From: Alphaproteobacteria bacterium
GTDB taxonomy: Bacteria > Pseudomonadota > Alphaproteobacteria > UBA828
Assembly (NCBI GenBank): GCA_965248825.1
Contig: CBDFKL010000004.1
Span: forward strand, 18,910 to 82,909
DNA length: 64,000 nucleotides
Reading direction: 5' to 3'
This document shows, one piece after another, positions 1 through 64,000 of the stretch (its first letter is position 1; each line of letters starts with the position of its first letter). The position numbers and the translations under genes were made by a program. The notes under the pieces were generated by a model. It worked only from the letters and a program-made list of their open reading frames with translations. It did no database searches and was not told the DNA's origin.

Positions 1-51
1 GAGGACATCTTTCTGCACCTGATTCACGGCGGCGGCGAGGCCGGCGCATGA
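1..51 (+). CDS. 3' end of an unidentified gene (partial, starts outside window)
   Basis: Frame is open from the window edge (...EDIFLHLIHGGGEAGA*). TGA at 49-51 overlaps the next ATG (ATGA). Too short to name. Confidence 0.3.
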   Translation, partial: EDIFLHLIHGGGEAGA

Positions 52-944
52 GCGGGGCCATCCCCTTCATTCGGGAGCTCGACTTCACCTATGGCGAGGC
101 GGCGCAGGTCTCACCGCTGATCCGCCGGGTCGTCGCCCGCAATCCGAGCGTCTTTACCTTCCACGGCACCGGCACCTACATCGTCGGCCGCGGCGCGGTT
201 GCGATCATCGATGCCGGCCCCGATCTGGCCGAGCATGTCGATGCGGTTCTCGATGCGGTGCGCGGCGAGACCGTGACCCACCTCATCGTCACGCACACCC
301 ATATCGATCACTCGCCGGCGACCCGTCATATCAAGGCAGCGACCGGTGCTCCGAGCTACGGCTATGGCCCGCACGGGGGCGACAGGGCGGCGCCTGCCGC
401 CGAGGAAGGCGCGGATCATGGCTTCATGCCGGACCACCGCCTCGCCGACGGCGAGGTGGTCGCGGGTGAAGGCTGGACGTTGGAAGCCGTGCACACGCCC
501 GGGCATACCTCCAACCATCTCTGTTTCGCGCTCGCCGAAGAGCGGGCGCTGTTCTCGGGCGATCACGTGATGGGGTGGTCGACCACGGTGGTCTCGCCGC
601 CGGACGGCGACATGGGTGCCTATATGGCCTCGCTGAACAAGCTCACGGCGCGCGACGCCGTGGCCTATTGGCCGACCCATGGGGCACCGATCCCGACGCC
701 GCAGCTTTATGTTCGCCGGCTCTACGACCACCGTCGGTTGCGCGAGGCGAAGATTCTGGCCTGCGTGGCCGACGGCGTGGCGACGATTCCGGAGCTCGTC
801 GCCCGGCTCTATCGCGGCCTGGACCGACGGCTCCACAAGGCCGCCGCCCGCACGGTGCTCGCCCATCTGATCCATCTGGTCGAGACCGGGCGGGTCGCGT
901 GCGACGGCGCGCCCGAGGAAGAGGCGCGTTACACGGCGTTGTAG
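48..944 (+). CDS. MBL-fold metallo-hydrolase
   Basis: 298-aa ORF. The HxHxDH zinc motif is seen as THTHIDHS, with a later GHTSNH element typical of the beta-lactamase fold. Confidence 0.85.
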   Translation: MSGAIPFIRELDFTYGEAAQVSPLIRRVVARNPSVFTFHGTGTYIVGRGAVAIIDAGPDLAEHVDAVLDAVRGETVTHLIVTHTHIDHSPATRHIKAATGAPSYGYGPHGGDRAAPAAEEGADHGFMPDHRLADGEVVAGEGWTLEAVHTPGHTSNHLCFALAEERALFSGDHVMGWSTTVVSPPDGDMGAYMASLNKLTARDAVAYWPTHGAPIPTPQLYVRRLYDHRRLREAKILACVADGVATIPELVARLYRGLDRRLHKAAARTVLAHLIHLVETGRVACDGAPEEEARYTAL

Positions 945-953
945 CCGGGCGGA

Positions 954-1778
954 TCAGCGCTGCTTGCGGGGCCTAGCCTTGCCCTTCGGACGCTTGCGCC
1001 GCTTCGGCGGATCGTCGCGGAAGCTGCCGACCTGCGATGCGGCGGCAGTCTGCAGCAATCGCGCATCGCCGCCGGCGATGACCATGTTGTAGCCGCGCTC
1101 GAACGTCCAGTTGACGGACTTGCCGGGCCGGGTGACCGTGCCGAGCAGCTTCCCGGTGGCCCGCATCTTGCGCTCGGCCCGCTGGATCAGCCTGATCACC
1201 GCCGGCTCCTGGAGCTGGAGCATATGGCCGATGCTCGCCGAGATGTCGCTGGGGCCGAGAAACAGCATGTCGACGCCGTCGACCGCCGCGATCTCTTCGA
1301 TATTGTCGACCGCTTCCTCGGTCTCGATCTGGCAGGCGACCAGAAGATCGTCCGGCATGGCGTCGAGGTAGTCCTTGAGCCGGGTGCCCCAGCGCGAGCA
1401 GCGCCCGGCATGGGGCGCGACCCCGCGGACGCCGGTCGTCGGATAGCGGCAGGCGGCGACCGCAGCCTCGGCCTCGGCGGCGTTCTGTATGTAGGGCACG
1501 ATGATGCCCATGACCCCGATGTCGAGCGCGCGCTTGATATAGACCATGTCGTTCCACGGCACCCGCATCATCGGGGTTGCCCCGGATTCGCTCGCCGCCT
1601 GCATCAGGCTGACTGCGTTCAAGAGGTCACCGGGTCCGTGCTCGTGATCCATGATCACCGCGTCATAGCCGGCATTGGCGACGATCTCGGCGGCGATAGG
1701 ACTGCCCATCGAGAGCCAGGCCGCGAGCACAGGCTCGCCCTTGAGCATCGTCCTCTTGCAGCGGTTCTCGAAGGTCAT
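954..1778 (-). CDS. HpcH/HpaI-family (class II) aldolase
   Basis: 274-aa ORF. The N-terminal region GEPVLAAWLSMGSPIAAEIVANAGYDAVIMDHEHGPGD matches the HpcH/HpaI pattern. It carries an unusual K/R-rich C-terminal tail (PPKRRKRPKGKARPRKQR). Confidence 0.8.
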   Translation of the reverse strand: MTFENRCKRTMLKGEPVLAAWLSMGSPIAAEIVANAGYDAVIMDHEHGPGDLLNAVSLMQAASESGATPMMRVPWNDMVYIKRALDIGVMGIIVPYIQNAAEAEAAVAACRYPTTGVRGVAPHAGRCSRWGTRLKDYLDAMPDDLLVACQIETEEAVDNIEEIAAVDGVDMLFLGPSDISASIGHMLQLQEPAVIRLIQRAERKMRATGKLLGTVTRPGKSVNWTFERGYNMVIAGGDARLLQTAAASQVGSFRDDPPKRRKRPKGKARPRKQR

Positions 1779-1999
1779 GACGAGACGTCTCCCCGGTGGC
1801 GTGGAAGCGAGTCTGCCGGCCAGAAGCGGGTTCTAGCATGGCCGGGGAGCGTGCGACAGGCACGCCTCGCCGGCGGACCTTGGCGTGCTCTGCCGACGAT
1901 CTGCCCACTCGGCTCGAGGCCGTTCATTGCCTGGACATCCATGTCTCGCTTAGGATGGCCGCGAGCCGTCGGAGGGCGACCGCGGTGTCATACGCTATC

Positions 2000-2473
2000 A
2001 TGCGCCGCCGGCCGGCGGCTCGGGGTGAGGCCGATGCGAGCGGCGCGACGCCGTTCGTGATCGAGGAGAGCACCGCCCATCTCATCGCGCTCGCCGCCCG
2101 CCTCTTTACCCGAGCGCTCGACGAGCGATTGGGTCGCCACGGCGTCTCGGTCGCGCAATGGTCGATGCTGCTTCTCCTTTGGGAGGAGGAGAGACTGACC
2201 CAGAAGGAGCTGAGCCGTCGGCAGCAGATCGAGGAGCCGACCGCGGCGCGAACCCTGCATCGAATGGAGCGCGACGGTCTGATCCGGCGCGTGCGAGACG
2301 AAAAGGACCGCCGCCGCCACCACGTGATGCTCACGGAACGCGGTCGCGAGCTCTGCGACGAGCTCGTTCCCGCGGCCCTCGAAGTCAACGCCCTCGCGAC
2401 CCACGGCCTCTCGAACGAAGACAAGCAACGAATGGTAAGCTTGCTAAGCTATATCGTCGCTCGGCTGGGGTGA
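2000..2473 (+). CDS. MarR-family transcriptional regulator
   Basis: Winged-HTH stretch LTQKELSRRQQIEEPTAARTLHRMERDGLIRRVRDEKDRRRHHVMLTERG. Start placed at ATG 2000 (the ORF opens at 1796). Divergent from the aldolase gene. Confidence 0.8.
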   Translation: MRRRPAARGEADASGATPFVIEESTAHLIALAARLFTRALDERLGRHGVSVAQWSMLLLLWEEERLTQKELSRRQQIEEPTAARTLHRMERDGLIRRVRDEKDRRRHHVMLTERGRELCDELVPAALEVNALATHGLSNEDKQRMVSLLSYIVARLG

Positions 2474-2500
2474 TGCCACCGCCTGGCGTGCCAACGCTGT

Positions 2501-4540
2501 TCAGTTGAGCCGCGGAACCGTGAAGATCTGACCGGGATAGATCAGCGCAGGATCCCTGATCTGGTTGCGATTCGCTTGGTAGATCACCGTGAAGTGCACG
2601 CCGCCGCCGAGGGTGCGCCGGGCGATGCGCCAGAGGCTGTTGCCGGGTTGAACCACGACGATGGCATCACCGAAGGAGAGCTCCTCCAGTGTGGCCCGGA
2701 CCAGGGGAGTCTCGATACGGGCGAGAACGATGCCCACCGGATCGACCCGGTCGACCCGAAGCGTGTGGGTACCCGGCTCGACCCGATCGCCGGGCTCGAT
2801 CTCCCAGCTCCCCTCGTCACCGGTCTCGACGGTCCCGACATGCTGGTCGTCGACATAGACGTTCACGGCCGCGCCCGGCTCCGCCTTTCCTGCGATGACG
2901 ACGTCGCCCTCTTCGCCATAGTCGACGCTCTCCACCACGAGCGTACCGTCCTCCTGATCTCGAATGCCTTGGTCAGGCGCCGCGGCCGAGCCACTGTCTG
3001 GGGCGCCGCCCGTCGCCGGGGTCCGGGCCGCACTCTCCGAACCAGACTCGGCCGTGGTCCCGGACTCGCCGGTTCGGTCCGGTTCCCTCTGCCGGGGCTG
3101 CTGAAGCACGCGGCTCGAGCCCTCGCCGTCGCGCGGCATCAGGACGGCGAGGGCCTCGGTCTCGGCATCGTCGCGGTCCGGAACGGACACCACGACCACG
3201 TCCCCGGATTCGATCTGCTCGCCGTTCGGGAGTGTTTCGATGGCCGAGAGCTCGCGCTCGCCGCCGGCCAAGGGCTCGTGGGGCACAAGCACCCATTCGC
3301 CGCGCTGATCGGCGGTCACCGATCCGATCTCCTTTGTCCCGTCGCGCACCGTTACCACGGCACCGGGCTCGGCGCTGCCGGCAATCACCGCTTGGCCCTC
3401 CGGATTGATCCGAACCACGTCGAAGCTCGGCGGTACGGGCGCTCTCTCTGTTACTTGTGCCGTCGCCTTCTCTTCCGCCGCCGCAATCTCGGCGGCGCCG
3501 TCGGCCGCGGCCTGTGCCGGTTCGGCAGCCGGCGGCGGCTCCGGCGCCGCGCTCCGCTCAACGCTTTCGGCGCGCTGGGTCAGCGGGGCCGTGTCGTCAC
3601 CGGGGGCCGCGGCACTTTGCGTTCCCTCCGCTGCGGCGTCAGCTTCCGGCTCCGTGCCGCCCGGTTCTTCTCCGGCGCCCGCCTGATCGGCGGTCGCGAT
3701 GTCGGCAACGGCGTCGGGCGGCAGGTCGCTCGCCGCCGCCGGCGGTTCGCTGGCGACATCGCGCGCGTCAGCGGTTTCAGGCGCGGGCGCGGGCCTCGAC
3801 GGCTCGTCGATTGTCGCCGCGGGCTGGTCGGAGGGCGCGGGCTGCGCCGCCTGCGCCTCATCGGCCGGCTCAGGCGCGACCGGCTCGGCGGGGGCCGCGT
3901 CGCGGGTATCGATCGCCGCGACGTCCATGGGTTCGGGTGTCTCGGCCGCGGTCTCCAAGGCGGGCTCTCGCGGGACCGCATCGGCGCTGTCGGTGGCGCG
4001 GGCCGGCTCTTGTTCTGCGGCCGCGGTGTCCGCCGGCGGTGCGGCCGGACCGGGGTCGACGGGGCTGGTCGCGGCGGGCGGCTCCTCCATCGGCTGCGTC
4101 GCCGGCGGCGGCTCGCCGGTCCCGGACGGCTCCGCCGCGGGCTCGGCGGCGGCCGTTTCCGATGGTAGCGGTGGCTCATCGGTCCCGGATGGCTCAGTCA
4201 CCGGCTCCGGAAGGGCGGTGCTCGTTTCGGGTTCCACCGGCGGCTCGGCGGTTTCGGATGGCTCGGTTGACGGCTCGGCGGCGACCGTTTCCGATGATGG
4301 CGGCGGCTCGTCGGTACCGGATGGCTCGACCTCGGGCTCGGCGAGAAGGGCGGCTGCTTCCGTCTCTGCCGACGTCTCGTCGGTTTCGGATGGGTCGGCC
4401 GTCGGCTCCGCGGCGGTGGCGACCGGCTCGGACTCGATCGACTCCGGGTCCGGCCCTCCGGTCAGGAAAATGCCAAGAAGGACGCCGGCGACGATAATCG
4501 CAGCGCCCACCGGGATGGCGATCCGGTACTTTTTGCTCAT
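2501..4540 (-). CDS. LysM peptidoglycan-binding protein with a long acidic Pro/Glu/Ala/Thr-rich repeat region
   Basis: 679-aa ORF with an N-terminal TM helix (IAIPVGAAIIVAGVLLGIFL), about 330 aa of low-complexity repeats and a C-terminal LysM (VQPGNSLWRIARRTLGGGVHFTVIYQANRNQIRDPALIYPGQIFTVP). Confidence 0.8.
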   Translation of the reverse strand: MSKKYRIAIPVGAAIIVAGVLLGIFLTGGPDPESIESEPVATAAEPTADPSETDETSAETEAAALLAEPEVEPSGTDEPPPSSETVAAEPSTEPSETAEPPVEPETSTALPEPVTEPSGTDEPPLPSETAAAEPAAEPSGTGEPPPATQPMEEPPAATSPVDPGPAAPPADTAAAEQEPARATDSADAVPREPALETAAETPEPMDVAAIDTRDAAPAEPVAPEPADEAQAAQPAPSDQPAATIDEPSRPAPAPETADARDVASEPPAAASDLPPDAVADIATADQAGAGEEPGGTEPEADAAAEGTQSAAAPGDDTAPLTQRAESVERSAAPEPPPAAEPAQAAADGAAEIAAAEEKATAQVTERAPVPPSFDVVRINPEGQAVIAGSAEPGAVVTVRDGTKEIGSVTADQRGEWVLVPHEPLAGGERELSAIETLPNGEQIESGDVVVVSVPDRDDAETEALAVLMPRDGEGSSRVLQQPRQREPDRTGESGTTAESGSESAARTPATGGAPDSGSAAAPDQGIRDQEDGTLVVESVDYGEEGDVVIAGKAEPGAAVNVYVDDQHVGTVETGDEGSWEIEPGDRVEPGTHTLRVDRVDPVGIVLARIETPLVRATLEELSFGDAIVVVQPGNSLWRIARRTLGGGVHFTVIYQANRNQIRDPALIYPGQIFTVPRLN
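4140..4327. repeat. Intragenic tandem duplication (132-bp period) inside the LysM gene
   Basis: The 56-nt blocks at 4140-4195 and 4272-4327 differ at 6 positions (ggctcggcggcg.ccgtttccgatg...ccggatggctc). They encode the EPSGTDEPP(P/L)(S/P)SET(V/A)AAEP repeats. Weaker copies flank them. Confidence 0.7.
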
Positions 4541-4704
4541 TCGGAAGGTCCAGCTGTCATCGAATAGTCACGATACACCAGTCAGCGCACCGTGTGGTTC
4601 TAACTTTCTTATATAGCACCTCTTTTTCCTCGTGCCCGCGCGAGTTCGGGCGGAAACGAGCCCAATTTCTGCCCCGCTTGCAACGGATCGCAGGAGGAAA
4701 ACCC

Positions 4705-4890
4705 ATGCCGAGTGCACACCTCAACCAGGTCCGTGTCAACACTCTCAAGCCCGGTAGTTCCGCTTACGAGTTTCGCGACGCGGAACTGAAAGGGCTCGGC
4801 GTCCGCGTGCTGCCGACCGGCAGGATACGCTGCTTCATCCACAGCCAACACCGGGGCCGGCGCATCCGGAAGATCGTCGGCGGAGATGAG
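4705..4890 (+). pseudogene. Tyrosine-integrase N-terminal (Arm/DUF4102-type) remnant
   Basis: ATG 4705 is preceded by AGGAGGA. MPSAHLNQVRVNTLKPGSSAYEFRDAELKGLGVRVLPTGRIRCFIHSQHRGRRIRKIVG resembles the phage-integrase arm-binding N-terminus. There is no catalytic domain, and the frame then runs antisense into the next gene. Confidence 0.55.
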
Positions 4891-5101
4891 ATTTTCGGGC
4901 CGATTACTACGGTCTCCAGCGCATGGCGACATGCAAGCCGATATCAGGCGTGGCACGCCGTGAGCCGTCGTCTTCGGTGACGGCGATTTCAAGCATTGTT
5001 TGTTCGGTGAGCCTCACCGTACCACCGAGGCCAATCATGACGCTCGGGTCGGCGAGCGGAGGCACATTGGAAGCGCTGTAGGGAGAGGAATGAGCATCGA
5101 G

Positions 5102-5932
5102 CTACGCCGTCAGGGTCATATCTGTCAGCGGCCGCCAAGTCACGCCAAAGCGTCCGAAGACAATGAATCGACTGCCAATTTCCGGTATATTTTGGGGTGC
5201 CTCTCCGGCAAGCGCTCCAACGGTCGCGGCGTATAACCAAGTGCGCGAGGCGCCCGATCCGGGCAGCGCACCCGAGGTTTCCGCCCAGACCGATGCCGAA
5301 AAGCCACCGGAGCCGGCCAGCGAGTCTTCATCGCCGGTTGGAAGCTTCACACTGGTCCGAATTGCCAAACCGTCGTTCGACAGAGGCGATTGCCGCAACG
5401 AATAGCCCAGCCCGAGGCTGACGTCGCCGAGCGAAGCGACATCCCGATCGATATCAACATGGGTTCCGCTGCCGCTGGTATAGAAGAGCGCCAGTCGGTC
5501 ACGTGGTGCACTGTCCCTGTCGCCCTGGGGCAGGCCGAAGACGTCATGCCAATTCTCAATGAACGCATCGAAGACGCCGGCACGATGCGCGACGGCTGAC
5601 ACTTCCAACAAATACTCCCACCGATCCCCAAATCCACGGCGCAGGGCGAGCGCCTGCCTGTACGTCTCGCCGTCGATCAAGACCCGTTCCGCACCCGAAC
5701 TGGCCTCACTCAAATATGAAGCCATATCCATCGACGCGATCAGCTCGGACGAGCCCAAGGGCAATACGCGGGCACCAACGGAACCAGGTACACCGTAAAG
5801 AAGGTGAAACGGATTCAGGTTGACGATGCGCAGCGGGGTGGCGATGGCGCCCCAGCCCGGTTCGTCGGAGGCGGCCGTGCCTCCCCAGAAGACGGAGCAG
5901 GCGAGAGCGCAAGCAAGACCAAGACACCGCAT
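5102..5932 (-). CDS. DUF3187-like outer-membrane protein (ends at an in-frame TAG; frame continues to 4907)
   Basis: Signal peptide MRCLGLACALACSVFWGGTAAS from ATG 5932. PLRIVNLNPF...IDGETYR...FIENWHDVFGLPQGDR matches my recollection of DUF3187. The ORF-track start at 6367 would overlap the cytochrome gene. Confidence 0.6.
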   Translation of the reverse strand: MRCLGLACALACSVFWGGTAASDEPGWGAIATPLRIVNLNPFHLLYGVPGSVGARVLPLGSSELIASMDMASYLSEASSGAERVLIDGETYRQALALRRGFGDRWEYLLEVSAVAHRAGVFDAFIENWHDVFGLPQGDRDSAPRDRLALFYTSGSGTHVDIDRDVASLGDVSLGLGYSLRQSPLSNDGLAIRTSVKLPTGDEDSLAGSGGFSASVWAETSGALPGSGASRTWLYAATVGALAGEAPQNIPEIGSRFIVFGRFGVTWRPLTDMTLTA

Positions 5933-6006
5933 GGGATTGGCCCGGTTTGGTGAACGCTTCAACGGGGTATGACCGGGCATCACGGCGTGCTGCGCTCGGA
6001 CGAACC

Positions 6007-7038
6007 TCACCAGTCGTCGCTGGATGGTGAGGCCGGGCGCGTCGGGTCGGCCGCTCTCACCGCGTTGCGGATCGCCGGTACCGCTTTGAGATAGGCCGCC
6101 ATCGCCTCCAGATCTTCCTGGGTCAGATGGCGCAGCCCGTCGACAATCGCTTCGCGCATCTCGCCTTGCACGTCGTCGCCGTCCGGCTTGAACCCGGTGC
6201 GCATGAAGAACACGAGATCGGACTCCGACCATGCGCCGATGCCGGTCTCCCCGTCGGGGGTGATGTTGGGGACCGGAAGGCCGCCGGGGCCGTAGCGCGA
6301 GCCCGCCAAGTGCCGCCGGCGCTTGACGGCGCCCAGCATGTTGCGCGGGCTGTGGCATTCGGCGCAATGCCCCAGCGATTCGACGAGATAGCGGCCGCGT
6401 TCTTCACGGGGCCTCAAGTCGGGATCGGGGGCGACCGGACCGCGATCGAAGAAGATCCACCGCCAGGGATGGAGCAGGAGACGCAGGCTGAACGGAAAAC
6501 GCAAATCATGCGGCTTGTTGTCCTGGACCACCGGTTCCACCGAGTCCAAATAGGCCTTCAGGTCGAGCATGTCCGCGCGGTGTATGCGGGTATAGGCGGG
6601 ATAGGGAAACGCCGGATAATAGGTGCGCCCGGTCGGTGATTTTCCGTCGCGGAGGGCGCGGATGAAATCGTCGTCGGACCAGCCGCCGATGCCGGTTTCC
6701 GGGTCCGGCGTGATATTTGGGGTGGCAATCGCACCATAAGGCGAGGCCAGCATGCGCCCGCCGGCAAGGAAGGCCCCGCCATTGGCGTTGTCGGTGTGGC
6801 ATGTGGCGCAGCCGGCGGCGCGCAGGATATAGGCGCCGCGGGCGGCCGGGTTCGAGCTGAGCGGATCGGGCTCCAGGCCGGGCGCGGCACCGGCGAACAG
6901 CCCGCTTGCGAGCCCGGTTAGAAGCACCACTCCGGCGCCGCGCGCGACGCCTTTGGCGCCACGAGAAAGCGCCCGCCCACGCCGGCCCCGACCTTCGCAC
7001 TGTTTAGGACCGTCGCTCGGACGGATACCCCGACTCAT
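6007..7038 (-). CDS. Dihaem c-type cytochrome
   Basis: Two CxxCH haem motifs seen (CATCH, CAECH). Start placed at ATG 7038 ahead of a hydrophobic signal/anchor (VVLLTGLASGLFAGAAPG). Confidence 0.8.
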   Translation of the reverse strand: MSRGIRPSDGPKQCEGRGRRGRALSRGAKGVARGAGVVLLTGLASGLFAGAAPGLEPDPLSSNPAARGAYILRAAGCATCHTDNANGGAFLAGGRMLASPYGAIATPNITPDPETGIGGWSDDDFIRALRDGKSPTGRTYYPAFPYPAYTRIHRADMLDLKAYLDSVEPVVQDNKPHDLRFPFSLRLLLHPWRWIFFDRGPVAPDPDLRPREERGRYLVESLGHCAECHSPRNMLGAVKRRRHLAGSRYGPGGLPVPNITPDGETGIGAWSESDLVFFMRTGFKPDGDDVQGEMREAIVDGLRHLTQEDLEAMAAYLKAVPAIRNAVRAADPTRPASPSSDDW

Positions 7039-7259
7039 CGGAAGACTCTCGAACTGAGCCATGGCGACCTGTGGCTCCCGGTACCCGTGCCAGCACATCG
7101 AAAGCGACACGAATAGCCGGTTTCGGATGCCTTGCAAACAGTCCATCCCGACCGCCGCGCCCTTCGTGCCGGGTTCGACGGGAGCGGAGCCGCCGCTGGC
7201 CGCGGGCGCGGCCGTCTGCTACAGAGCGGCGCTCTCAACCCGTCCGGATCGATGATGCG

Positions 7260-7841
7260 ATGGCGACAATCACGTCTCTCTGTGTCTATTGCGGCTCTCA
7301 GGAGGGCCGGGATTCGATTCATGTCGAGACGGCGCGACGCCTCGGCGAGGGCTTGGCGATGCGCGGTATCACGCTGGTCTATGGCGGTGGCGGGATCGGC
7401 CTGATGGCGGTGTTGGCCGATGCGGTGCTGGCGGGCGGCGGCCGGGTGATCGGCGTGATCCCCGAGCACCTCGCGCGCATCGAAGTATCGCACACCGGAC
7501 TGACCGAGACCGTGGTCACCGACGGCATGCACCTGCGTAAGCGGGAGATGTTCGACCGCGCCGATGCGTTCGCGGTCCTGCCCGGCGGCTTCGGCACGCT
7601 CGACGAGTTCTTCGAGGTGCTGACCTGGAAGCAGATCGGGCTTCACGACAAGCCGGTCGCCGTTCTCGACAACGGCTATTGGGCACCACTGCAAAGCCTG
7701 CTCGATCATGTGGTGGCCCGGGGCTTCGCAACGCAGGGTGTGCGCGACCTTATCATGGTCGTGCGCACGGTCGACGAGCTGTTCCGCGCTTTCGAGCGCG
7801 CGCCGGCACCGGCGCTCCCGGCTCCGTCGAGCCGTCTCTAG
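7260..7841 (+). CDS. LOG-family (TIGR00730) nucleotide phosphoribohydrolase
   Basis: MATITSLCVYCGS..., GGGGIGLM and the PGGFGTLDEFFE motif. Start at ATG 7260. Confidence 0.85.
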   Translation: MATITSLCVYCGSQEGRDSIHVETARRLGEGLAMRGITLVYGGGGIGLMAVLADAVLAGGGRVIGVIPEHLARIEVSHTGLTETVVTDGMHLRKREMFDRADAFAVLPGGFGTLDEFFEVLTWKQIGLHDKPVAVLDNGYWAPLQSLLDHVVARGFATQGVRDLIMVVRTVDELFRAFERAPAPALPAPSSRL

Positions 7842-8022
7842 GCGCGCGATCTCTCGCCTCGGGCGCGTCGGCGTCGCGGGCCCTTGGTGGCCTTGACCGG
7901 CCTCGCCTCGGTGATATGGTGCGCGGCCTCGTCTGTCGCCGTGCGCCACGACCGCGACGAGCCGGAAGGCCGGCGGCGGTCGCCCGCCGGGTGCACGCTC
8001 ACACCGATTCGGGGAGTTACGG

Positions 8023-9237
8023 ATGGCGAAGATCACCGTCGCCAATCCCGTCGTCGAGATCGACGGTGACGAGATGACCCGGATCATCTGGGCCTGGATC
8101 AAGGAACAGTTGATCCTGCCCTATCTCGACCTCGACCTGCGCTATTTCGACCTCGGCATCGAGCATCGCGACGCGACAGACGATCGGGTGACGGTCGATT
8201 GCGCCGAGGCGATCAAGGAGGTCGGCGTCGGCGTCAAATGCGCGACCATCACGCCGGACGAAGCCCGCGTTGCGGAGTTCGGCCTCAAGAACATGTGGCG
8301 TTCGCCCAACGGCACGATCCGCAACATTCTCGGCGGCACGGTGTTCCGCGAGCCGATCATTTGCAGGAACGTGCCGCGTCTGGTGCCCGGCTGGAAGAAG
8401 CCGATCGTGATCGGCCGTCACGCCTTCGGCGATCAATACCGCGCGACCGATTTCGTGGTGCCGGGCAAGGGCAGGCTCACGGTCCGCTTCGAGCCCGAGG
8501 ACGGCGGCGAGGTGATCGAGCGCGAGGTGTTCGCCTTCCCGGGCGGCGGTATCGCTCTCGCCATGTACAACCTCGACGAATCGATCCGGAATTTCGCCCG
8601 CGCCTGCATGAACTACGGGCTCGAGCGCAAGTGGCCGGTCTATCTGTCGACCAAGAACACGATCCTCAAGGCCTATGACGGGCGCTTCAAGGACCTGTTC
8701 GAGGAGGTTTTCGACAGCGAGTTCAAGGACCGTTTCGAGGCTGCGGGTATCGGCTACGAGCACCGGTTGATCGACGACATGGTGGCCGCGGCGCTCAAAT
8801 GGGAGGGCGCCTTCATCTGGGCCTGCAAGAACTATGACGGCGACGTCCAGTCCGACACCGTGGCCCAGGGCTTCGGCTCGCTGGGCCTGATGACCTCGGT
8901 CCTGATGTCGCCCGACGGCAAGACGGTGGAGGCCGAGGCGGCGCACGGCACGGTGACCCGGCATTACCGCGCCTATCAGCGGGGCGAGGAGACCTCAACC
9001 AATCCGATTGCCTCGATCTTCGCCTGGACCCGCGGCCTCAAGCACCGCGGCAAGCTCGACGGCAACGACGCGCTCGGCGGCTTCGCCGACACGCTGGAGC
9101 GTTGCTGCGTCCAGGCCGTCGAGGACGGCGAGATGACCAAGGACCTCGCGATCCTGATCGGCCCGGATCAGGGCTGGCTCAATTCCAAGGATTTCCTGGA
9201 CGCGATCGACCGCCGGCTCAGCGCCGCTATGGCGTGA
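8023..9237 (+). CDS. icd: NADP-dependent isocitrate dehydrogenase (homodimeric, eukaryote-like type)
   Basis: 404-aa [26 protein letters not shown]...[12 protein letters not shown]...[13 protein letters not shown] is characteristic. Confidence 0.95.
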
Positions 9238-9277
9238 ACGGCCCGGCCGGATCTCCCGAGAGGGGCGCCCGGCGGGC

Positions 9278-11935
<2,658 letters not shown>

Positions 11936-12082
11936 GGGATGAACTCGCACGCTCCGCCGCACTCGACTGCGGCCGGCGCGAGGGTTGGATCGGGAGCTAC
12001 TTAATGTGCGCGTGACAGACTGTCTAGGCGTGCCGCGCCCGGGCTCACCACCCCCTGCGGTTTCCGCGGCGCAACGGGTTCC

Positions 12083-13156
12083 CTATCCGCCGACCTCCAC
12101 ATGGGCCTCGGCGACCGGCGTCTCGGCCGCCATCGGATCGAGCCCGGCGCTCTGACGAACCGCACGGGCGATCGCATCGGCCGTCTCCGCGTGCTCGGCG
12201 AGGAATTGCTTCGCGTTCTGGCGGCCCTGGCCGATACGCTGGCTGTCATAGGAATACCAGGAGCCCGACTTTTCGATGATGCCGGCCTTGAGGCCGAGGT
12301 CGATCAACTCGCCGGTGCGCGAGATGCCTTGGCCGTACATGATGTCGAACTCCACGAAGCGGAAGGGTGGGGCGAGCTTGTTCTTGACCACCTTGACCCG
12401 GGTCTGGTTGCCGACGACCTCGTCCCGGTCCTTGATGGCGCCGATGCGGCGAATGTCGAGCCGGACCGAGGCGTAGAATTTCAGCGCGTTGCCGCCGGAG
12501 GTGGTTTCGGGGCTGCCGAACATCACGCCGATCTTCATGCGGATCTGGTTGATGAAGATGACGCAGCAGCGCGAGCGCGCGATCGAGGCGGTGAGCTTGC
12601 GCAGCGCTTGACTCATCAGCCTCGCCTGAAGGCCGACATGGGTATCGCCCATCTCGCCTTCGAGCTCGGCGCGCGGCACCAGCGCCGCGACGCTGTCGAT
12701 CACCACCATCTCGATCGCGCCGGAGCGGACCAGCGTGTCCGTGATCTCGAGCGCCTGCTCGCCGGCATCGGGCTGGGAGATCAACAGCTCATCGACATCG
12801 ACCCCCAATTTCCTGGCATAGACCGGGTCGAGCGCGTGCTCAGCGTCGATGAACGCGCAGGTGCCGCCAAGCTTCTGCGCCTCGGCGACGCAGGAGAGGG
12901 CGAGAGTGGTCTTGCCCGAGCTCTCGGGCCCGTAGATCTCGACGACCCGACCGCGCGGAATGCCGCCGATGCCGAGCGCCACGTCGAGCCCGATGGAGCC
13001 GGTCGGGATCGCCTCCACCTCGACCGCGGCGCCGGCGCCGAGCTTCATGACCGAGCCCTTGCCGAAGGCCCGCTCGATCTGGCTGAGCGCCGCGTCCAGC
13101 GCTCTCTGCTTGTCCATCGAATCCTCGGAAACCACGCGAAGCGCCGTATTCGCCAT
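12083..13156 (-). CDS. recA: Recombinase RecA
   Basis: Walker [10 protein letters not shown] and the canonical RecA core. ATG 13156 has GGAGG 7 nt upstream (an alternative ATG lies at 13168). Confidence 0.95.
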
Positions 13157-13205
13157 GCTCGCCTCCATATTCCACAGCCGCCCAACCGATGCAATGATTG
13201 CATGT

Positions 13206-13220
13206 GTACATGGTTTGTTC
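13206..13220 (-). promoter_or_regulatory. Candidate alphaproteobacterial SOS (LexA) box upstream of recA
   Basis: GTACATGGTTTGTTC on the + strand reads GAAC-N7-GTAC on the recA strand. That is one mismatch to the GAAC-N7-GAAC direct repeat, about 50 nt upstream of the start. Confidence 0.4.
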
Positions 13221-13583
13221 CTATCGCGCAAGCGAAATCGTCACCGGATGCGGAACATGAACCACCGGCCGTCTCGGTGGGGGCATACCGGCTCGTCACC
13301 CTCCGGTCGTCGTGCTACGGTTCGGGCCAACAAGCCGGGAGAGCCGTCTGGGACATTCCGGTTGATCGGCGTCGCAAAAGACGCCGAGGGCGCCTCCCGC
13401 TTTCAAAAGCGAAAATCGAGAAACAGGGAGTGCGGGTCATGGACGACCGCACCCGGCGGCTGATGGAGGATGGCGGCTATTACGGCTAACGAGGCGGGCC
13501 GACGCTCGATCTAGCCGCGTGACGGGGCCGGGGCGCGCCGCCCCGGCTTCCCGGCGCCAGCTGCGCGCGCGAGGGAGAGGACG

Positions 13584-13877
13584 ATGACCGTGTTGCTGGT
13601 GGTGCGCTTGACGGCGAAGCCGGGGAAGGGCGCCGCGTTGAAGGAGCTGATCCTGCCCTATGTCGGGGACGGCGGCGGCATCGAGGGCTGCTCGGGCATC
13701 GAGCTGGCTGTCGATGCCGGCGCCCCGGATCGCCTGCTCATCCTCGAGCGATGGACCTCGGTAGAGGCGCACAAGACCCATCTCGCCGCGTTGCAGGATG
13801 CGGGTGGGATGGACGCGTTGCTGGCGCTCGTGGCCGAGCCGCCGGAGCGCTCCTATTACACGCAGGTTCCCGGGTAG
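13584..13877 (+). CDS. Antibiotic-biosynthesis-monooxygenase (ABM) domain protein / putative quinol monooxygenase
   Basis: 97-aa ORF with a ferredoxin-like ABM pattern ([14 protein letters not shown]...[17 protein letters not shown]). Confidence 0.7.
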
Positions 13878-13924
13878 CCACGCGAACGGCCGGCAATGGG
13901 TCAGGTTTTCTCGAGGGGAGTGAT

Positions 13925-14368
13925 ATGAGGGCGCTGGTTCAGCGCGTCTCCGAGGCCGGCGTCGCGGTGGCGGGCGAGACGATTGGCCGGATCGAGAACG
14001 GCATGCTGGTCCTGGTCTGCGCGATGGCGGGCGATAGCGACGAAGAGGCCCGGTTGCTCGCCCGGAAGGTCGCCAATTTGCGCATCTTCGAGGACGAGCA
14101 GGGCAAGATGAACAAATCCGTCCTCGACAGCGGCGGTGCCGCGCTGGTCGTCAGCCAATTCACCCTCGCCGCCGATACCAGCCGCGGCAACAGGCCGGGC
14201 TTCTCCCGCGCCGCGCCGCCCGCGGAGGGCGAGCGGCTCTATGAGCTGTTCACCGGCCTGTTGTCGGAGCACGGCGTTGCGGCGCAGACCGGGCGGTTCG
14301 GTGCGGAGATGAAGGTCCATCTCGTCAATGACGGCCCGGTCACGATCTGGCTGGACACCGAGAATTGA
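13925..14368 (+). CDS. dtd: D-aminoacyl-tRNA deacylase
   Basis: [13 protein letters not shown]...[22 protein letters not shown]... is typical of Dtd. Start at ATG 13925. Confidence 0.9.
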
Positions 14369-14375
14369 CCATCAC

Positions 14376-14708
14376 TCACGCAACCGCGGCGTCGGGTTCG
14401 TTGCCCGGCAGGGCGATCGTGAGCATGAGCGAGGAGAGGCTCTTGCCGTGGATGTCGAGCGCGCCGGTTGCGGTGACGCCGCCGCCCCGCACTCCGTCGA
14501 TGACGAAGTTGAGCGAGCGCAGGTTCGGCAACGCGTAGCGGCGGACCGGACCGTCGGCGAGCGCCGCGAACGCCGCCGCGACCCGTGCCTCGGTCAACTC
14601 GCGCAGGAGCCGCTCATATCCGGCGTCGTCATAGGCGGTGACCGAGACGTTGACGGCATGCCCCTTGTCGCCGGCGCGGGCATGGGCGAGGTCGCGCACC
14701 GTGAGCAC
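14376..14708 (-). CDS. Small AtuA-associated protein (DUF4387-like)
   Basis: 110-aa ORF whose start overlaps the stop of the DUF1446 gene. RDLAHARAGDKG... resembles the DUF4387 N-terminus. The assignment comes from context plus weak motif recall. Confidence 0.5.
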   Translation of the reverse strand: MLTVRDLAHARAGDKGHAVNVSVTAYDDAGYERLLRELTEARVAAAFAALADGPVRRYALPNLRSLNFVIDGVRGGGVTATGALDIHGKSLSSLMLTIALPGNEPDAAVA

Positions 14709-16054
14709 TACGCGGCCTCGACCAGCTCGATGCGCGGTCGCACCAGGGCCCGCGGCAACAGCACCGATTGCACCGCCAGGATCTCGCGAACCGCCGCGAA
14801 ATCGCCGGCGCCGCCCGCCGGCCCGTTGGTGTAAAGCGCAGTGACCTCGAAGCCCACCGCGTCTGCCGCCTTGCGGTCCTGGGTGCGGCCGGTAACCCGG
14901 AGCCTGACCTCGTAGGGCTCGGGACGGGTGCGATCGGGGCCGTGCAAACTGTCGAGGCCGATCAACTCGGCGCGGAACTCGTCATAGGCGAAGCCCCGCA
15001 GGCGCAGCCGCTCCGCCACGACGTCACCGGCGAGCCGCGCCCGCGCGACCGCGTTCGGGCCGCCATAGGAGAGCTGGCCCTCGCCGAGATAGCCATCGAA
15101 ATAGCCGACGCTGACCTTGTATGTCGCGGTGCGCGGGCCCGCCCGCGCACCGCTCAGCGCCACTCGGTCCTCGCCGGCTTCCGCCAAAGCCACCTGGCTC
15201 AGATCGAGCACGCAATCGGGCGTGACATAGGCCGCGGGGTCGTCGATTTCGTAGAGGAGCTGCTCGGTGCAGGTCGCGACGTCGACCCGCCCGCCCGCGT
15301 CGCGAAGCTTGCCGATGGTCACGCCGCCTTCGCGGGTCACGTCGGCGAAGGGGAAGCCGAGGCGGGCGAGCGCGGGCACGTCCTTGACGCCGGGGTCGGC
15401 GAAATAGCCGCCGGTCACCTGACCCGCGCATTCGAGCAGGTGTCCGGCCGCCGCGGCCTGGGCGAGCCGGGCGTCCTCGTCATAGGACCAACCGAGGGCG
15501 TAAAGGATCGGACCGACGAAAAGCGAGGGATCGGCGACCCGGCCGGTCATCACCACCGGCGCGCCGGTCGCCAGGGCTTGGCCGACGGCGTCCGCGCCGA
15601 GATAGGCATTGGCGGAGGCCATGCGCGGCAGGATGCTCTCGAGCGGCGCGCCGGTCTCCATCAGGGCGAGCGCGGGGCGGGCCGCGATCACCTTGCGCAC
15701 GTCGTCGCCGAGCAGGACCGCGCAGCGCCGGTCGCGAAGCCCGAGATCGGTCGCGATCTCGGAGGTTTTGCGGCCGGCCGCCAGCGGATCGGCCGCGCCC
15801 ATATTGCTGAGCAAGCGCACCCCGCGGGCTGCGCAGGCCGGCAGGACCGCGCGCAGACGGTCTTCGAGCTGGGGGTTGTAGCCGGTGCCTCGCCCGCGCC
15901 GCATGGCGAGCGTCTCGCGCGCGATCGTCCGCTCGGCGAGGCATTCGAACGCGATATAGTCGAGGCCGCCCCGCTCGACCAGCTCCACCGCCGGCTCCCA
16001 GCGGTCGCCGGCGAAGCCCGCGCCTGAGCCGATCCGCACCCGCTCGGCCGTCAT
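14708..16054 (-). CDS. Acyclic-terpene-utilisation AtuA-family protein (DUF1446)
   Basis: 448-aa ORF. VRIGSGAGFAGDRWEPAVELVERGGLDYIAFECLAERTIA matches the DUF1446 N-terminal pattern. Confidence 0.7.
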   Translation of the reverse strand: MTAERVRIGSGAGFAGDRWEPAVELVERGGLDYIAFECLAERTIARETLAMRRGRGTGYNPQLEDRLRAVLPACAARGVRLLSNMGAADPLAAGRKTSEIATDLGLRDRRCAVLLGDDVRKVIAARPALALMETGAPLESILPRMASANAYLGADAVGQALATGAPVVMTGRVADPSLFVGPILYALGWSYDEDARLAQAAAAGHLLECAGQVTGGYFADPGVKDVPALARLGFPFADVTREGGVTIGKLRDAGGRVDVATCTEQLLYEIDDPAAYVTPDCVLDLSQVALAEAGEDRVALSGARAGPRTATYKVSVGYFDGYLGEGQLSYGGPNAVARARLAGDVVAERLRLRGFAYDEFRAELIGLDSLHGPDRTRPEPYEVRLRVTGRTQDRKAADAVGFEVTALYTNGPAGGAGDFAAVREILAVQSVLLPRALVRPRIELVEAA

Positions 16055-16178
16055 CGCTCGCCCTTTTACCTGCTTACCGGGGGCGGCCAGTCGGGCTTCG
16101 TCGCCCCCCGGCCTTGCGGGCAGTCACCCGCGCCGCGCGCGGCCCCGGCTCCTGGCCGTCGCGATAAGGGAGGCGTGT

Positions 16179-18596
16179 CTACGAGACCTGGCCCGCCGCC
16201 CGATCGGCGCGCGCCTCCTGGATCGAGCGCCAGAGCGTGTTGGGCCTGAGCGGAAGCTCCGTGATCTCGATGCCGAACGGGCTGAGCGCGTCGCAGATCG
16301 CGTTGCACAGCGTGCCCGGCACGTCGGACGGCCGGCCCTCGCCGATGCCGCGGGTGCCGAGCGGCGTATAGGGGCAGGGCGTCGGCGCGTGAGTGACCTT
16401 GATGTCCGGCACGTCGGCCGCGGTCGCAAGCTTGTAGGTCTCGAAATCAGCGGTGAGCTGCTGGCCGTTCTCGTCATAGACGAACTCCTCGAACATGGTG
16501 TTCGAGAGACCCTGGACGATGGCCCCCTGCATCTGCCCTTCGACGATCTGCGGATTGATGATCTGCCCGACATCCTCCGACGTGGTCCAGCTCAAGATCT
16601 CGAACTGGCCGGTATCGATGTCGACCTCGACGGTGCAGACATCGGCGTTGAACGCGATCATGGGCTTTTCGGCCTCGAAAAAGGCGGTGTGCTCCAGGCC
16701 GCCCGATTCGCCCGCCGGCAGGTTGATCGGCGCCATGATGATGCGCTCGACCGCTTCGCGGAAGGTCTTCTTGATGTTCGCATCCTTGGTGTAGGTCACG
16801 AAGCCGTCCTCGAAGATGAAGTCTGCCGGGCTCGCCTCCGAGAGCTCGAGATCGTGGGCCATGATGCGCGCGATCTTCTCCTTGAGGTGCTCGCAGGCCT
16901 GGACCGCGGCGCTGACGAAATAGGAACCGGCCCGGGCGCCGACCGTGCCGGAGCCGAACGGCGTCGTCCCCGTGTCGCCGGTGGTCACGACGGTGTCGTT
17001 CGGGTGGATCCCGAAGCTGTGGGCCACGGCCTGGGCGACCGTCGTCTCGTGCCCCTGTCCGCCCGGCGCATCGCCCTCGAAGACCAGCACCTTGCCGCGC
17101 GGGTCGAGCCGTACCGTCGCCGCGCCGTAACCGGGCTGATTTTCCATCGGGACGAACAGCTCGGAGGCCACGCCCGACAGCTCGACGCCGAGCCCGAAGC
17201 CGATCCCGAGATAGCGGCCCTCCGTGCGCGCCGCCTCCTGGCGCTTGCGGAAGCCCGGCAGGTCGGCCTCCGCCATCAGATTGTCCCACACCTTGATAAA
17301 ATCGCCGCTGTCGAAATACTCGTTCGTGATCGAGGTATAGGGCAGGGTGGCGACCAGGTTCTTGCGGCGCAGGTCCGCCGGCTCCATGCCGCATTTCTTG
17401 GCCACCATGTCGATCGCCCGTTCGATCGCGAAGCGGGTCGGAAACTCGCCGAAGGCACGGGCCGGCGAGAGCGCGGACTTGTTGGTGACGGCGACCTTTA
17501 CCTTCACATCGCCGATCGGCCAGTCATAGGCGTTGGGAAGCTCGACCGAGCCGAGGAACGGCATGAGGAAACCCCAATAGACGCCCTCGCAGCCGTCGCC
17601 GCAGTCTGCCAGGCCGCTATTGCGAAGCGCGAGGAGCCTGCCGTCGCCGGTCGCCGCGACCTCGAGGTCGTGTACCTGATCGCGCTCTTGGCTAACCGCC
17701 ATCAAATGCTCTTGACGGCTTTCGACCCAGCGCACCGGGCGGCCGAGGGTTTTCGTAAGATACGCCACCAGTATCGGCTCGCGATAGAACGGCGCCTTGA
17801 CGCCGAACCCGCCGCCCTGATCGCGCGGCGCGATGATGCGGACTTTCTCGGCGGAGATTTCGAGGATGTCCGAGAGGGCGAGCCGATCGATATGCGGCCG
17901 CTGGGTCGTGATCCAGCCGATCAGGCCGTCCGATTCGTCCCAATCGAACAGCGCGCCGCGGGTCTCCATCGGCGTGACGCCGCAGCGATGGCAGACGAAG
18001 CGCTCCCTGACCACGATGTCGGCGCCGTCGATCGCCTTCTGGACCGCCTTGTCGTTCTCGGCCTGGCTCGCCTCGTCGGCGCCGCCGGTGAAGGTCATCT
18101 CGAACATGATGTTGTTGTCCCAGTCCTCATGGACCAGCGGCGCATCGCTCTTGAGGGCGCTCTCCGGATCGCCCACATAGGGCAGGGCGTCGTAGTCGAC
18201 CGTGATCGCCTCGACCGCGTCCTCGGCGACATAGACATCGCGCGCGACCACGGCCGCCACCGGCTCGCCATGCCACTTCACCTTGCCGACGGCGAGAGGC
18301 CAGTGCTGCGGATAGTTGGCGGGCAGCGCCGGGACCACGACCGGCTGGGGCATCGGGAGGATCTTGTCCTTGATGTCCTCGCCGGTAACCACCGCGACGA
18401 CGCCCGGCATCGCCTTGGCTGCGCTCACGTCAATGTTCTTGATCCTGGCATGAGCGTGATCGCTTCGCTTGAACATCAGATGCAACATGCCCGGCTTCGC
18501 GATGTCTGCGAGATACCGGCCCTTGCCGGTGATGAGCCGATGGTCTTCCTTGCGGCTGAATTTCGCGCCGACCCAGCCTTTGCTCTTCCCGGTCAT
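16179..18596 (-). CDS. Xanthine-dehydrogenase-family molybdopterin-binding large subunit (CoxL-like, not a true CODH)
   Basis: About 805 aa from ATG 18596. KEDHRLITGKGRYLADI and the GGGFGVK motif are present. The active-site loop reads SPARAFGEFPTR rather than AYXCSFR. Confidence 0.85.
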   Translation of the reverse strand: MTGKSKGWVGAKFSRKEDHRLITGKGRYLADIAKPGMLHLMFKRSDHAHARIKNIDVSAAKAMPGVVAVVTGEDIKDKILPMPQPVVVPALPANYPQHWPLAVGKVKWHGEPVAAVVARDVYVAEDAVEAITVDYDALPYVGDPESALKSDAPLVHEDWDNNIMFEMTFTGGADEASQAENDKAVQKAIDGADIVVRERFVCHRCGVTPMETRGALFDWDESDGLIGWITTQRPHIDRLALSDILEISAEKVRIIAPRDQGGGFGVKAPFYREPILVAYLTKTLGRPVRWVESRQEHLMAVSQERDQVHDLEVAATGDGRLLALRNSGLADCGDGCEGVYWGFLMPFLGSVELPNAYDWPIGDVKVKVAVTNKSALSPARAFGEFPTRFAIERAIDMVAKKCGMEPADLRRKNLVATLPYTSITNEYFDSGDFIKVWDNLMAEADLPGFRKRQEAARTEGRYLGIGFGLGVELSGVASELFVPMENQPGYGAATVRLDPRGKVLVFEGDAPGGQGHETTVAQAVAHSFGIHPNDTVVTTGDTGTTPFGSGTVGARAGSYFVSAAVQACEHLKEKIARIMAHDLELSEASPADFIFEDGFVTYTKDANIKKTFREAVERIIMAPINLPAGESGGLEHTAFFEAEKPMIAFNADVCTVEVDIDTGQFEILSWTTSEDVGQIINPQIVEGQMQGAIVQGLSNTMFEEFVYDENGQQLTADFETYKLATAADVPDIKVTHAPTPCPYTPLGTRGIGEGRPSDVPGTLCNAICDALSPFGIEITELPLRPNTLWRSIQEARADRAAGQVS

Positions 18597-18610
18597 CCGA
18601 TGGTTCTCCG

Positions 18611-19084
18611 TCAGCTGGTCTGTCCGGCGGCATGGCGCACGGCGTCGACGATATGCGCATAGCCGGTGCACCGGCAGAGATTACCGATCAACCCATGGCG
18701 GATTTCCTCATCGGTCGGATCAGGGTTCTCGCGCAGGAATTCGTCCATGTTCATCAGGATGCCCGGCGTGCAGTAGCCACACTGCAGGGCATGATGCTCG
18801 TTGAAGGCCTTTTGCAGGGGCGATAGCGCGCCGTCCTTGGCCAGGCCTTCGACCGTGGTGATCTCGTGTCCGTCGGCCTGGGCCGCCACCATGAGGCAGG
18901 ATTTCACCGCGGCGCCGTCCAGTTGGACCGTGCAGGCGCCGCAGACGCCCTCATAGGTGCAGCCGACATGGGTCCCGGTGAGCCCCGCCTTTTCGCGAAT
19001 GAAGTCGACCAGCAGCATGCGAACCGGCACGGTCTCCTCATGGGCTTCGCCGTTGATCGTCACCCTAATCGTCGTGTTGCCCAT
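18611..19084 (-). CDS. (2Fe-2S)-binding small subunit (CoxS-like)
   Basis: CTYEGVCGACTV and CGYCTPG / CRCTGY cysteine clusters. Confidence 0.9.
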   Translation of the reverse strand: MGNTTIRVTINGEAHEETVPVRMLLVDFIREKAGLTGTHVGCTYEGVCGACTVQLDGAAVKSCLMVAAQADGHEITTVEGLAKDGALSPLQKAFNEHHALQCGYCTPGILMNMDEFLRENPDPTDEEIRHGLIGNLCRCTGYAHIVDAVRHAAGQTS

Positions 19085-19103
19085 TCCCTGGAACTCCCGT
19101 CAA

Positions 19104-19982
19104 CTAGCCGGCCGCCCGCGCCAAGGCCGTTGCTGCGACCTCGGCACCGAGCGAGCGGATGAGCTGCTTGCGGTAGTCACGATCGGCCCACAGGTCTTCC
19201 TGGGTCTCGATCTCGCCGGCGGCCGCGTCAAGGGCGACCGCGATTCCGGCCTCGTCGTCCGGTGCGAGACCGGCCAACGCCGCTTCGGCGGCTCCCGATC
19301 GCTGCGGCCCGGTGGCGAGCCCGCCGACCGCGACCCGGGCACGGGCGCAGCGCCCGCCCTCCACCTCGACGGCGACGCAGACGCCGATCACCGGCAGCGC
19401 ATCGGCGACCAAGCCCCATTTCTTGTAGGCGCTGCCGGCGTTCGCCTTCGCGGGCGGCAGCGTGATCGCGGTCAGAATCTCGTTCTCCTCCCGCGCCGTC
19501 TCGAGCGGCCCTCCGATGAAGTCCTCCGCCTCGAGGCGCCGCACCGCGCCGTCCGGCGCCGTCAGCTCCACTGTCGCCCCGATGCCGATCGCGGTCGGCG
19601 GCATGCAGGCGGCTACGTAGTTCCAGCAGAGGCTGCCGCCGATGGTGCCCCGGTTGCGGACCTGGCGGTCGCCGATCCGTCTCGCGGCGTCGCGGAGCGC
19701 CTCATAGGCGCCGTCCAAGCGTTTCTCGCGGGCGAGCGACGCGTAACGGGTCATCGGCCCGATTCGGACGCCGTCCGCCCCGATATCGACACCGGAAAGC
19801 GCCGCGATCGCCTGGAGATCGATTAAGCAGCGCGGGCGCAACAGCCGCGCCTTGACCGCTTGCATCAAGCTCTGACCGCCGGCGATGAAAACGGCGTCGC
19901 CCTCGTCATATCGGCCGAGTGCGGCAAGCGCCTCCTCAATCGTCGCCGGCCGCACATAGTCATCGATCGGTGCTGGATACAT
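19104..19982 (-). CDS. FAD-binding medium subunit of a molybdopterin dehydrogenase (CoxM-like)
   Basis: MYPAPIDDYVRPATIEEALAAL...FIAGGQSL...RNRGTIGGSL. Start at ATG 19982. Confidence 0.85.
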   Translation of the reverse strand: MYPAPIDDYVRPATIEEALAALGRYDEGDAVFIAGGQSLMQAVKARLLRPRCLIDLQAIAALSGVDIGADGVRIGPMTRYASLAREKRLDGAYEALRDAARRIGDRQVRNRGTIGGSLCWNYVAACMPPTAIGIGATVELTAPDGAVRRLEAEDFIGGPLETAREENEILTAITLPPAKANAGSAYKKWGLVADALPVIGVCVAVEVEGGRCARARVAVGGLATGPQRSGAAEAALAGLAPDDEAGIAVALDAAAGEIETQEDLWADRDYRKQLIRSLGAEVAATALARAAG

Positions 19983-20206
19983 CCTGGCTGCTCTCCGTCG
20001 ATGCCGGACTCTCGCCGCGGGCTTGCCGTCGCGCCACCATGCCCGTACCGGGACCCGCCGTCCCCCTGACGAGAAGGCCCGCTGCCCGCGCGTCGGTGGC
20101 GCCATTATAGGCGGCGCGAGAGCCGCCGTGCACCGTTGTTTCTCGATATTTCCTGCGTCATCACCGCCGCGCTGGCGCGAGTCACCTCGGCCGGACGCGC
20201 AGCGGG

Positions 20207-20716
20207 CTAGCGCACGAAGTTCTTGACGTAGTCGGCGCCGAGGCCGACCTCCTCATAGTGTTGGCAGGCCCTGTCGAGACGATGAAACACATCCTCGGCG
20301 CGGACGTCCTCGCCTGCCTCGTCGACATAGTTGACCGAGCCCGAGATCGCGAAGAAGCAATGCATCTCGGGGCAGTCGTCGTCGACCACGAGGGTGTGAA
20401 CCTCGCCCGGCGGCTCATAGATGTAGGTCCCCGCATCGGCAACCCAGTCATGTTCGAGATAGCGGAACGCGCCCTTGAGAACGAGGCCGTGGACCGGCGC
20501 CGGGTGCCGGTGGCGTGAGACGAAGCCACCGCCAGTGACCCGCACGACCTCGCACCAGCCGCCCTGCACGGTGTTGAACATGAGCGGCCGCAGCCAGACG
20601 CCCTCCTTCAGAGGCACCCAGACCCGCTCGTCCTCGGGCTCGGTCGGGAGCACGATATCGGGCGGCGAGAAGGGATGCGCGCTCGGCGCACTGACGCGGG
20701 CGATGGCGTGGTTCAT
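20207..20716 (-). CDS. Cupin protein, 2,4'-dihydroxyacetophenone-dioxygenase-like family
   Basis: 169-aa ORF. The cupin motifs HRHPAPVHGLVLKG and YIYEPPGEVHTL, and the overall layout, resemble the DAD family. Confidence 0.6.
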   Translation of the reverse strand: MNHAIARVSAPSAHPFSPPDIVLPTEPEDERVWVPLKEGVWLRPLMFNTVQGGWCEVVRVTGGGFVSRHRHPAPVHGLVLKGAFRYLEHDWVADAGTYIYEPPGEVHTLVVDDDCPEMHCFFAISGSVNYVDEAGEDVRAEDVFHRLDRACQHYEEVGLGADYVKNFVR

Positions 20717-20812
20717 GGAAGCTCTCCTCAGGGGTGAGCGCCGCGGGTGGCACGCGGCACCGAGCCTAATCGATTGCCGCGCCGGTGCAAGCGATCGGGC
20801 CGCGGCAGGGGA

Positions 20813-21673
20813 TCAACCGTCCGGCTTGCGCCCGGTGCCGATGCGGACATGGGCCGCGAGCTGGATCTCGTCGCCCTCCCGGTGGCGTTCAAAGCCGGCG
20901 ACGACGGCCTCCTCGAGGGTGCGGCGCTCGGCCTCGGTCGCGCCGTCAAGCGCCCTGCCGAAGACCATGTCGAACTGGGATTGCCAGAACGGCGCCTCCG
21001 GCGGCACGCGGGGCGCGAAGCGAACCTCGCGCTCCTCGACCGCGGTCAGGCCGCCGCCGCTCAGCGCCGCGCCGAGGGCGCCGGGGGCGCCGAGCCCGAA
21101 GGGTCGAACGAGGTCGATCTCCTCGACCGCGTCGAGCGGCCCGAACACCGCGGCGGCGGCGGCGTTGAAGACCGCGAACATGGTCGTGTCGTCGCGCGGC
21201 CCCCATACCAGATAAGCCGCGCGCCCGCCCGGCTTGAGCACGCGCCGTGCCTCGGCCACCGCGGATACCGGGGCCGGACAGAACATCAGGCCGAAACGGC
21301 AGATCACCCGGTCGAACACGGCGTCCGCATCGGGCAATGCCCGCATGTCGGCGGTCCTGAACGTGATGTTGCGGAGCCCGGCAGCGGCGGCGCGGCGGCG
21401 GGCGGCCAGCATCATCTCCGGGACGAGATCCGTCGCGAAGACCCGACCCTCTTCTCCGACCTGTGCTGCCACGCTCAGCGCGGGCTCGCCCGCGCCGGTC
21501 GCGATGTCGCAGACCCGCTGCCCCGGCGCGATCCCGGCCGCCTCGATCAGCGGCGCATTCATGCGGGCCGCCTGCTCGGCGATGTCGTCCGCTCGCCGGT
21601 CCCAGTGGCGCCCGCGCGCGGCCCAATCGGCCCGCACCCGCTCGGTCTCGCGCCTGATTGCGTCCTCGTCCAT
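20813..21673 (-). CDS. Class I SAM-dependent methyltransferase
   Basis: Motif I VCDIATGAGEPAL and a later acidic loop. Start at ATG 21673. Confidence 0.75.
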   Translation of the reverse strand: MDEDAIRRETERVRADWAARGRHWDRRADDIAEQAARMNAPLIEAAGIAPGQRVCDIATGAGEPALSVAAQVGEEGRVFATDLVPEMMLAARRRAAAAGLRNITFRTADMRALPDADAVFDRVICRFGLMFCPAPVSAVAEARRVLKPGGRAAYLVWGPRDDTTMFAVFNAAAAAVFGPLDAVEEIDLVRPFGLGAPGALGAALSGGGLTAVEEREVRFAPRVPPEAPFWQSQFDMVFGRALDGATEAERRTLEEAVVAGFERHREGDEIQLAAHVRIGTGRKPDG

Positions 21674-21793
21674 GGCGGCGCACTGTCCGCGCCGGGGCAG
21701 CGCTGTCAAGGCCGCTCGGTGCGGAGTCTGTCATGAGCGCCGGGCTTGACGTTATTGTGGCGGCTCGGCGCATCGCGACCAGGGGAGAAGCCA

Positions 21794-22837
21794 GTGCTGC
21801 AACTCGGGCTCGTGCTCGGCTATTCGGGCCGGGATTTTTCGATCGACATCGACCTGATCCGCGAAGCGGAGGCGCTCGGCTATCGCTCGGTCTGGACGTC
21901 CGAGGCCTATGGCTCGGATGCCGTGACGCCTGCCGCCTGGATCCTCGCCCAGACGGCGCGGCTGACGGTCGGCACGGCGCTCATGCAGATGCCGGCGCGC
22001 ACGCCGGCCTGTGCCGCCATGACCGCGCTCACGCTGCAGGCGCTCTCGGGCGGGCGCTTTGTCCTCGGTGTCGGGCCGTCGGGGCCGCAGGTGGTCGAAG
22101 GCTGGCATGGCGTCGCTTACGGCAAGCCCCAGGCGCGGCTGCGCGAATATGTCTCGATCGTGCGCCGGATCGTGGCGCGCGAAGCGCCGGTGGTCCATGA
22201 GGGCGCTCATTACAGCCTGCCTTACCGGGGCGCGGACGCGACCGGGCTCGGCAAGCCGCTGAAATGCATCCTTCACGCCCGCCATCCGCTGCCGATCTAT
22301 ACCGGCTCGATCACGCCGGCGGGCTTGCGGCTCGCGGGCGAGATCACCGACGGGCTGTTCCCGCTGTTCATGATGCCGGAGCGCGCGGCGGTCTACCGCG
22401 AGCCGCTGACCGAGGGCTTTCGCAAGGGCGGTCATGGCGATCGGCGCGCCGATTTCGCGATCGCACCGTTCGTCGAGGTCAAGATCGCCGACGATCACGC
22501 CGCGGCATTGCTCGGGGTCAAGCAGTCGCTCGCGCTCTATGTCGGTGGCATGGGCGCGAGAGGGCGCAACTTCTACACCGACTATGCACGACGGCTCGGC
22601 TTCGGCGATGCCGCGGCGAAGATCCAGGACCTGTTTCTCGCCGGCGACAAGCGCGGCGCGGCGCTGGCGGTGCCGGACGAGTTCGCCGACGGCATTGCCC
22701 TGGTCGGCCCGCGGGAGCATATCCGCGAGCGCTTGGCGGCCTGGAAGAGGGCGGCGGCCGAGGGCTCGGTGACCGCGCTCCTGCTGGCCGGTGCCGGGCG
22801 CGACGAAATCCGCTTCCTCGCCGAGGAGCTGCTGTAA
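21794..22837 (+). CDS. Luciferase-like (LLM class) flavin/F420-dependent oxidoreductase
   Basis: LGYRSVWTSEAYGSDAVTPAAWILAQT... GTG 21794 is preceded by AGGGGAGAAG. Confidence 0.8.
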   Translation: MLQLGLVLGYSGRDFSIDIDLIREAEALGYRSVWTSEAYGSDAVTPAAWILAQTARLTVGTALMQMPARTPACAAMTALTLQALSGGRFVLGVGPSGPQVVEGWHGVAYGKPQARLREYVSIVRRIVAREAPVVHEGAHYSLPYRGADATGLGKPLKCILHARHPLPIYTGSITPAGLRLAGEITDGLFPLFMMPERAAVYREPLTEGFRKGGHGDRRADFAIAPFVEVKIADDHAAALLGVKQSLALYVGGMGARGRNFYTDYARRLGFGDAAAKIQDLFLAGDKRGAALAVPDEFADGIALVGPREHIRERLAAWKRAAAEGSVTALLLAGAGRDEIRFLAEELL

Positions 22838-22942
22838 CGCCCGGCCGCGCGGCATCTTGTGATCGACCTCCGCCGCTTCGTATCATCGCGGCAGGCGGAA
22901 CCCGCGTGATGCAAGGCCGACCGGGTCCATAGGGGGGCGATC

Positions 22943-24365
22943 ATGAGCAACGGCGACGATCTTTGCTTCCAGACCGCAACCGAGGTGATCGCGGCGTTCA
23001 GGGCGCGCACGCTTTCGCCGGTCGAATTGATGGATGCGGTCATCGATCGCTGCGAGCGCGTCAATCCGGCGATCCGCGCGTTCACCTACACCTTCTTCGA
23101 GCGCGCGCGTGCGCAGGCCAAGGAGGCGGAGAAGGCCTATGCCGACGGCACGGCGTGTGCTCTCGAGGGCGTGCCCTGCGTGATCGAAGGACCTGCACCC
23201 GGTGAAGGGCGAAATCACCACCTGGGGCTCGAAGGTCTATGAGGGCGTGCCGGCCGAGTACACGGTGCCGACGGTGCAGCGCCTATTCGATGCGGGGGTT
23301 ATCATGCACGCCCGCTCGACGACCTCGGAATTCGCCCATACCGGCCACGGCCACAGCCCGCTCTGGGGCGTGACCCGGAACCCGTGGAATCTCGATCTGA
23401 GCCCGGGCGGCTCCTCGGCCGGCGCGGGCGCCGCGGTCTGCACGGGCATGACGACGATCGCCGACGGCACCGACGGCGGCGGCTCGGTGCGCATCCCCGC
23501 CTCCGCCTGCGGCGTGTTCGGTTACAAGCCGCCGTTCGGGCGTAACCCGGTCAACCTCATCGCCACCAACTGGGAGCCGATCCTGCATTTCGGCCCGATC
23601 ACGCGCAGCGTCGCCGACGGCGCGCTGATGCAGAACGTGATGAGCGGGCACCATGTGGACGACATCACCACGCTCCGCGAGACGGTCGTGCTGCCGGAGA
23701 GCTTCGAGAGCTTCGAGGGGGCGAAGGTCGCGGTTTCGATGGACCTCGGCTATTTCGAGGTCGACACCGAGGTGCAGCGGAACACGCAGGCGGCCTTCGA
23801 GCTGTTCGAGACCGAGCTCGGCTGCACCGTGACCGAGGTCGACCTCGGCTGGACCTACGCCACCTACGACGCCTGGATCACCCATTGGCAGGGCCTGTTC
23901 GCGGCGATCGCGGGTCACTATCTGCCGCGCTGGCAATATGAGATGGACCCGGTGGTGGTCAATCTGCTCAAGACCGGCGCGACCCACAGCGCGGCGCGCG
24001 CCCGTCAGATCGAGTTCGTGGCGACCGACATGTACCGCACGCTCGGGCCGATCCTGGAGGAGCATGACGTGTTGCTGTGTCCCTCGCTCGCGGTCCCGGC
24101 GACGGCGGCCGAGCATGGCGGCGGCGATCCCGACTTCACGATCAACGGCAAGCCCGTCGATGCGATGCTGCAATGGGCGATGACCTGTCCGTTCAACCTG
24201 GTCGGCCAGTGCCCGGTCGCGAGCGTGCCGAGTGGCTTCGCGAGCATCGGTGCGCCGACCGGCCTCCAGATCGTCGGCCGCACCTATGACGACGCGACGG
24301 TGTTCCGCGCCGCGGCCGCGTTCGAGGCGGTCCGGCCGTGGCGGGCGACGAGACCGCCGGTCTGA
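22943..24365 (+). pseudogene. Amidase-signature (AS) family amidase interrupted by a +1 frameshift at about 23186
   Basis: ORF 22943-23242 ends ...LEGVPCVI-EGPAPG. ORF 23202-24365 in the next frame reads (S)KDLHPVKGEITTWGS...GGSSAGAGAAV. Together they make about 468 aa. Confidence 0.75.
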
Positions 24366-24447
24366 CCGGGCGCGCGCAGGGCCGGCCCGCGCCGGAGCGG
24401 CGGAAGGCGGGCGCCTTGCGGACACGGCGCCGCGTGCCCCCGGCGCC

Positions 24448-25103
24448 ATGAGGCGCTGGCTCGTCGCAATCGTGCTGGCGGTCTCGGCCGGCTGGCTCGC
24501 CACCTGCGAGACCGCAGCCCCCTTGCTCCCCGCCGACGACGGCCCCCTACGCAGGTCCTCCATGTGGTCAGCAATGGCTGGCATACGGCGATCGTCGCCC
24601 CCCAACCCGCGCTCGCGGCCACCGGGCTGCTGCCGGAAGCGGCCGACTTTCCCGACGCGGCCTTTCTGGAGTTCGGCTGGGGCGATCGCGCCTATTATCC
24701 CGCCAAGGAGAAGACCATCGCCATGACGCTCGGCGCCGCGCTCGCGGCGACCCCGGCGGTCATGCACATGGCCGGCCTCGCCGTCCCGCCGGGGCAAGCG
24801 GGCAGCGGCCCCGAGACGTTACGCGTGACGCTGACCGAGGCTGGGTTCCGGCGCCTGGTCCGGGCGCTGGCCGATCAGTTCGAGCGTCCCGCCGGCGCCC
24901 GCGCCGCGCCCGTCTCCCGCGGCCTCTACCCAGACAGCAACTTCTATAACGCGCACGGCACATTCCACCTGTTCAACACCTGCAACACCTGGACCGCGCG
25001 CATGCTGCGCGCGGGCGGAGTCGAGCTTTCGCCCTCCGGCATCATCACCGCGGACGGGCTGATGACTCGCCTGCGGGCGGCGATCGGTCAGGACGAATCG
25101 TGA
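24448..25103 (+). pseudogene. TIGR02117/DUF2459-family lipoprotein with a -1 frameshift between signal peptide and body
   Basis: The lipoprotein signal MRRWLVAIVLAVSAGWLATC (ATG 24448) is in one frame. The conserved body VVSNGWHTAIV...FGWGDRAYY...FNTCNTWTARML is in another. A C5 run lies at 24543-24547. Confidence 0.6.
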
Positions 25104-25251
25104 CGGCAGCAGGGTAGAGTCACGTTTCACCTCACTCTTTCCGTCTCAGGGGCCGGCACTCCCTGGGCACTTCCTTGACTCGTCTTGCCGCCTCCCACCA
25201 CGATTCAAAGATGACAACAACCAATTTCTCATTGGACCAAGGGAGGCCCGC

Positions 25252-26680
25252 ATGACTGAGAACAGAGAAAGCGCGGACGCATTGGCGCGAGGTCGTTCGT
25301 CGTCAGGGAAGAACGAGACGACGAGACACGCACGATCGGGAGTATCGCGTCGAAAGTTTCTCCGCAGCAGTGCGGCCGCCGGCGTTGCCGTGAGCGCGGC
25401 GTCGAGCGGTGTCGCGTGGAAGGGGGCAATCGCACAGTCCAAGCGCCTCGTGGTCACAACCATGCCGGGATCGCGCTGGGAGCAGGCCCTGAAGGCGAGC
25501 GCCGAGGCCTAATATGGCCGAGAACCCCGACGTCGAGATCGAGGTCCTGGTCTCGGGCTACGCCGAGCATTACCAGCGCATCGGGACGAGCCTGATCGAG
25601 GATTCGAGCGATTTCGATGCGCATCTGTTCGATCCTGCGCTGATCGGGCAGTCCTATCCCAAGCTGGCGCCGCTTACCGATTTGTTTGATTCCGATCCCG
25701 GCTGGAGGGACCACTATCTGAATGGCGTGCCCCAAGCCTATCGCGGCAGTTGGGATTGGGACGGCGTCCCTTACGCGGTGGTCCATGACGCCAATTGCAT
25801 GATGACGTGGCAGCGGACCGATGTGTTCGAAGAGCTTGGCCTTCCGGAGCCTGCGTCGTTCGAGCAGATCCTCGAGAACACCGCGGTCTTGAATCAGAAC
25901 AAACCCGGCTCCGGGTTCATGACCTGCGCCGGCCGGACGAACTGGTTCCTCGGCATGACCTTTACCGGGATGATGCACGCCTATGGCGGGCGCTGGTACG
26001 AAAACGACGAGATGGATCGATTCGGCCGCATCGATCCGGAGGACGGCCCGGGCGAGATACTTCTGGATTCTCCGGAGGTCATCGCCGCGGCCGAAATGCT
26101 TCAGAAGCTCTCCCAAGTTTGGAACGAAGCCTCGCTCAACGCGCTCGAGTTCGAGAATGCCGAGGCGTTCAAGAACGACATCGCGCACCAGCAGGTGATG
26201 TGGTCGGGCTTCATGATTCTGCAGAGCCCGGCGGAGAATCCGGCGCACCACGCGGCGCTGGTGTCCCGTGATTTTCCGGTCGGCGGCCCCAACCCCGTCG
26301 TGGGCCGCTCGGGCATGAAGGGCGGTTTCGGGCTCGCCATACCCAAGGCATCGAAAAACATCGACCTCATGTTCGACTTCGCGAAGTTCACGACGAGCCC
26401 GGAAAACGCGGAAAATTTCATCCTCGCCGGCGGTCAGCCCTCCAACGTCTCCCTGCTCAACTCATGGGGCGAGCAGCATCGCTACCAGGTGTTCAAGACG
26501 ATCGCGCAGGGAATAGCGAACGGGCATCATCTGTCCCAGTTCCCGGAGGGGCCCGAGTTCTTCCAGATCCTCACGCAGCATATCGGCGATCTCGTCACCG
26601 GCGCGGCGGAGCCCGAGGAGGCATGCGCCGGGATGAAGAACGACGTGGAGATCCTGTTCGAGCGGTCCGGATATATCTAG
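25252..26680 (+). pseudogene. ABC-transporter solute-binding protein (family 1) with Tat signal, interrupted at 25510-25513
   Basis: ORF 25252-25512 carries SRRKFLRSSAAAGVAV (twin-arginine) and ends at TAA. The rest (AENPDVEIEVLVSGY..., 388 aa) follows in the +1 frame from 25514. Confidence 0.7.
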
Positions 26681-26743
26681 CCTTTGGCGGGCTCCGTGTA
26701 GAAGCGCTCAACCGGCACAAGCCGGCAGCGGACATTCCACCCG

Positions 26744-27664
26744 ATGGGCGCGGCTACCACGCGAAACCGTGTCTACCGGGGCGAGCGATGGGCTCCCCTG
26801 CTCATGCTCGCCCCGGCGGTCATCATCCTCCTGTGCCTGGTTCTCGGCCCGATCGTCTACCTGATCGACACCTCGCTCTATCGACAGAACCTCTTCCAGG
26901 TCACCCCGCCGCGCTTCGTCGGCACCGATAATTTCTACTACCTGTTCACATCGACGAAGTTTCAGGTCGCGATCACGCGGATGTTCGTTTTTACCGCCTT
27001 CGCACTGACGGCCGAGTTCGTACTGGGCTTCTTGCTGGCGGCGTGGGTCTACCGGCTTCGCACGCTGCCCGGCATGGCGATCGTGAGGACGCTGCTGACC
27101 ACGCCGATACTGGTCGCACCGATCGTCGCCGCGGTGATGTGGCGGTTCATGTATCAGCCGGATTTCGGCGTCATCAACTATCTCATCGGACTCGTCGGCT
27201 TGCCGAGGCCAGGTTGGCTCTCGGACCCCGACATCGCGCTCTTCGCGATCGCCGCCATCGACGTGTGGCAGTGGACGCCCTTCGTGTTCCTGATCGTGCT
27301 CGCCGGCATGTATGCGGTGCCGAAATCGATTTATGAGGCGGCGGAGCTCGATCGGACGAACATCTGGCGTCAGACCGTCCTGATCACCATACCGTTGCTG
27401 AAACGCGTGCTGATCATCGTGCTGTTGCTCCGCCTGATCGATTTGCTGCGCGCCTTCGAATTGATCGTTGCCACCACGCAGGGCGGGCCGGGGGACGCGT
27501 CCTACACGCTGCCGGTCCTGACCTGGGAGACGGCCTTCATCAACTTCCAGATGGGAGACGCATCCGCCGCGTCCCTGGTGCTGCTCGGCATCGCGACGCT
27601 GGTGATCACGCTGCTCATCCGCGCGATCTCGCGCCAGGGCGTGGTCGGGCGTGCCGAACCGTGA
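26744..27664 (+). CDS. Carbohydrate ABC transporter permease (MalF-like)
   Basis: 306 aa with multiple TM segments and an EAA-type loop (IYEAAELDRTNIWRQ). Confidence 0.85.
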   Translation: MGAATTRNRVYRGERWAPLLMLAPAVIILLCLVLGPIVYLIDTSLYRQNLFQVTPPRFVGTDNFYYLFTSTKFQVAITRMFVFTAFALTAEFVLGFLLAAWVYRLRTLPGMAIVRTLLTTPILVAPIVAAVMWRFMYQPDFGVINYLIGLVGLPRPGWLSDPDIALFAIAAIDVWQWTPFVFLIVLAGMYAVPKSIYEAAELDRTNIWRQTVLITIPLLKRVLIIVLLLRLIDLLRAFELIVATTQGGPGDASYTLPVLTWETAFINFQMGDASAASLVLLGIATLVITLLIRAISRQGVVGRAEP

Positions 27665-28482
27665 TGAGAGACCGGCGACTTCACTATGGTTGGTACGGGC
27701 CGCTGCTCGTGGTCGTGGCGTCCTGGCTCTTCCCGATCATCTGGACCGCGATAACCTCCTTCAAGCCGGAAGGGGGGTTGATCGGTCTCAAGCCGGTGTT
27801 CGCCTTCCCGCCGACACTCGACAACTATATCGAGCTGTTCGGCGAGTATGGTTACGGCCCTCTGATGCTGAACAGCCTGCTCATCGCGGGCGGTGCGACG
27901 GCGCTTTCGATCTTTCTGGGCTGTCTCGCCGCCTATGCTCTGGCACGATCGAAGCTGCGCGGTCGCGAGCAAATCGGCTTATGGATCCTTTCCCTGAGGA
28001 TGCTGCCGCCGATTGCGGTTGTCGTGCCGTTCTACCTCATCCTGAGCAGGAGCGCGCTGCTCGACAGCTATGTCGGGGTCGTCCTGGTCTACCTCTCATT
28101 CTCGCTGCCGTTCGCGGTCTGGATGCTGCAAGGCTTCTTTTCCGAGGTGCCGCGATCCATCGACGAGGCGGCGTCTGCCGATGGGGCAGGGCCGCTGAAG
28201 ATCTTGTTCGTGTTCATCGTGCCGCTCTGCCGGGGCGGGATTGCCGTCACCACATTGTTCACATTCGTGTTCGCCTGGAACGAGTTCCTGTTCGCGTTCC
28301 TGCTGACCAAGGAACGGTGGGTCACGCTCCCGGTTCGCCTGGGTAGCACCATCACGCCGTTTCAGACCGATTGGGGCTCGCTGACGGCGGGCGCGATCGT
28401 CTCCTTCCTCCCGCTGATCATCGTCGTGTTCCTGCTGCAGCGCGAGATGGTGCGGGGCGTAAGCCTCGGCGCGGTGCGCTGA
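27661..28482 (+). CDS. Carbohydrate ABC transporter permease (MalG-like)
   Basis: 273 aa with an EAA loop (IDEAASADGAGPLKILF). There is a 4-nt overlap with the upstream permease. Confidence 0.85.
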   Translation: MMRDRRLHYGWYGPLLVVVASWLFPIIWTAITSFKPEGGLIGLKPVFAFPPTLDNYIELFGEYGYGPLMLNSLLIAGGATALSIFLGCLAAYALARSKLRGREQIGLWILSLRMLPPIAVVVPFYLILSRSALLDSYVGVVLVYLSFSLPFAVWMLQGFFSEVPRSIDEAASADGAGPLKILFVFIVPLCRGGIAVTTLFTFVFAWNEFLFAFLLTKERWVTLPVRLGSTITPFQTDWGSLTAGAIVSFLPLIIVVFLLQREMVRGVSLGAVR

Positions 28483-29588
28483 TGGCCGAGGTCGCGAGCG
28501 TCAGCCTCAAGGGCGTGTCGAAGACCTATCCCGGCACGCCGCGCCCGGCGGCCGGGCGCGTCGATCTCACCATCTCACCGGGGAGCTTCTTCTCCATTCT
28601 GGGGCCGAGCGGCTGCGGCAAGACGACGTTGCTGCGCATCATCGCAGGCTTCGAATACCCCGATAGCGGACGGGTGCATATCGCAGGGCGGGACGTCACC
28701 GGTCTCTCGCCGCGCGATCGGGACATCGCGATGGTCTTCCAGGACTATGCGCTCTATCCGCATATGACGGCGGAGCAGAACATCACGTTCAACCTCCGCA
28801 ATCAGCGAGTGCCTCGCTCCGAGATCGCCGAGCGCCTTCGAGAAACGGCCGGGTTGCTCGGGATTGACAAGATCTTGAAGAAACGGCCTGCCCAGCTTTC
28901 CGGCGGCGAGCGGCAGCGGGTCGCGCTCGGACGCGCCATGATCCGCCGGCCGAAGGTTTTCTTGATGGATGAGCCGCTGTCGAACCTGGATCTGAAACTG
29001 CGCGAGAGCATGCGCATCGAGCTCGGGCGGCTCCACCAGGAGCTCGGCATTACCATCGTCTATGTCACCCATGACCAGACCGAGGCGATGACGCTTTCGA
29101 CGGAGCTCGCGGTTCTCCGCGATGGATTGATCCAGCAGGTCGGCAAGCCCGACGCGGTCTACGCTCAGCCGGCGAACACGTTCGTCGCTCGGTTCATCGG
29201 CAGTCCGTCAATGAACCTGTTCAGGATGGTCGCGCGCGACGGCGCGCTGAGACCGGTCGAGAGCCCGAGCGGGTGGCTCCCGCTGCCCCACCTGCCGGTC
29301 GACGACGGGCAGGAATGCGTGGTCGGCATCCGGCCACACGACATGGTCGTGCAGGCTGACGAGGGTCGAGGCCTCCCGGCCGAGGTCATTCGAACCGAGC
29401 ATCTGGGCCGCAATAATTTCGTCGATTGTCGGCCGGTGGACGGGTCGCGCTTTCTCTACGAGCAGGATGTCATCCAGATCGAAACCGACGCCGCCGCGCT
29501 CTACGAGCCGGGCGTCCGCCTCGTTCTGTCGGCCCCGACGGAGGCGACTCGCCTGTTCGACAGCAGCGGCAGTCTGATCCGGCCATGA
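28482..29588 (+). CDS. ABC transporter ATP-binding protein (MalK/UgpC-like)
   Basis: Walker A GPSGCGKTT, signature LSGGERQR and Walker B FLMDEP. ATG 28482 overlaps the permease TGA. Confidence 0.9.
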   Translation: MAEVASVSLKGVSKTYPGTPRPAAGRVDLTISPGSFFSILGPSGCGKTTLLRIIAGFEYPDSGRVHIAGRDVTGLSPRDRDIAMVFQDYALYPHMTAEQNITFNLRNQRVPRSEIAERLRETAGLLGIDKILKKRPAQLSGGERQRVALGRAMIRRPKVFLMDEPLSNLDLKLRESMRIELGRLHQELGITIVYVTHDQTEAMTLSTELAVLRDGLIQQVGKPDAVYAQPANTFVARFIGSPSMNLFRMVARDGALRPVESPSGWLPLPHLPVDDGQECVVGIRPHDMVVQADEGRGLPAEVIRTEHLGRNNFVDCRPVDGSRFLYEQDVIQIETDAAALYEPGVRLVLSAPTEATRLFDSSGSLIRP

Positions 29589-29601
29589 AGCGCATAGCGC
29601 G

Positions 29602-30471
29602 ATGATCTACGACGAGCCGCGATTTCTGCCCGGTGGCGACCGCTTTCTGCTGATCGAATTGGGCAACGAAATGAGCCTCGGTCTCAATTTCATTGCCCAC
29701 GGCCTGGCGCACGCCATCGCCGCGGTCCGACCAAGGGGCGTGATCGAAACGGCGCCGGCCTACGCGTCCCTCCTCGTCCACTACGACCCCGGCGAGGTGT
29801 CCTTCGATCGGCTGACCGAGGAGATGGGGGACATCGTCCGCTCGCTCGGGCCGGCTGAGAGCATCCGCTTGGAAAGCAGGCTGTTCTATTTTCCGACGGT
29901 CTATCTGGACCCATGGAGCAAGGAGGCGGTCGATCGCTACATCGAAAAGGTTGCGGAAAAGACCCGCGATCCCGAGTTGTTGGTGGAAGCGAACGATCTC
30001 GAAAACGTCGAACAGCTCGTGCGCGTTCACTCCGGCACGGAATATTGGGTCGCGGCCATCGGCTGGTGGCCCGGCGTCCCGTTCATGATGCCCCTGGACC
30101 CGCGCTGTCGACTGACGGCGCCCCGCTACAATCCGCCACGGCTATGGACCAAGAAGGGGACGGTCGGGGTCGGCGGCGGCACCACGGGGATCTATCCGGA
30201 AGACCTTCCCGGCGGCATTCAGATCTTCGCCCGCATCCCGGTTCCCATCTGGGACCGCGAAAAGCGCCTGCCGATCTTCGCGGACTCCATCTGCCTGCTG
30301 CGTCCCGGCGATCGGGTGAAGTTCGTCCCGTCCACGATCGAGGAATTCGAGGCGGTCGAGCACATGGTGGCGGAGGGGACCTATTCCATGAACGTGATCG
30401 AGTATCAGAACTTCTCGGTCGCCAATTACCACGCTTGGATCCGGACCCTCGACCCCAATGACCGATTCTAG
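29602..30471 (+). CDS. 5-oxoprolinase subunit B / allophanate-hydrolase-subunit-1 (KipI/PxpB) family protein
   Basis: PRFLPGGDRFLLIELGNEMSLGLN...ETAPAYASLLVHYDP follows the PxpB pattern. No PxpC or PxpA partner is adjacent. Confidence 0.65.
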   Translation: MIYDEPRFLPGGDRFLLIELGNEMSLGLNFIAHGLAHAIAAVRPRGVIETAPAYASLLVHYDPGEVSFDRLTEEMGDIVRSLGPAESIRLESRLFYFPTVYLDPWSKEAVDRYIEKVAEKTRDPELLVEANDLENVEQLVRVHSGTEYWVAAIGWWPGVPFMMPLDPRCRLTAPRYNPPRLWTKKGTVGVGGGTTGIYPEDLPGGIQIFARIPVPIWDREKRLPIFADSICLLRPGDRVKFVPSTIEEFEAVEHMVAEGTYSMNVIEYQNFSVANYHAWIRTLDPNDRF

Positions 30472-30496
30472 CCGCCGGCGCCGCCTTGCTGCGTCA

Positions 30497-30640
30497 AGGC
30501 CTGAAGGACGCCGGGCATCGTCTCGGTGAGGTCCTCGGCGATCAATCCGGGACCGAAGGCGGCCGCCGCAGCGCCATGCAGCCAGGCCTCCTCCGCCTCG
30601 AATGCCGGCATGCCCTGCGCCAGGAGGCCGAGGATCAGGC
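30497..30640 (-). pseudogene. Diverged partial copy of the nnr 3' end
   Basis: About 144 nt align with 32037-32187, with scattered substitutions and a 3-nt indel. They encode ...LILGLLAQGMPAFEAEEAWLHGAAAAAFGPGLIAEDLTETMPGVLQAL, against the intact Nnr C-terminus. Confidence 0.7.
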
Positions 30641-30645
30641 GGCCG

Positions 30646-31710
30646 CTACACCCTCTTGAAGCGCGATTCGGTGTCGGCGGTCCCGAACGCCGCGCTGTTC
30701 TCGTCCGACCATTCCTCAAAGCCCTTTTGCCGCGTGTATTTCTCGGTGATGTAGTCGACCGTCTTGATAGGCGGATATTTGGGCGGGTGGTCGGCGTCCT
30801 GGCACGTCGGTAGGCACTCGATGACCGCGTCATAGTTGCAGTTGCAGAAGAAGATCAGCGAGAGCCGGCTCGCATTCGCCGCCGAATCGATCGGCGGATT
30901 GATGACGCGATGCCGGTTCGAGACCCAGCGATCGTTGGTCCAGCGCATCAGGAAGTCGCCAAGATTGACGACCAGCGCACCTTCGACGACCGGAACGTCG
31001 ACCCATTCGCCTTCTCGATTCCGAGTCTGCGGGCCCGGCTGCACCACGCAAATCGACAAGTCGTCATAGTCCGAGTGCTCCCCGGCGCGCACCTGTCCCG
31101 GCTCTGGCTCCTTGGTGAGCTTCGGATAGTGGAGCACCCGAAGAACGCTGAAATGTTTATCGATCAACCCGTCGAAGTAATTCTCCGGGAGGTCCAGGGC
31201 GAGAGCACACAGTTGATGGAGCTCGTCGGCGAACTGCTCCATGACGCGGAAATACTCTTCCCAGAGCGGGCGCATGTTCTGAGGTCGCTCGGGCCAAACG
31301 TTCGGCGCGAAGTAGGTGCCAGCTTCCTCGCAGGTGTAGTAGTCGGCACCCATGAGATAGCGAGCCTCCGGCGCACCGGGTGGCCCCATCGTAACGATCT
31401 CCTTGATGTCGCCGGGCGCCGATTCGCCGATGCTGAAGGAGAGGCCTTCACCCATCATCGGGCTATAGCCCCGAAGCATCGCCTGGGGCGACGTCAGCTT
31501 CAGTTTTTCCGCTTCCGGAAGGTCGAAGAATTCTTGAGAGACATCCTCCACCGCCGTGATCAGGCGCGGATCGATCGGATGGCCGGTCACCACCAAGAAG
31601 CCGATGTCCCGACATGCCTGGTCGATCTCCCGAGCGACACGCTTTTTCCGTTGCGGATCGCTTGAGTAGAACGAGCTGAGATCGATCACGGGAACGCTGA
31701 GCAACGCCAT
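30646..31710 (-). CDS. 2-oxoglutarate/Fe(II)-dependent oxygenase (isopenicillin-N-synthase-like family)
   Basis: MALLSVPVIDLSSF...IDQACRDIGFLVVTGHPI..., H-x-D (AGEHSDYD) and a distal H (SNRHRV). GAGGAGG RBS before ATG 31710. Confidence 0.8.
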   Translation of the reverse strand: MALLSVPVIDLSSFYSSDPQRKKRVAREIDQACRDIGFLVVTGHPIDPRLITAVEDVSQEFFDLPEAEKLKLTSPQAMLRGYSPMMGEGLSFSIGESAPGDIKEIVTMGPPGAPEARYLMGADYYTCEEAGTYFAPNVWPERPQNMRPLWEEYFRVMEQFADELHQLCALALDLPENYFDGLIDKHFSVLRVLHYPKLTKEPEPGQVRAGEHSDYDDLSICVVQPGPQTRNREGEWVDVPVVEGALVVNLGDFLMRWTNDRWVSNRHRVINPPIDSAANASRLSLIFFCNCNYDAVIECLPTCQDADHPPKYPPIKTVDYITEKYTRQKGFEEWSDENSAAFGTADTESRFKRV

Positions 31711-31963
31711 GGGCGCCTCCTCGACCGCGAGGCCACTCGCCTCCTCCGTGGCCCCTGTGCGGAATCCCAGCATATCATCCACGATAAGGGGCTAGGACAA
31801 CAGGCCACGCTTCGACGGGAGGAGGGCTTGGCGCCCGGTGAACGGGCAGGGAGGGTACCGATGCCGGCGTTAAGGGCGGATGGCCTTAGGCTCAGGACCC
31901 ATAGACAGGATTCCCATTTTATCTGAGATGTGATTCAAACTTCCAAACGATGGGGAGTTTGTC

Positions 31964-32010
31964 ATGTCCGATCATCATTTTTGGTTATCCGATGCGCAGT
32001 TTGCGGCTTC
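31964..32010 (+). mobile_element. IS5-family (IS427-group-like) transposase N-terminal remnant
   Basis: MSDHHFWLSDAQFAA resembles the M..LFWL(S/T)DAQ start of IS5/IS427-group OrfA. An AT-richer stretch lies immediately upstream (31900-31963). The frame runs straight into the nnr 3' end. Confidence 0.35.
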
Positions 32011-32026
32011 AGCCGCCGATGCTGCC

Positions 32027-33487
32027 TCACCCGGTCAGGGTCTGCAGAACGCCGGGCATCGTCTCGGTGAGGTCCTCGGCGATCAATCCGGGGCCGAAGG
32101 CGGCCGCCGCAGCGCCATGCAGCCAGACCGCTGCCGCCGCCGCCTCGAATGCCGGCATGCTTTGCGCCAGGAGGCCGAGGATCAGGCCGGCAAGAACGTC
32201 GCCCGCGCCGGCGGTGGCGAGTGTCGGCGGCGCATTGGCATTGATCGCCGCGCGGCCGTCGGGCGCCGCGATCACGCTGTCGGCGCCCTTCAGAACCACC
32301 ACCGCCCCGCACGCCGCGGCCGCGGCGCGGGCGCGGGTGAGCCTATCCTCCTCGTGGGAAAACAGGCGCTTGTACTCGCCTTCATGGGGGGTGAGGACGG
32401 CGTCGGCGCCGAGCGCAACGAAGAGCGTCGCCGGGTCGTCCTCGAAGGCGGTCAGGGCGTCGGCGTCGAGGACGCAGCGTTTCCCGGCCCCGAGGGCGCG
32501 CAGGGCTTGCTCGCGGGTCGTTGCGGTGACGCCGCAGCCGGGGCCGATCAGGAGCGCGTTCTTTCGCTCATCGGCGAGCGCCGCGCCGAGATCCGTCGCG
32601 GAACCGACCATCACGGCCGTGAGCTGGGCCGCATAGACCGGGATCGCGGCGTCGGGCGCGTGGACGGTGACCAATCCGGCGCCGACCCTGAGGGCCGCGC
32701 GGGCCGCGAGCCGCGCCGCCCCCGAATGCGCGCCGTCGCCGCCGACCACCAGCGCATGGCCGCGGCTATATTTGTGATCGGTGGGCTGCGGGTGCGGCAG
32801 GTGCGCGCGCCAGAGCAACGGGTCGTTCTCGTGCACCTTGATGTCCAGGGCTTCGATCACCGCTGGCGGAATACCGATATCGGCGACCACCAGCTCACCG
32901 GCGCGCTGCCGTCCCGGCAGCAGCAGGTGGCCGTATTTGCGCCGGCCGAAGGTCACCGTCAGAGTCGCGTTGAAGGAGCACCCGAGGGGCGCGCCGGTAT
33001 CGCCGTGGAGGCCGCTCGGCATGTCGACGGCGACGCAGGCGAGGCCTCGCTCGACGCTGGCGTCGGCGAGCGCCTTGGCCGAGCCGTCCAGCGCTCGGGT
33101 CAAGCCTGCGCCGAATAGCGCGTCGACGACCAGCGGCTCGCCCTCGAGCAACGCAAGACCGAGCGGCTCGACCGGATGCGCCCAGCGCGTCGCCATCACC
33201 GCGGCATCGCCGGTGAGACGATCGCGGGAGCCGAGCAGCCCGAGGCGGACCGGCCAGCCGGCGGCCTCCAGGAGCCGCGCGACGACGAAGCCGTCTCCGC
33301 CATTGTTGCCGGGGCCGCACAGCACCGAGACCGGCCGCGGCGCCCAGCGCCTCATGATCGCTTGCGCGACCGCTTGGCCGGCATTCTCCATCAGCGCCAA
33401 GCCCGGCGTCCCGTCCTCGATCGTCGCCGCATCGGCCGCGTACATGTCGGCCACCGAAAGCAGCGCGAGATCGCCGATCGCGGTCAT
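32027..33487 (-). CDS. nnr: Bifunctional NAD(P)H-hydrate repair enzyme (epimerase / ADP-dependent dehydratase)
   Basis: 486 aa with an N-terminal YjeF_N domain (GPGNNGGDGFVVARLL) and a C-terminal carbohydrate-kinase-like domain (KGADSVIA...ATAGAGDVLAG). Confidence 0.9.
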   Translation of the reverse strand: MTAIGDLALLSVADMYAADAATIEDGTPGLALMENAGQAVAQAIMRRWAPRPVSVLCGPGNNGGDGFVVARLLEAAGWPVRLGLLGSRDRLTGDAAVMATRWAHPVEPLGLALLEGEPLVVDALFGAGLTRALDGSAKALADASVERGLACVAVDMPSGLHGDTGAPLGCSFNATLTVTFGRRKYGHLLLPGRQRAGELVVADIGIPPAVIEALDIKVHENDPLLWRAHLPHPQPTDHKYSRGHALVVGGDGAHSGAARLAARAALRVGAGLVTVHAPDAAIPVYAAQLTAVMVGSATDLGAALADERKNALLIGPGCGVTATTREQALRALGAGKRCVLDADALTAFEDDPATLFVALGADAVLTPHEGEYKRLFSHEEDRLTRARAAAAACGAVVVLKGADSVIAAPDGRAAINANAPPTLATAGAGDVLAGLILGLLAQSMPAFEAAAAAVWLHGAAAAAFGPGLIAEDLTETMPGVLQTLTG

Positions 33488-34185
33488 TCGGGGGCGGTGC
33501 GAAAAAGATTGACCCGCATCGGTTGAGCGAACAGGTAATCGCCCGATTCCGTGCGGCCGCTCTCGAAGCGACGTCTCACGGTCTCGCTCCTCACCGCGTT
33601 GGCGCTGTAGCTGTTGTAGCTGAGACCGCTGAAGCGCTCGACGAAAGCGTCATGGCTCGCGAAGCGGATTTCGATTTCGTAGTGAATCTCTCGCTCGCCG
33701 GCGAAGAGCGATGCGGAATCGAGCAGCGCCTCGCGCGCTTGCCGGCGGACCTCGGTCTCGTCGTGAAACGGCCTGATGACCGCCGAGAAGGCCCCCTTCA
33801 TCACCGGCTCCAGCACACAGACGAAGCCGCCCGCGGCGACCGCCCGGTGCGCTTCGGCGAGCGCGGGCCGCATCGCGGCCGCCGGCACGTGATGGAGGGA
33901 GCGGCCGAAGATCACGCCGTCGACCGCGCCGTCCTCGACCGGCAAGGCTTCGGCCCGCGCCTCGGCGAAAGTCACGCCGGTGGTATCGGGGGCGGCGTGG
34001 TTGCGCGCGGCTTGCACCGGATCGGGTTCGACGGCGAGCACGGCGGCGCCGCGCTCCGCGAGCGCGCGGGCGAGGTCGCCGCCGCCGCAGCCGACATCGA
34101 CCACGCGGCACCCGTCCACCGCCACGAGGCGCTCCAGCACCGCAAGGTCGGTGCTCGCTCCCCAATGCTCTACGGTTCCAACCAT
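33484..34185 (-). CDS. Class I SAM-dependent methyltransferase
   Basis: Motif I VVDVGCGGGDLARAL. ATG 34185. The stop overlaps the nnr start (ATGA). Confidence 0.75.
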   Translation of the reverse strand: MVGTVEHWGASTDLAVLERLVAVDGCRVVDVGCGGGDLARALAERGAAVLAVEPDPVQAARNHAAPDTTGVTFAEARAEALPVEDGAVDGVIFGRSLHHVPAAAMRPALAEAHRAVAAGGFVCVLEPVMKGAFSAVIRPFHDETEVRRQAREALLDSASLFAGEREIHYEIEIRFASHDAFVERFSGLSYNSYSANAVRSETVRRRFESGRTESGDYLFAQPMRVNLFRTAPE

Positions 34186-34256
34186 GGTGCGAGGATAGCG
34201 GGCGCCGTTTGGCCGAGCCAGTGCGCAAGATCCGCGCCGCGCGTATAAGGAACCCC

Positions 34257-35603
34257 ATGACGCAGACCGACCCGAAACGGACGCAAGCACCGGCTTTGCC
34301 GCGCTGCCCGGACGCGGGTGAGATCGCCTCCGCCATCCGCGCCGGAGGCGAGACGGCGGAGGCCGCCTGCGCCGCGGCGCTCGACCGGATCGCCGAGACC
34401 GAATCGGTGATCCGGGCCTGGTGTCATCTCGATGAAGCCGCGGCGATGGAGCGGGCGAAGGCGCTCGACGCCGCGGGCCCGCGCGGTGCGCTCGCAGGGG
34501 TCGCGGTCGGAATCAAGGACATCATCGATACCGCGGATCACCCGACCGAGAACGGCACGGCTCTCGACCTCGGGCGCCGGCCGGCGGCCGATGCCACCGT
34601 CGTGCGCCGCCTGCGCGCGGCTGGCGCGCTGGTCCTTGGCAAGACCGCGACCACGGAACTCGCCTGCGGCGCCGCCGGCGCGACCCGCAACCCCCACGCG
34701 CCGGACCACACGCCGGGCGGCTCGTCCAGCGGCTCGGCCGCGACGGTGGCGGCCGGCGGGGTGCCGCTCGCCCTCGGCACCCAGACCGCCGGCTCCGTAG
34801 TGCGGCCGGCAGCGTTCTGCGGGGTCTGGGGAATGAAACCGAGCTTCGGCGCGATTCCGCGCACAGGCATCCTGGCGCTGTCGCACACGCTCGACCATGT
34901 CGGCGTCTTCGCGGGCTCGGCGCAAGACGTGGCGCGCGGGATCGACGTCATTTCCGGCGATGACGGGCTCGATCAGGCGGCCGCCGGGCGAGCGCCGACC
35001 CGCCTCGTCGCGGCCCTTTCCCCGCCGTTCGGGCGGCCCCGTCTCGCGCTGGTCCGCCAACCGGCCTGGGACGAGGTCGAGCCGGGCGCGGCGGCGGCCT
35101 ATGAGGCGGCCGCCGAGCGGCTCGGCGCGACGCCGCTCACCCTGGGACCCGATTTCGCGATGGCGGCGGCGGCGCACCGCGGCATCATGAGATGCGAGAT
35201 CGCCCATTACCTCGGGCCCCGGTTCGAGCGGGGCGCCGCGCGGCTTTCCGAGACCGCGCGCGAGCATATTCGCGCGGGGCGGGAGGTCGCCGCCGCCGCC
35301 TACCTCTCCCTGCTCGAGGAGGCGAACGCGATGCGCCGCGCGTTCGACGCCGCCCTCGGATCCTATGACGCGGCCCTCACGCCGGCGGCGCCCGGCGCCG
35401 CGCCGCCCGGCCTCGGTTTCACCGGCAGCCGGATGCAGACCATGCTCTGGACCCTGCTCGGGGTGCCGGCGGTCAACGTTCCCGGCCTCGAGCTGGGCGG
35501 GCTCCCGCTCGGCCTCCAGGTGATCGGACGGTTCGGCGCCGATGCCGCGACCCTTCGCGCGGCAGCCTGGTGCAGCGCGCGCTTGCAGGCAACGCGCAGT
35601 TGA
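34257..35603 (+). CDS. Amidase-signature family amidase
   Basis: GVAVGIKDIIDT (catalytic Lys region) and GGSSSGSAATVAAG. Start at ATG 34257. Confidence 0.8.
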   Translation: MTQTDPKRTQAPALPRCPDAGEIASAIRAGGETAEAACAAALDRIAETESVIRAWCHLDEAAAMERAKALDAAGPRGALAGVAVGIKDIIDTADHPTENGTALDLGRRPAADATVVRRLRAAGALVLGKTATTELACGAAGATRNPHAPDHTPGGSSSGSAATVAAGGVPLALGTQTAGSVVRPAAFCGVWGMKPSFGAIPRTGILALSHTLDHVGVFAGSAQDVARGIDVISGDDGLDQAAAGRAPTRLVAALSPPFGRPRLALVRQPAWDEVEPGAAAAYEAAAERLGATPLTLGPDFAMAAAAHRGIMRCEIAHYLGPRFERGAARLSETAREHIRAGREVAAAAYLSLLEEANAMRRAFDAALGSYDAALTPAAPGAAPPGLGFTGSRMQTMLWTLLGVPAVNVPGLELGGLPLGLQVIGRFGADAATLRAAAWCSARLQATRS

Positions 35604-35632
35604 CCGCACCATAGGGCCTGAGGGATCGACCG

Positions 35633-36748
35633 ATGACGCGATTTCATTTCGCCCATGCCGGCGGGCCGACCGGAGAAGCCGCCATCGAGGCCTGCCTGGC
35701 CCAGCTCGACATGGTGCGGCCGCCGCGCGGACTCGGGCTGGTCTATGTCACGGACGCGATCGGCGATCAGTTGCCGGCGGCGCTCGATCGCCTGAAGCAG
35801 GCGACGGGCTTGGACGAGTGGGTCGGCTCGGTCGGCATCGGTATCTGCGCCACGGGGCGCGAATATTTCGACGAGCCCGCCGCCGCGATCATGATCGCGG
35901 ACGTGGAGCCGGAGAGTTACCGGGTGTTCGAAACCATTCGCGACGATCTGGGGGAGTTCAGCCGCGACAATGGCGCGTGGATCGCGCGCACGCCCTCCCA
36001 TTTCGGCATCGTTCACGCCGATCCGCGCAACCAGCGCACCGCCGACATCATCGCCGATCTCGCCGATGAGCTGGACGGCTTCCTGGTCGGCGGTCTCTCG
36101 TCCTCGCGCGCCGTTCCGGCGCAGATCGCCGGCGGCGTCACCGAGGGCGGGGTGTCGGGCGTGCTTCTCGCCGAGACCGTCGCCGTCGCGACCGCGCTCA
36201 GCCAGAGCTGCACGCTGATCGGGGCGAGTCACGAGGTCACCGCGTGCCAGGCCAATATCATCGCCGAACTCGATGGACGGCCGGCGCTCGACGTTTTCAA
36301 GGAAGACATCGGCGAGCGGCTCGCCCAAGACCTGCGGCAAATCGGTGGCCACATCTTTGCGGCGCTGCCCGTCGCGGGGAGCGATACCGGCGACTATATG
36401 GTGCGCAACATCGTCGGTGTCGATGTCGACAGGCGGCTGATCGGGATCGGCGAGCTGATCGAGCGTGGCGCGACCGTTCAGTTCTGCCGCCGCGACACGG
36501 CCGCCGCGGAGGAAGACCTCGGCCGGATGGTCGCGTCGGTGAAGCGGCGGGCCGGCGCGGAGCCGCGCGGCGGGCTCTACTTCACCTGCCTCGCCCGCGG
36601 CCCCAACATGTTCGGCGAGGCCTCCAAGGAGCTGAAGCTGATCGAGCGCGCATTGGGCGACGTGCCGCTGGTGGGCTTCTTCTGCAACGGCGAGATCTCC
36701 CACAACCGGCTCTACGGCTACACCGGCGTCCTCACTCTTTTTCCGTGA
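35633..36748 (+). CDS. FIST-domain (FIST_N/FIST_C) sensory protein
   Basis: 371 aa. The layout and the C-terminal ...GFFCNGEI motif are typical of the FIST C domain. Confidence 0.6.
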   Translation: MTRFHFAHAGGPTGEAAIEACLAQLDMVRPPRGLGLVYVTDAIGDQLPAALDRLKQATGLDEWVGSVGIGICATGREYFDEPAAAIMIADVEPESYRVFETIRDDLGEFSRDNGAWIARTPSHFGIVHADPRNQRTADIIADLADELDGFLVGGLSSSRAVPAQIAGGVTEGGVSGVLLAETVAVATALSQSCTLIGASHEVTACQANIIAELDGRPALDVFKEDIGERLAQDLRQIGGHIFAALPVAGSDTGDYMVRNIVGVDVDRRLIGIGELIERGATVQFCRRDTAAAEEDLGRMVASVKRRAGAEPRGGLYFTCLARGPNMFGEASKELKLIERALGDVPLVGFFCNGEISHNRLYGYTGVLTLFP

Positions 36749-36749
36749 C

Positions 36750-37769
36750 CTAGCGGCGGAGATAGGCCTCCGCCAGGTCGCAAACCAGCGCGGCGATCCG
36801 GGGCGCGACGGTCTGAGCGCTCGCGGTGTCGCTGCGGGTGTGGACCCAGCCGAGATAGCTGAATGCCCGCACAAGGTCGAAGAGCGGCATCCGGGCCAGC
36901 TCTTCGTCCGGAAGGTCGCGCTCGCGGCGGTAGCCCTCGATCACCCCGGCGCGCATCGCCTCGAAGTAGTCGGCGCCGTGGAACATGGTCCAGACCGTTG
37001 CGAGGTCGAAGAGATGCCAGCCGAAACCGGCGTCGTCGAAGTCGAGCAGGACCACCCGATCGCCGTCGAGCAGCATGTTGTCGAGATTGAAATCGGCGTG
37101 GATCAGGCCGTAGCGCCGCGGCGGTTGCCCATAGGCGGTCAGATCTTCCCGCGCGCGGGCCCGTGCGCGGGCGATCAGGCGACGCTGCTCGGGACTCAGA
37201 TCATCGGCTTGCCAGAAACGGCCCCAGAGCGGGTCCGGGCCGACCAGCCCGTCCCGGTCCCAGGTATGGCGGACGAAGCCCTCGGGGAGCGGCCAGGCTT
37301 CGGCGTGATTGTGGAGCCGGGCGGCAAGCCGGCCGACGCCGCGGAAGGCCGTGCGGATATCCGGGATCGCCGGGTCGAGGCCGTCCTCGATCGTGCCGAG
37401 GGTCGCGCCGGCCATCCAGGTCAGCATGTCGACCTGGCGCGGCTCCGGCACGTCCTCGATCCGGGCCGTGGCGAACAGCGCGCCGGCTGAGGTCGGAATG
37501 ACCGCCGGCACGTCGATCCCGTCTGCGCGAAGCGCTTCCATCCAGATCAATTCGGAACGGAGCGCCTCATCCGTGTGGTAGCCGTAACGGTGAACCCGGA
37601 GCACCGCGTCCCGCCCGTCGGCGGCGGTCACACGGAACACGGCATTCTCGCGGCACTTGACGATCGCGGGTTCGCATCCGCTGACGCCCCATTGGGCAAG
37701 GGCTTCGATCGCGAGCGCCCGCAAGCGCTCAGACCGCTCGGCGAGTGGCAAGCGATAGAAGTCGGTCAT
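36750..37769 (-). CDS. APH/choline-kinase-fold phosphotransferase (hydroxylysine-kinase/homoserine-kinase-II-like)
   Basis: Catalytic loop LIHADFNLDNMLL and Mg site LLDFDDAGFGW. Confidence 0.8.
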   Translation of the reverse strand: MTDFYRLPLAERSERLRALAIEALAQWGVSGCEPAIVKCRENAVFRVTAADGRDAVLRVHRYGYHTDEALRSELIWMEALRADGIDVPAVIPTSAGALFATARIEDVPEPRQVDMLTWMAGATLGTIEDGLDPAIPDIRTAFRGVGRLAARLHNHAEAWPLPEGFVRHTWDRDGLVGPDPLWGRFWQADDLSPEQRRLIARARARAREDLTAYGQPPRRYGLIHADFNLDNMLLDGDRVVLLDFDDAGFGWHLFDLATVWTMFHGADYFEAMRAGVIEGYRRERDLPDEELARMPLFDLVRAFSYLGWVHTRSDTASAQTVAPRIAALVCDLAEAYLRR

Positions 37770-37784
37770 CGGCGCGGCCGGGCG

Positions 37785-39065
37785 CTAGGGCAGCGACGCA
37801 AGCGTGTCGTCGAGGGCGGCGAGCAGTTGATCGGCATCCTCGATGCCGAAGGGCATGGGTGGGCGGATCTTGAGCACGTTGTCGTGTCGGCCGGTCCGGC
37901 CGATCAGCACGCCGCGCGCGCGCATGCCGTTCATTACGGCATTGGTGGCGGTCGCGGCGGGCGCCTTGGTTGCCCGGTCGGTGACCAGCTCGACTCCGAC
38001 GAAGAGGCCATAACCGCGTGCCTCGCCGATCACCGCGTGTTTTTGCTGGAGCACGAGGAGGCCGTCCTGGATGTGGGCGCCGACGGCGCGGGCATTCTCG
38101 ATCAGGCCCTCGTTCTCGATCACCTCGAGCACCGCGCGGCCGACCGCGCATGCCACCGGATTGCCGCCGAAGGTGTTGAAATACATCGCCCGGCTGGCGA
38201 AGTCGTCGATCAGGTCGGGCCGGGCGACGACCCCCGCCAGGGGGTGACCGTTGCCCATCGGCTTTCCGAGGGTGACAAGGTCGGGCACCGCGTCGTAAAG
38301 CCGATGCCCCCACATCGCTGCGCCGGTGCGGCCGAGCCCCGGCTGCACCTCGTCCGCGATATAGAGGCCGCCGGCATCGCGTGTGAGCGCGACTGCCCTC
38401 TCCACATAGCCCGGCGGAATGGCCGGGACGCCCTCGGTCGCGAATACCGGGTCGAAGAAGATCGCCGCCGGCTTCATGCCGGCGTCGGCCATCGAGGCGA
38501 TGGCGTCTGCGACGTCGGCGGTATGAGCCTCCGCGGCAGCGGGCTCGACGCCATCGCGGAGGCGATAGGGATCCGGCACCGTGATCGTGCGAACGCGCGG
38601 ATCGATGCCTTCCGGCCCGATGAAGGCCGTGGAGAGCGCCGCGATCGTTGCGGAGTTCCCGTGATAGCAAAAGTCGGTGACGATGACGCCGTCATTGCCG
38701 GTGCAGGCGCGCGCGATCCTGAGCGCGAGCTCGCTAGCCTCGGTGCCCGAGCAGCAAAGGGCGACGCGCGCGAGGCTCTCGTCGAAGGTCGCGGTGAGCA
38801 TGTCGGCATAGTCGAGAATCCGCTCGTCCAGATAACGGGTCGAGAGGTTCAGCGTTTTGGCCTGCGTCGCGAGCGCCTCGACCACATGGGGATGGCAATG
38901 GCCGACATGGGGCACGTTGTTGTAGGCATCGAGATAGCACCGGCCATCGCTGTCCCAGACCCGGACTCCCTCGCCTCTCACGAGATGGAGCGGGCGTTCA
39001 TAGAAGAGCGGCGCACCGGCGCCGAGTAACCGATGCCGGCGTTCGAGCAGCGCATCGTCGGACAT
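37785..39065 (-). CDS. Class-III PLP aminotransferase-fold enzyme (possibly a phospho-lyase)
   Basis: LLGAGAPLFYERPLHLVRGEGVRVWDSDGRCYLDAYNN..., PLP-lysine region DLVTLGKPMGNGHPL. ATG 39065. Lies 15 nt upstream of the kinase gene. Confidence 0.85.
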   Translation of the reverse strand: MSDDALLERRHRLLGAGAPLFYERPLHLVRGEGVRVWDSDGRCYLDAYNNVPHVGHCHPHVVEALATQAKTLNLSTRYLDERILDYADMLTATFDESLARVALCCSGTEASELALRIARACTGNDGVIVTDFCYHGNSATIAALSTAFIGPEGIDPRVRTITVPDPYRLRDGVEPAAAEAHTADVADAIASMADAGMKPAAIFFDPVFATEGVPAIPPGYVERAVALTRDAGGLYIADEVQPGLGRTGAAMWGHRLYDAVPDLVTLGKPMGNGHPLAGVVARPDLIDDFASRAMYFNTFGGNPVACAVGRAVLEVIENEGLIENARAVGAHIQDGLLVLQQKHAVIGEARGYGLFVGVELVTDRATKAPAATATNAVMNGMRARGVLIGRTGRHDNVLKIRPPMPFGIEDADQLLAALDDTLASLP

Positions 39066-39164
39066 GATCGCCCCCCTTTTGCTTGCGAATTCATCTCGTC
39101 CTTCGCCTTGCCGCGAAGGGGAGTTCCGCTTTGCCTCACTTGCCGACTGCGCTAGACACGCCCC

Positions 39165-39932
39165 ATGAGCGTTGCTGTCAAGGCTCGCGGTGTCGTCAAG
39201 TCGTTCGGCGACAAGCCGGTGCTTCGGGGAATCGACCTCGAGGTGCCGCCGGCACGGTCGACCGTCCTGGTCGGCCCCTCGTCGAGCGGCAAGTCGGTGC
39301 TGTTGAAGTGCCTGCTCGGCCTGCTGCCGATGGATAGCGGTGAGGTCCACTATGACGAGACCGACCTCGCCAGCCTCGACAAGGGCGCGCTCGAGCGCTT
39401 GATGCGCGGTGTCGGCGTGTTGTTCCAGCAGAACGCGCTCTTCGACAGCCTGACCGTCTGGGAAAACGTGGCTTTCACGCTGATCCACGGTCAGGGGATG
39501 GGCCGGCGCGCCGCTAGGCGTCGTGCGCTGGAGACCCTGGCCTCGGTCGGGCTCCAGCCGGCGGTCGCCGACCTTTCACCGGCCGAGCTCTCCGGCGGCA
39601 TGCAAAAGCGCGCCGCGCTCGGCCGCGCCATCGCCGCCGAGCCCGCATTCCTCGTGCTCGACGATCCGACCGCCGGCCTCGACCCGATCCTGACCAATAC
39701 GATCGTGTCTCTCATTCGCGAGGCGATCGGCCGGACCGGCGCGACAGCGCTCGCGGTGACCAGCGATATGACCGTCGCCCGGCACGGCTTTGACCGCCTC
39801 GCCATGCTGCACGGCGGCGAAATCATCTGGCAGGGTGAGACCGGCGAGATCGACGCGAGCGGCAACGCCCATTTGGATCAATTGATCAACCGGCGCGCGC
39901 AGGGACCGATCCAAATGCGGACCGCGAAATGA
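39165..39932 (+). CDS. ABC transporter ATP-binding protein (MlaF-like), with no adjacent permease
   Basis: Walker A GPSSSGKS, signature LSGGMQKR and Walker B LVLDDPT. Confidence 0.8.
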   Translation: MSVAVKARGVVKSFGDKPVLRGIDLEVPPARSTVLVGPSSSGKSVLLKCLLGLLPMDSGEVHYDETDLASLDKGALERLMRGVGVLFQQNALFDSLTVWENVAFTLIHGQGMGRRAARRRALETLASVGLQPAVADLSPAELSGGMQKRAALGRAIAAEPAFLVLDDPTAGLDPILTNTIVSLIREAIGRTGATALAVTSDMTVARHGFDRLAMLHGGEIIWQGETGEIDASGNAHLDQLINRRAQGPIQMRTAK

Positions 39933-39962
39933 GCGCCCCGGTTTGAGCGTCCTCGAAGAGGG

Positions 39963-41330
39963 TTAGCGGATCAGGACGAAGAGGGCGCCGTCGCCGCGCC
40001 GGATGTTCAGCAGGAGCGGGCCGTCGGTCGCGCTCGCCATCCGGAGAATGTCGTCCGGCTCGCGCACCTTCTGGCGATTGACCGAGGTGATCACGTCGCC
40101 TTCCCGAAGCCCGGCATCCCAGGCGGGGCTGCCGGTTTCGACCCCGACGACGAAAACGCCGTTGACCTTCCCGTAGAGCGGGGACTCCTCGATCAGAGGG
40201 CCGAAAACCGCGCCCTTGAGCTTCGGTATTTGGTTCCCAGGCTCGAGTTTCGCTTCCTTGATCTCGCCCACCGCGAGATCGATCTCCATGGGGTGTCCGT
40301 CGCGCATGAGGACCAGCCGCACCGGATCGCCGACCCGAAGCATGCCGACCTTGTTGCGGAGATCGGCCGAGCCGGTCACCAGCTCGCCGTTCATCTCGAT
40401 GACCACGTCGCCCGCTTGGATCCCGGCCGCCTTCGCCGGCGTATCGGGGATCACCTGGCTCACCACGGCCCCCTGTTGACTGACGACCCCGAATGCCTCG
40501 GCGAGCTCGGGCGTCAGATCCTGAATCTGCACACCGATGCGGCCGCGCTGGATCTTTCCGTGGGTGAGGAGCTGATCCATGATCTGGCGCGCCATGTTGA
40601 TCGGGATCGCGAACCCGATCCCGATATTGCCGCCGCCCGGCGCGATGATCGCGGTGTTGATACCAACCAGCTCGCCCTTGAGATTGATCAGCGCGCCGCC
40701 CGAATTGCCGGGATTGATGGAGGCATCGGTCTGGATGAAATTCTCGTAGGATTCGATGCCGAGGCCGGAGCGCCCGACGGCGCTTACGATGCCCGAGGTG
40801 ACGGTCTGGCCGATCCCGAACGGGTTGCCGATCGCGACGACGTAGTCGCCGACCTTCAGATCATCGGAATCGGCAAGCGGGAGCGCGGTGAGCGACTCCG
40901 GGTCGATCTTGAGCACCGCGACGTCGGTATCGGGATCGGCACCGACCAGCGCGGCCTCGAGCTGCCGGCGGTCCGTCAAGGTCACGATGATCTCGTCGGC
41001 ATTCGCCACCACATGCTGGTTGGTGAGCAGGTAGCCGCGCTGAGCGTCCACGATCACGCCCGAACCGACGGAACGGCTCTGTCGCGGTTGTGGTTGCTGG
41101 CGCGGGCGTTCACCGAAGAACCGCCTGAAGAACGGATCGTCGAAAAAGGGATGCTGCCGCGCCTCGAATTCGCCTTTGGTCGCGATATTCACCACCGCCG
41201 GCGCGCTTTCGCTGACGAGCGGCGCCAGCGAGGGCACCTCGTCCGCCGTAAGGTGGGCGTCTGCGGGCGCTGTAGCCCCCAACGACGCCGCAAGGAGGAC
41301 AGGCACCAGGATCGGGAACGGGAAGCGCAT
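39963..41330 (-). CDS. Do/DegP/DegQ-family periplasmic serine endoprotease with two PDZ domains
   Basis: Signal peptide MRFPFPILVPVLLAASLGATAPADA and catalytic GNSGGAL. ATG 41330. Confidence 0.9.
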   Translation of the reverse strand: MRFPFPILVPVLLAASLGATAPADAHLTADEVPSLAPLVSESAPAVVNIATKGEFEARQHPFFDDPFFRRFFGERPRQQPQPRQSRSVGSGVIVDAQRGYLLTNQHVVANADEIIVTLTDRRQLEAALVGADPDTDVAVLKIDPESLTALPLADSDDLKVGDYVVAIGNPFGIGQTVTSGIVSAVGRSGLGIESYENFIQTDASINPGNSGGALINLKGELVGINTAIIAPGGGNIGIGFAIPINMARQIMDQLLTHGKIQRGRIGVQIQDLTPELAEAFGVVSQQGAVVSQVIPDTPAKAAGIQAGDVVIEMNGELVTGSADLRNKVGMLRVGDPVRLVLMRDGHPMEIDLAVGEIKEAKLEPGNQIPKLKGAVFGPLIEESPLYGKVNGVFVVGVETGSPAWDAGLREGDVITSVNRQKVREPDDILRMASATDGPLLLNIRRGDGALFVLIR

Positions 41331-41564
41331 CAATCCCTCCATCGGAGCGGGCCGCCCGGTTGGCGTGAGACCCGGACGCAAGCCTACGGCCCCAATGTGG
41401 CCATTATCAAGCGCACGTCCAGTCCGGAATGACGGTGGGGGCCGGAAACAGAGCACCGAACGTCTCGCGCTTCCGGATGCCACGCGGCAGTCGGCCCTGA
41501 TTCACCGCTCCGGCCGATGTCGGACCATGCTAGGTTCGGGCCCAGACGAGGGGAACGGGCTCAG

Positions 41565-42497
41565 ATGGCGAAGACGATCCTTTTCAGCCATCCAATCTGC
41601 GCCGAGCATGATCCGGGTGCGCACCATCCGGAATCGGGCGCGCGCCTGCGGGCGATCCTCGATGCGCTCGGGGCAGACGCTTTCGACAGTCTGGAGCGTC
41701 GCGAGGCGCCGATCGGGCAACCCGAAATCCTGACTTGGGCGCACGATCCGGCTCTGGTCGACGCGATTCTGGCGAACGTGCCGAGCGAGGGGCGGGCCGC
41801 GATCGACGACGACACGGTGATGTCGCCGGCCTCGGGTGAGGCGGCCAGGCGTGCCGCCGGCGCTGTCGTTGCAGCGGTGGACGCCGTGCTTGCCGGGGAG
41901 GCGGACAATGCCTTCTGTGCGGTCCGCCCGCCCGGCCACCATGCCGAGCCGCGCCGGCCGATGGGGTTCTGCCTCTTCAACAATGTCGTGATCGGCGCGG
42001 AGCGGGCGCGGCGCGAGCATGGGCTCACCCGGGTTGCGGTGGTCGACTTCGACGTCCATCACGGCAACGGCACCCAGGTCGCGTTCGAGCAAGACGGCGA
42101 TCTCTTCTTCGGTTCGACCCATCAGTCGCCGCTCTATCCAGGCACCGGCGCGGCGAGCGAGACCGGGGTCGGCAATATCGTCAACGCGCCGCTCAAGCCC
42201 GGCGCGGGATCGGTCGAGTTCCGGGATGCGATGGAGAGCCGTCTGTTGCCGGCACTGCGCGAATTTCGGCCGGAGCTGATCCTGATCTCGGCCGGCTTCG
42301 ATGCCCACCGCGACGACCCGCTCGCCGCGCTCGAGCTGATCGAGAGCGACTATGGTTGGATCACGACCCAGCTGACCCGGCTCGCGGGCGAGTTCTGCGA
42401 CGGGCGCGTCGTCTCGACTCTCGAGGGCGGCTATGACCTTCGCGCGCTGGCCGCGAGCGCAGGCACCCATGTCGCTGCGCTGATGGCGGCCGAGTGA
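41565..42497 (+). CDS. Histone-deacetylase-family (acetoin-utilisation/AcuC-like) deacetylase
   Basis: RPPGHHAE, FDVHHGNGTQ and LEGGYDL motifs. Confidence 0.85.
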   Translation: MAKTILFSHPICAEHDPGAHHPESGARLRAILDALGADAFDSLERREAPIGQPEILTWAHDPALVDAILANVPSEGRAAIDDDTVMSPASGEAARRAAGAVVAAVDAVLAGEADNAFCAVRPPGHHAEPRRPMGFCLFNNVVIGAERARREHGLTRVAVVDFDVHHGNGTQVAFEQDGDLFFGSTHQSPLYPGTGAASETGVGNIVNAPLKPGAGSVEFRDAMESRLLPALREFRPELILISAGFDAHRDDPLAALELIESDYGWITTQLTRLAGEFCDGRVVSTLEGGYDLRALAASAGTHVAALMAAE

Positions 42498-42521
42498 GCG
42501 CGGCGCGGCACCGGCACCAGC

Positions 42522-43869
42522 TGTCGAGAACATTCTGAACTGACCGGTTTATGTACCATATGAATTGACCGCTTCAGTTGTGGTTGTTGGGCCGGTCGCG
42601 TCGAAGCGGATCACGCGGCCTGTCTGTGGCTTGTGTTGATGGGCGACCCGTCGGCCTGGTATCGGGCCAGGCAGCGCGGCCCATGGAAGACGGCGAGGGT
42701 GCGGTCGGGGTATTCGTGGACCCGGACCCTTGCCTTGACGTAGTGGCGGCGATGGCGGTCGGGCGGGATCGCCAGCACCAGTCGTTTGTAGCGCACGGTG
42801 TTGTCGTTGGAGATGGTGCGCTCCCGCTGCACGCAGAGGATGTCGTCGAGGGCACCGGCGAAGGGCACGAAGGCGGTGCCCTCGGCTTCCGGCGGCACCG
42901 CGAAGCGGGCGTTGTGGCCTGGCAGGGAGAGCTCCTTGAGGAAGCGGTTGGCCTGGGCCATGTCGGTGATGCCGGCGAGCCTGAGCTCCTGGGGCAGGCG
43001 CTTCTGCAGGGTGGCGAACATGCGCTCCGAGCGCCCCCTTGCCTCGGGCGAGTAGGCCGGGATCAGCTCGATGCCGAGCTGGACCAAGGCGCGGCCGAAC
43101 TGGGTCGGATTGTCCTTGTCGACCGTGCCGCCGGCCTCGGGCGTGTGCCAGTAGTGGCCGGCGCGGTCGGCATAGAGCGAGCAGAACAGCCCGCGCTCCC
43201 GGATCACCTCGTCCAGGGCGGTAAAGCTGCTCATGGTGCCCTCTTCGGCGACGAAGAAGGCCGAGTAGATCTCACTGGTGGCATCGTCCATGGTGACGAT
43301 CAGATCCCACCACTGATCGGGGACCCACGCGTGGCTCGAGCCGTCTTGATGCAGCATCATGCCGGGAAGCGCGCGGCGCGGCCGCTTGCGCCGGTGCGCC
43401 CCGCGCCTCGGCGCCGCACGGGTGCGGCCATGGGCCTGCAAGCTCAGCCGCACCCAGTTGTAGCTGCGCTTGAAGGCATGGTCCGCGACCAGCTTCTCGT
43501 GGAAATGCTTGGCGGTGAAGTCCCAGTAGCGGGTGTCGAACAGCGCCAACAGCGCCGTCACCTCGTCCACTGCCGCGCGCCGCGCCGAGACCCGGCCGAG
43601 ACGGCGATCGTAGAGCCCTTCCGCGCCGTCCGCCTGGTAGCGGTCACGCCAGCGCCGGAAGGTGCGTTCCGAAACGCCGAGAACCTCCGCCGCCTCGGCC
43701 TGGCTCAAGCCACCCCGATGGGTGCGGCCGTAAATCTCCTCGAACTTCATCAATCTCAGTCCCTGCAACTGCTCTGTCCGGCGCATCCAAACCCTCCATA
43801 GCCTGGAGAGCTTCTAATTCCGGACAGATCATCTGGTACATAAACCGGACATACCGTGTGTTAGCGACA
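42522..43869 (-). mobile_element. IS element copy 1 (1348 bp; rve/DDE transposase, ISNCY/IS1202-family-like)
   Basis: Ends are TGTCGAGAACA... and ...TGTTAGCGACA. Both ends share an internal CCGGTTTATGTACCA. Flanked by direct repeats GCGCGGCACCGGCACCAGC(T) at 42503-42522 and 43871-43890. Boundaries are good to about 2 nt. Confidence 0.8.
42611..43786 (-). CDS. IS transposase (N-terminal HTH plus integrase-core rve domain)
   Basis: 391 aa. HTH region LSQAEAAEVLGVSERTFRRWRDRY and DDE-core-like stretches (LHQDGSSHAW, VTMDDATSEIY, YADRAGHY, YSPEARGRSER). Confidence 0.85.
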   Translation of the reverse strand: MRRTEQLQGLRLMKFEEIYGRTHRGGLSQAEAAEVLGVSERTFRRWRDRYQADGAEGLYDRRLGRVSARRAAVDEVTALLALFDTRYWDFTAKHFHEKLVADHAFKRSYNWVRLSLQAHGRTRAAPRRGAHRRKRPRRALPGMMLHQDGSSHAWVPDQWWDLIVTMDDATSEIYSAFFVAEEGTMSSFTALDEVIRERGLFCSLYADRAGHYWHTPEAGGTVDKDNPTQFGRALVQLGIELIPAYSPEARGRSERMFATLQKRLPQELRLAGITDMAQANRFLKELSLPGHNARFAVPPEAEGTAFVPFAGALDDILCVQRERTISNDNTVRYKRLVLAIPPDRHRRHYVKARVRVHEYPDRTLAVFHGPRCLARYQADGSPINTSHRQAA

Positions 43870-43926
43870 CGCGCGGCACCGGCACCAGCTTGCCGAGCGA
43901 CGGGGCACTCTTTAGACTCAAGCCCC

Positions 43927-44175
43927 ATGAGCAAGAGCGGGGAAAAAGAAGCGGAGACGCCGACCTTCGAGAGCGCGATGCGCGAGCTTGAGAAGATCGT
44001 CCATGATCTGGAGGCCGGGGAGACGGACCTCGAAGCCGCCATCGCGGCGTATGAGCGCGGCGTCACTCTGAAGAAATTCTGTGAGGACAAATTGCGGCAA
44101 GCCGAGCTCCGTGTCGAAAAGATAGAGAGCGATGCGGCCGGCGCCGTCCGAACGGAACCGTTCGAGAGCGGCTGA
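43927..44175 (+). CDS. xseB: Exodeoxyribonuclease VII small subunit
   Basis: FESAMRELEKIVHDLEAGETDLEAAIAAYERGVTLKKFCEDKL is characteristic. ATG 43927. Confidence 0.9.
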   Translation: MSKSGEKEAETPTFESAMRELEKIVHDLEAGETDLEAAIAAYERGVTLKKFCEDKLRQAELRVEKIESDAAGAVRTEPFESG

Positions 44176-44182
44176 GGACGGC

Positions 44183-45070
44183 GTGACGTCGTTGGAGCAC
44201 GCGCTCCGCGAGGCGGCGGAAGCGGTGGACGCGGCGCTCGATTCCTTCGTTCCGGAGCCGAATGGCGAGGACGGGCGCCTCTTCGAAGCGATGCGCTATT
44301 CGCTCTTCGCCGGCGGCAAGCGCCTGCGGCCGTTTCTGGTTCTCTCCGGCGCCGATCTGTTCGAGGTGCCGCGCGCCTGGTCGGTCAACACCGCCGCCGC
44401 CATCGAGATGGTGCACACCTATTCGCTGGTCCATGACGATCTGCCGGCGATGGACGACGACGATCTCCGCCGCGGCAAGCCGACCTGCCATGTCGCGTTC
44501 GATGAGGCGACCGCGATCCTGGCCGGCGATTCCCTGCTTACCCTGGCCTTCGAGGCGGTCACGACGCCCTCGGGCCATCCCGACGCGGCGGTTCGGGCCG
44601 AGCTCGCCTGCGCGCTCGCCCGCGCCGCCGGCGGCGCGGGAATGGCGGGCGGTCAGGCAATCGACTTGGCGGCAGAGACCCAGGCGCTCGGCATCGACGA
44701 GGTGATCCGGCTGCAGAAGCTCAAGACCGGCGCGTTGTTCGGCTTCTCCTGCGAAGCCGGCGCCATTCTCGCCCGGGAGGACGGCCAGGCCCGCGCCGCG
44801 CTGCGCGACTATGCAGCCCGGATCGGCCTCGCTTTCCAGATCGCCGACGATCTGCTCGACCATGAAGGCTCGGAGGCCGATCTCGGCAAGGCCGTCGGCA
44901 AGGACGCCGCGGCAGGCAAGGCTACCTTCGTCGGCCTGCTCGGCCCCGAGGAGGCCCGCCGGCGGGCCGAGGCAATCGTCGATGAAGCCATTGCCGGCCT
45001 CGCCTCGTTCGACGACAAGGCGGCGCCGCTGCGCGACGTCGCCCGATACATTGTGGAGCGGCGGCACTGA
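44183..45070 (+). CDS. ispA: (2E,6E)-farnesyl-diphosphate synthase / polyprenyl synthetase
   Basis: First DDxxD as VHDDLPAMDDDDLRRG and second as QIADDLLD. GTG 44183 follows GAGGA. Classic xseB-ispA arrangement. Confidence 0.85.
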   Translation: MTSLEHALREAAEAVDAALDSFVPEPNGEDGRLFEAMRYSLFAGGKRLRPFLVLSGADLFEVPRAWSVNTAAAIEMVHTYSLVHDDLPAMDDDDLRRGKPTCHVAFDEATAILAGDSLLTLAFEAVTTPSGHPDAAVRAELACALARAAGGAGMAGGQAIDLAAETQALGIDEVIRLQKLKTGALFGFSCEAGAILAREDGQARAALRDYAARIGLAFQIADDLLDHEGSEADLGKAVGKDAAAGKATFVGLLGPEEARRRAEAIVDEAIAGLASFDDKAAPLRDVARYIVERRH

Positions 45071-45141
45071 GCCGGCGCATCGCCCGCACGACCGACACGG
45101 CGTCGGCGAAGGGCTCGCGCGGCAAGAGCCGGCTCGACGCC

Positions 45142-45909
45142 GTGCTCGTCGCACGCGGCCTGGCCGAGACCAGGACCAAAGCCCAGGCATTGATCCTTGC
45201 GGGCCGGGTTTTCTCCGGCGAGCGGCGCCTCGACAAGCCGGGCCTTCAGGTCGCTCGCGATCTCGCGCTCGCGGTGCGCGGCCCCGATCACCCCTGGGTC
45301 TCGCGCGGCGGGCTCAAGCTCGACCACGCGCTGAGCCATTTCGGGATCGATCCGCGCGGCCTGACGGCGCTCGATATCGGTGCGTCGACCGGCGGCTTCA
45401 CCGACGTGTTGTGCGCGCGGCGCGCGCGGCGCGTGTTTGCCGTCGACGTCGGCTACGGCCAGCTCGTTCCCCGCCTTCGCGGTGATCCCCGGGTCGTGGT
45501 GCTGGAGCGGACCAATGCGCGCCGTCTGACGTCGGAACAGGTGCCGGACGCGATCGATCTTATCGTTTGCGATGCGAGCTTCATCGGCCTGCGAACGATT
45601 CTGCCTGCGCCTTTGTCGCTCGCCGCGCCCGGCGCGCGGCTGGTCGCCCTGATCAAACCGCAATTCGAGGCCGGGCCGGAGCGAGTCGGGAAGGGCGGCA
45701 TCGTGCGCGATCCCGCCGTTCATGCAGAGGTCTGCGACAGGATCCGCGCCTGGCTGGAAAATCGGCACTGGCCGGTGCTCGGACTCATCGAGAGCCCGAT
45801 CAGGGGCCGCGACGGCAACATCGAGTTCCTGATTGCAGCCGAGCGCCTCCTATGCGAACACATAGGCGAAGAAACGGTTAGTATGACGGGCAGGAGAAGG
45901 GGCTCATGA
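45142..45909 (+). CDS. tlyA: TlyA-family rRNA (cytidine-2'-O)-methyltransferase (start uncertain)
   Basis: S4-like N-terminus (RLDAV)LVARGLAETRTKAQALI and FtsJ-type SAM motif LDIGASTGGFTD. The conserved RLD lies in frame upstream of the first GTG (45142). Confidence 0.8.
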   Translation: MLVARGLAETRTKAQALILAGRVFSGERRLDKPGLQVARDLALAVRGPDHPWVSRGGLKLDHALSHFGIDPRGLTALDIGASTGGFTDVLCARRARRVFAVDVGYGQLVPRLRGDPRVVVLERTNARRLTSEQVPDAIDLIVCDASFIGLRTILPAPLSLAAPGARLVALIKPQFEAGPERVGKGGIVRDPAVHAEVCDRIRAWLENRHWPVLGLIESPIRGRDGNIEFLIAAERLLCEHIGEETVSMTGRRRGS

Positions 45910-46397
45910 CCGAATACACGACAGAGCTCGGATCGCTCGACAATTACCGCAAAGGCGGGGTCCACATCATCAATGACGACCCGCGGAATTACGTCTTTTC
46001 GAATGTGTTCGAGGTCGCCCGCAAGGCCGCGCCGTTCGAGCGGGTGTGCGTCGCGAAGAACCTGGAATATGTGATCGAGATCATGCGCGTGGAAGGGGCC
46101 TCGCCGTGGTTCACGGCCGCGCATGACGAGTTCGCGTTGTGTCTGGACGGCGCCATCGAGGTCGAACTGGTCAAGCACGCAGGCGAGATGCCGGAAGGCG
46201 ACGGCGCCCAGCGGCTCGACGGAGAGCCCGGCGGCGCGCCCATGGGGCGGATCAGGGCCGGGCGCGGCCATTTGGCGCTGCTGCCGAGCCACGCCGCCTA
46301 CCGTATCGCGGCGGCGCAGCCGAGCGTCGTCCTGTTCCAATCGATCGACGGCCCGCTCACCGTGCAGAAGTGGGCCGAGATCTGCCAGACCGCATGA
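45906..46397 (+). CDS. Candidate small subunit of a two-subunit (type II) hydroquinone 1,2-dioxygenase
   Basis: 163-aa ORF, ATGA-coupled to tlyA and immediately upstream of the large-subunit-like gene. The size matches HapC/PnpC/HqdA-type subunits. The assignment is mostly by context. Confidence 0.45.
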   Translation: MTEYTTELGSLDNYRKGGVHIINDDPRNYVFSNVFEVARKAAPFERVCVAKNLEYVIEIMRVEGASPWFTAAHDEFALCLDGAIEVELVKHAGEMPEGDGAQRLDGEPGGAPMGRIRAGRGHLALLPSHAAYRIAAAQPSVVLFQSIDGPLTVQKWAEICQTA

Positions 46398-46459
46398 GCG
46401 AGGGCGGATCCCTTCCAATAGGGGATCGCCGGCTCGGGCGAGGGAAAGGGGAAACAGCA

Positions 46460-47443
46460 ATGGCGACACAGCCGGCCTATACGGCCACGGATCCGGACAA
46501 CTACACCGGCTACCGGAGCTTCCAAATCGGCGGCTTCGGCTTCAGGCGCGACGAGTATTTCGCCCATATCAGTTGGCCCGACGGCGCGCATCTGATGCGG
46601 GTGGATTCGTTTCTGCGCGCGCTCGTGCGGGTGGTGGCGTGGAACTTCTTCTACGGCACGCTCAACTTCGATGACGTGTTCGGGACGACCAACCTCTATG
46701 GCCGGGTCGAGCTCTATGTCGGGCGCTTCAACGATGCCTATCGAACGAATGGCCGCGATTACCAAGAGACGATTGATTCCGACGAGTTGAGGGACGCCTT
46801 CAAGGCGATGCTCGACGACTGGACCAACACCGGTTACGACCCGTTCGCGGCTCCCCAGGAGACCGCGCAGCCGTTCGGCCGCAAGAGCGGGCGCAACCCC
46901 GATGCCCTCGACCGCGTGCGGGTGATGGCGAAACGCATGGTCGGATTGCCCGGCGACGCACCGATCCGCACCGACGAGAGCGGCTATCCGGTCAACCGCA
47001 TGTTCGCCGACGTCTCCCAGGACGAGCCCGAGGTCGAGGCCGAGCCGGGCTTCGAGGGCGAGGTGCAGGCGTTCAACCTGTTCGCCTATCTGTCGCGCTC
47101 CGACGTGACCTGGAACCCGTCGGTCTGCACCGTGTTGCGGGACAGCCTGTTCTGCCCGACCTCGGAGGAGTTCAGCCTGCCGGTCGAGCACGGCAATGAT
47201 CGCGTCGAGTGGTTCATCCAGCTCTCCGATGAGATCATCTGGGACGTCAAGGACAAGGAGAGCGGCGATCCGCGGGCGGTGGTGACCATGCGCGCCGGTG
47301 ATGTCGCCTGCATGCCGGCCGACATAAGGCACCAGGGCTTTTCACCCAAGCGCTCGATGCTGCTGGTGTGGGAGAACGCCTCGCCGGCGCTGCCCGAGAT
47401 GGTCGCCAAGGGCGAGGCGCCGATCGTCCCGGTCCGGTTCTGA
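46460..47443 (+). CDS. Candidate large (catalytic, C-terminal cupin) subunit of hydroquinone 1,2-dioxygenase
   Basis: 327 aa from ATG 46460 (AAGGGGA RBS). VEHGNDRVE...ADIRH gives H244-x-N246-x3-E250...H291. This has the same spacing as the Fe ligands I recall for PnpD (H256/N258/E262/H303). Confidence 0.6.
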   Translation: MATQPAYTATDPDNYTGYRSFQIGGFGFRRDEYFAHISWPDGAHLMRVDSFLRALVRVVAWNFFYGTLNFDDVFGTTNLYGRVELYVGRFNDAYRTNGRDYQETIDSDELRDAFKAMLDDWTNTGYDPFAAPQETAQPFGRKSGRNPDALDRVRVMAKRMVGLPGDAPIRTDESGYPVNRMFADVSQDEPEVEAEPGFEGEVQAFNLFAYLSRSDVTWNPSVCTVLRDSLFCPTSEEFSLPVEHGNDRVEWFIQLSDEIIWDVKDKESGDPRAVVTMRAGDVACMPADIRHQGFSPKRSMLLVWENASPALPEMVAKGEAPIVPVRF

Positions 47444-47459
47444 GCCGCGCGCGCAAGGG

Positions 47460-48929
47460 ATGGACATCCAGACCGGGCTCTTCGTCGACAACGAGTTCGT
47501 CGATGCGGCCGACGGCGGCGCGATCGACGTGCTCAACCCGCACGACAATTCGACGATCTGCGCGGTCGCCGAGGCGCGCGAGCCGGATATCGACGCCGCC
47601 GTCGACGCCGCGCGGCGCGCCTTCCCGGCCTGGCGCGACACGCCGGCGGCGGAGCGCGGCCATCTGCTGCTCAAGCTCGCCGACGCGATCGAGGCCGAAG
47701 CCGAGGCATTCCAGCGCCTCGAGGCGCTGGACACCGGCCATCCGATCCGTGATACCGAGCGCCTCGACGTGCCGCGAACCGTCGTCACCTACCGCTATTT
47801 CGGCGGCATGGCGGACAAGCTCGAAGGGACGGTCATCCCCGTCGAGCAGGGCTTTCTCAACTATGTCCAGCGCGAGCCGATCGGCGTCGTCGGCCAGATC
47901 GTTCCGTGGAACTTCCCGCTCATGTTCACGGGCTGGAAGCTCGGCCCGGCGCTCGCCGCCGGAAACACGGTCGTGATGAAGCAGGCGGAGCTCACCCCGC
48001 TTACCACCCTCAAGATCGCCGCCCTCGCCCGCGAGGTGGGGTTCCCGCCGGGGGTGCTCAATGTGGTCCAGGGTTATGGCGCGGTCGCCGGGCAGCATCT
48101 CGCCGAGCATCCCGGGGTGGACAAGATTTCGTTCACCGGCTCCACCGCGACCGGTCGCAAGATCGTCGAGGCCTCGGCCGGGAATCTGAAGCGCCTGCAT
48201 CTCGAGCTCGGCGGCAAGGGCGCCAATATCGTGTTCGACGACGCCTATATCCCCGCCGCGATCGGCGGGGCGGCCTTCGCGATCTTCCATAACCAGGGTC
48301 AGGCCTGCATCGCGGGCTCGCGGCTCCTGCTTCATGAAGCGATCAAGGACGAGTTCCTCGACGGCTTCCTCGCGCTCGCGAAGTCGATCAGGCTCGGCGA
48401 TCCGCTCGATCGGGCGACCGAGATGGGCCCCTTGACCTCGGAAATGCATCGTGACCGCGTTCTCACCTATTGCGAGATCGCCCACCAGCAGGGCGCCGAG
48501 ATCCTCACCGGCGGCAAGGCGCCGGACGACGAGGCCCTGTCGAGAGGCTGTTATGTCGAGCCCACCGTCGTTATCGCCCAACCGCAAGATCGGGTTTGTC
48601 AGGAAGAGGTGTTCGGCCCGTTCGTCAGCGTCTCCACCTTTCGCGAGGAGGAGGAGGTGATCGCGCTCGCCAACGGCACCAGCTACGGGCTCGGCGGCGG
48701 GCTGTGGACCGGCAACCTCCAGCGCGCCCATCGCGTTGCGCGTCACATGGCCAGCGGCATGGTCTGGATCAACTGCTACAAGCGGGTGAATCCCGGCTCG
48801 CCCTTCGGCGGCGTAAAGGGCTCGGGCTATGGCCGCGAGATGGGATTCGAGGCGATGCGCGCCTATACCGAGCCGAAGTCGGTGTGGGTCAATGTCGAGG
48901 CCCGGATCCCGCCTTTCTACCCGCGCTAG
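47460..48929 (+). CDS. NAD(P)-dependent aldehyde dehydrogenase (4-hydroxymuconic-semialdehyde-dehydrogenase candidate)
   Basis: 489 aa. Catalytic Glu LELGGKG and Cys FHNQGQACIAGSR. Confidence 0.85.
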   Translation: MDIQTGLFVDNEFVDAADGGAIDVLNPHDNSTICAVAEAREPDIDAAVDAARRAFPAWRDTPAAERGHLLLKLADAIEAEAEAFQRLEALDTGHPIRDTERLDVPRTVVTYRYFGGMADKLEGTVIPVEQGFLNYVQREPIGVVGQIVPWNFPLMFTGWKLGPALAAGNTVVMKQAELTPLTTLKIAALAREVGFPPGVLNVVQGYGAVAGQHLAEHPGVDKISFTGSTATGRKIVEASAGNLKRLHLELGGKGANIVFDDAYIPAAIGGAAFAIFHNQGQACIAGSRLLLHEAIKDEFLDGFLALAKSIRLGDPLDRATEMGPLTSEMHRDRVLTYCEIAHQQGAEILTGGKAPDDEALSRGCYVEPTVVIAQPQDRVCQEEVFGPFVSVSTFREEEEVIALANGTSYGLGGGLWTGNLQRAHRVARHMASGMVWINCYKRVNPGSPFGGVKGSGYGREMGFEAMRAYTEPKSVWVNVEARIPPFYPR

Positions 48930-48936
48930 GGCGCCG

Positions 48937-49806
48937 ATGGCCGAGATCACCTCGCTTCGGGAGGCGGTGGCCGCGCTCATCCGGGACGGCGACACCGTCG
49001 CCATGGAGGGTTTCACCCATCTGATCCCGCACGCCGCGGGCCACGCGGTGATCCGCGCCGGGATCAAGGACCTGACGGCGGTCCGGATGACGCCGGACCT
49101 GATCTACGACCAGCTCATCGGCATGGGCTGCATTCGCCGCCTGGTCTTCTCCTGGGGCGGCAATCCCGGCGTCGGCTCGTTGCACCGCTTTCGCGATGCG
49201 GTCGAGAAGGGCTGGCCGCTGCCGCTCGAGATCGAGGAGCGCAGCCATGCCGATCTCGCGAATGCCTATGTCGCGGGCGCGAGCGGGCTTCCCTTCGCGG
49301 TGATGCGGGGCTATGTCGGCTCGGACCTGCCGGCGCACAACCCGCTCATCAAGACCGTTACCTGCCCGTTTACCGGCGAGGCGCTCGCGGCCACGCCCGC
49401 CGTCCGCCCCGATGTCGCGGTGATCCACGCCCAGCAGGCCGACCGCAAGGGCAATGTCATGCTGTGGGGCATCTCGGGCGTGCAGAAGGAAGCGGCCCTT
49501 GCCGCCAAGCGGGTGATCGTCACGGTCGAGGAGATCGTCGACAGCCTCGAGCCGCGCGCGAGCGCCGTGATTCTGCCACGTTGGGTCGTGAGCGCGGTCT
49601 GCCTCGAGCCCGGCGGCGCGCGCCCCTCCTATGCGCTCGGCTACTACCCGCGCGACAATCGCTTCTACAAAGCCTGGGACGCCATCGCGCGCGAGCGAGA
49701 GACCTTCAGTGCGTGGATGGCGCGCCATGTGCTCGGCACGGAGGATTTCGCGAGCTATGAGCGAAGTCTCGCCGATGCCGAGATGCCTCGGGCGGCCCAT
49801 GGCTGA
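48937..49806 (+). CDS. CoA-transferase subunit A (glutaconate-CoA-transferase-like family I)
   Basis: MAEITSLREAVAALIRDGDTVAMEGF... ATG 48937. Confidence 0.8.
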   Translation: MAEITSLREAVAALIRDGDTVAMEGFTHLIPHAAGHAVIRAGIKDLTAVRMTPDLIYDQLIGMGCIRRLVFSWGGNPGVGSLHRFRDAVEKGWPLPLEIEERSHADLANAYVAGASGLPFAVMRGYVGSDLPAHNPLIKTVTCPFTGEALAATPAVRPDVAVIHAQQADRKGNVMLWGISGVQKEAALAAKRVIVTVEEIVDSLEPRASAVILPRWVVSAVCLEPGGARPSYALGYYPRDNRFYKAWDAIARERETFSAWMARHVLGTEDFASYERSLADAEMPRAAHG

Positions 49807-50578
49807 GCGGGATTTCACCGCCGACGAGATGATGACCGTTGCCGCGGCGCGTCTTCTCGGCAACGACACGGTCTGCTTCGTCGGCATCGGTCTGCCGAGC
49901 GCCGCCGCCAATTTGGCGCGCGCGACCCATGCGCCGGACGTCGTGCTGATCTACGAATCGGGCACGGTTGGCGCGAAGCCGGACGTTCTGCCGCTCTCGA
50001 TCGGCGACGGCGAGCTCGCCGAGACCGCCGACATGGTGGTCTCGACGCCCGAGATCTTCCGCTATTGGCTCCAGGGCGGCCGCATTACCGTGGGGTTCCT
50101 CGGTGCGGCCCAGCTCGATCGCTACGGCAATATCAACACGACGGTCATCGGAGCTTACGAGAAGCCCAAGGTCCGCCTGCCCGGCGCCGGCGGCGCGCCG
50201 GAGATCGCCGCGCTTGCCGGCGAGGTCTTCGTCATCATGCGCCAGTCGTCACGCAGCTTCGTCGAGCGCGTCGACTTCGTGACCTCCGCCGGCCATCTTA
50301 CCGGCGGCGACTGGCGCCGCCGCGCCGAGCTTCCGGGCCGTGGCCCGACCGTGGTGATCACGGATCTCGGTGTTCTCGAGCCCCATCCCGAGAGCCACGA
50401 GCTAATCCTTACCCAAGTCCATCCCGGCATCGCGGTCGAGGAGGTGCGCGCCGCCACCGGCTGGCCCCTTGCGCTTGCCGATCGGCTCGCCACGTCTCCG
50501 GCGCCGACCGACGACGAGCTGGCTGCGCTCCGCGCGCTTCACACGCGCACCGCTGAGGCCCACGGCCGGGCCGCGTGA
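49799..50578 (+). CDS. CoA-transferase subunit B
   Basis: FTADEMMTVAAARLL...LIYESG...GAAQLDRYGNINTTVIG. There is an 8-nt overlap with subunit A. Confidence 0.8.
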   Translation: MAERDFTADEMMTVAAARLLGNDTVCFVGIGLPSAAANLARATHAPDVVLIYESGTVGAKPDVLPLSIGDGELAETADMVVSTPEIFRYWLQGGRITVGFLGAAQLDRYGNINTTVIGAYEKPKVRLPGAGGAPEIAALAGEVFVIMRQSSRSFVERVDFVTSAGHLTGGDWRRRAELPGRGPTVVITDLGVLEPHPESHELILTQVHPGIAVEEVRAATGWPLALADRLATSPAPTDDELAALRALHTRTAEAHGRAA

Positions 50579-50645
50579 CGCGCAGCGCCGCGAGCGGCGT
50601 CGATCCGTCGCGTTCAACGGCCTCCCGGACGGCGCCGGCCGGCGG

Positions 50646-51086
50646 TCACCATTCGCCGGTGTTCGGCATGCTCGTCCACGGTTCCGCCGGTTCGAGCGGA
50701 TCGCCTTTCTGCAGGAGCTCGATCGAGATCCCGTCCGGCGAGCGAATGAAGGCCATGTTCCCGTCGCGCGGCGGTCGGTTGATGATGACGCCTTTTTCCC
50801 TGAGCCCGGCGCAGGTCTCGTAGATGTCGTCCACGCGATAGGCGAGGTGGCCGAAATTGCGCCCGCCGCCGAGATCTTCCGAGTCCCAATTGTAGGTGAG
50901 CTCGACCAGCGGCGTGTGGTCCTCCTCCGCGCGCGCCACGTCGCCCGGCGCCGAGAGAAAGACCAGGGTGAAGCGGCCTTTCTCGCTCTCATAACGGCGC
51001 GTCTCGACCAGACCGAGCTTTGCGCAATAGAAATCGAGGGCCTCTTCGAGATTTCCAACACGAACCATCGTATGCAGATATTCCAC
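50646..51086 (-). CDS. gloA: Lactoylglutathione lyase (glyoxalase I, VOC family)
   Basis: [26 protein letters not shown]...LELTYNW...[11 protein letters not shown]. Confidence 0.9.
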
Positions 51087-51283
51087 GCGCCATTCCCTCT
51101 TCGCAGTGGGCCGATCGCCGATCCGCCGCGATTCGCGCGGCGACCTTCTTTATCCCATATGCTTGCCAACGACAAAATGCGCGCGCAGGGGTCATCGGGT
51201 GGATGATCGGGCAGGCGCAGGCCCCTGCTTTGTCGAGAGCAAACTGAATTGACCGCTTCAGTTGTGGTTGTTGGGCCAGTGGA

Positions 51284-51336
51284 TAAGGGGTCGGGCGCGG
51301 AGCGGCCGTCCCCTTATCCACTGGCCGGTCGCGTCG
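51284..51336. repeat. Perfect 17-bp-arm palindrome (hairpin) inserted in IS copy 2
   Basis: GGCCAGTGGATAAGGGG-(19 nt)-CCCCTTATCCACTGGCC. Copy 1 has only ...TTGGGCC|GGTCGCG... at this point, so 49 bp are inserted with GGCC on both sides. Confidence 0.75.
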
Positions 51337-51343
51337 AAGCGGA

Positions 51344-52519
51344 TCACGCGGCCTGTCTGTGGCTTGTGTTGATGGGCGACCCGTCGGCCTGGTATCGGGC
51401 CAGGCAGCGCGGTCCATGGAAGACGGCGAGGGTGCGGTCGGGGTATTCGTGGACCCGGACCCTTGCCTTGACGTAGTGGCGGCGATGGCGGTCGGGCGGG
51501 ATCGCCAGCACCAGGCGTTTGTAGCGCACGGTGTTGTCGTTTGAGACGGTGCGCTCCTGCTGCACGCAGAGGATGTCGTCGAGGGTCCCGGCGAAGGGCA
51601 CGAAGGCGGTGCCCTCGGCTTCCGGCGGCGCCGCGAAGCGGGCGTTGTGGCCTGGCAGGGAGAGCTCCTTGAGGAAGCGGTTGGCCTGGGCCATGTCGGT
51701 GATGCCGGCGAGCCTGAGCTCCTGGGGCAGGCGCTTCTGCAGGGTGGCGAACATGCGCTCCGAGCGCCCCCTTGCCTCGGGCGAGTAGGCCGGGATCAGC
51801 TCGATGCCGAGCTGGACCAAGGCGCGGCCGAACTGGGTCGGATTGTCCTTGTCGACCGTGCCGCCGGCCTCGGGCGTGTGCCAGTAGTGGCCGGCGCGGT
51901 CGGCATAGAGCGAGCAGAACAGCCCGCGCTCCCGGATCACCTCGTCCAGGGCGGTAAAGCTGCTCATGGTGCCCTCTTCGGCGACGAAGAAGGCCGAGTA
52001 GATCTCACTGGTGGCGTCGTCCATGGTGACGATCAGGTCCCACCACTGATCGGGGACCCACGCGTGGCTCGAGCCGTCTTGATGCAGCATCATGCCGGGC
52101 AGCGCACGCCGCGGCCGCTTGCGCCGGTGCGCCCCGCGCCTCGGCGCCGCCCGTCTTCGCCCGTGCGCCTGCAAGCTCAGCCGCACCCAGTTGTAGCTGC
52201 GCTTGAAGGCATGGTCCGCGACCAGCTTCTCGTGGAAATGCTTGGCGGTGAAGTCCCAGTAGCGGGTGTCGAACAGCGCCAACAGCGCCGTCACCTCGTC
52301 CACTGCCGCGCGCCGCGCCGAGACCCGGCCGAGGCGGCGATCGTAGAGCCCTTCCGCGCCGTCCGCCTGGTAGCGGTCACGCCAACGCCGGAAAGTGCGT
52401 TCCGAAACGCCGAGTACCTCCGCCGCCTCGGCTTGGCTCAAGCCACCCCGATGGGTGCGGCCGTAAATCTCCTCGAACTTCATCAATCTCAGTCCCTGCA
52501 ACTGCTCTGTCCGGCGCAT
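51344..52519 (-). CDS. IS transposase (copy 2)
   Basis: 391 aa with 5 substitutions relative to copy 1 (T/R, V/A, A/T, R/Q, I/V), and intact. Confidence 0.85.
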   Translation of the reverse strand: MRRTEQLQGLRLMKFEEIYGRTHRGGLSQAEAAEVLGVSERTFRRWRDRYQADGAEGLYDRRLGRVSARRAAVDEVTALLALFDTRYWDFTAKHFHEKLVADHAFKRSYNWVRLSLQAHGRRRAAPRRGAHRRKRPRRALPGMMLHQDGSSHAWVPDQWWDLIVTMDDATSEIYSAFFVAEEGTMSSFTALDEVIRERGLFCSLYADRAGHYWHTPEAGGTVDKDNPTQFGRALVQLGIELIPAYSPEARGRSERMFATLQKRLPQELRLAGITDMAQANRFLKELSLPGHNARFAAPPEAEGTAFVPFAGTLDDILCVQQERTVSNDNTVRYKRLVLAIPPDRHRRHYVKARVRVHEYPDRTLAVFHGPRCLARYQADGSPINTSHRQAA

Positions 52520-52678
52520 CCAAACCCTCCACAGCCTGGAGAGCTTCTAAATCCGGACAGATCGTCTGGTACATAAACCGGACATACCGTGTGTTAGCGA
52601 CAGCGCAGGCCCCTGCTTGCGACGGCGTTATGGGATGGTGCTAAGATCAGCGCGTCTCGGAGCGAAACGAGGGCGGCG

Positions 52679-53923
52679 TTGAGCGTGGAGCCGGGTCTTT
52701 TGGAGGGCCTGAGAGTGGTGAGCTTCAACCACTTCCTATTGGGCCCTCATGCGATGCAAACTCTCGGCGATCTGGGCGCCGATGTCATCGCCATCGAACC
52801 CCTCGACGGCGCGTTTCAGCGGCAATGGGGGGGCGCGGACAAGAGAATCGACGGCCAAACGACGCTGTTCCTGTGCGCCAACCGCAACAAGCGGAGCCTC
52901 AGCCTCGACCTGAAGTCGGCCGAGGGTCGGGAGATCGCGTGCAAGCTGATCGCCCGTGCCGACGTGGTCAGCGAGAACTTCCGCCCCGGTGTGATGGAGA
53001 AGCTGGGCTTCGGCTACGCAGCGGTGAAGGAGATCAACCCGGGCGTGATTTATGCCTCGGCGACGGGCTTCGGCGGCGACGGCCCTTACGCCAAGCGGCC
53101 GGGACAGGACCTGTTGGTTCAGGCGCTGTCCGGTTTGGCGGCGATCACCGGCGATGTCGACGATCGCGCGCGCGCTGTCGGGGTCTCCGCCGCCGACCTG
53201 CACGGTGCGGCGTTGCTGGTCACGGGAATCCTGGCGGCCCTGCTCCGGCGGGCGCGGACCGGCGCGGGTTGCAAGGTAGACGTCGACCTGCTGTCGGCCG
53301 CCATCGACCTTCAGACCGAATCGTTCAGCACGTTTCTCAACGGTGCCCGGCCCGAGGACATACGCCCGCCGCGCCGTCTTGCGGGCTGGTACTACCCGGG
53401 GCCCTACGGCATCTATCCGACCGCCGACGGACATATCGCGATCTCGTTCTCCAACCATGAGCACCTGGCCGACGCGCTATCGGTGCCCGCGCTCGCGGCC
53501 ATCCCGAACGCCGACGGCTACGGGCGGCGCGAGGAGATCGTCGGCCTGGTGGCACCGGCGCTGGAAAAGCGAACGACCGGGGAGTGGCTCGCGGCATTCG
53601 AGGGGCGCGACATCTGGTGCGCACCGGTCAACGATTACGAGGCGGTGCTGCGCGATCCCCAGGTGCGCTACAACGAATGCTTTCGAACCATCGCCGGCGC
53701 CACCGGCACGCCGGTCACCATCGTCAGCCACCCGGTGCGGTATGATGGCCGGACGCCCGGGATGCGCTTGCCGCCGCAACCGCTCGGCGCCCAGACTGCG
53801 GAGGTGTTGCGCGAGCTCGGCTACGGGAACGAGGCGATCGATCGATTGGCGGCCGACGACGTCGTCCGGATCCATCGGCCCGTCCCGCCCGGTGCCCGCG
53901 ACGACGCGCCCGCTTCGGAGTAA
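52679..53923 (+). CDS. CaiB/BaiF-family (type III) CoA-transferase
   Basis: LEGLRVVSFNHFLLGPHAMQTLGDLGADVIAIEP...VVSENFRPGVMEKLGFGY. TTG start. Confidence 0.85.
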   Translation: MSVEPGLLEGLRVVSFNHFLLGPHAMQTLGDLGADVIAIEPLDGAFQRQWGGADKRIDGQTTLFLCANRNKRSLSLDLKSAEGREIACKLIARADVVSENFRPGVMEKLGFGYAAVKEINPGVIYASATGFGGDGPYAKRPGQDLLVQALSGLAAITGDVDDRARAVGVSAADLHGAALLVTGILAALLRRARTGAGCKVDVDLLSAAIDLQTESFSTFLNGARPEDIRPPRRLAGWYYPGPYGIYPTADGHIAISFSNHEHLADALSVPALAAIPNADGYGRREEIVGLVAPALEKRTTGEWLAAFEGRDIWCAPVNDYEAVLRDPQVRYNECFRTIAGATGTPVTIVSHPVRYDGRTPGMRLPPQPLGAQTAEVLRELGYGNEAIDRLAADDVVRIHRPVPPGARDDAPASE

Positions 53924-53926
53924 GCA

Positions 53927-54364
53927 ATGTCTGATTTCCACGTCACCGTCGGCGAACGGGTCATGTTTTCCAAGACCGTCGGGGAGAGCGACATCTACAT
54001 GTTCGCCGGCATTACCGGCGATTTTTCCGGCAACCATGTTGATGAGCAATACATGTCGAAGTCCGCCTTCGGGCACCGCATCGCCCACGGCGCCCTGCTC
54101 GTCGGGTTCATGTCGACCACCTCAACCATGATGATTGCGCGCTGCGTCAACGAGGGGATCGATGAGACGCCGGTTTCGCTCGGCTACGACCGTATCCGCT
54201 TTCTCAAGCCGGTCTACATCAACGATACCGTGAGCGTGACCTACACGGTCGCCGAGATCGACACCGAGCGCCGCCGCTCGCTCTCCGATATCGAGGTCGT
54301 CAACCAGAAGGGGGATACGGTGGCGGTGGCCCAGCACATCATCAAATGGGTCCCCAACGGGTAA
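53927..54364 (+). CDS. MaoC-family (R)-specific enoyl-CoA hydratase/dehydratase
   Basis: Hot-dog fold motif FAGITGDFSGNHVDEQY...IAHGALL. Confidence 0.85.
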   Translation: MSDFHVTVGERVMFSKTVGESDIYMFAGITGDFSGNHVDEQYMSKSAFGHRIAHGALLVGFMSTTSTMMIARCVNEGIDETPVSLGYDRIRFLKPVYINDTVSVTYTVAEIDTERRRSLSDIEVVNQKGDTVAVAQHIIKWVPNG

Positions 54365-54401
54365 CCGGCGCGTTCAGGCGGCGAGGATTGGCCGGCCCGC
54401 C

Positions 54402-55601
54402 GTGACGGTGCTCAGCCAGCACCAACACACGCTCTTCTCGGGCGCGCTCGATCTTCTCGCCCGCAAGATGCTCGAGGACGAGGCGACCATCGGCGTCGCC
54501 TTTCCCTATGCGACCGGGCCGGGCGGGGCGTGGCGCACCATGCCTGCGTCGCGCTCGGCCGGCTATGACGGCGCCGCCTGGAGCCACGGCAACTGGTTTT
54601 GCGGCTTTTGGGTCGGCCTGTTGATCGCCTGCCACCTCCATACCGGCGAAGCCCGGTTCCTCGCGCTCGCCCGCGAGCGGATGCGGTTGATTGCGCCGCG
54701 GTCCGAGGACCCCAACACCCACGATATCGGTTTCATCTTTTGCAGCAGCGCCATCCCCGCCCATCGGGTGACCGGTGAGAACTGGTTCGCAGACCTGGCG
54801 ATGCGGGCGGCAGGCAGGCTCCGCGCCCGGCTGGTCACGACGCCGAAGGGCGCCTACGTCTCATCCTGGGGGCCGCTGGATGACGACCGCGGCCGCCGCA
54901 GCTCCGCCATCGACACGATGGCGAACCTGCCACTCCTGTACTGGGCCGCCGACCATGGCGGTGACGCCAGCTTCCGGCTTGTCGGCGAGGCGCATGCGCG
55001 CATGACCCGCCAAGCCTTCATTCGCGCCGACTTCTCGACATACCACGCGGTCGAATATGGCGATGCGGGAGAGCCGGCGCGGGGATTCACCTTCCAGGGC
55101 CACGCGGATGAGAGCTGTTGGTCGCGGGGCCAGGGTTGGGCGATTTACGGCTATGCGGCGACCGCCGGCGCCACGGGCAGCCGCGACCATCTGGCGCTGG
55201 CCGAGGCGCTTGGCCGGTATTACCTCCGGCGGCTCGGCGCCCATCCGATTCCCTATTGGGATTTCGACGATCCGGCGATCCCGGACGCACCGCGGGATTC
55301 ATCGGCCGCCGCGATCGTTGCTGCGGGCTTTCTCACCATGTCGCGCCTGCATCCCGACCCTGCGGAGAGCGATCGATGGGCCCGGCACGCGCTGACCATG
55401 CTGGAAAGCCTCTGCAACGACTATCTCGCGCGGGAGGAGGAGCACCGCGGCCTGCTCAAGCATGGCTGCTATTCGATGCCTCACGGGAACGGCGTCGATA
55501 GCGCGGTCCTGTTCGGCGATTATTTCTTCGTCGAAGCGCTCCTGAGCGTGCTCTCGCCCGGAGCGTTCTCGCCCGCGGTCAGCCGCCTGCCACCGTCATG
55601 A
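54402..55601 (+). CDS. Glycoside-hydrolase-family-88-like (unsaturated glucuronyl hydrolase) six-hairpin protein
   Basis: 399 aa. HDIGFIF, IDTMANLPLLYWAA, SRGQGWAIYGY and IPYWDFD stretches are typical of GH88/GH105-type enzymes. Confidence 0.65.
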   Translation: MTVLSQHQHTLFSGALDLLARKMLEDEATIGVAFPYATGPGGAWRTMPASRSAGYDGAAWSHGNWFCGFWVGLLIACHLHTGEARFLALARERMRLIAPRSEDPNTHDIGFIFCSSAIPAHRVTGENWFADLAMRAAGRLRARLVTTPKGAYVSSWGPLDDDRGRRSSAIDTMANLPLLYWAADHGGDASFRLVGEAHARMTRQAFIRADFSTYHAVEYGDAGEPARGFTFQGHADESCWSRGQGWAIYGYAATAGATGSRDHLALAEALGRYYLRRLGAHPIPYWDFDDPAIPDAPRDSSAAAIVAAGFLTMSRLHPDPAESDRWARHALTMLESLCNDYLAREEEHRGLLKHGCYSMPHGNGVDSAVLFGDYFFVEALLSVLSPGAFSPAVSRLPPS

Positions 55602-56261
55602 CGGGAGCGGGGACAGCGCGCGCAGCGCGGCGCAGGCCGCGCCGTAACCATTGTCGATATTGACGACGACGATGCCGGGGGCGCAGGAGACGAGCATCGA
55701 GCGCAGCGCGGTGATCCCGCCTTCGGCGATGCCGTAGCCGGTCGAGGTCGGCACGGCGATCACCAGGCCCGGCGCCAGACCGCCGACCACCGAGGGCAGC
55801 GCGGCGTCGAGGCCGGCGGCGACGATCACGACGGGGAAAGCCCGAATCTCGTCGATCCGCTCCATCAGGCGCCAGAGGCCCGCGACCCCGACATCGCTGA
55901 TCTCGACCGCGGCGTGACCGTAATAGGCGAGGGTGCGGGCGGCTTCGCGGCTGACTGGGAGGTCGGAGGTGCCGGCGGAAACGATCGCGACGCGGGGCGC
56001 GCCGACGACCGCGGCGACGCTACCGAAAAAGCCGGTGCGCGAGAGCGGCTCGTAGTCGATCCGGCCGGCCAGCGCTTCGGGCAGGGCGTCGCGATGGGCG
56101 GCATCGAGGCGCGTGAGCAGCAGGCTGTGCCCGGCCTCGGCTGCCTCGTCGAGTATTTCCGCGAGATGCTGCGGCGCCTTGCCCGCGCAGAGGATCGCCT
56201 CGTCGAAGCCGAGGCGGGCGCGACGTTGCAGATCGAGCGTGATGTCGCCCGGCGGGCTCAC
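55596..56261 (-). CDS. larB: Nickel-pincer-cofactor biosynthesis protein LarB (PurE-like NaAD carboxylase/hydrolase)
   Basis: About 221 aa from GTG 56261 (GTGA overlap with the larE stop). IVSAGTSDLPV and C-terminal VVNIDNGYGAA motifs. The 395-aa ORF-track version overlaps larE and is rejected. Confidence 0.8.
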   Translation of the reverse strand: MSPPGDITLDLQRRARLGFDEAILCAGKAPQHLAEILDEAAEAGHSLLLTRLDAAHRDALPEALAGRIDYEPLSRTGFFGSVAAVVGAPRVAIVSAGTSDLPVSREAARTLAYYGHAAVEISDVGVAGLWRLMERIDEIRAFPVVIVAAGLDAALPSVVGGLAPGLVIAVPTSTGYGIAEGGITALRSMLVSCAPGIVVVNIDNGYGAACAALRALSPLPS

Positions 56262-57079
56262 GCGCTCGTCGCGGGCCGCAGGAACGCACTGCCGGTGCGA
56301 TAGGGTGCGAAGCGGACCGGGTGGACGCGGCCCTCGGCGGCGAATATCTCGCCGACGGCGGCACCGAGGGCGGCGCGGCGGCTCTCGCTCAGGGCATCGA
56401 GGGTCGGGGTATCGAGCTCGATCACGATGCCGGCTCTGCGCCGGCGGCAGCGCACGGTCTCGGGCCGCAATTGCCGTGCGAGATAGCGTTCCGCGGCGTG
56501 GATCTGCGCGAGCTCGTCGGCCTCGACGCGGAGCCCGGTCTCGATGCGGCTCGAAAGGCAGGGGGCCGCCGGCAGGCTCGCGAGATCGTCGAAGCCGAGC
56601 GCGGCAGCGAGGCTGCGGACCGTCGCCTTGTCGATGCCGGCTTCGACGAAGGGATGGCGCACGCGATGGATCTCTGCGGCCTGGAGCCCCGGCCTCCAGT
56701 CGTCCAGATCGTCCAGGTTCGTGCCGGAGAGCAGGGTTGCATCGGTGCGCGCGGCAAGCGCGCCGTAGAGGTTGGTTTTGCAATAGAAGCAGCGGTTTGC
56801 CGGATTGGCCCGATAGTTCGGATCATCGAATTCGCCGGCATCGAGGACGGTGAGCCGCCAGCCTTCGCGCGACGCATAGGTCCGCACGCGCTCGGTCGCC
56901 TCGGGCGGTACGGCCGGTGAGACGGCATGGAACATGGTGCAGGCGAGGCCGCCTCGGCGCCCGGCGAGCAGCGCCAGGGTCATGCTGTCGACTCCGCCGC
57001 TCACCGCGACCGCCGCCCGGCCGATCTGGTCGAGAACGGCGTTCAGCGCCGGGATGCCGGCGGGCGGCGGCTCAGTCAT
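56258..57079 (-). CDS. larE: LarE (PP-loop ATP-dependent sulfur transferase)
   Basis: PP-loop VSGGVDS, plus the CFYC and PCLSSR cysteine motifs. Confidence 0.8.
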   Translation of the reverse strand: MTEPPPAGIPALNAVLDQIGRAAVAVSGGVDSMTLALLAGRRGGLACTMFHAVSPAVPPEATERVRTYASREGWRLTVLDAGEFDDPNYRANPANRCFYCKTNLYGALAARTDATLLSGTNLDDLDDWRPGLQAAEIHRVRHPFVEAGIDKATVRSLAAALGFDDLASLPAAPCLSSRIETGLRVEADELAQIHAAERYLARQLRPETVRCRRRRAGIVIELDTPTLDALSESRRAALGAAVGEIFAAEGRVHPVRFAPYRTGSAFLRPATSA

Positions 57080-58346
57080 TCTCCGTCACCTCGAGGGCGG
57101 CCCGCTCGGCGTCGCGGCGGCGCTGTTCGCGAACCGCGTGGCTGCTGCTGCTCGCGAGGTCGTTCAGCTCGGCCTTGGCGGTGTATGCGCCCGCCGGCCG
57201 CATGGCGCGTTTCACCCGGACGGTGCCGAGGTCGTCGGCGTGGCGTATCATGTCCCGGGCGAGGACGCTGCGGGAGACCTGTGACCAGCGGACGCCGAGC
57301 GTCGTGGTCTCGCCGAATATCGCGGAGAGCGCCGCCTCGAGCGATACCGGCTCCGCGAGCACCTGAACCTCCGCGAGGATGCGTCCCTTCTTGCCGTAAG
57401 CGGGCCATTGCACGACGTCGAGCACGCCGGGCCGCGCGCGCAGGCGATCGAGGCCGAGCGCGAGATCCTCCGGCGTCTGGTCGTCGACCTCGAAGCGGAG
57501 CACCGCGACCGCTTCTTGCGCGGTATGGGCGACAATCGGCGCGAACTCGATGACGCGAAGGACGTTGCTGAAGCCCGGGAAGCTGCGGCTGCCGAAGCCG
57601 GTGCCGATGCCGACCAGCGTCTCGGGCTCGCGGGCCGGTGTCTGGGCCGGCGCGAGATGATTGAGAATCGCCGCACCGGTCGGCGTGACCCGCTCGCCCT
57701 CGATGCCGTCATCGTGGCTCGCGAAGCCCTGGAGCAGATGCGCCACGGCGGGCGCCGGCACGGGCAAGAGGCCGTGGGCGCTCCGCACCCGGCCTGAGCC
57801 GAGGGGGATCGAGCCGGCCGACCAGCGAGCCTCGCCGAGCGCATCGATCAGGAAGGCGGCCCCGACGATATCGGCGATCGAATCCCAGGCGCCGACCTCA
57901 TGGAACACGACCTCCGCGGGCGCCATCCCGTGCACCGCGCCTTCGGCCTCGGCGAGCAGCGTGAAGATTGCCCGCGCGCGGGAGCGGACTCCGGGTTCGA
58001 TCGGGGCGGCCTGCAGCCGTTCGAGGATGGCCGCGAATCGGACATGCTCATCGGCCTCGTCCGCCGCCGGCAATGTGACCCGGAAGCGCGCGCCGGTCAG
58101 CAGATTATCCCGGTGGGCATCGATGCCGATCTCGACCGACGGCGGAAGCCCGAGCCGGGAGAGCGCCGCTTGCATGCCGGCGCAAAGCTCCGGGCGGGCG
58201 TCGAGCAGCGCGGCGATGAACATGTCGCCCGCCACTCCGCCGACCGGATCGAGGTGAAAGCGCGGCCGCGGATCGGCCGTACCCCGGCTGCCGGTCACGC
58301 CCGCGCCCCCGCCGCGCGGCTCCTCATAGTCCTCGCTGGAGGCCAT
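57072..58346 (-). CDS. larC: LarC (nickel insertion / cyclometallase), single unsplit ORF
   Basis: HLDPVGGVAGDMFIAALLD N-terminal motif. About 424 aa from ATG 58346, preceded by AAGGAGA. There is an 8-nt overlap with larE. Confidence 0.8.
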   Translation of the reverse strand: MASSEDYEEPRGGGAGVTGSRGTADPRPRFHLDPVGGVAGDMFIAALLDARPELCAGMQAALSRLGLPPSVEIGIDAHRDNLLTGARFRVTLPAADEADEHVRFAAILERLQAAPIEPGVRSRARAIFTLLAEAEGAVHGMAPAEVVFHEVGAWDSIADIVGAAFLIDALGEARWSAGSIPLGSGRVRSAHGLLPVPAPAVAHLLQGFASHDDGIEGERVTPTGAAILNHLAPAQTPAREPETLVGIGTGFGSRSFPGFSNVLRVIEFAPIVAHTAQEAVAVLRFEVDDQTPEDLALGLDRLRARPGVLDVVQWPAYGKKGRILAEVQVLAEPVSLEAALSAIFGETTTLGVRWSQVSRSVLARDMIRHADDLGTVRVKRAMRPAGAYTAKAELNDLASSSSHAVREQRRRDAERAALEVTEND

Positions 58347-58353
58347 AGGGCCG

Positions 58354-59145
58354 CTATTCTCCTTTGAATGCCGGTCTCCGCTTCTCGACGAAGGCGGCGA
58401 CACCCTCGGCGAAGTCGGCCGAACCGCGCAGCCTACCATAGGCCTCGCCCTCGAGCGCGATTGCGGCGTGAAGCGGCGCATCCTCGGCCGCGTTGAGCAG
58501 CCTTTTGGCGGTGCGCTGGGCGAGCGGCGAGAAAGCCTTCAGCTCTTCGACCAGCGAATCGGTGGCGGCGGCGAGGCGGTCTTCGGGCACGCAGTCCACC
58601 GCGATACCCCAGGCGTGCGCGTCTTTTCCGGAGAGCCGGCGCGCCCTCATCACCAGGTCCTTGGCGCGTGCAATCCCGATCATCTTGCCGAGCCGGGCCG
58701 AACCGCCGGAACCGGGGATCATGCCGATGCGCTGCTCCGGCAGCCCGAGGCGGGCGGTCTCGGTGACGAGACGAAAGTCGCAGGCCAATGCCAGCTCGAA
58801 GGCGACGCCGAAGCAATAGCCCTGGATCGCCGCGATCACCGGCTTGGCGCAGCGTTCGGGCGCGGAGACGTTGTGCGCGAGCTCCGAAAGCTGCTCGGGC
58901 GATCGTTCCATGAAGCCGGGGATGTCGCCGCCGCTCGAGAAATGCGCGCCCTCGGCGCGAAGGACGATCACCCGCACGCCGTCATCGGCATCGAGTGCGG
59001 CGAGTGCGCGTGCAAGCTGCGCCCGTTCGGGCATGCTCACGACGTTCAGCGGCGGGCGGTCGAGCACGACATCGGCACGCGCCGCCGCGTGGTCGACCTC
59101 CACCCGGAAGCCATCGAGGCCGCGATAGGGATCGCTGGTCGTCAC
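58354..59145 (-). CDS. Crotonase-fold enoyl-CoA hydratase/hydrolase (HmfE-like 2-oxoglutaroyl-CoA hydrolase candidate)
   Basis: VIVLRAEGAHFSSGGDI...IAAIQGYCFGVAFELALACDFRL. GTG 59145 overlaps the ligase stop (GTGA). Confidence 0.8.
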   Translation of the reverse strand: MTTSDPYRGLDGFRVEVDHAAARADVVLDRPPLNVVSMPERAQLARALAALDADDGVRVIVLRAEGAHFSSGGDIPGFMERSPEQLSELAHNVSAPERCAKPVIAAIQGYCFGVAFELALACDFRLVTETARLGLPEQRIGMIPGSGGSARLGKMIGIARAKDLVMRARRLSGKDAHAWGIAVDCVPEDRLAAATDSLVEELKAFSPLAQRTAKRLLNAAEDAPLHAAIALEGEAYGRLRGSADFAEGVAAFVEKRRPAFKGE

Positions 59146-60701
59146 GGTTCTCTCTCGTCCTCTTTCGGTGCACCGGTGCACCCATTGTCGGCTTCGTAAT
59201 CGCCCGCGATCAACAGGCGGCGCAGGATCTTGCCGACCGGCGATTTCGGGATGGCGCGGACGAATATGTAGGCGCGCGGCCGCTTGAAGTCGGCGAGGGC
59301 CGAGGAGCGGCAGTGGGCGTCGAGCGCATGGGCGTCGACCGGGCGGGTGCGGGTGACGAACGCGGCGACCTTCTGCCCCCAACGCTCGTCTGGCAGGCCC
59401 GCCACCGCGACCTCCGCCACCGCCGGGTGGCCCCCTAAGACGCTCTCAATCTCGATCGGCAGCACGTTCTCGCCGCCGGTGATGATCATGTCGTCCACCC
59501 GCCCCGTCACGAACAGATCGCCGTCCGCGTCGCAATAGCCGACATCGCCGGTGAAGTACCAGCCCTGCTTCAGCGCGCGGGCGTCGGCGTCCGGCCGCTG
59601 CCAATAGCCGGCGAAGGCCTCGTCGCTCTCAAGGCTGGCGATCACCTCGCCCTCGGTGCCGGGCGCGACGGTTCGGTTCGGATCGTTCGCACCGATCTCG
59701 ACCACGCGAATGCGCTGGTTGATGCCGGCCTTGCCGGCCGAGCCGGGCTTGGCGCGCGCGTCTTGCGCGATGGTGAAGCTGTAGATCTCCGATGAGCCGT
59801 AGTGGTTGACGAACAGCTCGGGCTCGAAGGCGTCCGTGACACGGCGCAGCAGGGTCTCGGTCATCGGCGCCCCGGCAAAGCCGAGCCTGCGCACAGACGA
59901 GATGTCGGCGCTCGGAAAAACCGTGCTCGCCAGCAGATCGTGATACAGCGTCGGAACCAGATAAAGGCTGGTGATTCGCTCGGTCTCGATCAGCCGGAGC
60001 GCCCGGGTTGCCTCGAAGCGAGGCTGGCAGACGAACGCGCCGTTGAGCAGGGCCATAGCGAGAAGCGCGCGCACGCCCATGGTGTGGTAGAGCGGCATGA
60101 CGCCGAGCGTGCGCTCGCCCGCGCGGTAGCAATTCTGCGCGATATGGGCGAGCGCGGCCGAACGCTCGGCATGATGGCTCCGCGGCACGCCCTTGCTGCG
60201 CCCGGTCGTGCCCGAGGTGTAGAGAATGAGCGAGAGATCGCCCGTGCTCGCGCGAGGCCCGGCGAGCGGCTGCGCCTCGCGGAGCCCGGTGAAATCGAGC
60301 GCACCCTCGGGCACCTCACCGACCGCGATCCGACGAAGCCTGGCGGTGCGGGCCGACCCGGCGACGGCGGCCGCTGCGACATCGTCGAAGGCCAGCGCGG
60401 AGGCGCCGGAATCGAGGAGGAAGAAATCGAGCTCGTCCGCATTGACCCGCCAGTTGAGCGGCACCATGACGAGCCCGGCGAGTTGGCACGCCCAGTGGAG
60501 CGCCGCCATTTCCCATCGATTTTGCAGGACGACGCAAAGCCGGTCTCCGTGCTCGAGCCCGAGCTCGGCTAGGCCGCCGGCGAGGCGGCCCGCGATGTCG
60601 AACCAGGCGGCGTAGTCGAACCGCTCGACACCGTCGACGACGGCGATGGCCTGCGGATCACGTTCGACCGCCGCGATCAGCGTGCGCCCGAGGTCAAGCA
60701 T
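59142..60701 (-). CDS. AMP-forming acyl-CoA synthetase (HmfD-like furoyl-CoA synthetase candidate)
   Basis: 519 aa. The AMP-binding motif is seen as LILYTSGTTGRSKGV, with YFTGD and the C-terminal K of ANL enzymes. Confidence 0.85.
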   Translation of the reverse strand: MLDLGRTLIAAVERDPQAIAVVDGVERFDYAAWFDIAGRLAGGLAELGLEHGDRLCVVLQNRWEMAALHWACQLAGLVMVPLNWRVNADELDFFLLDSGASALAFDDVAAAAVAGSARTARLRRIAVGEVPEGALDFTGLREAQPLAGPRASTGDLSLILYTSGTTGRSKGVPRSHHAERSAALAHIAQNCYRAGERTLGVMPLYHTMGVRALLAMALLNGAFVCQPRFEATRALRLIETERITSLYLVPTLYHDLLASTVFPSADISSVRRLGFAGAPMTETLLRRVTDAFEPELFVNHYGSSEIYSFTIAQDARAKPGSAGKAGINQRIRVVEIGANDPNRTVAPGTEGEVIASLESDEAFAGYWQRPDADARALKQGWYFTGDVGYCDADGDLFVTGRVDDMIITGGENVLPIEIESVLGGHPAVAEVAVAGLPDERWGQKVAAFVTRTRPVDAHALDAHCRSSALADFKRPRAYIFVRAIPKSPVGKILRRLLIAGDYEADNGCTGAPKEDEREP

Positions 60702-61197
60702 CCTCGCCCCGTTGCGCAGTCGCGACCTCGAGCGCCGCCGCGACGATCCCGGAATAGCCCGTGCATCGGCACAGGTGGCCGCTGAGGAGCGCGCGGATCG
60801 CGTGCTCGTCGGGCACCGGCTTGGTCGCGAGATAGGCGCTGAGGGACATCAGGATGCCGGGCGTGCAGAAGCCGCATTGGAGCGCGTGGTGGCGGCGAAA
60901 TGCGGCCTGCAGATCGGTCAATGTCTCGGGGTTTGGCGACAGCCCTTCCACCGTGTCGACGCGCCGACCGTCCGCCTGGACCGCGAGCGTCAGGCAGGCG
61001 CGCACCGGGGCGCCGTCGAGGTGAACCGTGCAGGCGCCGCAGACACCGTGCTCGCAGCCGACATGGACTCCGGTCGCTCCCAGCTCGTGGCGTAGGAAAT
61101 CGCTCAGCAATGTCCGCGGCTCGGCCCAGCCGCCGGCGCCGCGGCCATTGAGGGTGAGGTCGACCCGGTAGCGCTCGTCCTGGGTCAGCCTCGACAT
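60694..61197 (-). CDS. (2Fe-2S)-binding small subunit of a molybdenum hydroxylase
   Basis: CEHGVCGACTV, CGFCTPG and CRCTGY clusters. Confidence 0.9.
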   Translation of the reverse strand: MSRLTQDERYRVDLTLNGRGAGGWAEPRTLLSDFLRHELGATGVHVGCEHGVCGACTVHLDGAPVRACLTLAVQADGRRVDTVEGLSPNPETLTDLQAAFRRHHALQCGFCTPGILMSLSAYLATKPVPDEHAIRALLSGHLCRCTGYSGIVAAALEVATAQRGEDA

Positions 61198-62012
61198 GAC
61201 TGCGCCTCCAGCACGGTCTTTCTGCCGAGACGCCGGACCAGCTCGCGCCGATAGCGCGCGCTGGCATGGCTGTCGTCGGCCGCGTCGAGGGACCAGGCGA
61301 GCTCGTTGAGCGCGTCGTCGAGGGCGTCGCCCGAAAGCGCCGGCCAGTCGCGAATGGCCGGTCGGTCCGCGACGCCGCCGATGCCGACCCGCAGACCGTC
61401 GGCGTTCGCGATCGCGGCAACCGCGACGATCGCGAAATCGCCGTGCCGCCGCGCGAATTCGGCGAAGGCGTAGCCGGCGCCCGTCTCGGCGGTCGGGACG
61501 CGCACGGCCGCGACCATCTCGTCCGGACGGCAGGCGGTCGAGAGCATGCCGGTCTGGAACGCCGACGCAGGCAGAGTCCTGCTATCGCGGCGCGATCTGA
61601 GAACGACCTCGCCGTCGAGCGTCGCGAGGCAGAGCGGCAGCTCCGCGCTCGGGTCGGCGAACGCGATCGAGCCGCACACGGTGCCTCGGCTGCGGGTCTG
61701 AACATGGCCGACGAAGGGCAGCGCCTGCGCAAGCAGGGGCGCCCGGCGGGCGAGCGCCGGCCAGGCTTCGAGGTCCGCCTGGGTCACCGCCGCGCCGATT
61801 TCGATGGCGGTGCGATCATCGCGGATGTCGGCGTGATTCCCGAGTCGTGATATGTCGATGAGGACCGACGGCTCGACCAGACGCATATTGAGCATCGGCA
61901 TCAGAGTCTGGCCGCCGGCAAGCAGCCGCGCGTCGTCGCCCGCTTCGGCCAGCGCGTCGAGCGCCTCGTGCTCGTCGTTCGCGAGCACATAGTCGAAGGG
62001 CGGCGGCTTCAC
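61185..62012 (-). CDS. FAD-binding medium subunit of a molybdenum hydroxylase
   Basis: FDYVLANDEHEALDAL...LLAGGQTL...TRSRGTVCGS. GTG 62012 overlaps the large-subunit stop (GTGA). Confidence 0.85.
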   Translation of the reverse strand: MKPPPFDYVLANDEHEALDALAEAGDDARLLAGGQTLMPMLNMRLVEPSVLIDISRLGNHADIRDDRTAIEIGAAVTQADLEAWPALARRAPLLAQALPFVGHVQTRSRGTVCGSIAFADPSAELPLCLATLDGEVVLRSRRDSRTLPASAFQTGMLSTACRPDEMVAAVRVPTAETGAGYAFAEFARRHGDFAIVAVAAIANADGLRVGIGGVADRPAIRDWPALSGDALDDALNELAWSLDAADDSHASARYRRELVRRLGRKTVLEAQSCRG

Positions 62013-64000
62013 GGCTCGCGGCCGGGCAGGGGCCGCCGTCGCGGGCCGGCTCGCGGCACCTCACGGTGTCGTGGTGCTTCCTCCGCCGCCGAGGGCGCAG
62101 GCGACGCGGGCTCCGGGCCGTGGATCAGGGCGCTGATCCGGGACGGGGTCAGGGGCAGGTCGAGGCGGGCTGCGCCGAGCGCGTCGGCGACGGCATTGGC
62201 GAGGCAGACCGGGGTCGTCATGCAATTGCCCTCGCCGACTCCCTTCGCGCCGAGCGGGGTCACCGGGCTCGGCGTGTCATGGTGGAGGATCACCGGATCG
62301 GGAATCTCGCAGGCCGTCGGCACCAGATAGTCGGCGAGCGTGCCGGACAGGAAGCTCCCGTCCTCGTCATAGATGAACTCTTCATAGAGCGCGGCGCCGA
62401 CGGCATGGGCGAAGGCACCGCGGATCTGCCCATCGACCAGGGCCGGGTTGAGGCGGCGGCCGGCATCGTGGGTGGTGACGTAGCGATCGATGGCGACGGC
62501 GCCGGTGACGGGGTCGATCTCGACGCCGCAGAAATCGAAGATGAACCCGTAGGCCGCCGAGCTGTTGATCAGATCGTCGTCGGTCGGCGGCGCGAGCACC
62601 GGCGGCGTCCAACTCGCGGTCTCGTAGACGGCGGCAGGCACCCCCTGCGGCAGGCTGCTCGGCGACCAATGGGCAAGCGCTGCGATCCGGCGGAAGTCGA
62701 GGGCGTTATCGGGATTGTCGGCGGCGACGATCTTGCCGGCTTCGAACCTGAGCGCCTCGGGCGCCGTGTTGAGCCTCTGGCTCGCGATCCGGGCCAGGCG
62801 CTCTTTGATCCGCTCGGCGGCCAAGTGCGCCGCGCCGGCGACGGCGCCTGAGAAGCGGCTCGAATAGTTGCCGGCCGCGATCGACCAAGGATCCTTTTGC
62901 GTGTCGTGTTCGAGATTGACCGTAATTCGGGCCGGCTCAAGGCCGAGGGAGGCGCCCACGACCTGCGCGAGCGCGGTGCGGTGGCCTTGACCCTGCGGCA
63001 GTGAGTCGGCGGTGACGGTGACGCCTCCCAGGGGATCCACGGCGACCGTGGCGTGGGCGACGGCGCCGTCCTTCGGGCCGGCGGCGCGGCGGTCCTCCGC
63101 GCTGAGTACGGTGGTGATATAGCCCATATTGGAAATGCTGGGCTCGACCGCCGCGGCATAGCCGATGCCGTACAGCCGGCCGCCGGCGCGCGACGCCTCG
63201 CGCTTCGCGCGGAGCGCGTCGAGTCCGCCCCCGGCGACGGCGTGGTCGACGGCGCCGTGGAAATCTCCCGAGTCCAGGCTGGCACCGGCGGCGGCGCGAT
63301 AGGGGAAGGCCTCGCCCGGCACCAGATTGCGGGTGATCACGTCGAGCGGGTCGAGCTCGAGGGTGACCGCAATCCGTTGCATCAGCCGTTCGAGCGCGTA
63401 GTAGAGCTGCGGTCCGCCGAAACCGCGGTTGAGACCGGAGGGAGTCTTGTTGGTCACGACGACCCGATTCGTCACCGCGAGATGGGCGATGCGGTAGGGA
63501 CCGGTGAGATTGCCGTGGTTGCGATAGAGCGTCGCGGGCTCGGGCGCGCGCAGATAGGCGCCGCAATCCTCGAGCTGATCGAGGCGCAACGCCGTGACCG
63601 TACCGTCGGCCTCGACCGCCGCTTGGATGCGGGTCACCCGGTTGGTCGCCGACGTCGCGGCCAGCAGATGTTCGAGCCGGTCCTCGATCCACTTGACCGG
63701 TCTTGCGGCCTTCCGCGCGGCGAGCGCCATCGCGACGATGGAGGGGAAGATCGCCTGCTTAACCCCGAAGCTGCCGCCGGAATCGGGCGGCGAGCGCAGT
63801 CGGAGCCGCGGCCCCGGTACCTTGAGCGCCCGTGCCATGACCGGGTGCAGCGCCAACGGACCCTGAAAGTTGGAGAGCACGTCATAACCGCCGTCGCCGG
63901 GATGATAGGAGGCAATCAAGCCGAGGCACTCGATCGGCGTACACGCATTGCGCGGATAGCGCACGGTGGTCTCGATTCGGTTGGCCGCTCTTGCGAACGC
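62009..64000 (-). CDS. Xanthine-dehydrogenase-family molybdopterin-binding large subunit (HmfA-like candidate), 5' end outside window
   Basis: The frame stays open to the window edge (...AFARAANRIETTVRYPRNACTPIE...). GGSFGVK and NRGFGGPQ motifs. The printed last sequence line is one base short; the ORF track implies a g at 63961. Confidence 0.85.
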   Translation of the reverse strand, partial: AFARAANRIETTVRYPRNACTPIECLGLIASYHPGDGGYDVLSNFQGPLALHPVMARALKVPGPRLRLRSPPDSGGSFGVKQAIFPSIVAMALAARKAARPVKWIEDRLEHLLAATSATNRVTRIQAAVEADGTVTALRLDQLEDCGAYLRAPEPATLYRNHGNLTGPYRIAHLAVTNRVVVTNKTPSGLNRGFGGPQLYYALERLMQRIAVTLELDPLDVITRNLVPGEAFPYRAAAGASLDSGDFHGAVDHAVAGGGLDALRAKREASRAGGRLYGIGYAAAVEPSISNMGYITTVLSAEDRRAAGPKDGAVAHATVAVDPLGGVTVTADSLPQGQGHRTALAQVVGASLGLEPARITVNLEHDTQKDPWSIAAGNYSSRFSGAVAGAAHLAAERIKERLARIASQRLNTAPEALRFEAGKIVAADNPDNALDFRRIAALAHWSPSSLPQGVPAAVYETASWTPPVLAPPTDDDLINSSAAYGFIFDFCGVEIDPVTGAVAIDRYVTTHDAGRRLNPALVDGQIRGAFAHAVGAALYEEFIYDEDGSFLSGTLADYLVPTACEIPDPVILHHDTPSPVTPLGAKGVGEGNCMTTPVCLANAVADALGAARLDLPLTPSRISALIHGPEPASPAPSAAEEAPRHREVPRAGPRRRPLPGREP

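Follow-up and report, generated by a model that had tools for sequence, protein, structure and literature searches.

The genes of furoate catabolism, hmfABCDE, are reported to keep a highly conserved order (PMC3223595, PMC8091172), and Cupriavidus pinatubonensis JMP134, which has hmfABCDE only, grows on furoate (PMC8091172). The lactone-opening step of the pathway is without an assigned enzyme (PMC3223595). The nickel-pincer nucleotide (NPN) has clients beyond LarA, namely the aldo-keto reductase (AKR) NphT and an NPAD-dependent ornithine cyclodeaminase (PMC13524815), so that the view taken in an earlier note on this DNA, that the characterised clients are LarA-type enzymes, is outdated. In the screen of Semersky et al. 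2026, 2,108 of 11,067 LarC neighbourhoods were without LarA (PMC13524815); crotonase, ligase and molybdenum enzymes are not mentioned there as neighbours (PMC13524815). The earlier note knew of no described lar-hmf operon, and a literature search likewise found no paper describing one.

The locus presented here joins the two gene sets. It lies in a window of 64,000 nt, the whole stretch of DNA analysed, from an Alphaproteobacteria bacterium (GCA_965248825.1, contig CBDFKL010000004.1, positions 18,910 to 82,909, forward strand). The source organism is uncultured and its close relatives are all metagenome-assembled genomes.

The gene chain

Eight minus-strand open reading frames without internal stops run from 55596 to beyond 64000, the 5' end of the hmfA-like frame lying past the window end at 64000 (Table 1). 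Their junctions are, in order, overlaps of 4, 13, 8 and 4 nt, a single 7-nt gap, and overlaps of 8 and 4 nt; the overlapping chain that the earlier note had drawn agrees with this to the base at each junction. At its far end the larB stop overlaps the stop of a convergent GH88-like gene (54402-55601). A scan for one promoter type, sigma-70-like, and for terminator-like sites returned none on the minus strand between 54 and 64 kb.

Table 1. Predicted genes of the chain and their junctions (positions in the window)
Feature	Position	Strand	Basis
hmfA-like molybdenum-hydroxylase large subunit, furoyl-CoA dehydrogenase type	62009..64000	minus	MoCoBD_1, MoCoBD_2 (Pfam); 64% identity across 633 aa to the C. 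pinatubonensis hmf-cluster large subunit
hmfB-like FAD-binding subunit	61185..62012	minus	FAD_binding_5 + CO_deh_flav_C; 54% identity, full length, to Cupriavidus HmfB homologue
hmfC-like 2Fe-2S subunit	60694..61197	minus	Fer2, Fer2_2; 67% identity to Cupriavidus homologue
hmfD-like AMP-forming 2-furoate-CoA ligase	59142..60701	minus	AMP-binding, AMP-binding_C; 61% identity to Cupriavidus homologue
hmfE-like crotonase-fold 2-oxoglutaroyl-CoA hydrolase	58354..59145	minus	ECH_1; 65% identity to Cupriavidus homologue
larC, CTP-dependent nickel-inserting cyclometallase, single 424-aa ORF	57072..58346	minus	NCBIfam LarC1 181 bits, LarC2 102 bits
larE, ATP-dependent sulfur insertase, CXXC-C ([4Fe-4S]) type	56258..57079	minus	TIGR00268 229 bits
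larB, NaAD C5-carboxylase/hydrolase, last gene of chain	55596..56261	minus	NF033503 246 bits
Large subunit / FAD subunit junction	62009-62012	minus	GTGA overlap
FAD / 2Fe-2S subunit junction		minus	13-nt overlap
2Fe-2S subunit / ligase junction		minus	8-nt overlap
Ligase / crotonase junction	59142-59145	minus	GTGA overlap
Crotonase / larC junction	stop TAG 58356-58354; larC ATG at 58346	minus	7-nt gap
larC Shine-Dalgarno AAGGAGA	58358-58364	minus	inside last hmfE codons, read directly from sequence
larC / larE junction		minus	8-nt overlap
larE / larB junction	56258-56261	minus	GTGA overlap

By sequence, the first five genes are hmfABCDE orthologues, and furoate catabolism is predicted. Their order (large subunit, FAD subunit, 2Fe-2S subunit, CoA ligase, crotonase-fold hydrolase) is that of HmfABCDE, and their products are 54-67% identical, along their full length, to those of the colinear hmfR-ABCDE-T cluster on plasmid p2 of C. 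pinatubonensis HN-2 (L174), which served as a proxy for C. basilensis HMF14. The domain set of a three-subunit Mo/FeS/FAD hydroxylase is present; the large subunit shows 81-85% identity to its clade orthologues, and the full-length orthologue in L001 also carries the hammerhead domain. JGI has given several homologues of the ligase (65-79% identity) the name '2-furoate---CoA ligase', and the solved structures most closely related to it are those of aromatic-acid CoA ligases. The hmfE-like product keeps both crotonase catalytic Glu positions (FELAL at residue 116, LPEQR at residue 135). The hmfABCDE reading made in the earlier note gains further backing from the UbiD (HmfF-like) or GMC-oxidoreductase (HmfH-like) genes that lie beside the lar-less clusters of relatives.

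The three downstream members are, on the same kind of evidence, canonical NPN-biosynthesis genes, and NPN production is predicted. All exceed the NCBIfam equivalog cut-offs (LarC1 90, LarC2 50, LarE TIGR00268 150 and LarB NF033503 175 bits), which upholds their original identification, and LarC also matches Pfam Ni_insertion (E 9e-93). LarE carries SGGVDS at residue 27, CFYC at 97-100 and Cys174, the CXXC-C motif of the [4Fe-4S] type as defined in PMC9283937. All three proteins are 50-75% identical to LarB, LarC and LarE encoded beside LarA in other genomes.

Conservation of the arrangement

The joining of hmf to lar is genuine and is conserved within a single alphaproteobacterial group. All eight genes stand in the same order in 11 further species-representative genomes (L001-3, L005, L007-11, L013 and L022), which answers the call of the earlier note for a neighbourhood survey; two short contigs (L004, L006) carry whatever part of the chain they cover, and a locus found with the ligase as anchor (L169) also shows it. 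The junction between hmfE and larC reads TTCAAGGGAGAGTAG-N7-ATG in eight loci and has a gap of 1-2 nt in four further ones, so in 12 clade loci the gap is 1-7 nt and a Shine-Dalgarno sequence lies within hmfE; GGGAGAG-TAG-N7-ATG is the conserved clade counterpart of the AAGGAGA site in the window. Values of dN/dS are 0.13-0.38 across all eight genes, and those of the lar genes (0.17-0.38) mark purifying selection, that is, functional genes. In a neighbour-joining tree of LarC, LarE and LarB, the hmf-linked lar genes form one clade among ordinary lar genes. Relatives also have a gene of the dienelactone-hydrolase-SnoaL (DLH-SnoaL) family directly upstream of hmfA.

Such tight translational coupling, kept through a family-level radiation, exceeds what a neutral accident usually preserves. 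One option of the earlier note was a fortuitous linkage; taken as a one-off accident, this is contradicted by the clade-wide conservation and the conserved coupled junction. Two loci depart from the pattern: in L012, 127 nt separate hmfE from larC and hmfABC have been relocated about 8.6 kb away, and in L014, sister to the clade, hmf has been lost and larCEB are kept behind the last 96 codons (288 nt) of hmfE.

The search for an NPN client

Profiles of three divergent LarA-type families, run over a six-frame translation of the 64-kb window, found nothing (best E-values 0.73 and 0.11, the third profile giving nothing below E = 1), and the earlier statement that no LarA is present there holds; elsewhere the same profiles do detect LarA, in 32 of the remaining loci. 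Nor did two profiles built from lar-adjacent AKRs find an NphT-type enzyme in any of the six frames of the window or in the clade loci, and Pfam scans of the window genes gave no match to Aldo_ket_red. The 55 kb downstream of larB contain no DUF362, and Pfam scans of the genes in that stretch show no ornithine cyclodeaminase. In relatives, LarA, AKR and DUF362 are all missing within +-10 kb of the chain. One locus with a lar-less hmf cluster, L171, has a LarA homologue two genes from that cluster.

A probable fusion of two modules

The best explanation, which is probably correct, is that two ordinary modules share one transcription unit after a single fusion in one clade, and that the client enzyme is encoded outside both the operon and the window. 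The first module would be the lower (Trudgill) furoate pathway: HmfD would join 2-furoate to CoA, HmfABC (Mo / 2Fe-2S / FAD) would hydroxylate furoyl-CoA at C5, the lactone tautomer would be opened (in relatives probably by the DLH-SnoaL protein), and HmfE would liberate 2-oxoglutarate. The second would be standard NPN synthesis, in which LarB carboxylates and hydrolyses NaAD, the [4Fe-4S]-type LarE carries out two thiolations and LarC adds the nickel. The fusion would have occurred once, in the ancestor of the clade, setting larC 1-7 nt behind hmfE and therefore its ribosome-binding site within hmfE. We infer that the hmf and lar genes are co-transcribed; NPN synthesis would therefore be switched on along with furoate catabolism. 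The Hmf enzymes themselves would make no use of NPN; its user, as the evidence suggests, is an enzyme whose gene lies elsewhere, either a LarA homologue or a different NPN client. The empty client search in the window and around the chain in relatives, and the persistence of the tight coupling, count against this reading.

Could the neighbours instead be expressed separately, from a larCEB promoter in the 3' end of hmfE, the fusion having no regulatory meaning and merely never having been broken? In the sister locus what remains of hmfE ahead of larC is precisely its final 288 nt, the spacer of L012 separates hmfE from larC, and larC-larE-larB is a self-contained block in nearly all of 80 sampled loci, all of which fits this idea. 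However, the tight gap and the Shine-Dalgarno sequence within hmfE in the 12 clade loci, the overlaps at all other chain junctions and the lack of sigma-70-like promoters and terminator-like sites on the minus strand in 54-64 kb make it rather unlikely. A new NPN client within the operon, be it the HmfE-like crotonase, the DLH-SnoaL protein or the Mo-hydroxylase, would mean that one step of furoyl-CoA catabolism in this clade needs nickel-pincer hydride chemistry. Such a client would account for the conserved translational coupling of larC to hmfE and for the lack of any known client within reach in the window and clade loci; DLH-SnoaL accompanies larCEB in two distinct operon types, and the same logic, larC neighbourhoods without LarA, revealed NphT (PMC13524815). 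Against this, Hmf orthologues function in clusters that have no lar genes. Such clusters are seen in L081, L082, L170, L171 and Cupriavidus, and the lar-linked Hmf proteins differ from lar-less orthologues by 0-5 fixed substitutions per protein, none of them to Lys, His or Cys. HmfB retains its FAD-binding domains and HmfE its two Glu residues, the Cys-His triad of the DLH-SnoaL family is intact, all 80 of 80 sampled metagenome loci, as well as Amorphus, have this family but no lar, and no candidate fold has an NAD(P)-type site, from which the known non-LarA clients evolved. The likelihood of an operon-encoded client is accordingly low, and the earlier proposal of an unrecognised client linked to the acyl-CoA pathway is weakened because other bacteria have working hmf clusters that lack lar, because L014 kept larCEB after losing hmf, and because the Hmf proteins show almost no fixed differences. 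The other proposal made there, that the Lar paralogues take as substrate not NaAD but a furan or pyridine carboxylate from the pathway, which they would carboxylate, thiolate or metallate, draws on a chemical analogy between C5 carboxylation by LarB and C5-substituted furan carboxylates. It is disfavoured, and highly improbable, given the equivalog-level scores, the identity to LarA-adjacent proteins, the retained SGGxDS and CXXC-C motifs and the position in the tree among ordinary lar genes. With a fusion of two ordinary modules as the preferred reading, the hmf-lar locus offers a modest starting point in the hunt for NPN clients.

Comparison with known systems

Cupriavidus hmfABCDE (C. basilensis HMF14 type) has the same five genes in the same order, with the same start/stop overlaps typical there. 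Unlike that cluster, the window genes have no LysR regulator, MFS transporter or XdhC beside them; larC-larE-larB follow hmfE and, in relatives, DLH-SnoaL precedes hmfA. The Cupriavidus large subunit, of 1012 aa, has a C-terminal CoxG/SRPBCC tail that is missing from the clade protein of about 810 aa. With the lar operon of Lactiplantibacillus plantarum (larA-E and a nickel transporter) the window shares LarB, LarC and LarE, contiguous and co-oriented, but it has no LarA, its order is C-E-B, and the set stands at the tail of a catabolic operon. Its LarE is of the CXXC-C [4Fe-4S] type, not the sacrificial single-Cys type, and there is no dedicated nickel transporter; the binding protein of the ABC system adjoining the chain in relatives is DppA-like, not NikA-like. 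The LarA-less larBCE neighbourhoods of the NphT study (PMC13524815) resemble the window in having larC, larE and larB with no LarA in reach, whereas neither an AKR nor any other NAD(P)-type oxidoreductase is part of the window operon.

A related larCEB set occurs in a kynurenine/anthranilate-CoA cluster of Rhizobiaceae (L015, L086-L088), which ends in DLH-SnoaL, 3HCDH and larCEB. In the tree these larCEB branch as sister to the hmf-linked set (LarB 74% identical), the DLH-SnoaL of the cluster belongs to the same family (64-65% identity), and the cluster is likewise an aromatic acyl-CoA operon with ligase and crotonase and without LarA. It encodes a different pathway, with tryptophan dioxygenase, kynureninase, a 2-aminobenzoyl-CoA monooxygenase/reductase-like protein and an acyl-CoA dehydrogenase, and its ligase and crotonase share no more than about 30% identity with their window counterparts. 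The occurrence of larCEB on this second aromatic acyl-CoA operon, together with the LarA of L171, hints at a functional tie between NPN and such pathways.

A furoate operon joined to lar genes

Two known modules are fused into one operon at this locus, a genuine and conserved arrangement: the hmfABCDE genes of the furoate (Trudgill) pathway and larC-larE-larB, whose products build the nickel-pincer nucleotide (NPN). The earlier note had described eight joined minus-strand ORFs here, and all junctions are exactly as it gave them: GTGA overlaps at 62009-62012, 59142-59145 and 56258-56261, three more overlaps (13, 8 and 8 nt), and a single gap of 7 nt, which separates the crotonase stop (58356-58354) from the larC ATG (58346). 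The larC ribosome-binding site that it placed inside the crotonase 3' end is likewise present, AAGGAGA at 58358-58364 lying within the last crotonase codons. The hmfA large-subunit ORF extends past the window end, and the chain terminates with larB, whose stop overlaps that of a convergent GH88-like gene. A simple scan of the minus strand at 54-64 kb reveals neither a sigma-70-like promoter nor a terminator-like hairpin, and neither the window nor six related loci have an Rfam match to NiCo or Moco riboswitches.

The hmfABCDE reading is accepted because the five products, hmfA to hmfE in turn, are 64, 54, 67, 61 and 65% identical over their full length to homologues in Cupriavidus pinatubonensis, whose replicon shares their order in a cluster of LysR, large subunit, FAD, 2Fe-2S, ligase, crotonase, MFS and XdhC genes; because C. 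pinatubonensis JMP134, with hmfABCDE only, grows on furoate (PMC8091172); because ligase homologues (65-79% identity) are labelled '2-furoate---CoA ligase' by JGI; and because UbiD (HmfF-like) or GMC oxidoreductase (HmfH-like) genes adjoin the cluster in more distant, lar-less relatives. For the large subunit, CoxL/Qor-type proteins are better-scoring matches than 4-hydroxybenzoyl-CoA reductase or nicotinate dehydrogenase.

Pfam and NCBIfam confirm the assignment of LarB, LarE and LarC, all above equivalog thresholds (NCBIfam: LarB 246 bits, cut-off 175; LarE 229 bits, cut-off 150; LarC1 181 bits, cut-off 90, and LarC2 102 bits, cut-off 50), and an altered chemistry of these proteins is highly improbable. 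LarE carries SGGVDS, C97xxC100 and C174, the cysteines making up the CXXC-C motif of the [4Fe-4S]-dependent, non-sacrificial LarE type known from Thermotoga (PMC9283937). As for nickel uptake, the binding protein of the transporter adjoining the cluster in relatives is DppA-like and not clearly NikA.

Conservation and origin of the fusion

Of the 80 loci retrieved in a LarC-anchored scan with a single genome for each species, 11 hold the whole chain in unchanged order with protein identities of 70-85%; all 11 genomes are uncultured 'Alphaproteobacteria' or 'Rhodospirillales'. Two short contigs have the portion of the chain that they cover. In the relatives the chain begins one gene earlier, with an ~410-aa fusion of dienelactone hydrolase and SnoaL (DLH-SnoaL), and the genes beyond that vary. 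A ligase-anchored sample, unbiased as to lar, divides by ligase identity: contexts at 72% or above have lar (L012/L083, L169), whereas those at 69% or below are without it (L170, L171, L081, L082). Some 90 distinct ligase clusters fall within the 72-81% band, and the fused form is therefore common in environmental data.

Across 12 loci of the clade, the alphaproteobacterial relatives that carry the chain, the hmfE-larC junction reads TTCAAGGGAGAGTAG-N7-ATG or leaves a 1-2 nt gap, and dN/dS values of 0.13-0.38 across all eight genes indicate similar purifying selection. The hmf-linked lar genes are monophyletic in a neighbour-joining tree of LarC, LarE and LarB, and the fusion therefore has a single origin. 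Among plasmids, a search for cultured relatives that carry the fusion gave none, the best LarC match being 50% identical. In two clade members hmfA and hmfB are separated by inserted mobile elements, a DDE transposase in L009 (4511-5851) and a HicAB toxin-antitoxin pair in L169 (8184-8590); the chain is otherwise unaltered, lar included.

Search for an NPN client

Client enzymes, those that use NPN, were sought with profiles built from 31 LarA proteins whose genes adjoin larCEB elsewhere (Pfam gives Lar_N plus LarA_C for the one member checked), from a divergent Lar_N-like family (c56), a 472-aa LarA subfamily (120 sequences), DUF362 and two lar-adjacent aldo-keto-reductase families. The profiles readily recover their own targets in other loci. 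LarA-type, DUF362 and aldo-keto-reductase profiles have no match in the 64-kb window translated in all six frames, which bears out the earlier claim that it holds no LarA, nor within 10 kb on either side of the cluster in the clade relatives. No ornithine cyclodeaminase, and no other obvious candidate, emerged when essentially all genes of the window were scanned with Pfam.

The search also brought out other neighbourhoods. Immediately upstream of larC in L023 (8351-9979) and L026 (8601-9926) lies a divergent family (~440 aa in L026) that the ordinary LarA profile misses and that scores 25.3 bits against Pfam Lar_N (cut-off 23.3); the family may represent a LarA branch that has escaped notice. 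DUF362 and polyferredoxin genes adjoin larCEB in the gammaproteobacterial L017 (5683-8171), L051 (2919-7939) and L053, with DUF6599 and an aldo-keto reductase also present in the latter two, a further recurring LarA-less neighbourhood.

Does hmf depend on lar?

Where would the NPN go? Probably larCEB is co-expressed with furoate catabolism and would feed a client encoded elsewhere. That hmf and lar are separately expressed neighbours is unlikely. A novel NPN client inside the operon would explain the translational coupling of larC to hmfE, and the sister lar lineage, that of a kynurenine-type cluster, is likewise joined to an aromatic acyl-CoA operon. However, hmf works without lar in other bacteria, where lar-less hmf clusters exist and a Cupriavidus species grows on furoate without lar. 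L014, which the lar tree places as sister to the clade, still has larCEB, preceded by no more of hmf than the final 96 codons of hmfE. In the L012 genome DLH-SnoaL-hmfABC is relocated ~8.6 kb away, and hmfD and hmfE remain next to larCEB, with a 127-nt spacer between hmfE and larC. Moreover, lineage-specific changes in the Hmf proteins are almost absent (0-5 fixed substitutions per protein between lar-linked and lar-less orthologues, none to Lys, His or Cys), and the FAD-binding domains of HmfB and both crotonase glutamates of HmfE are kept, so that a client within the operon is quite unlikely. Judged from gene content and protein comparison, the evidence is against an obligate functional dependence of hmf on lar.

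The sister-lineage operon and a LarA homologue in L171 are hints of a functional link between hmf and NPN. In L171 (12389-15803) a thiamine-diphosphate enzyme, a 105-aa ORF and the 472-aa LarA homologue adjoin a lar-less hmf cluster; the homologue, two genes from that cluster, has conserved the NPN-binding Lys, the nickel His and only one catalytic His. The pair of LarA and small ORF recurs in an unrelated context in L173, and a general hmf-LarA link is not supported. That the clade's furoyl-CoA catabolism has an NPN-dependent step, performed by a fold that is not among the known NPN binders, is a long shot; the candidates would be the HmfE-like crotonase, DLH-SnoaL or a partner of the Mo-hydroxylase, and such a step, if real, would add a non-NAD(P)-derived NPN scaffold and link nickel to furan degradation.

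DLH-SnoaL and the kynurenine-type cluster

A Rhizobiaceae operon runs from tryptophan dioxygenase, kynureninase and 2-aminobenzoyl-CoA genes to DLH-SnoaL, a 3-hydroxyacyl-CoA dehydrogenase, larC, larE and larB; these kynurenine/anthranilate-CoA clusters (L015, 1-12651; L086-L088, 1-14915) have no LarA. DLH-SnoaL precedes larCEB in two operon types and was therefore tested as a lar-dependent partner. This role is rejected: lar genes are near DLH-SnoaL in 0/80 metagenome loci, and the gene stands alone in Amorphus and occurs in lar-less anthranilate clusters. The dehydrogenase upstream of larC, considered as a switch from NAD to NPN, is weakened as a candidate by an ordinary GxGxxG motif; it is intact in L015 and bears the same frameshift in three independent contigs of another species.

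The DLH-SnoaL family is widespread and highly conserved, has an intact DLH Cys-His triad and closely matches Pseudomonas dienelactone hydrolase. For lactone opening in the Trudgill pathway the literature names no enzyme and calls the step 'spontaneous or catalysed' (PMC3223595). Because DLH-SnoaL sits at the head of the hmf operon, it is a plausible candidate, a side product of this analysis, for opening the lactone tautomer of 5-hydroxy-furoyl-CoA.

Other features of the window

Features within and beside the window (L001-L013, loci from other genomes)
Feature	Position	Strand or orientation	Description
DLH-SnoaL fusion	~1700-3900 in L001-L013; beyond 64000 in the window		gene upstream of hmfA
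Insertion sequence, two copies of ~1.3 kb	42541-43851, 51245-52584	same orientation	97.7% identical
Three genes converging on larB	52679-55601	+	family III CoA-transferase, MaoC-like dehydratase, 399-aa protein
Hydroquinone-type ring-cleavage cluster	45882-51149		between the two insertion-sequence copies
Second, unrelated xanthine-dehydrogenase-family set	14708-20252	-	833-aa large subunit, small ORF, FAD subunit

The insertion-sequence copies have ~31-nt terminal inverted repeats, and their 400-aa product, presumably the transposase, has helix-turn-helix domains at its N-terminus. The ~5-kb stretch between larB and a CoA-transferase gene that is larB's direct neighbour in relatives contains the second copy, and the local synteny break is therefore probably mediated by the element. 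The trio converging on larB is an unusual combination absent from the relatives' loci; its 399-aa protein has no Pfam match and resembles GH88 unsaturated glucuronyl hydrolases (1vd5, E 2e-56). The ring-cleavage cluster comprises genes for a PnpCD-like dioxygenase, an aldehyde dehydrogenase, a glyoxalase-fold protein and two CoA-transferase subunits; the second of these subunits shares 81% identity with the larB neighbour of the relatives. The second xanthine-dehydrogenase set adjoins an AtuA-family gene, and nearby recA, alaS and an isocitrate/isopropylmalate dehydrogenase-family gene suggest that the window is chromosomal and not plasmid-borne.

Comparison with known NPN systems

Hundreds of genomes make NPN without LarA, and the hunt for non-LarA NPN enzymes is an active field, in which inspection of larC neighbourhoods led to NphT and an ornithine cyclodeaminase. 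[quoted passage not shown] NphT was found through LarA-less larC neighbourhoods, which number 2,108 of 11,067, and crotonases, ligases and molybdenum enzymes go unmentioned in that paper (PMC13524815). Nickel, Lar and dienelactone hydrolases do not come up in a survey that covers the hmf clusters of 99 proteobacteria (PMC8091172), and the literature yielded no account of a lar-hmf operon, in line with the earlier note. The locus is a clean, conserved case of lar joined to a well-understood catabolic operon with no known client nearby. If the NPN serves the pathway, it would mean new nickel biochemistry in furan degradation; if the two are unrelated, it would be a caution for neighbourhood-based client hunting, as lar genes can ride unrelated operons over long evolutionary times.
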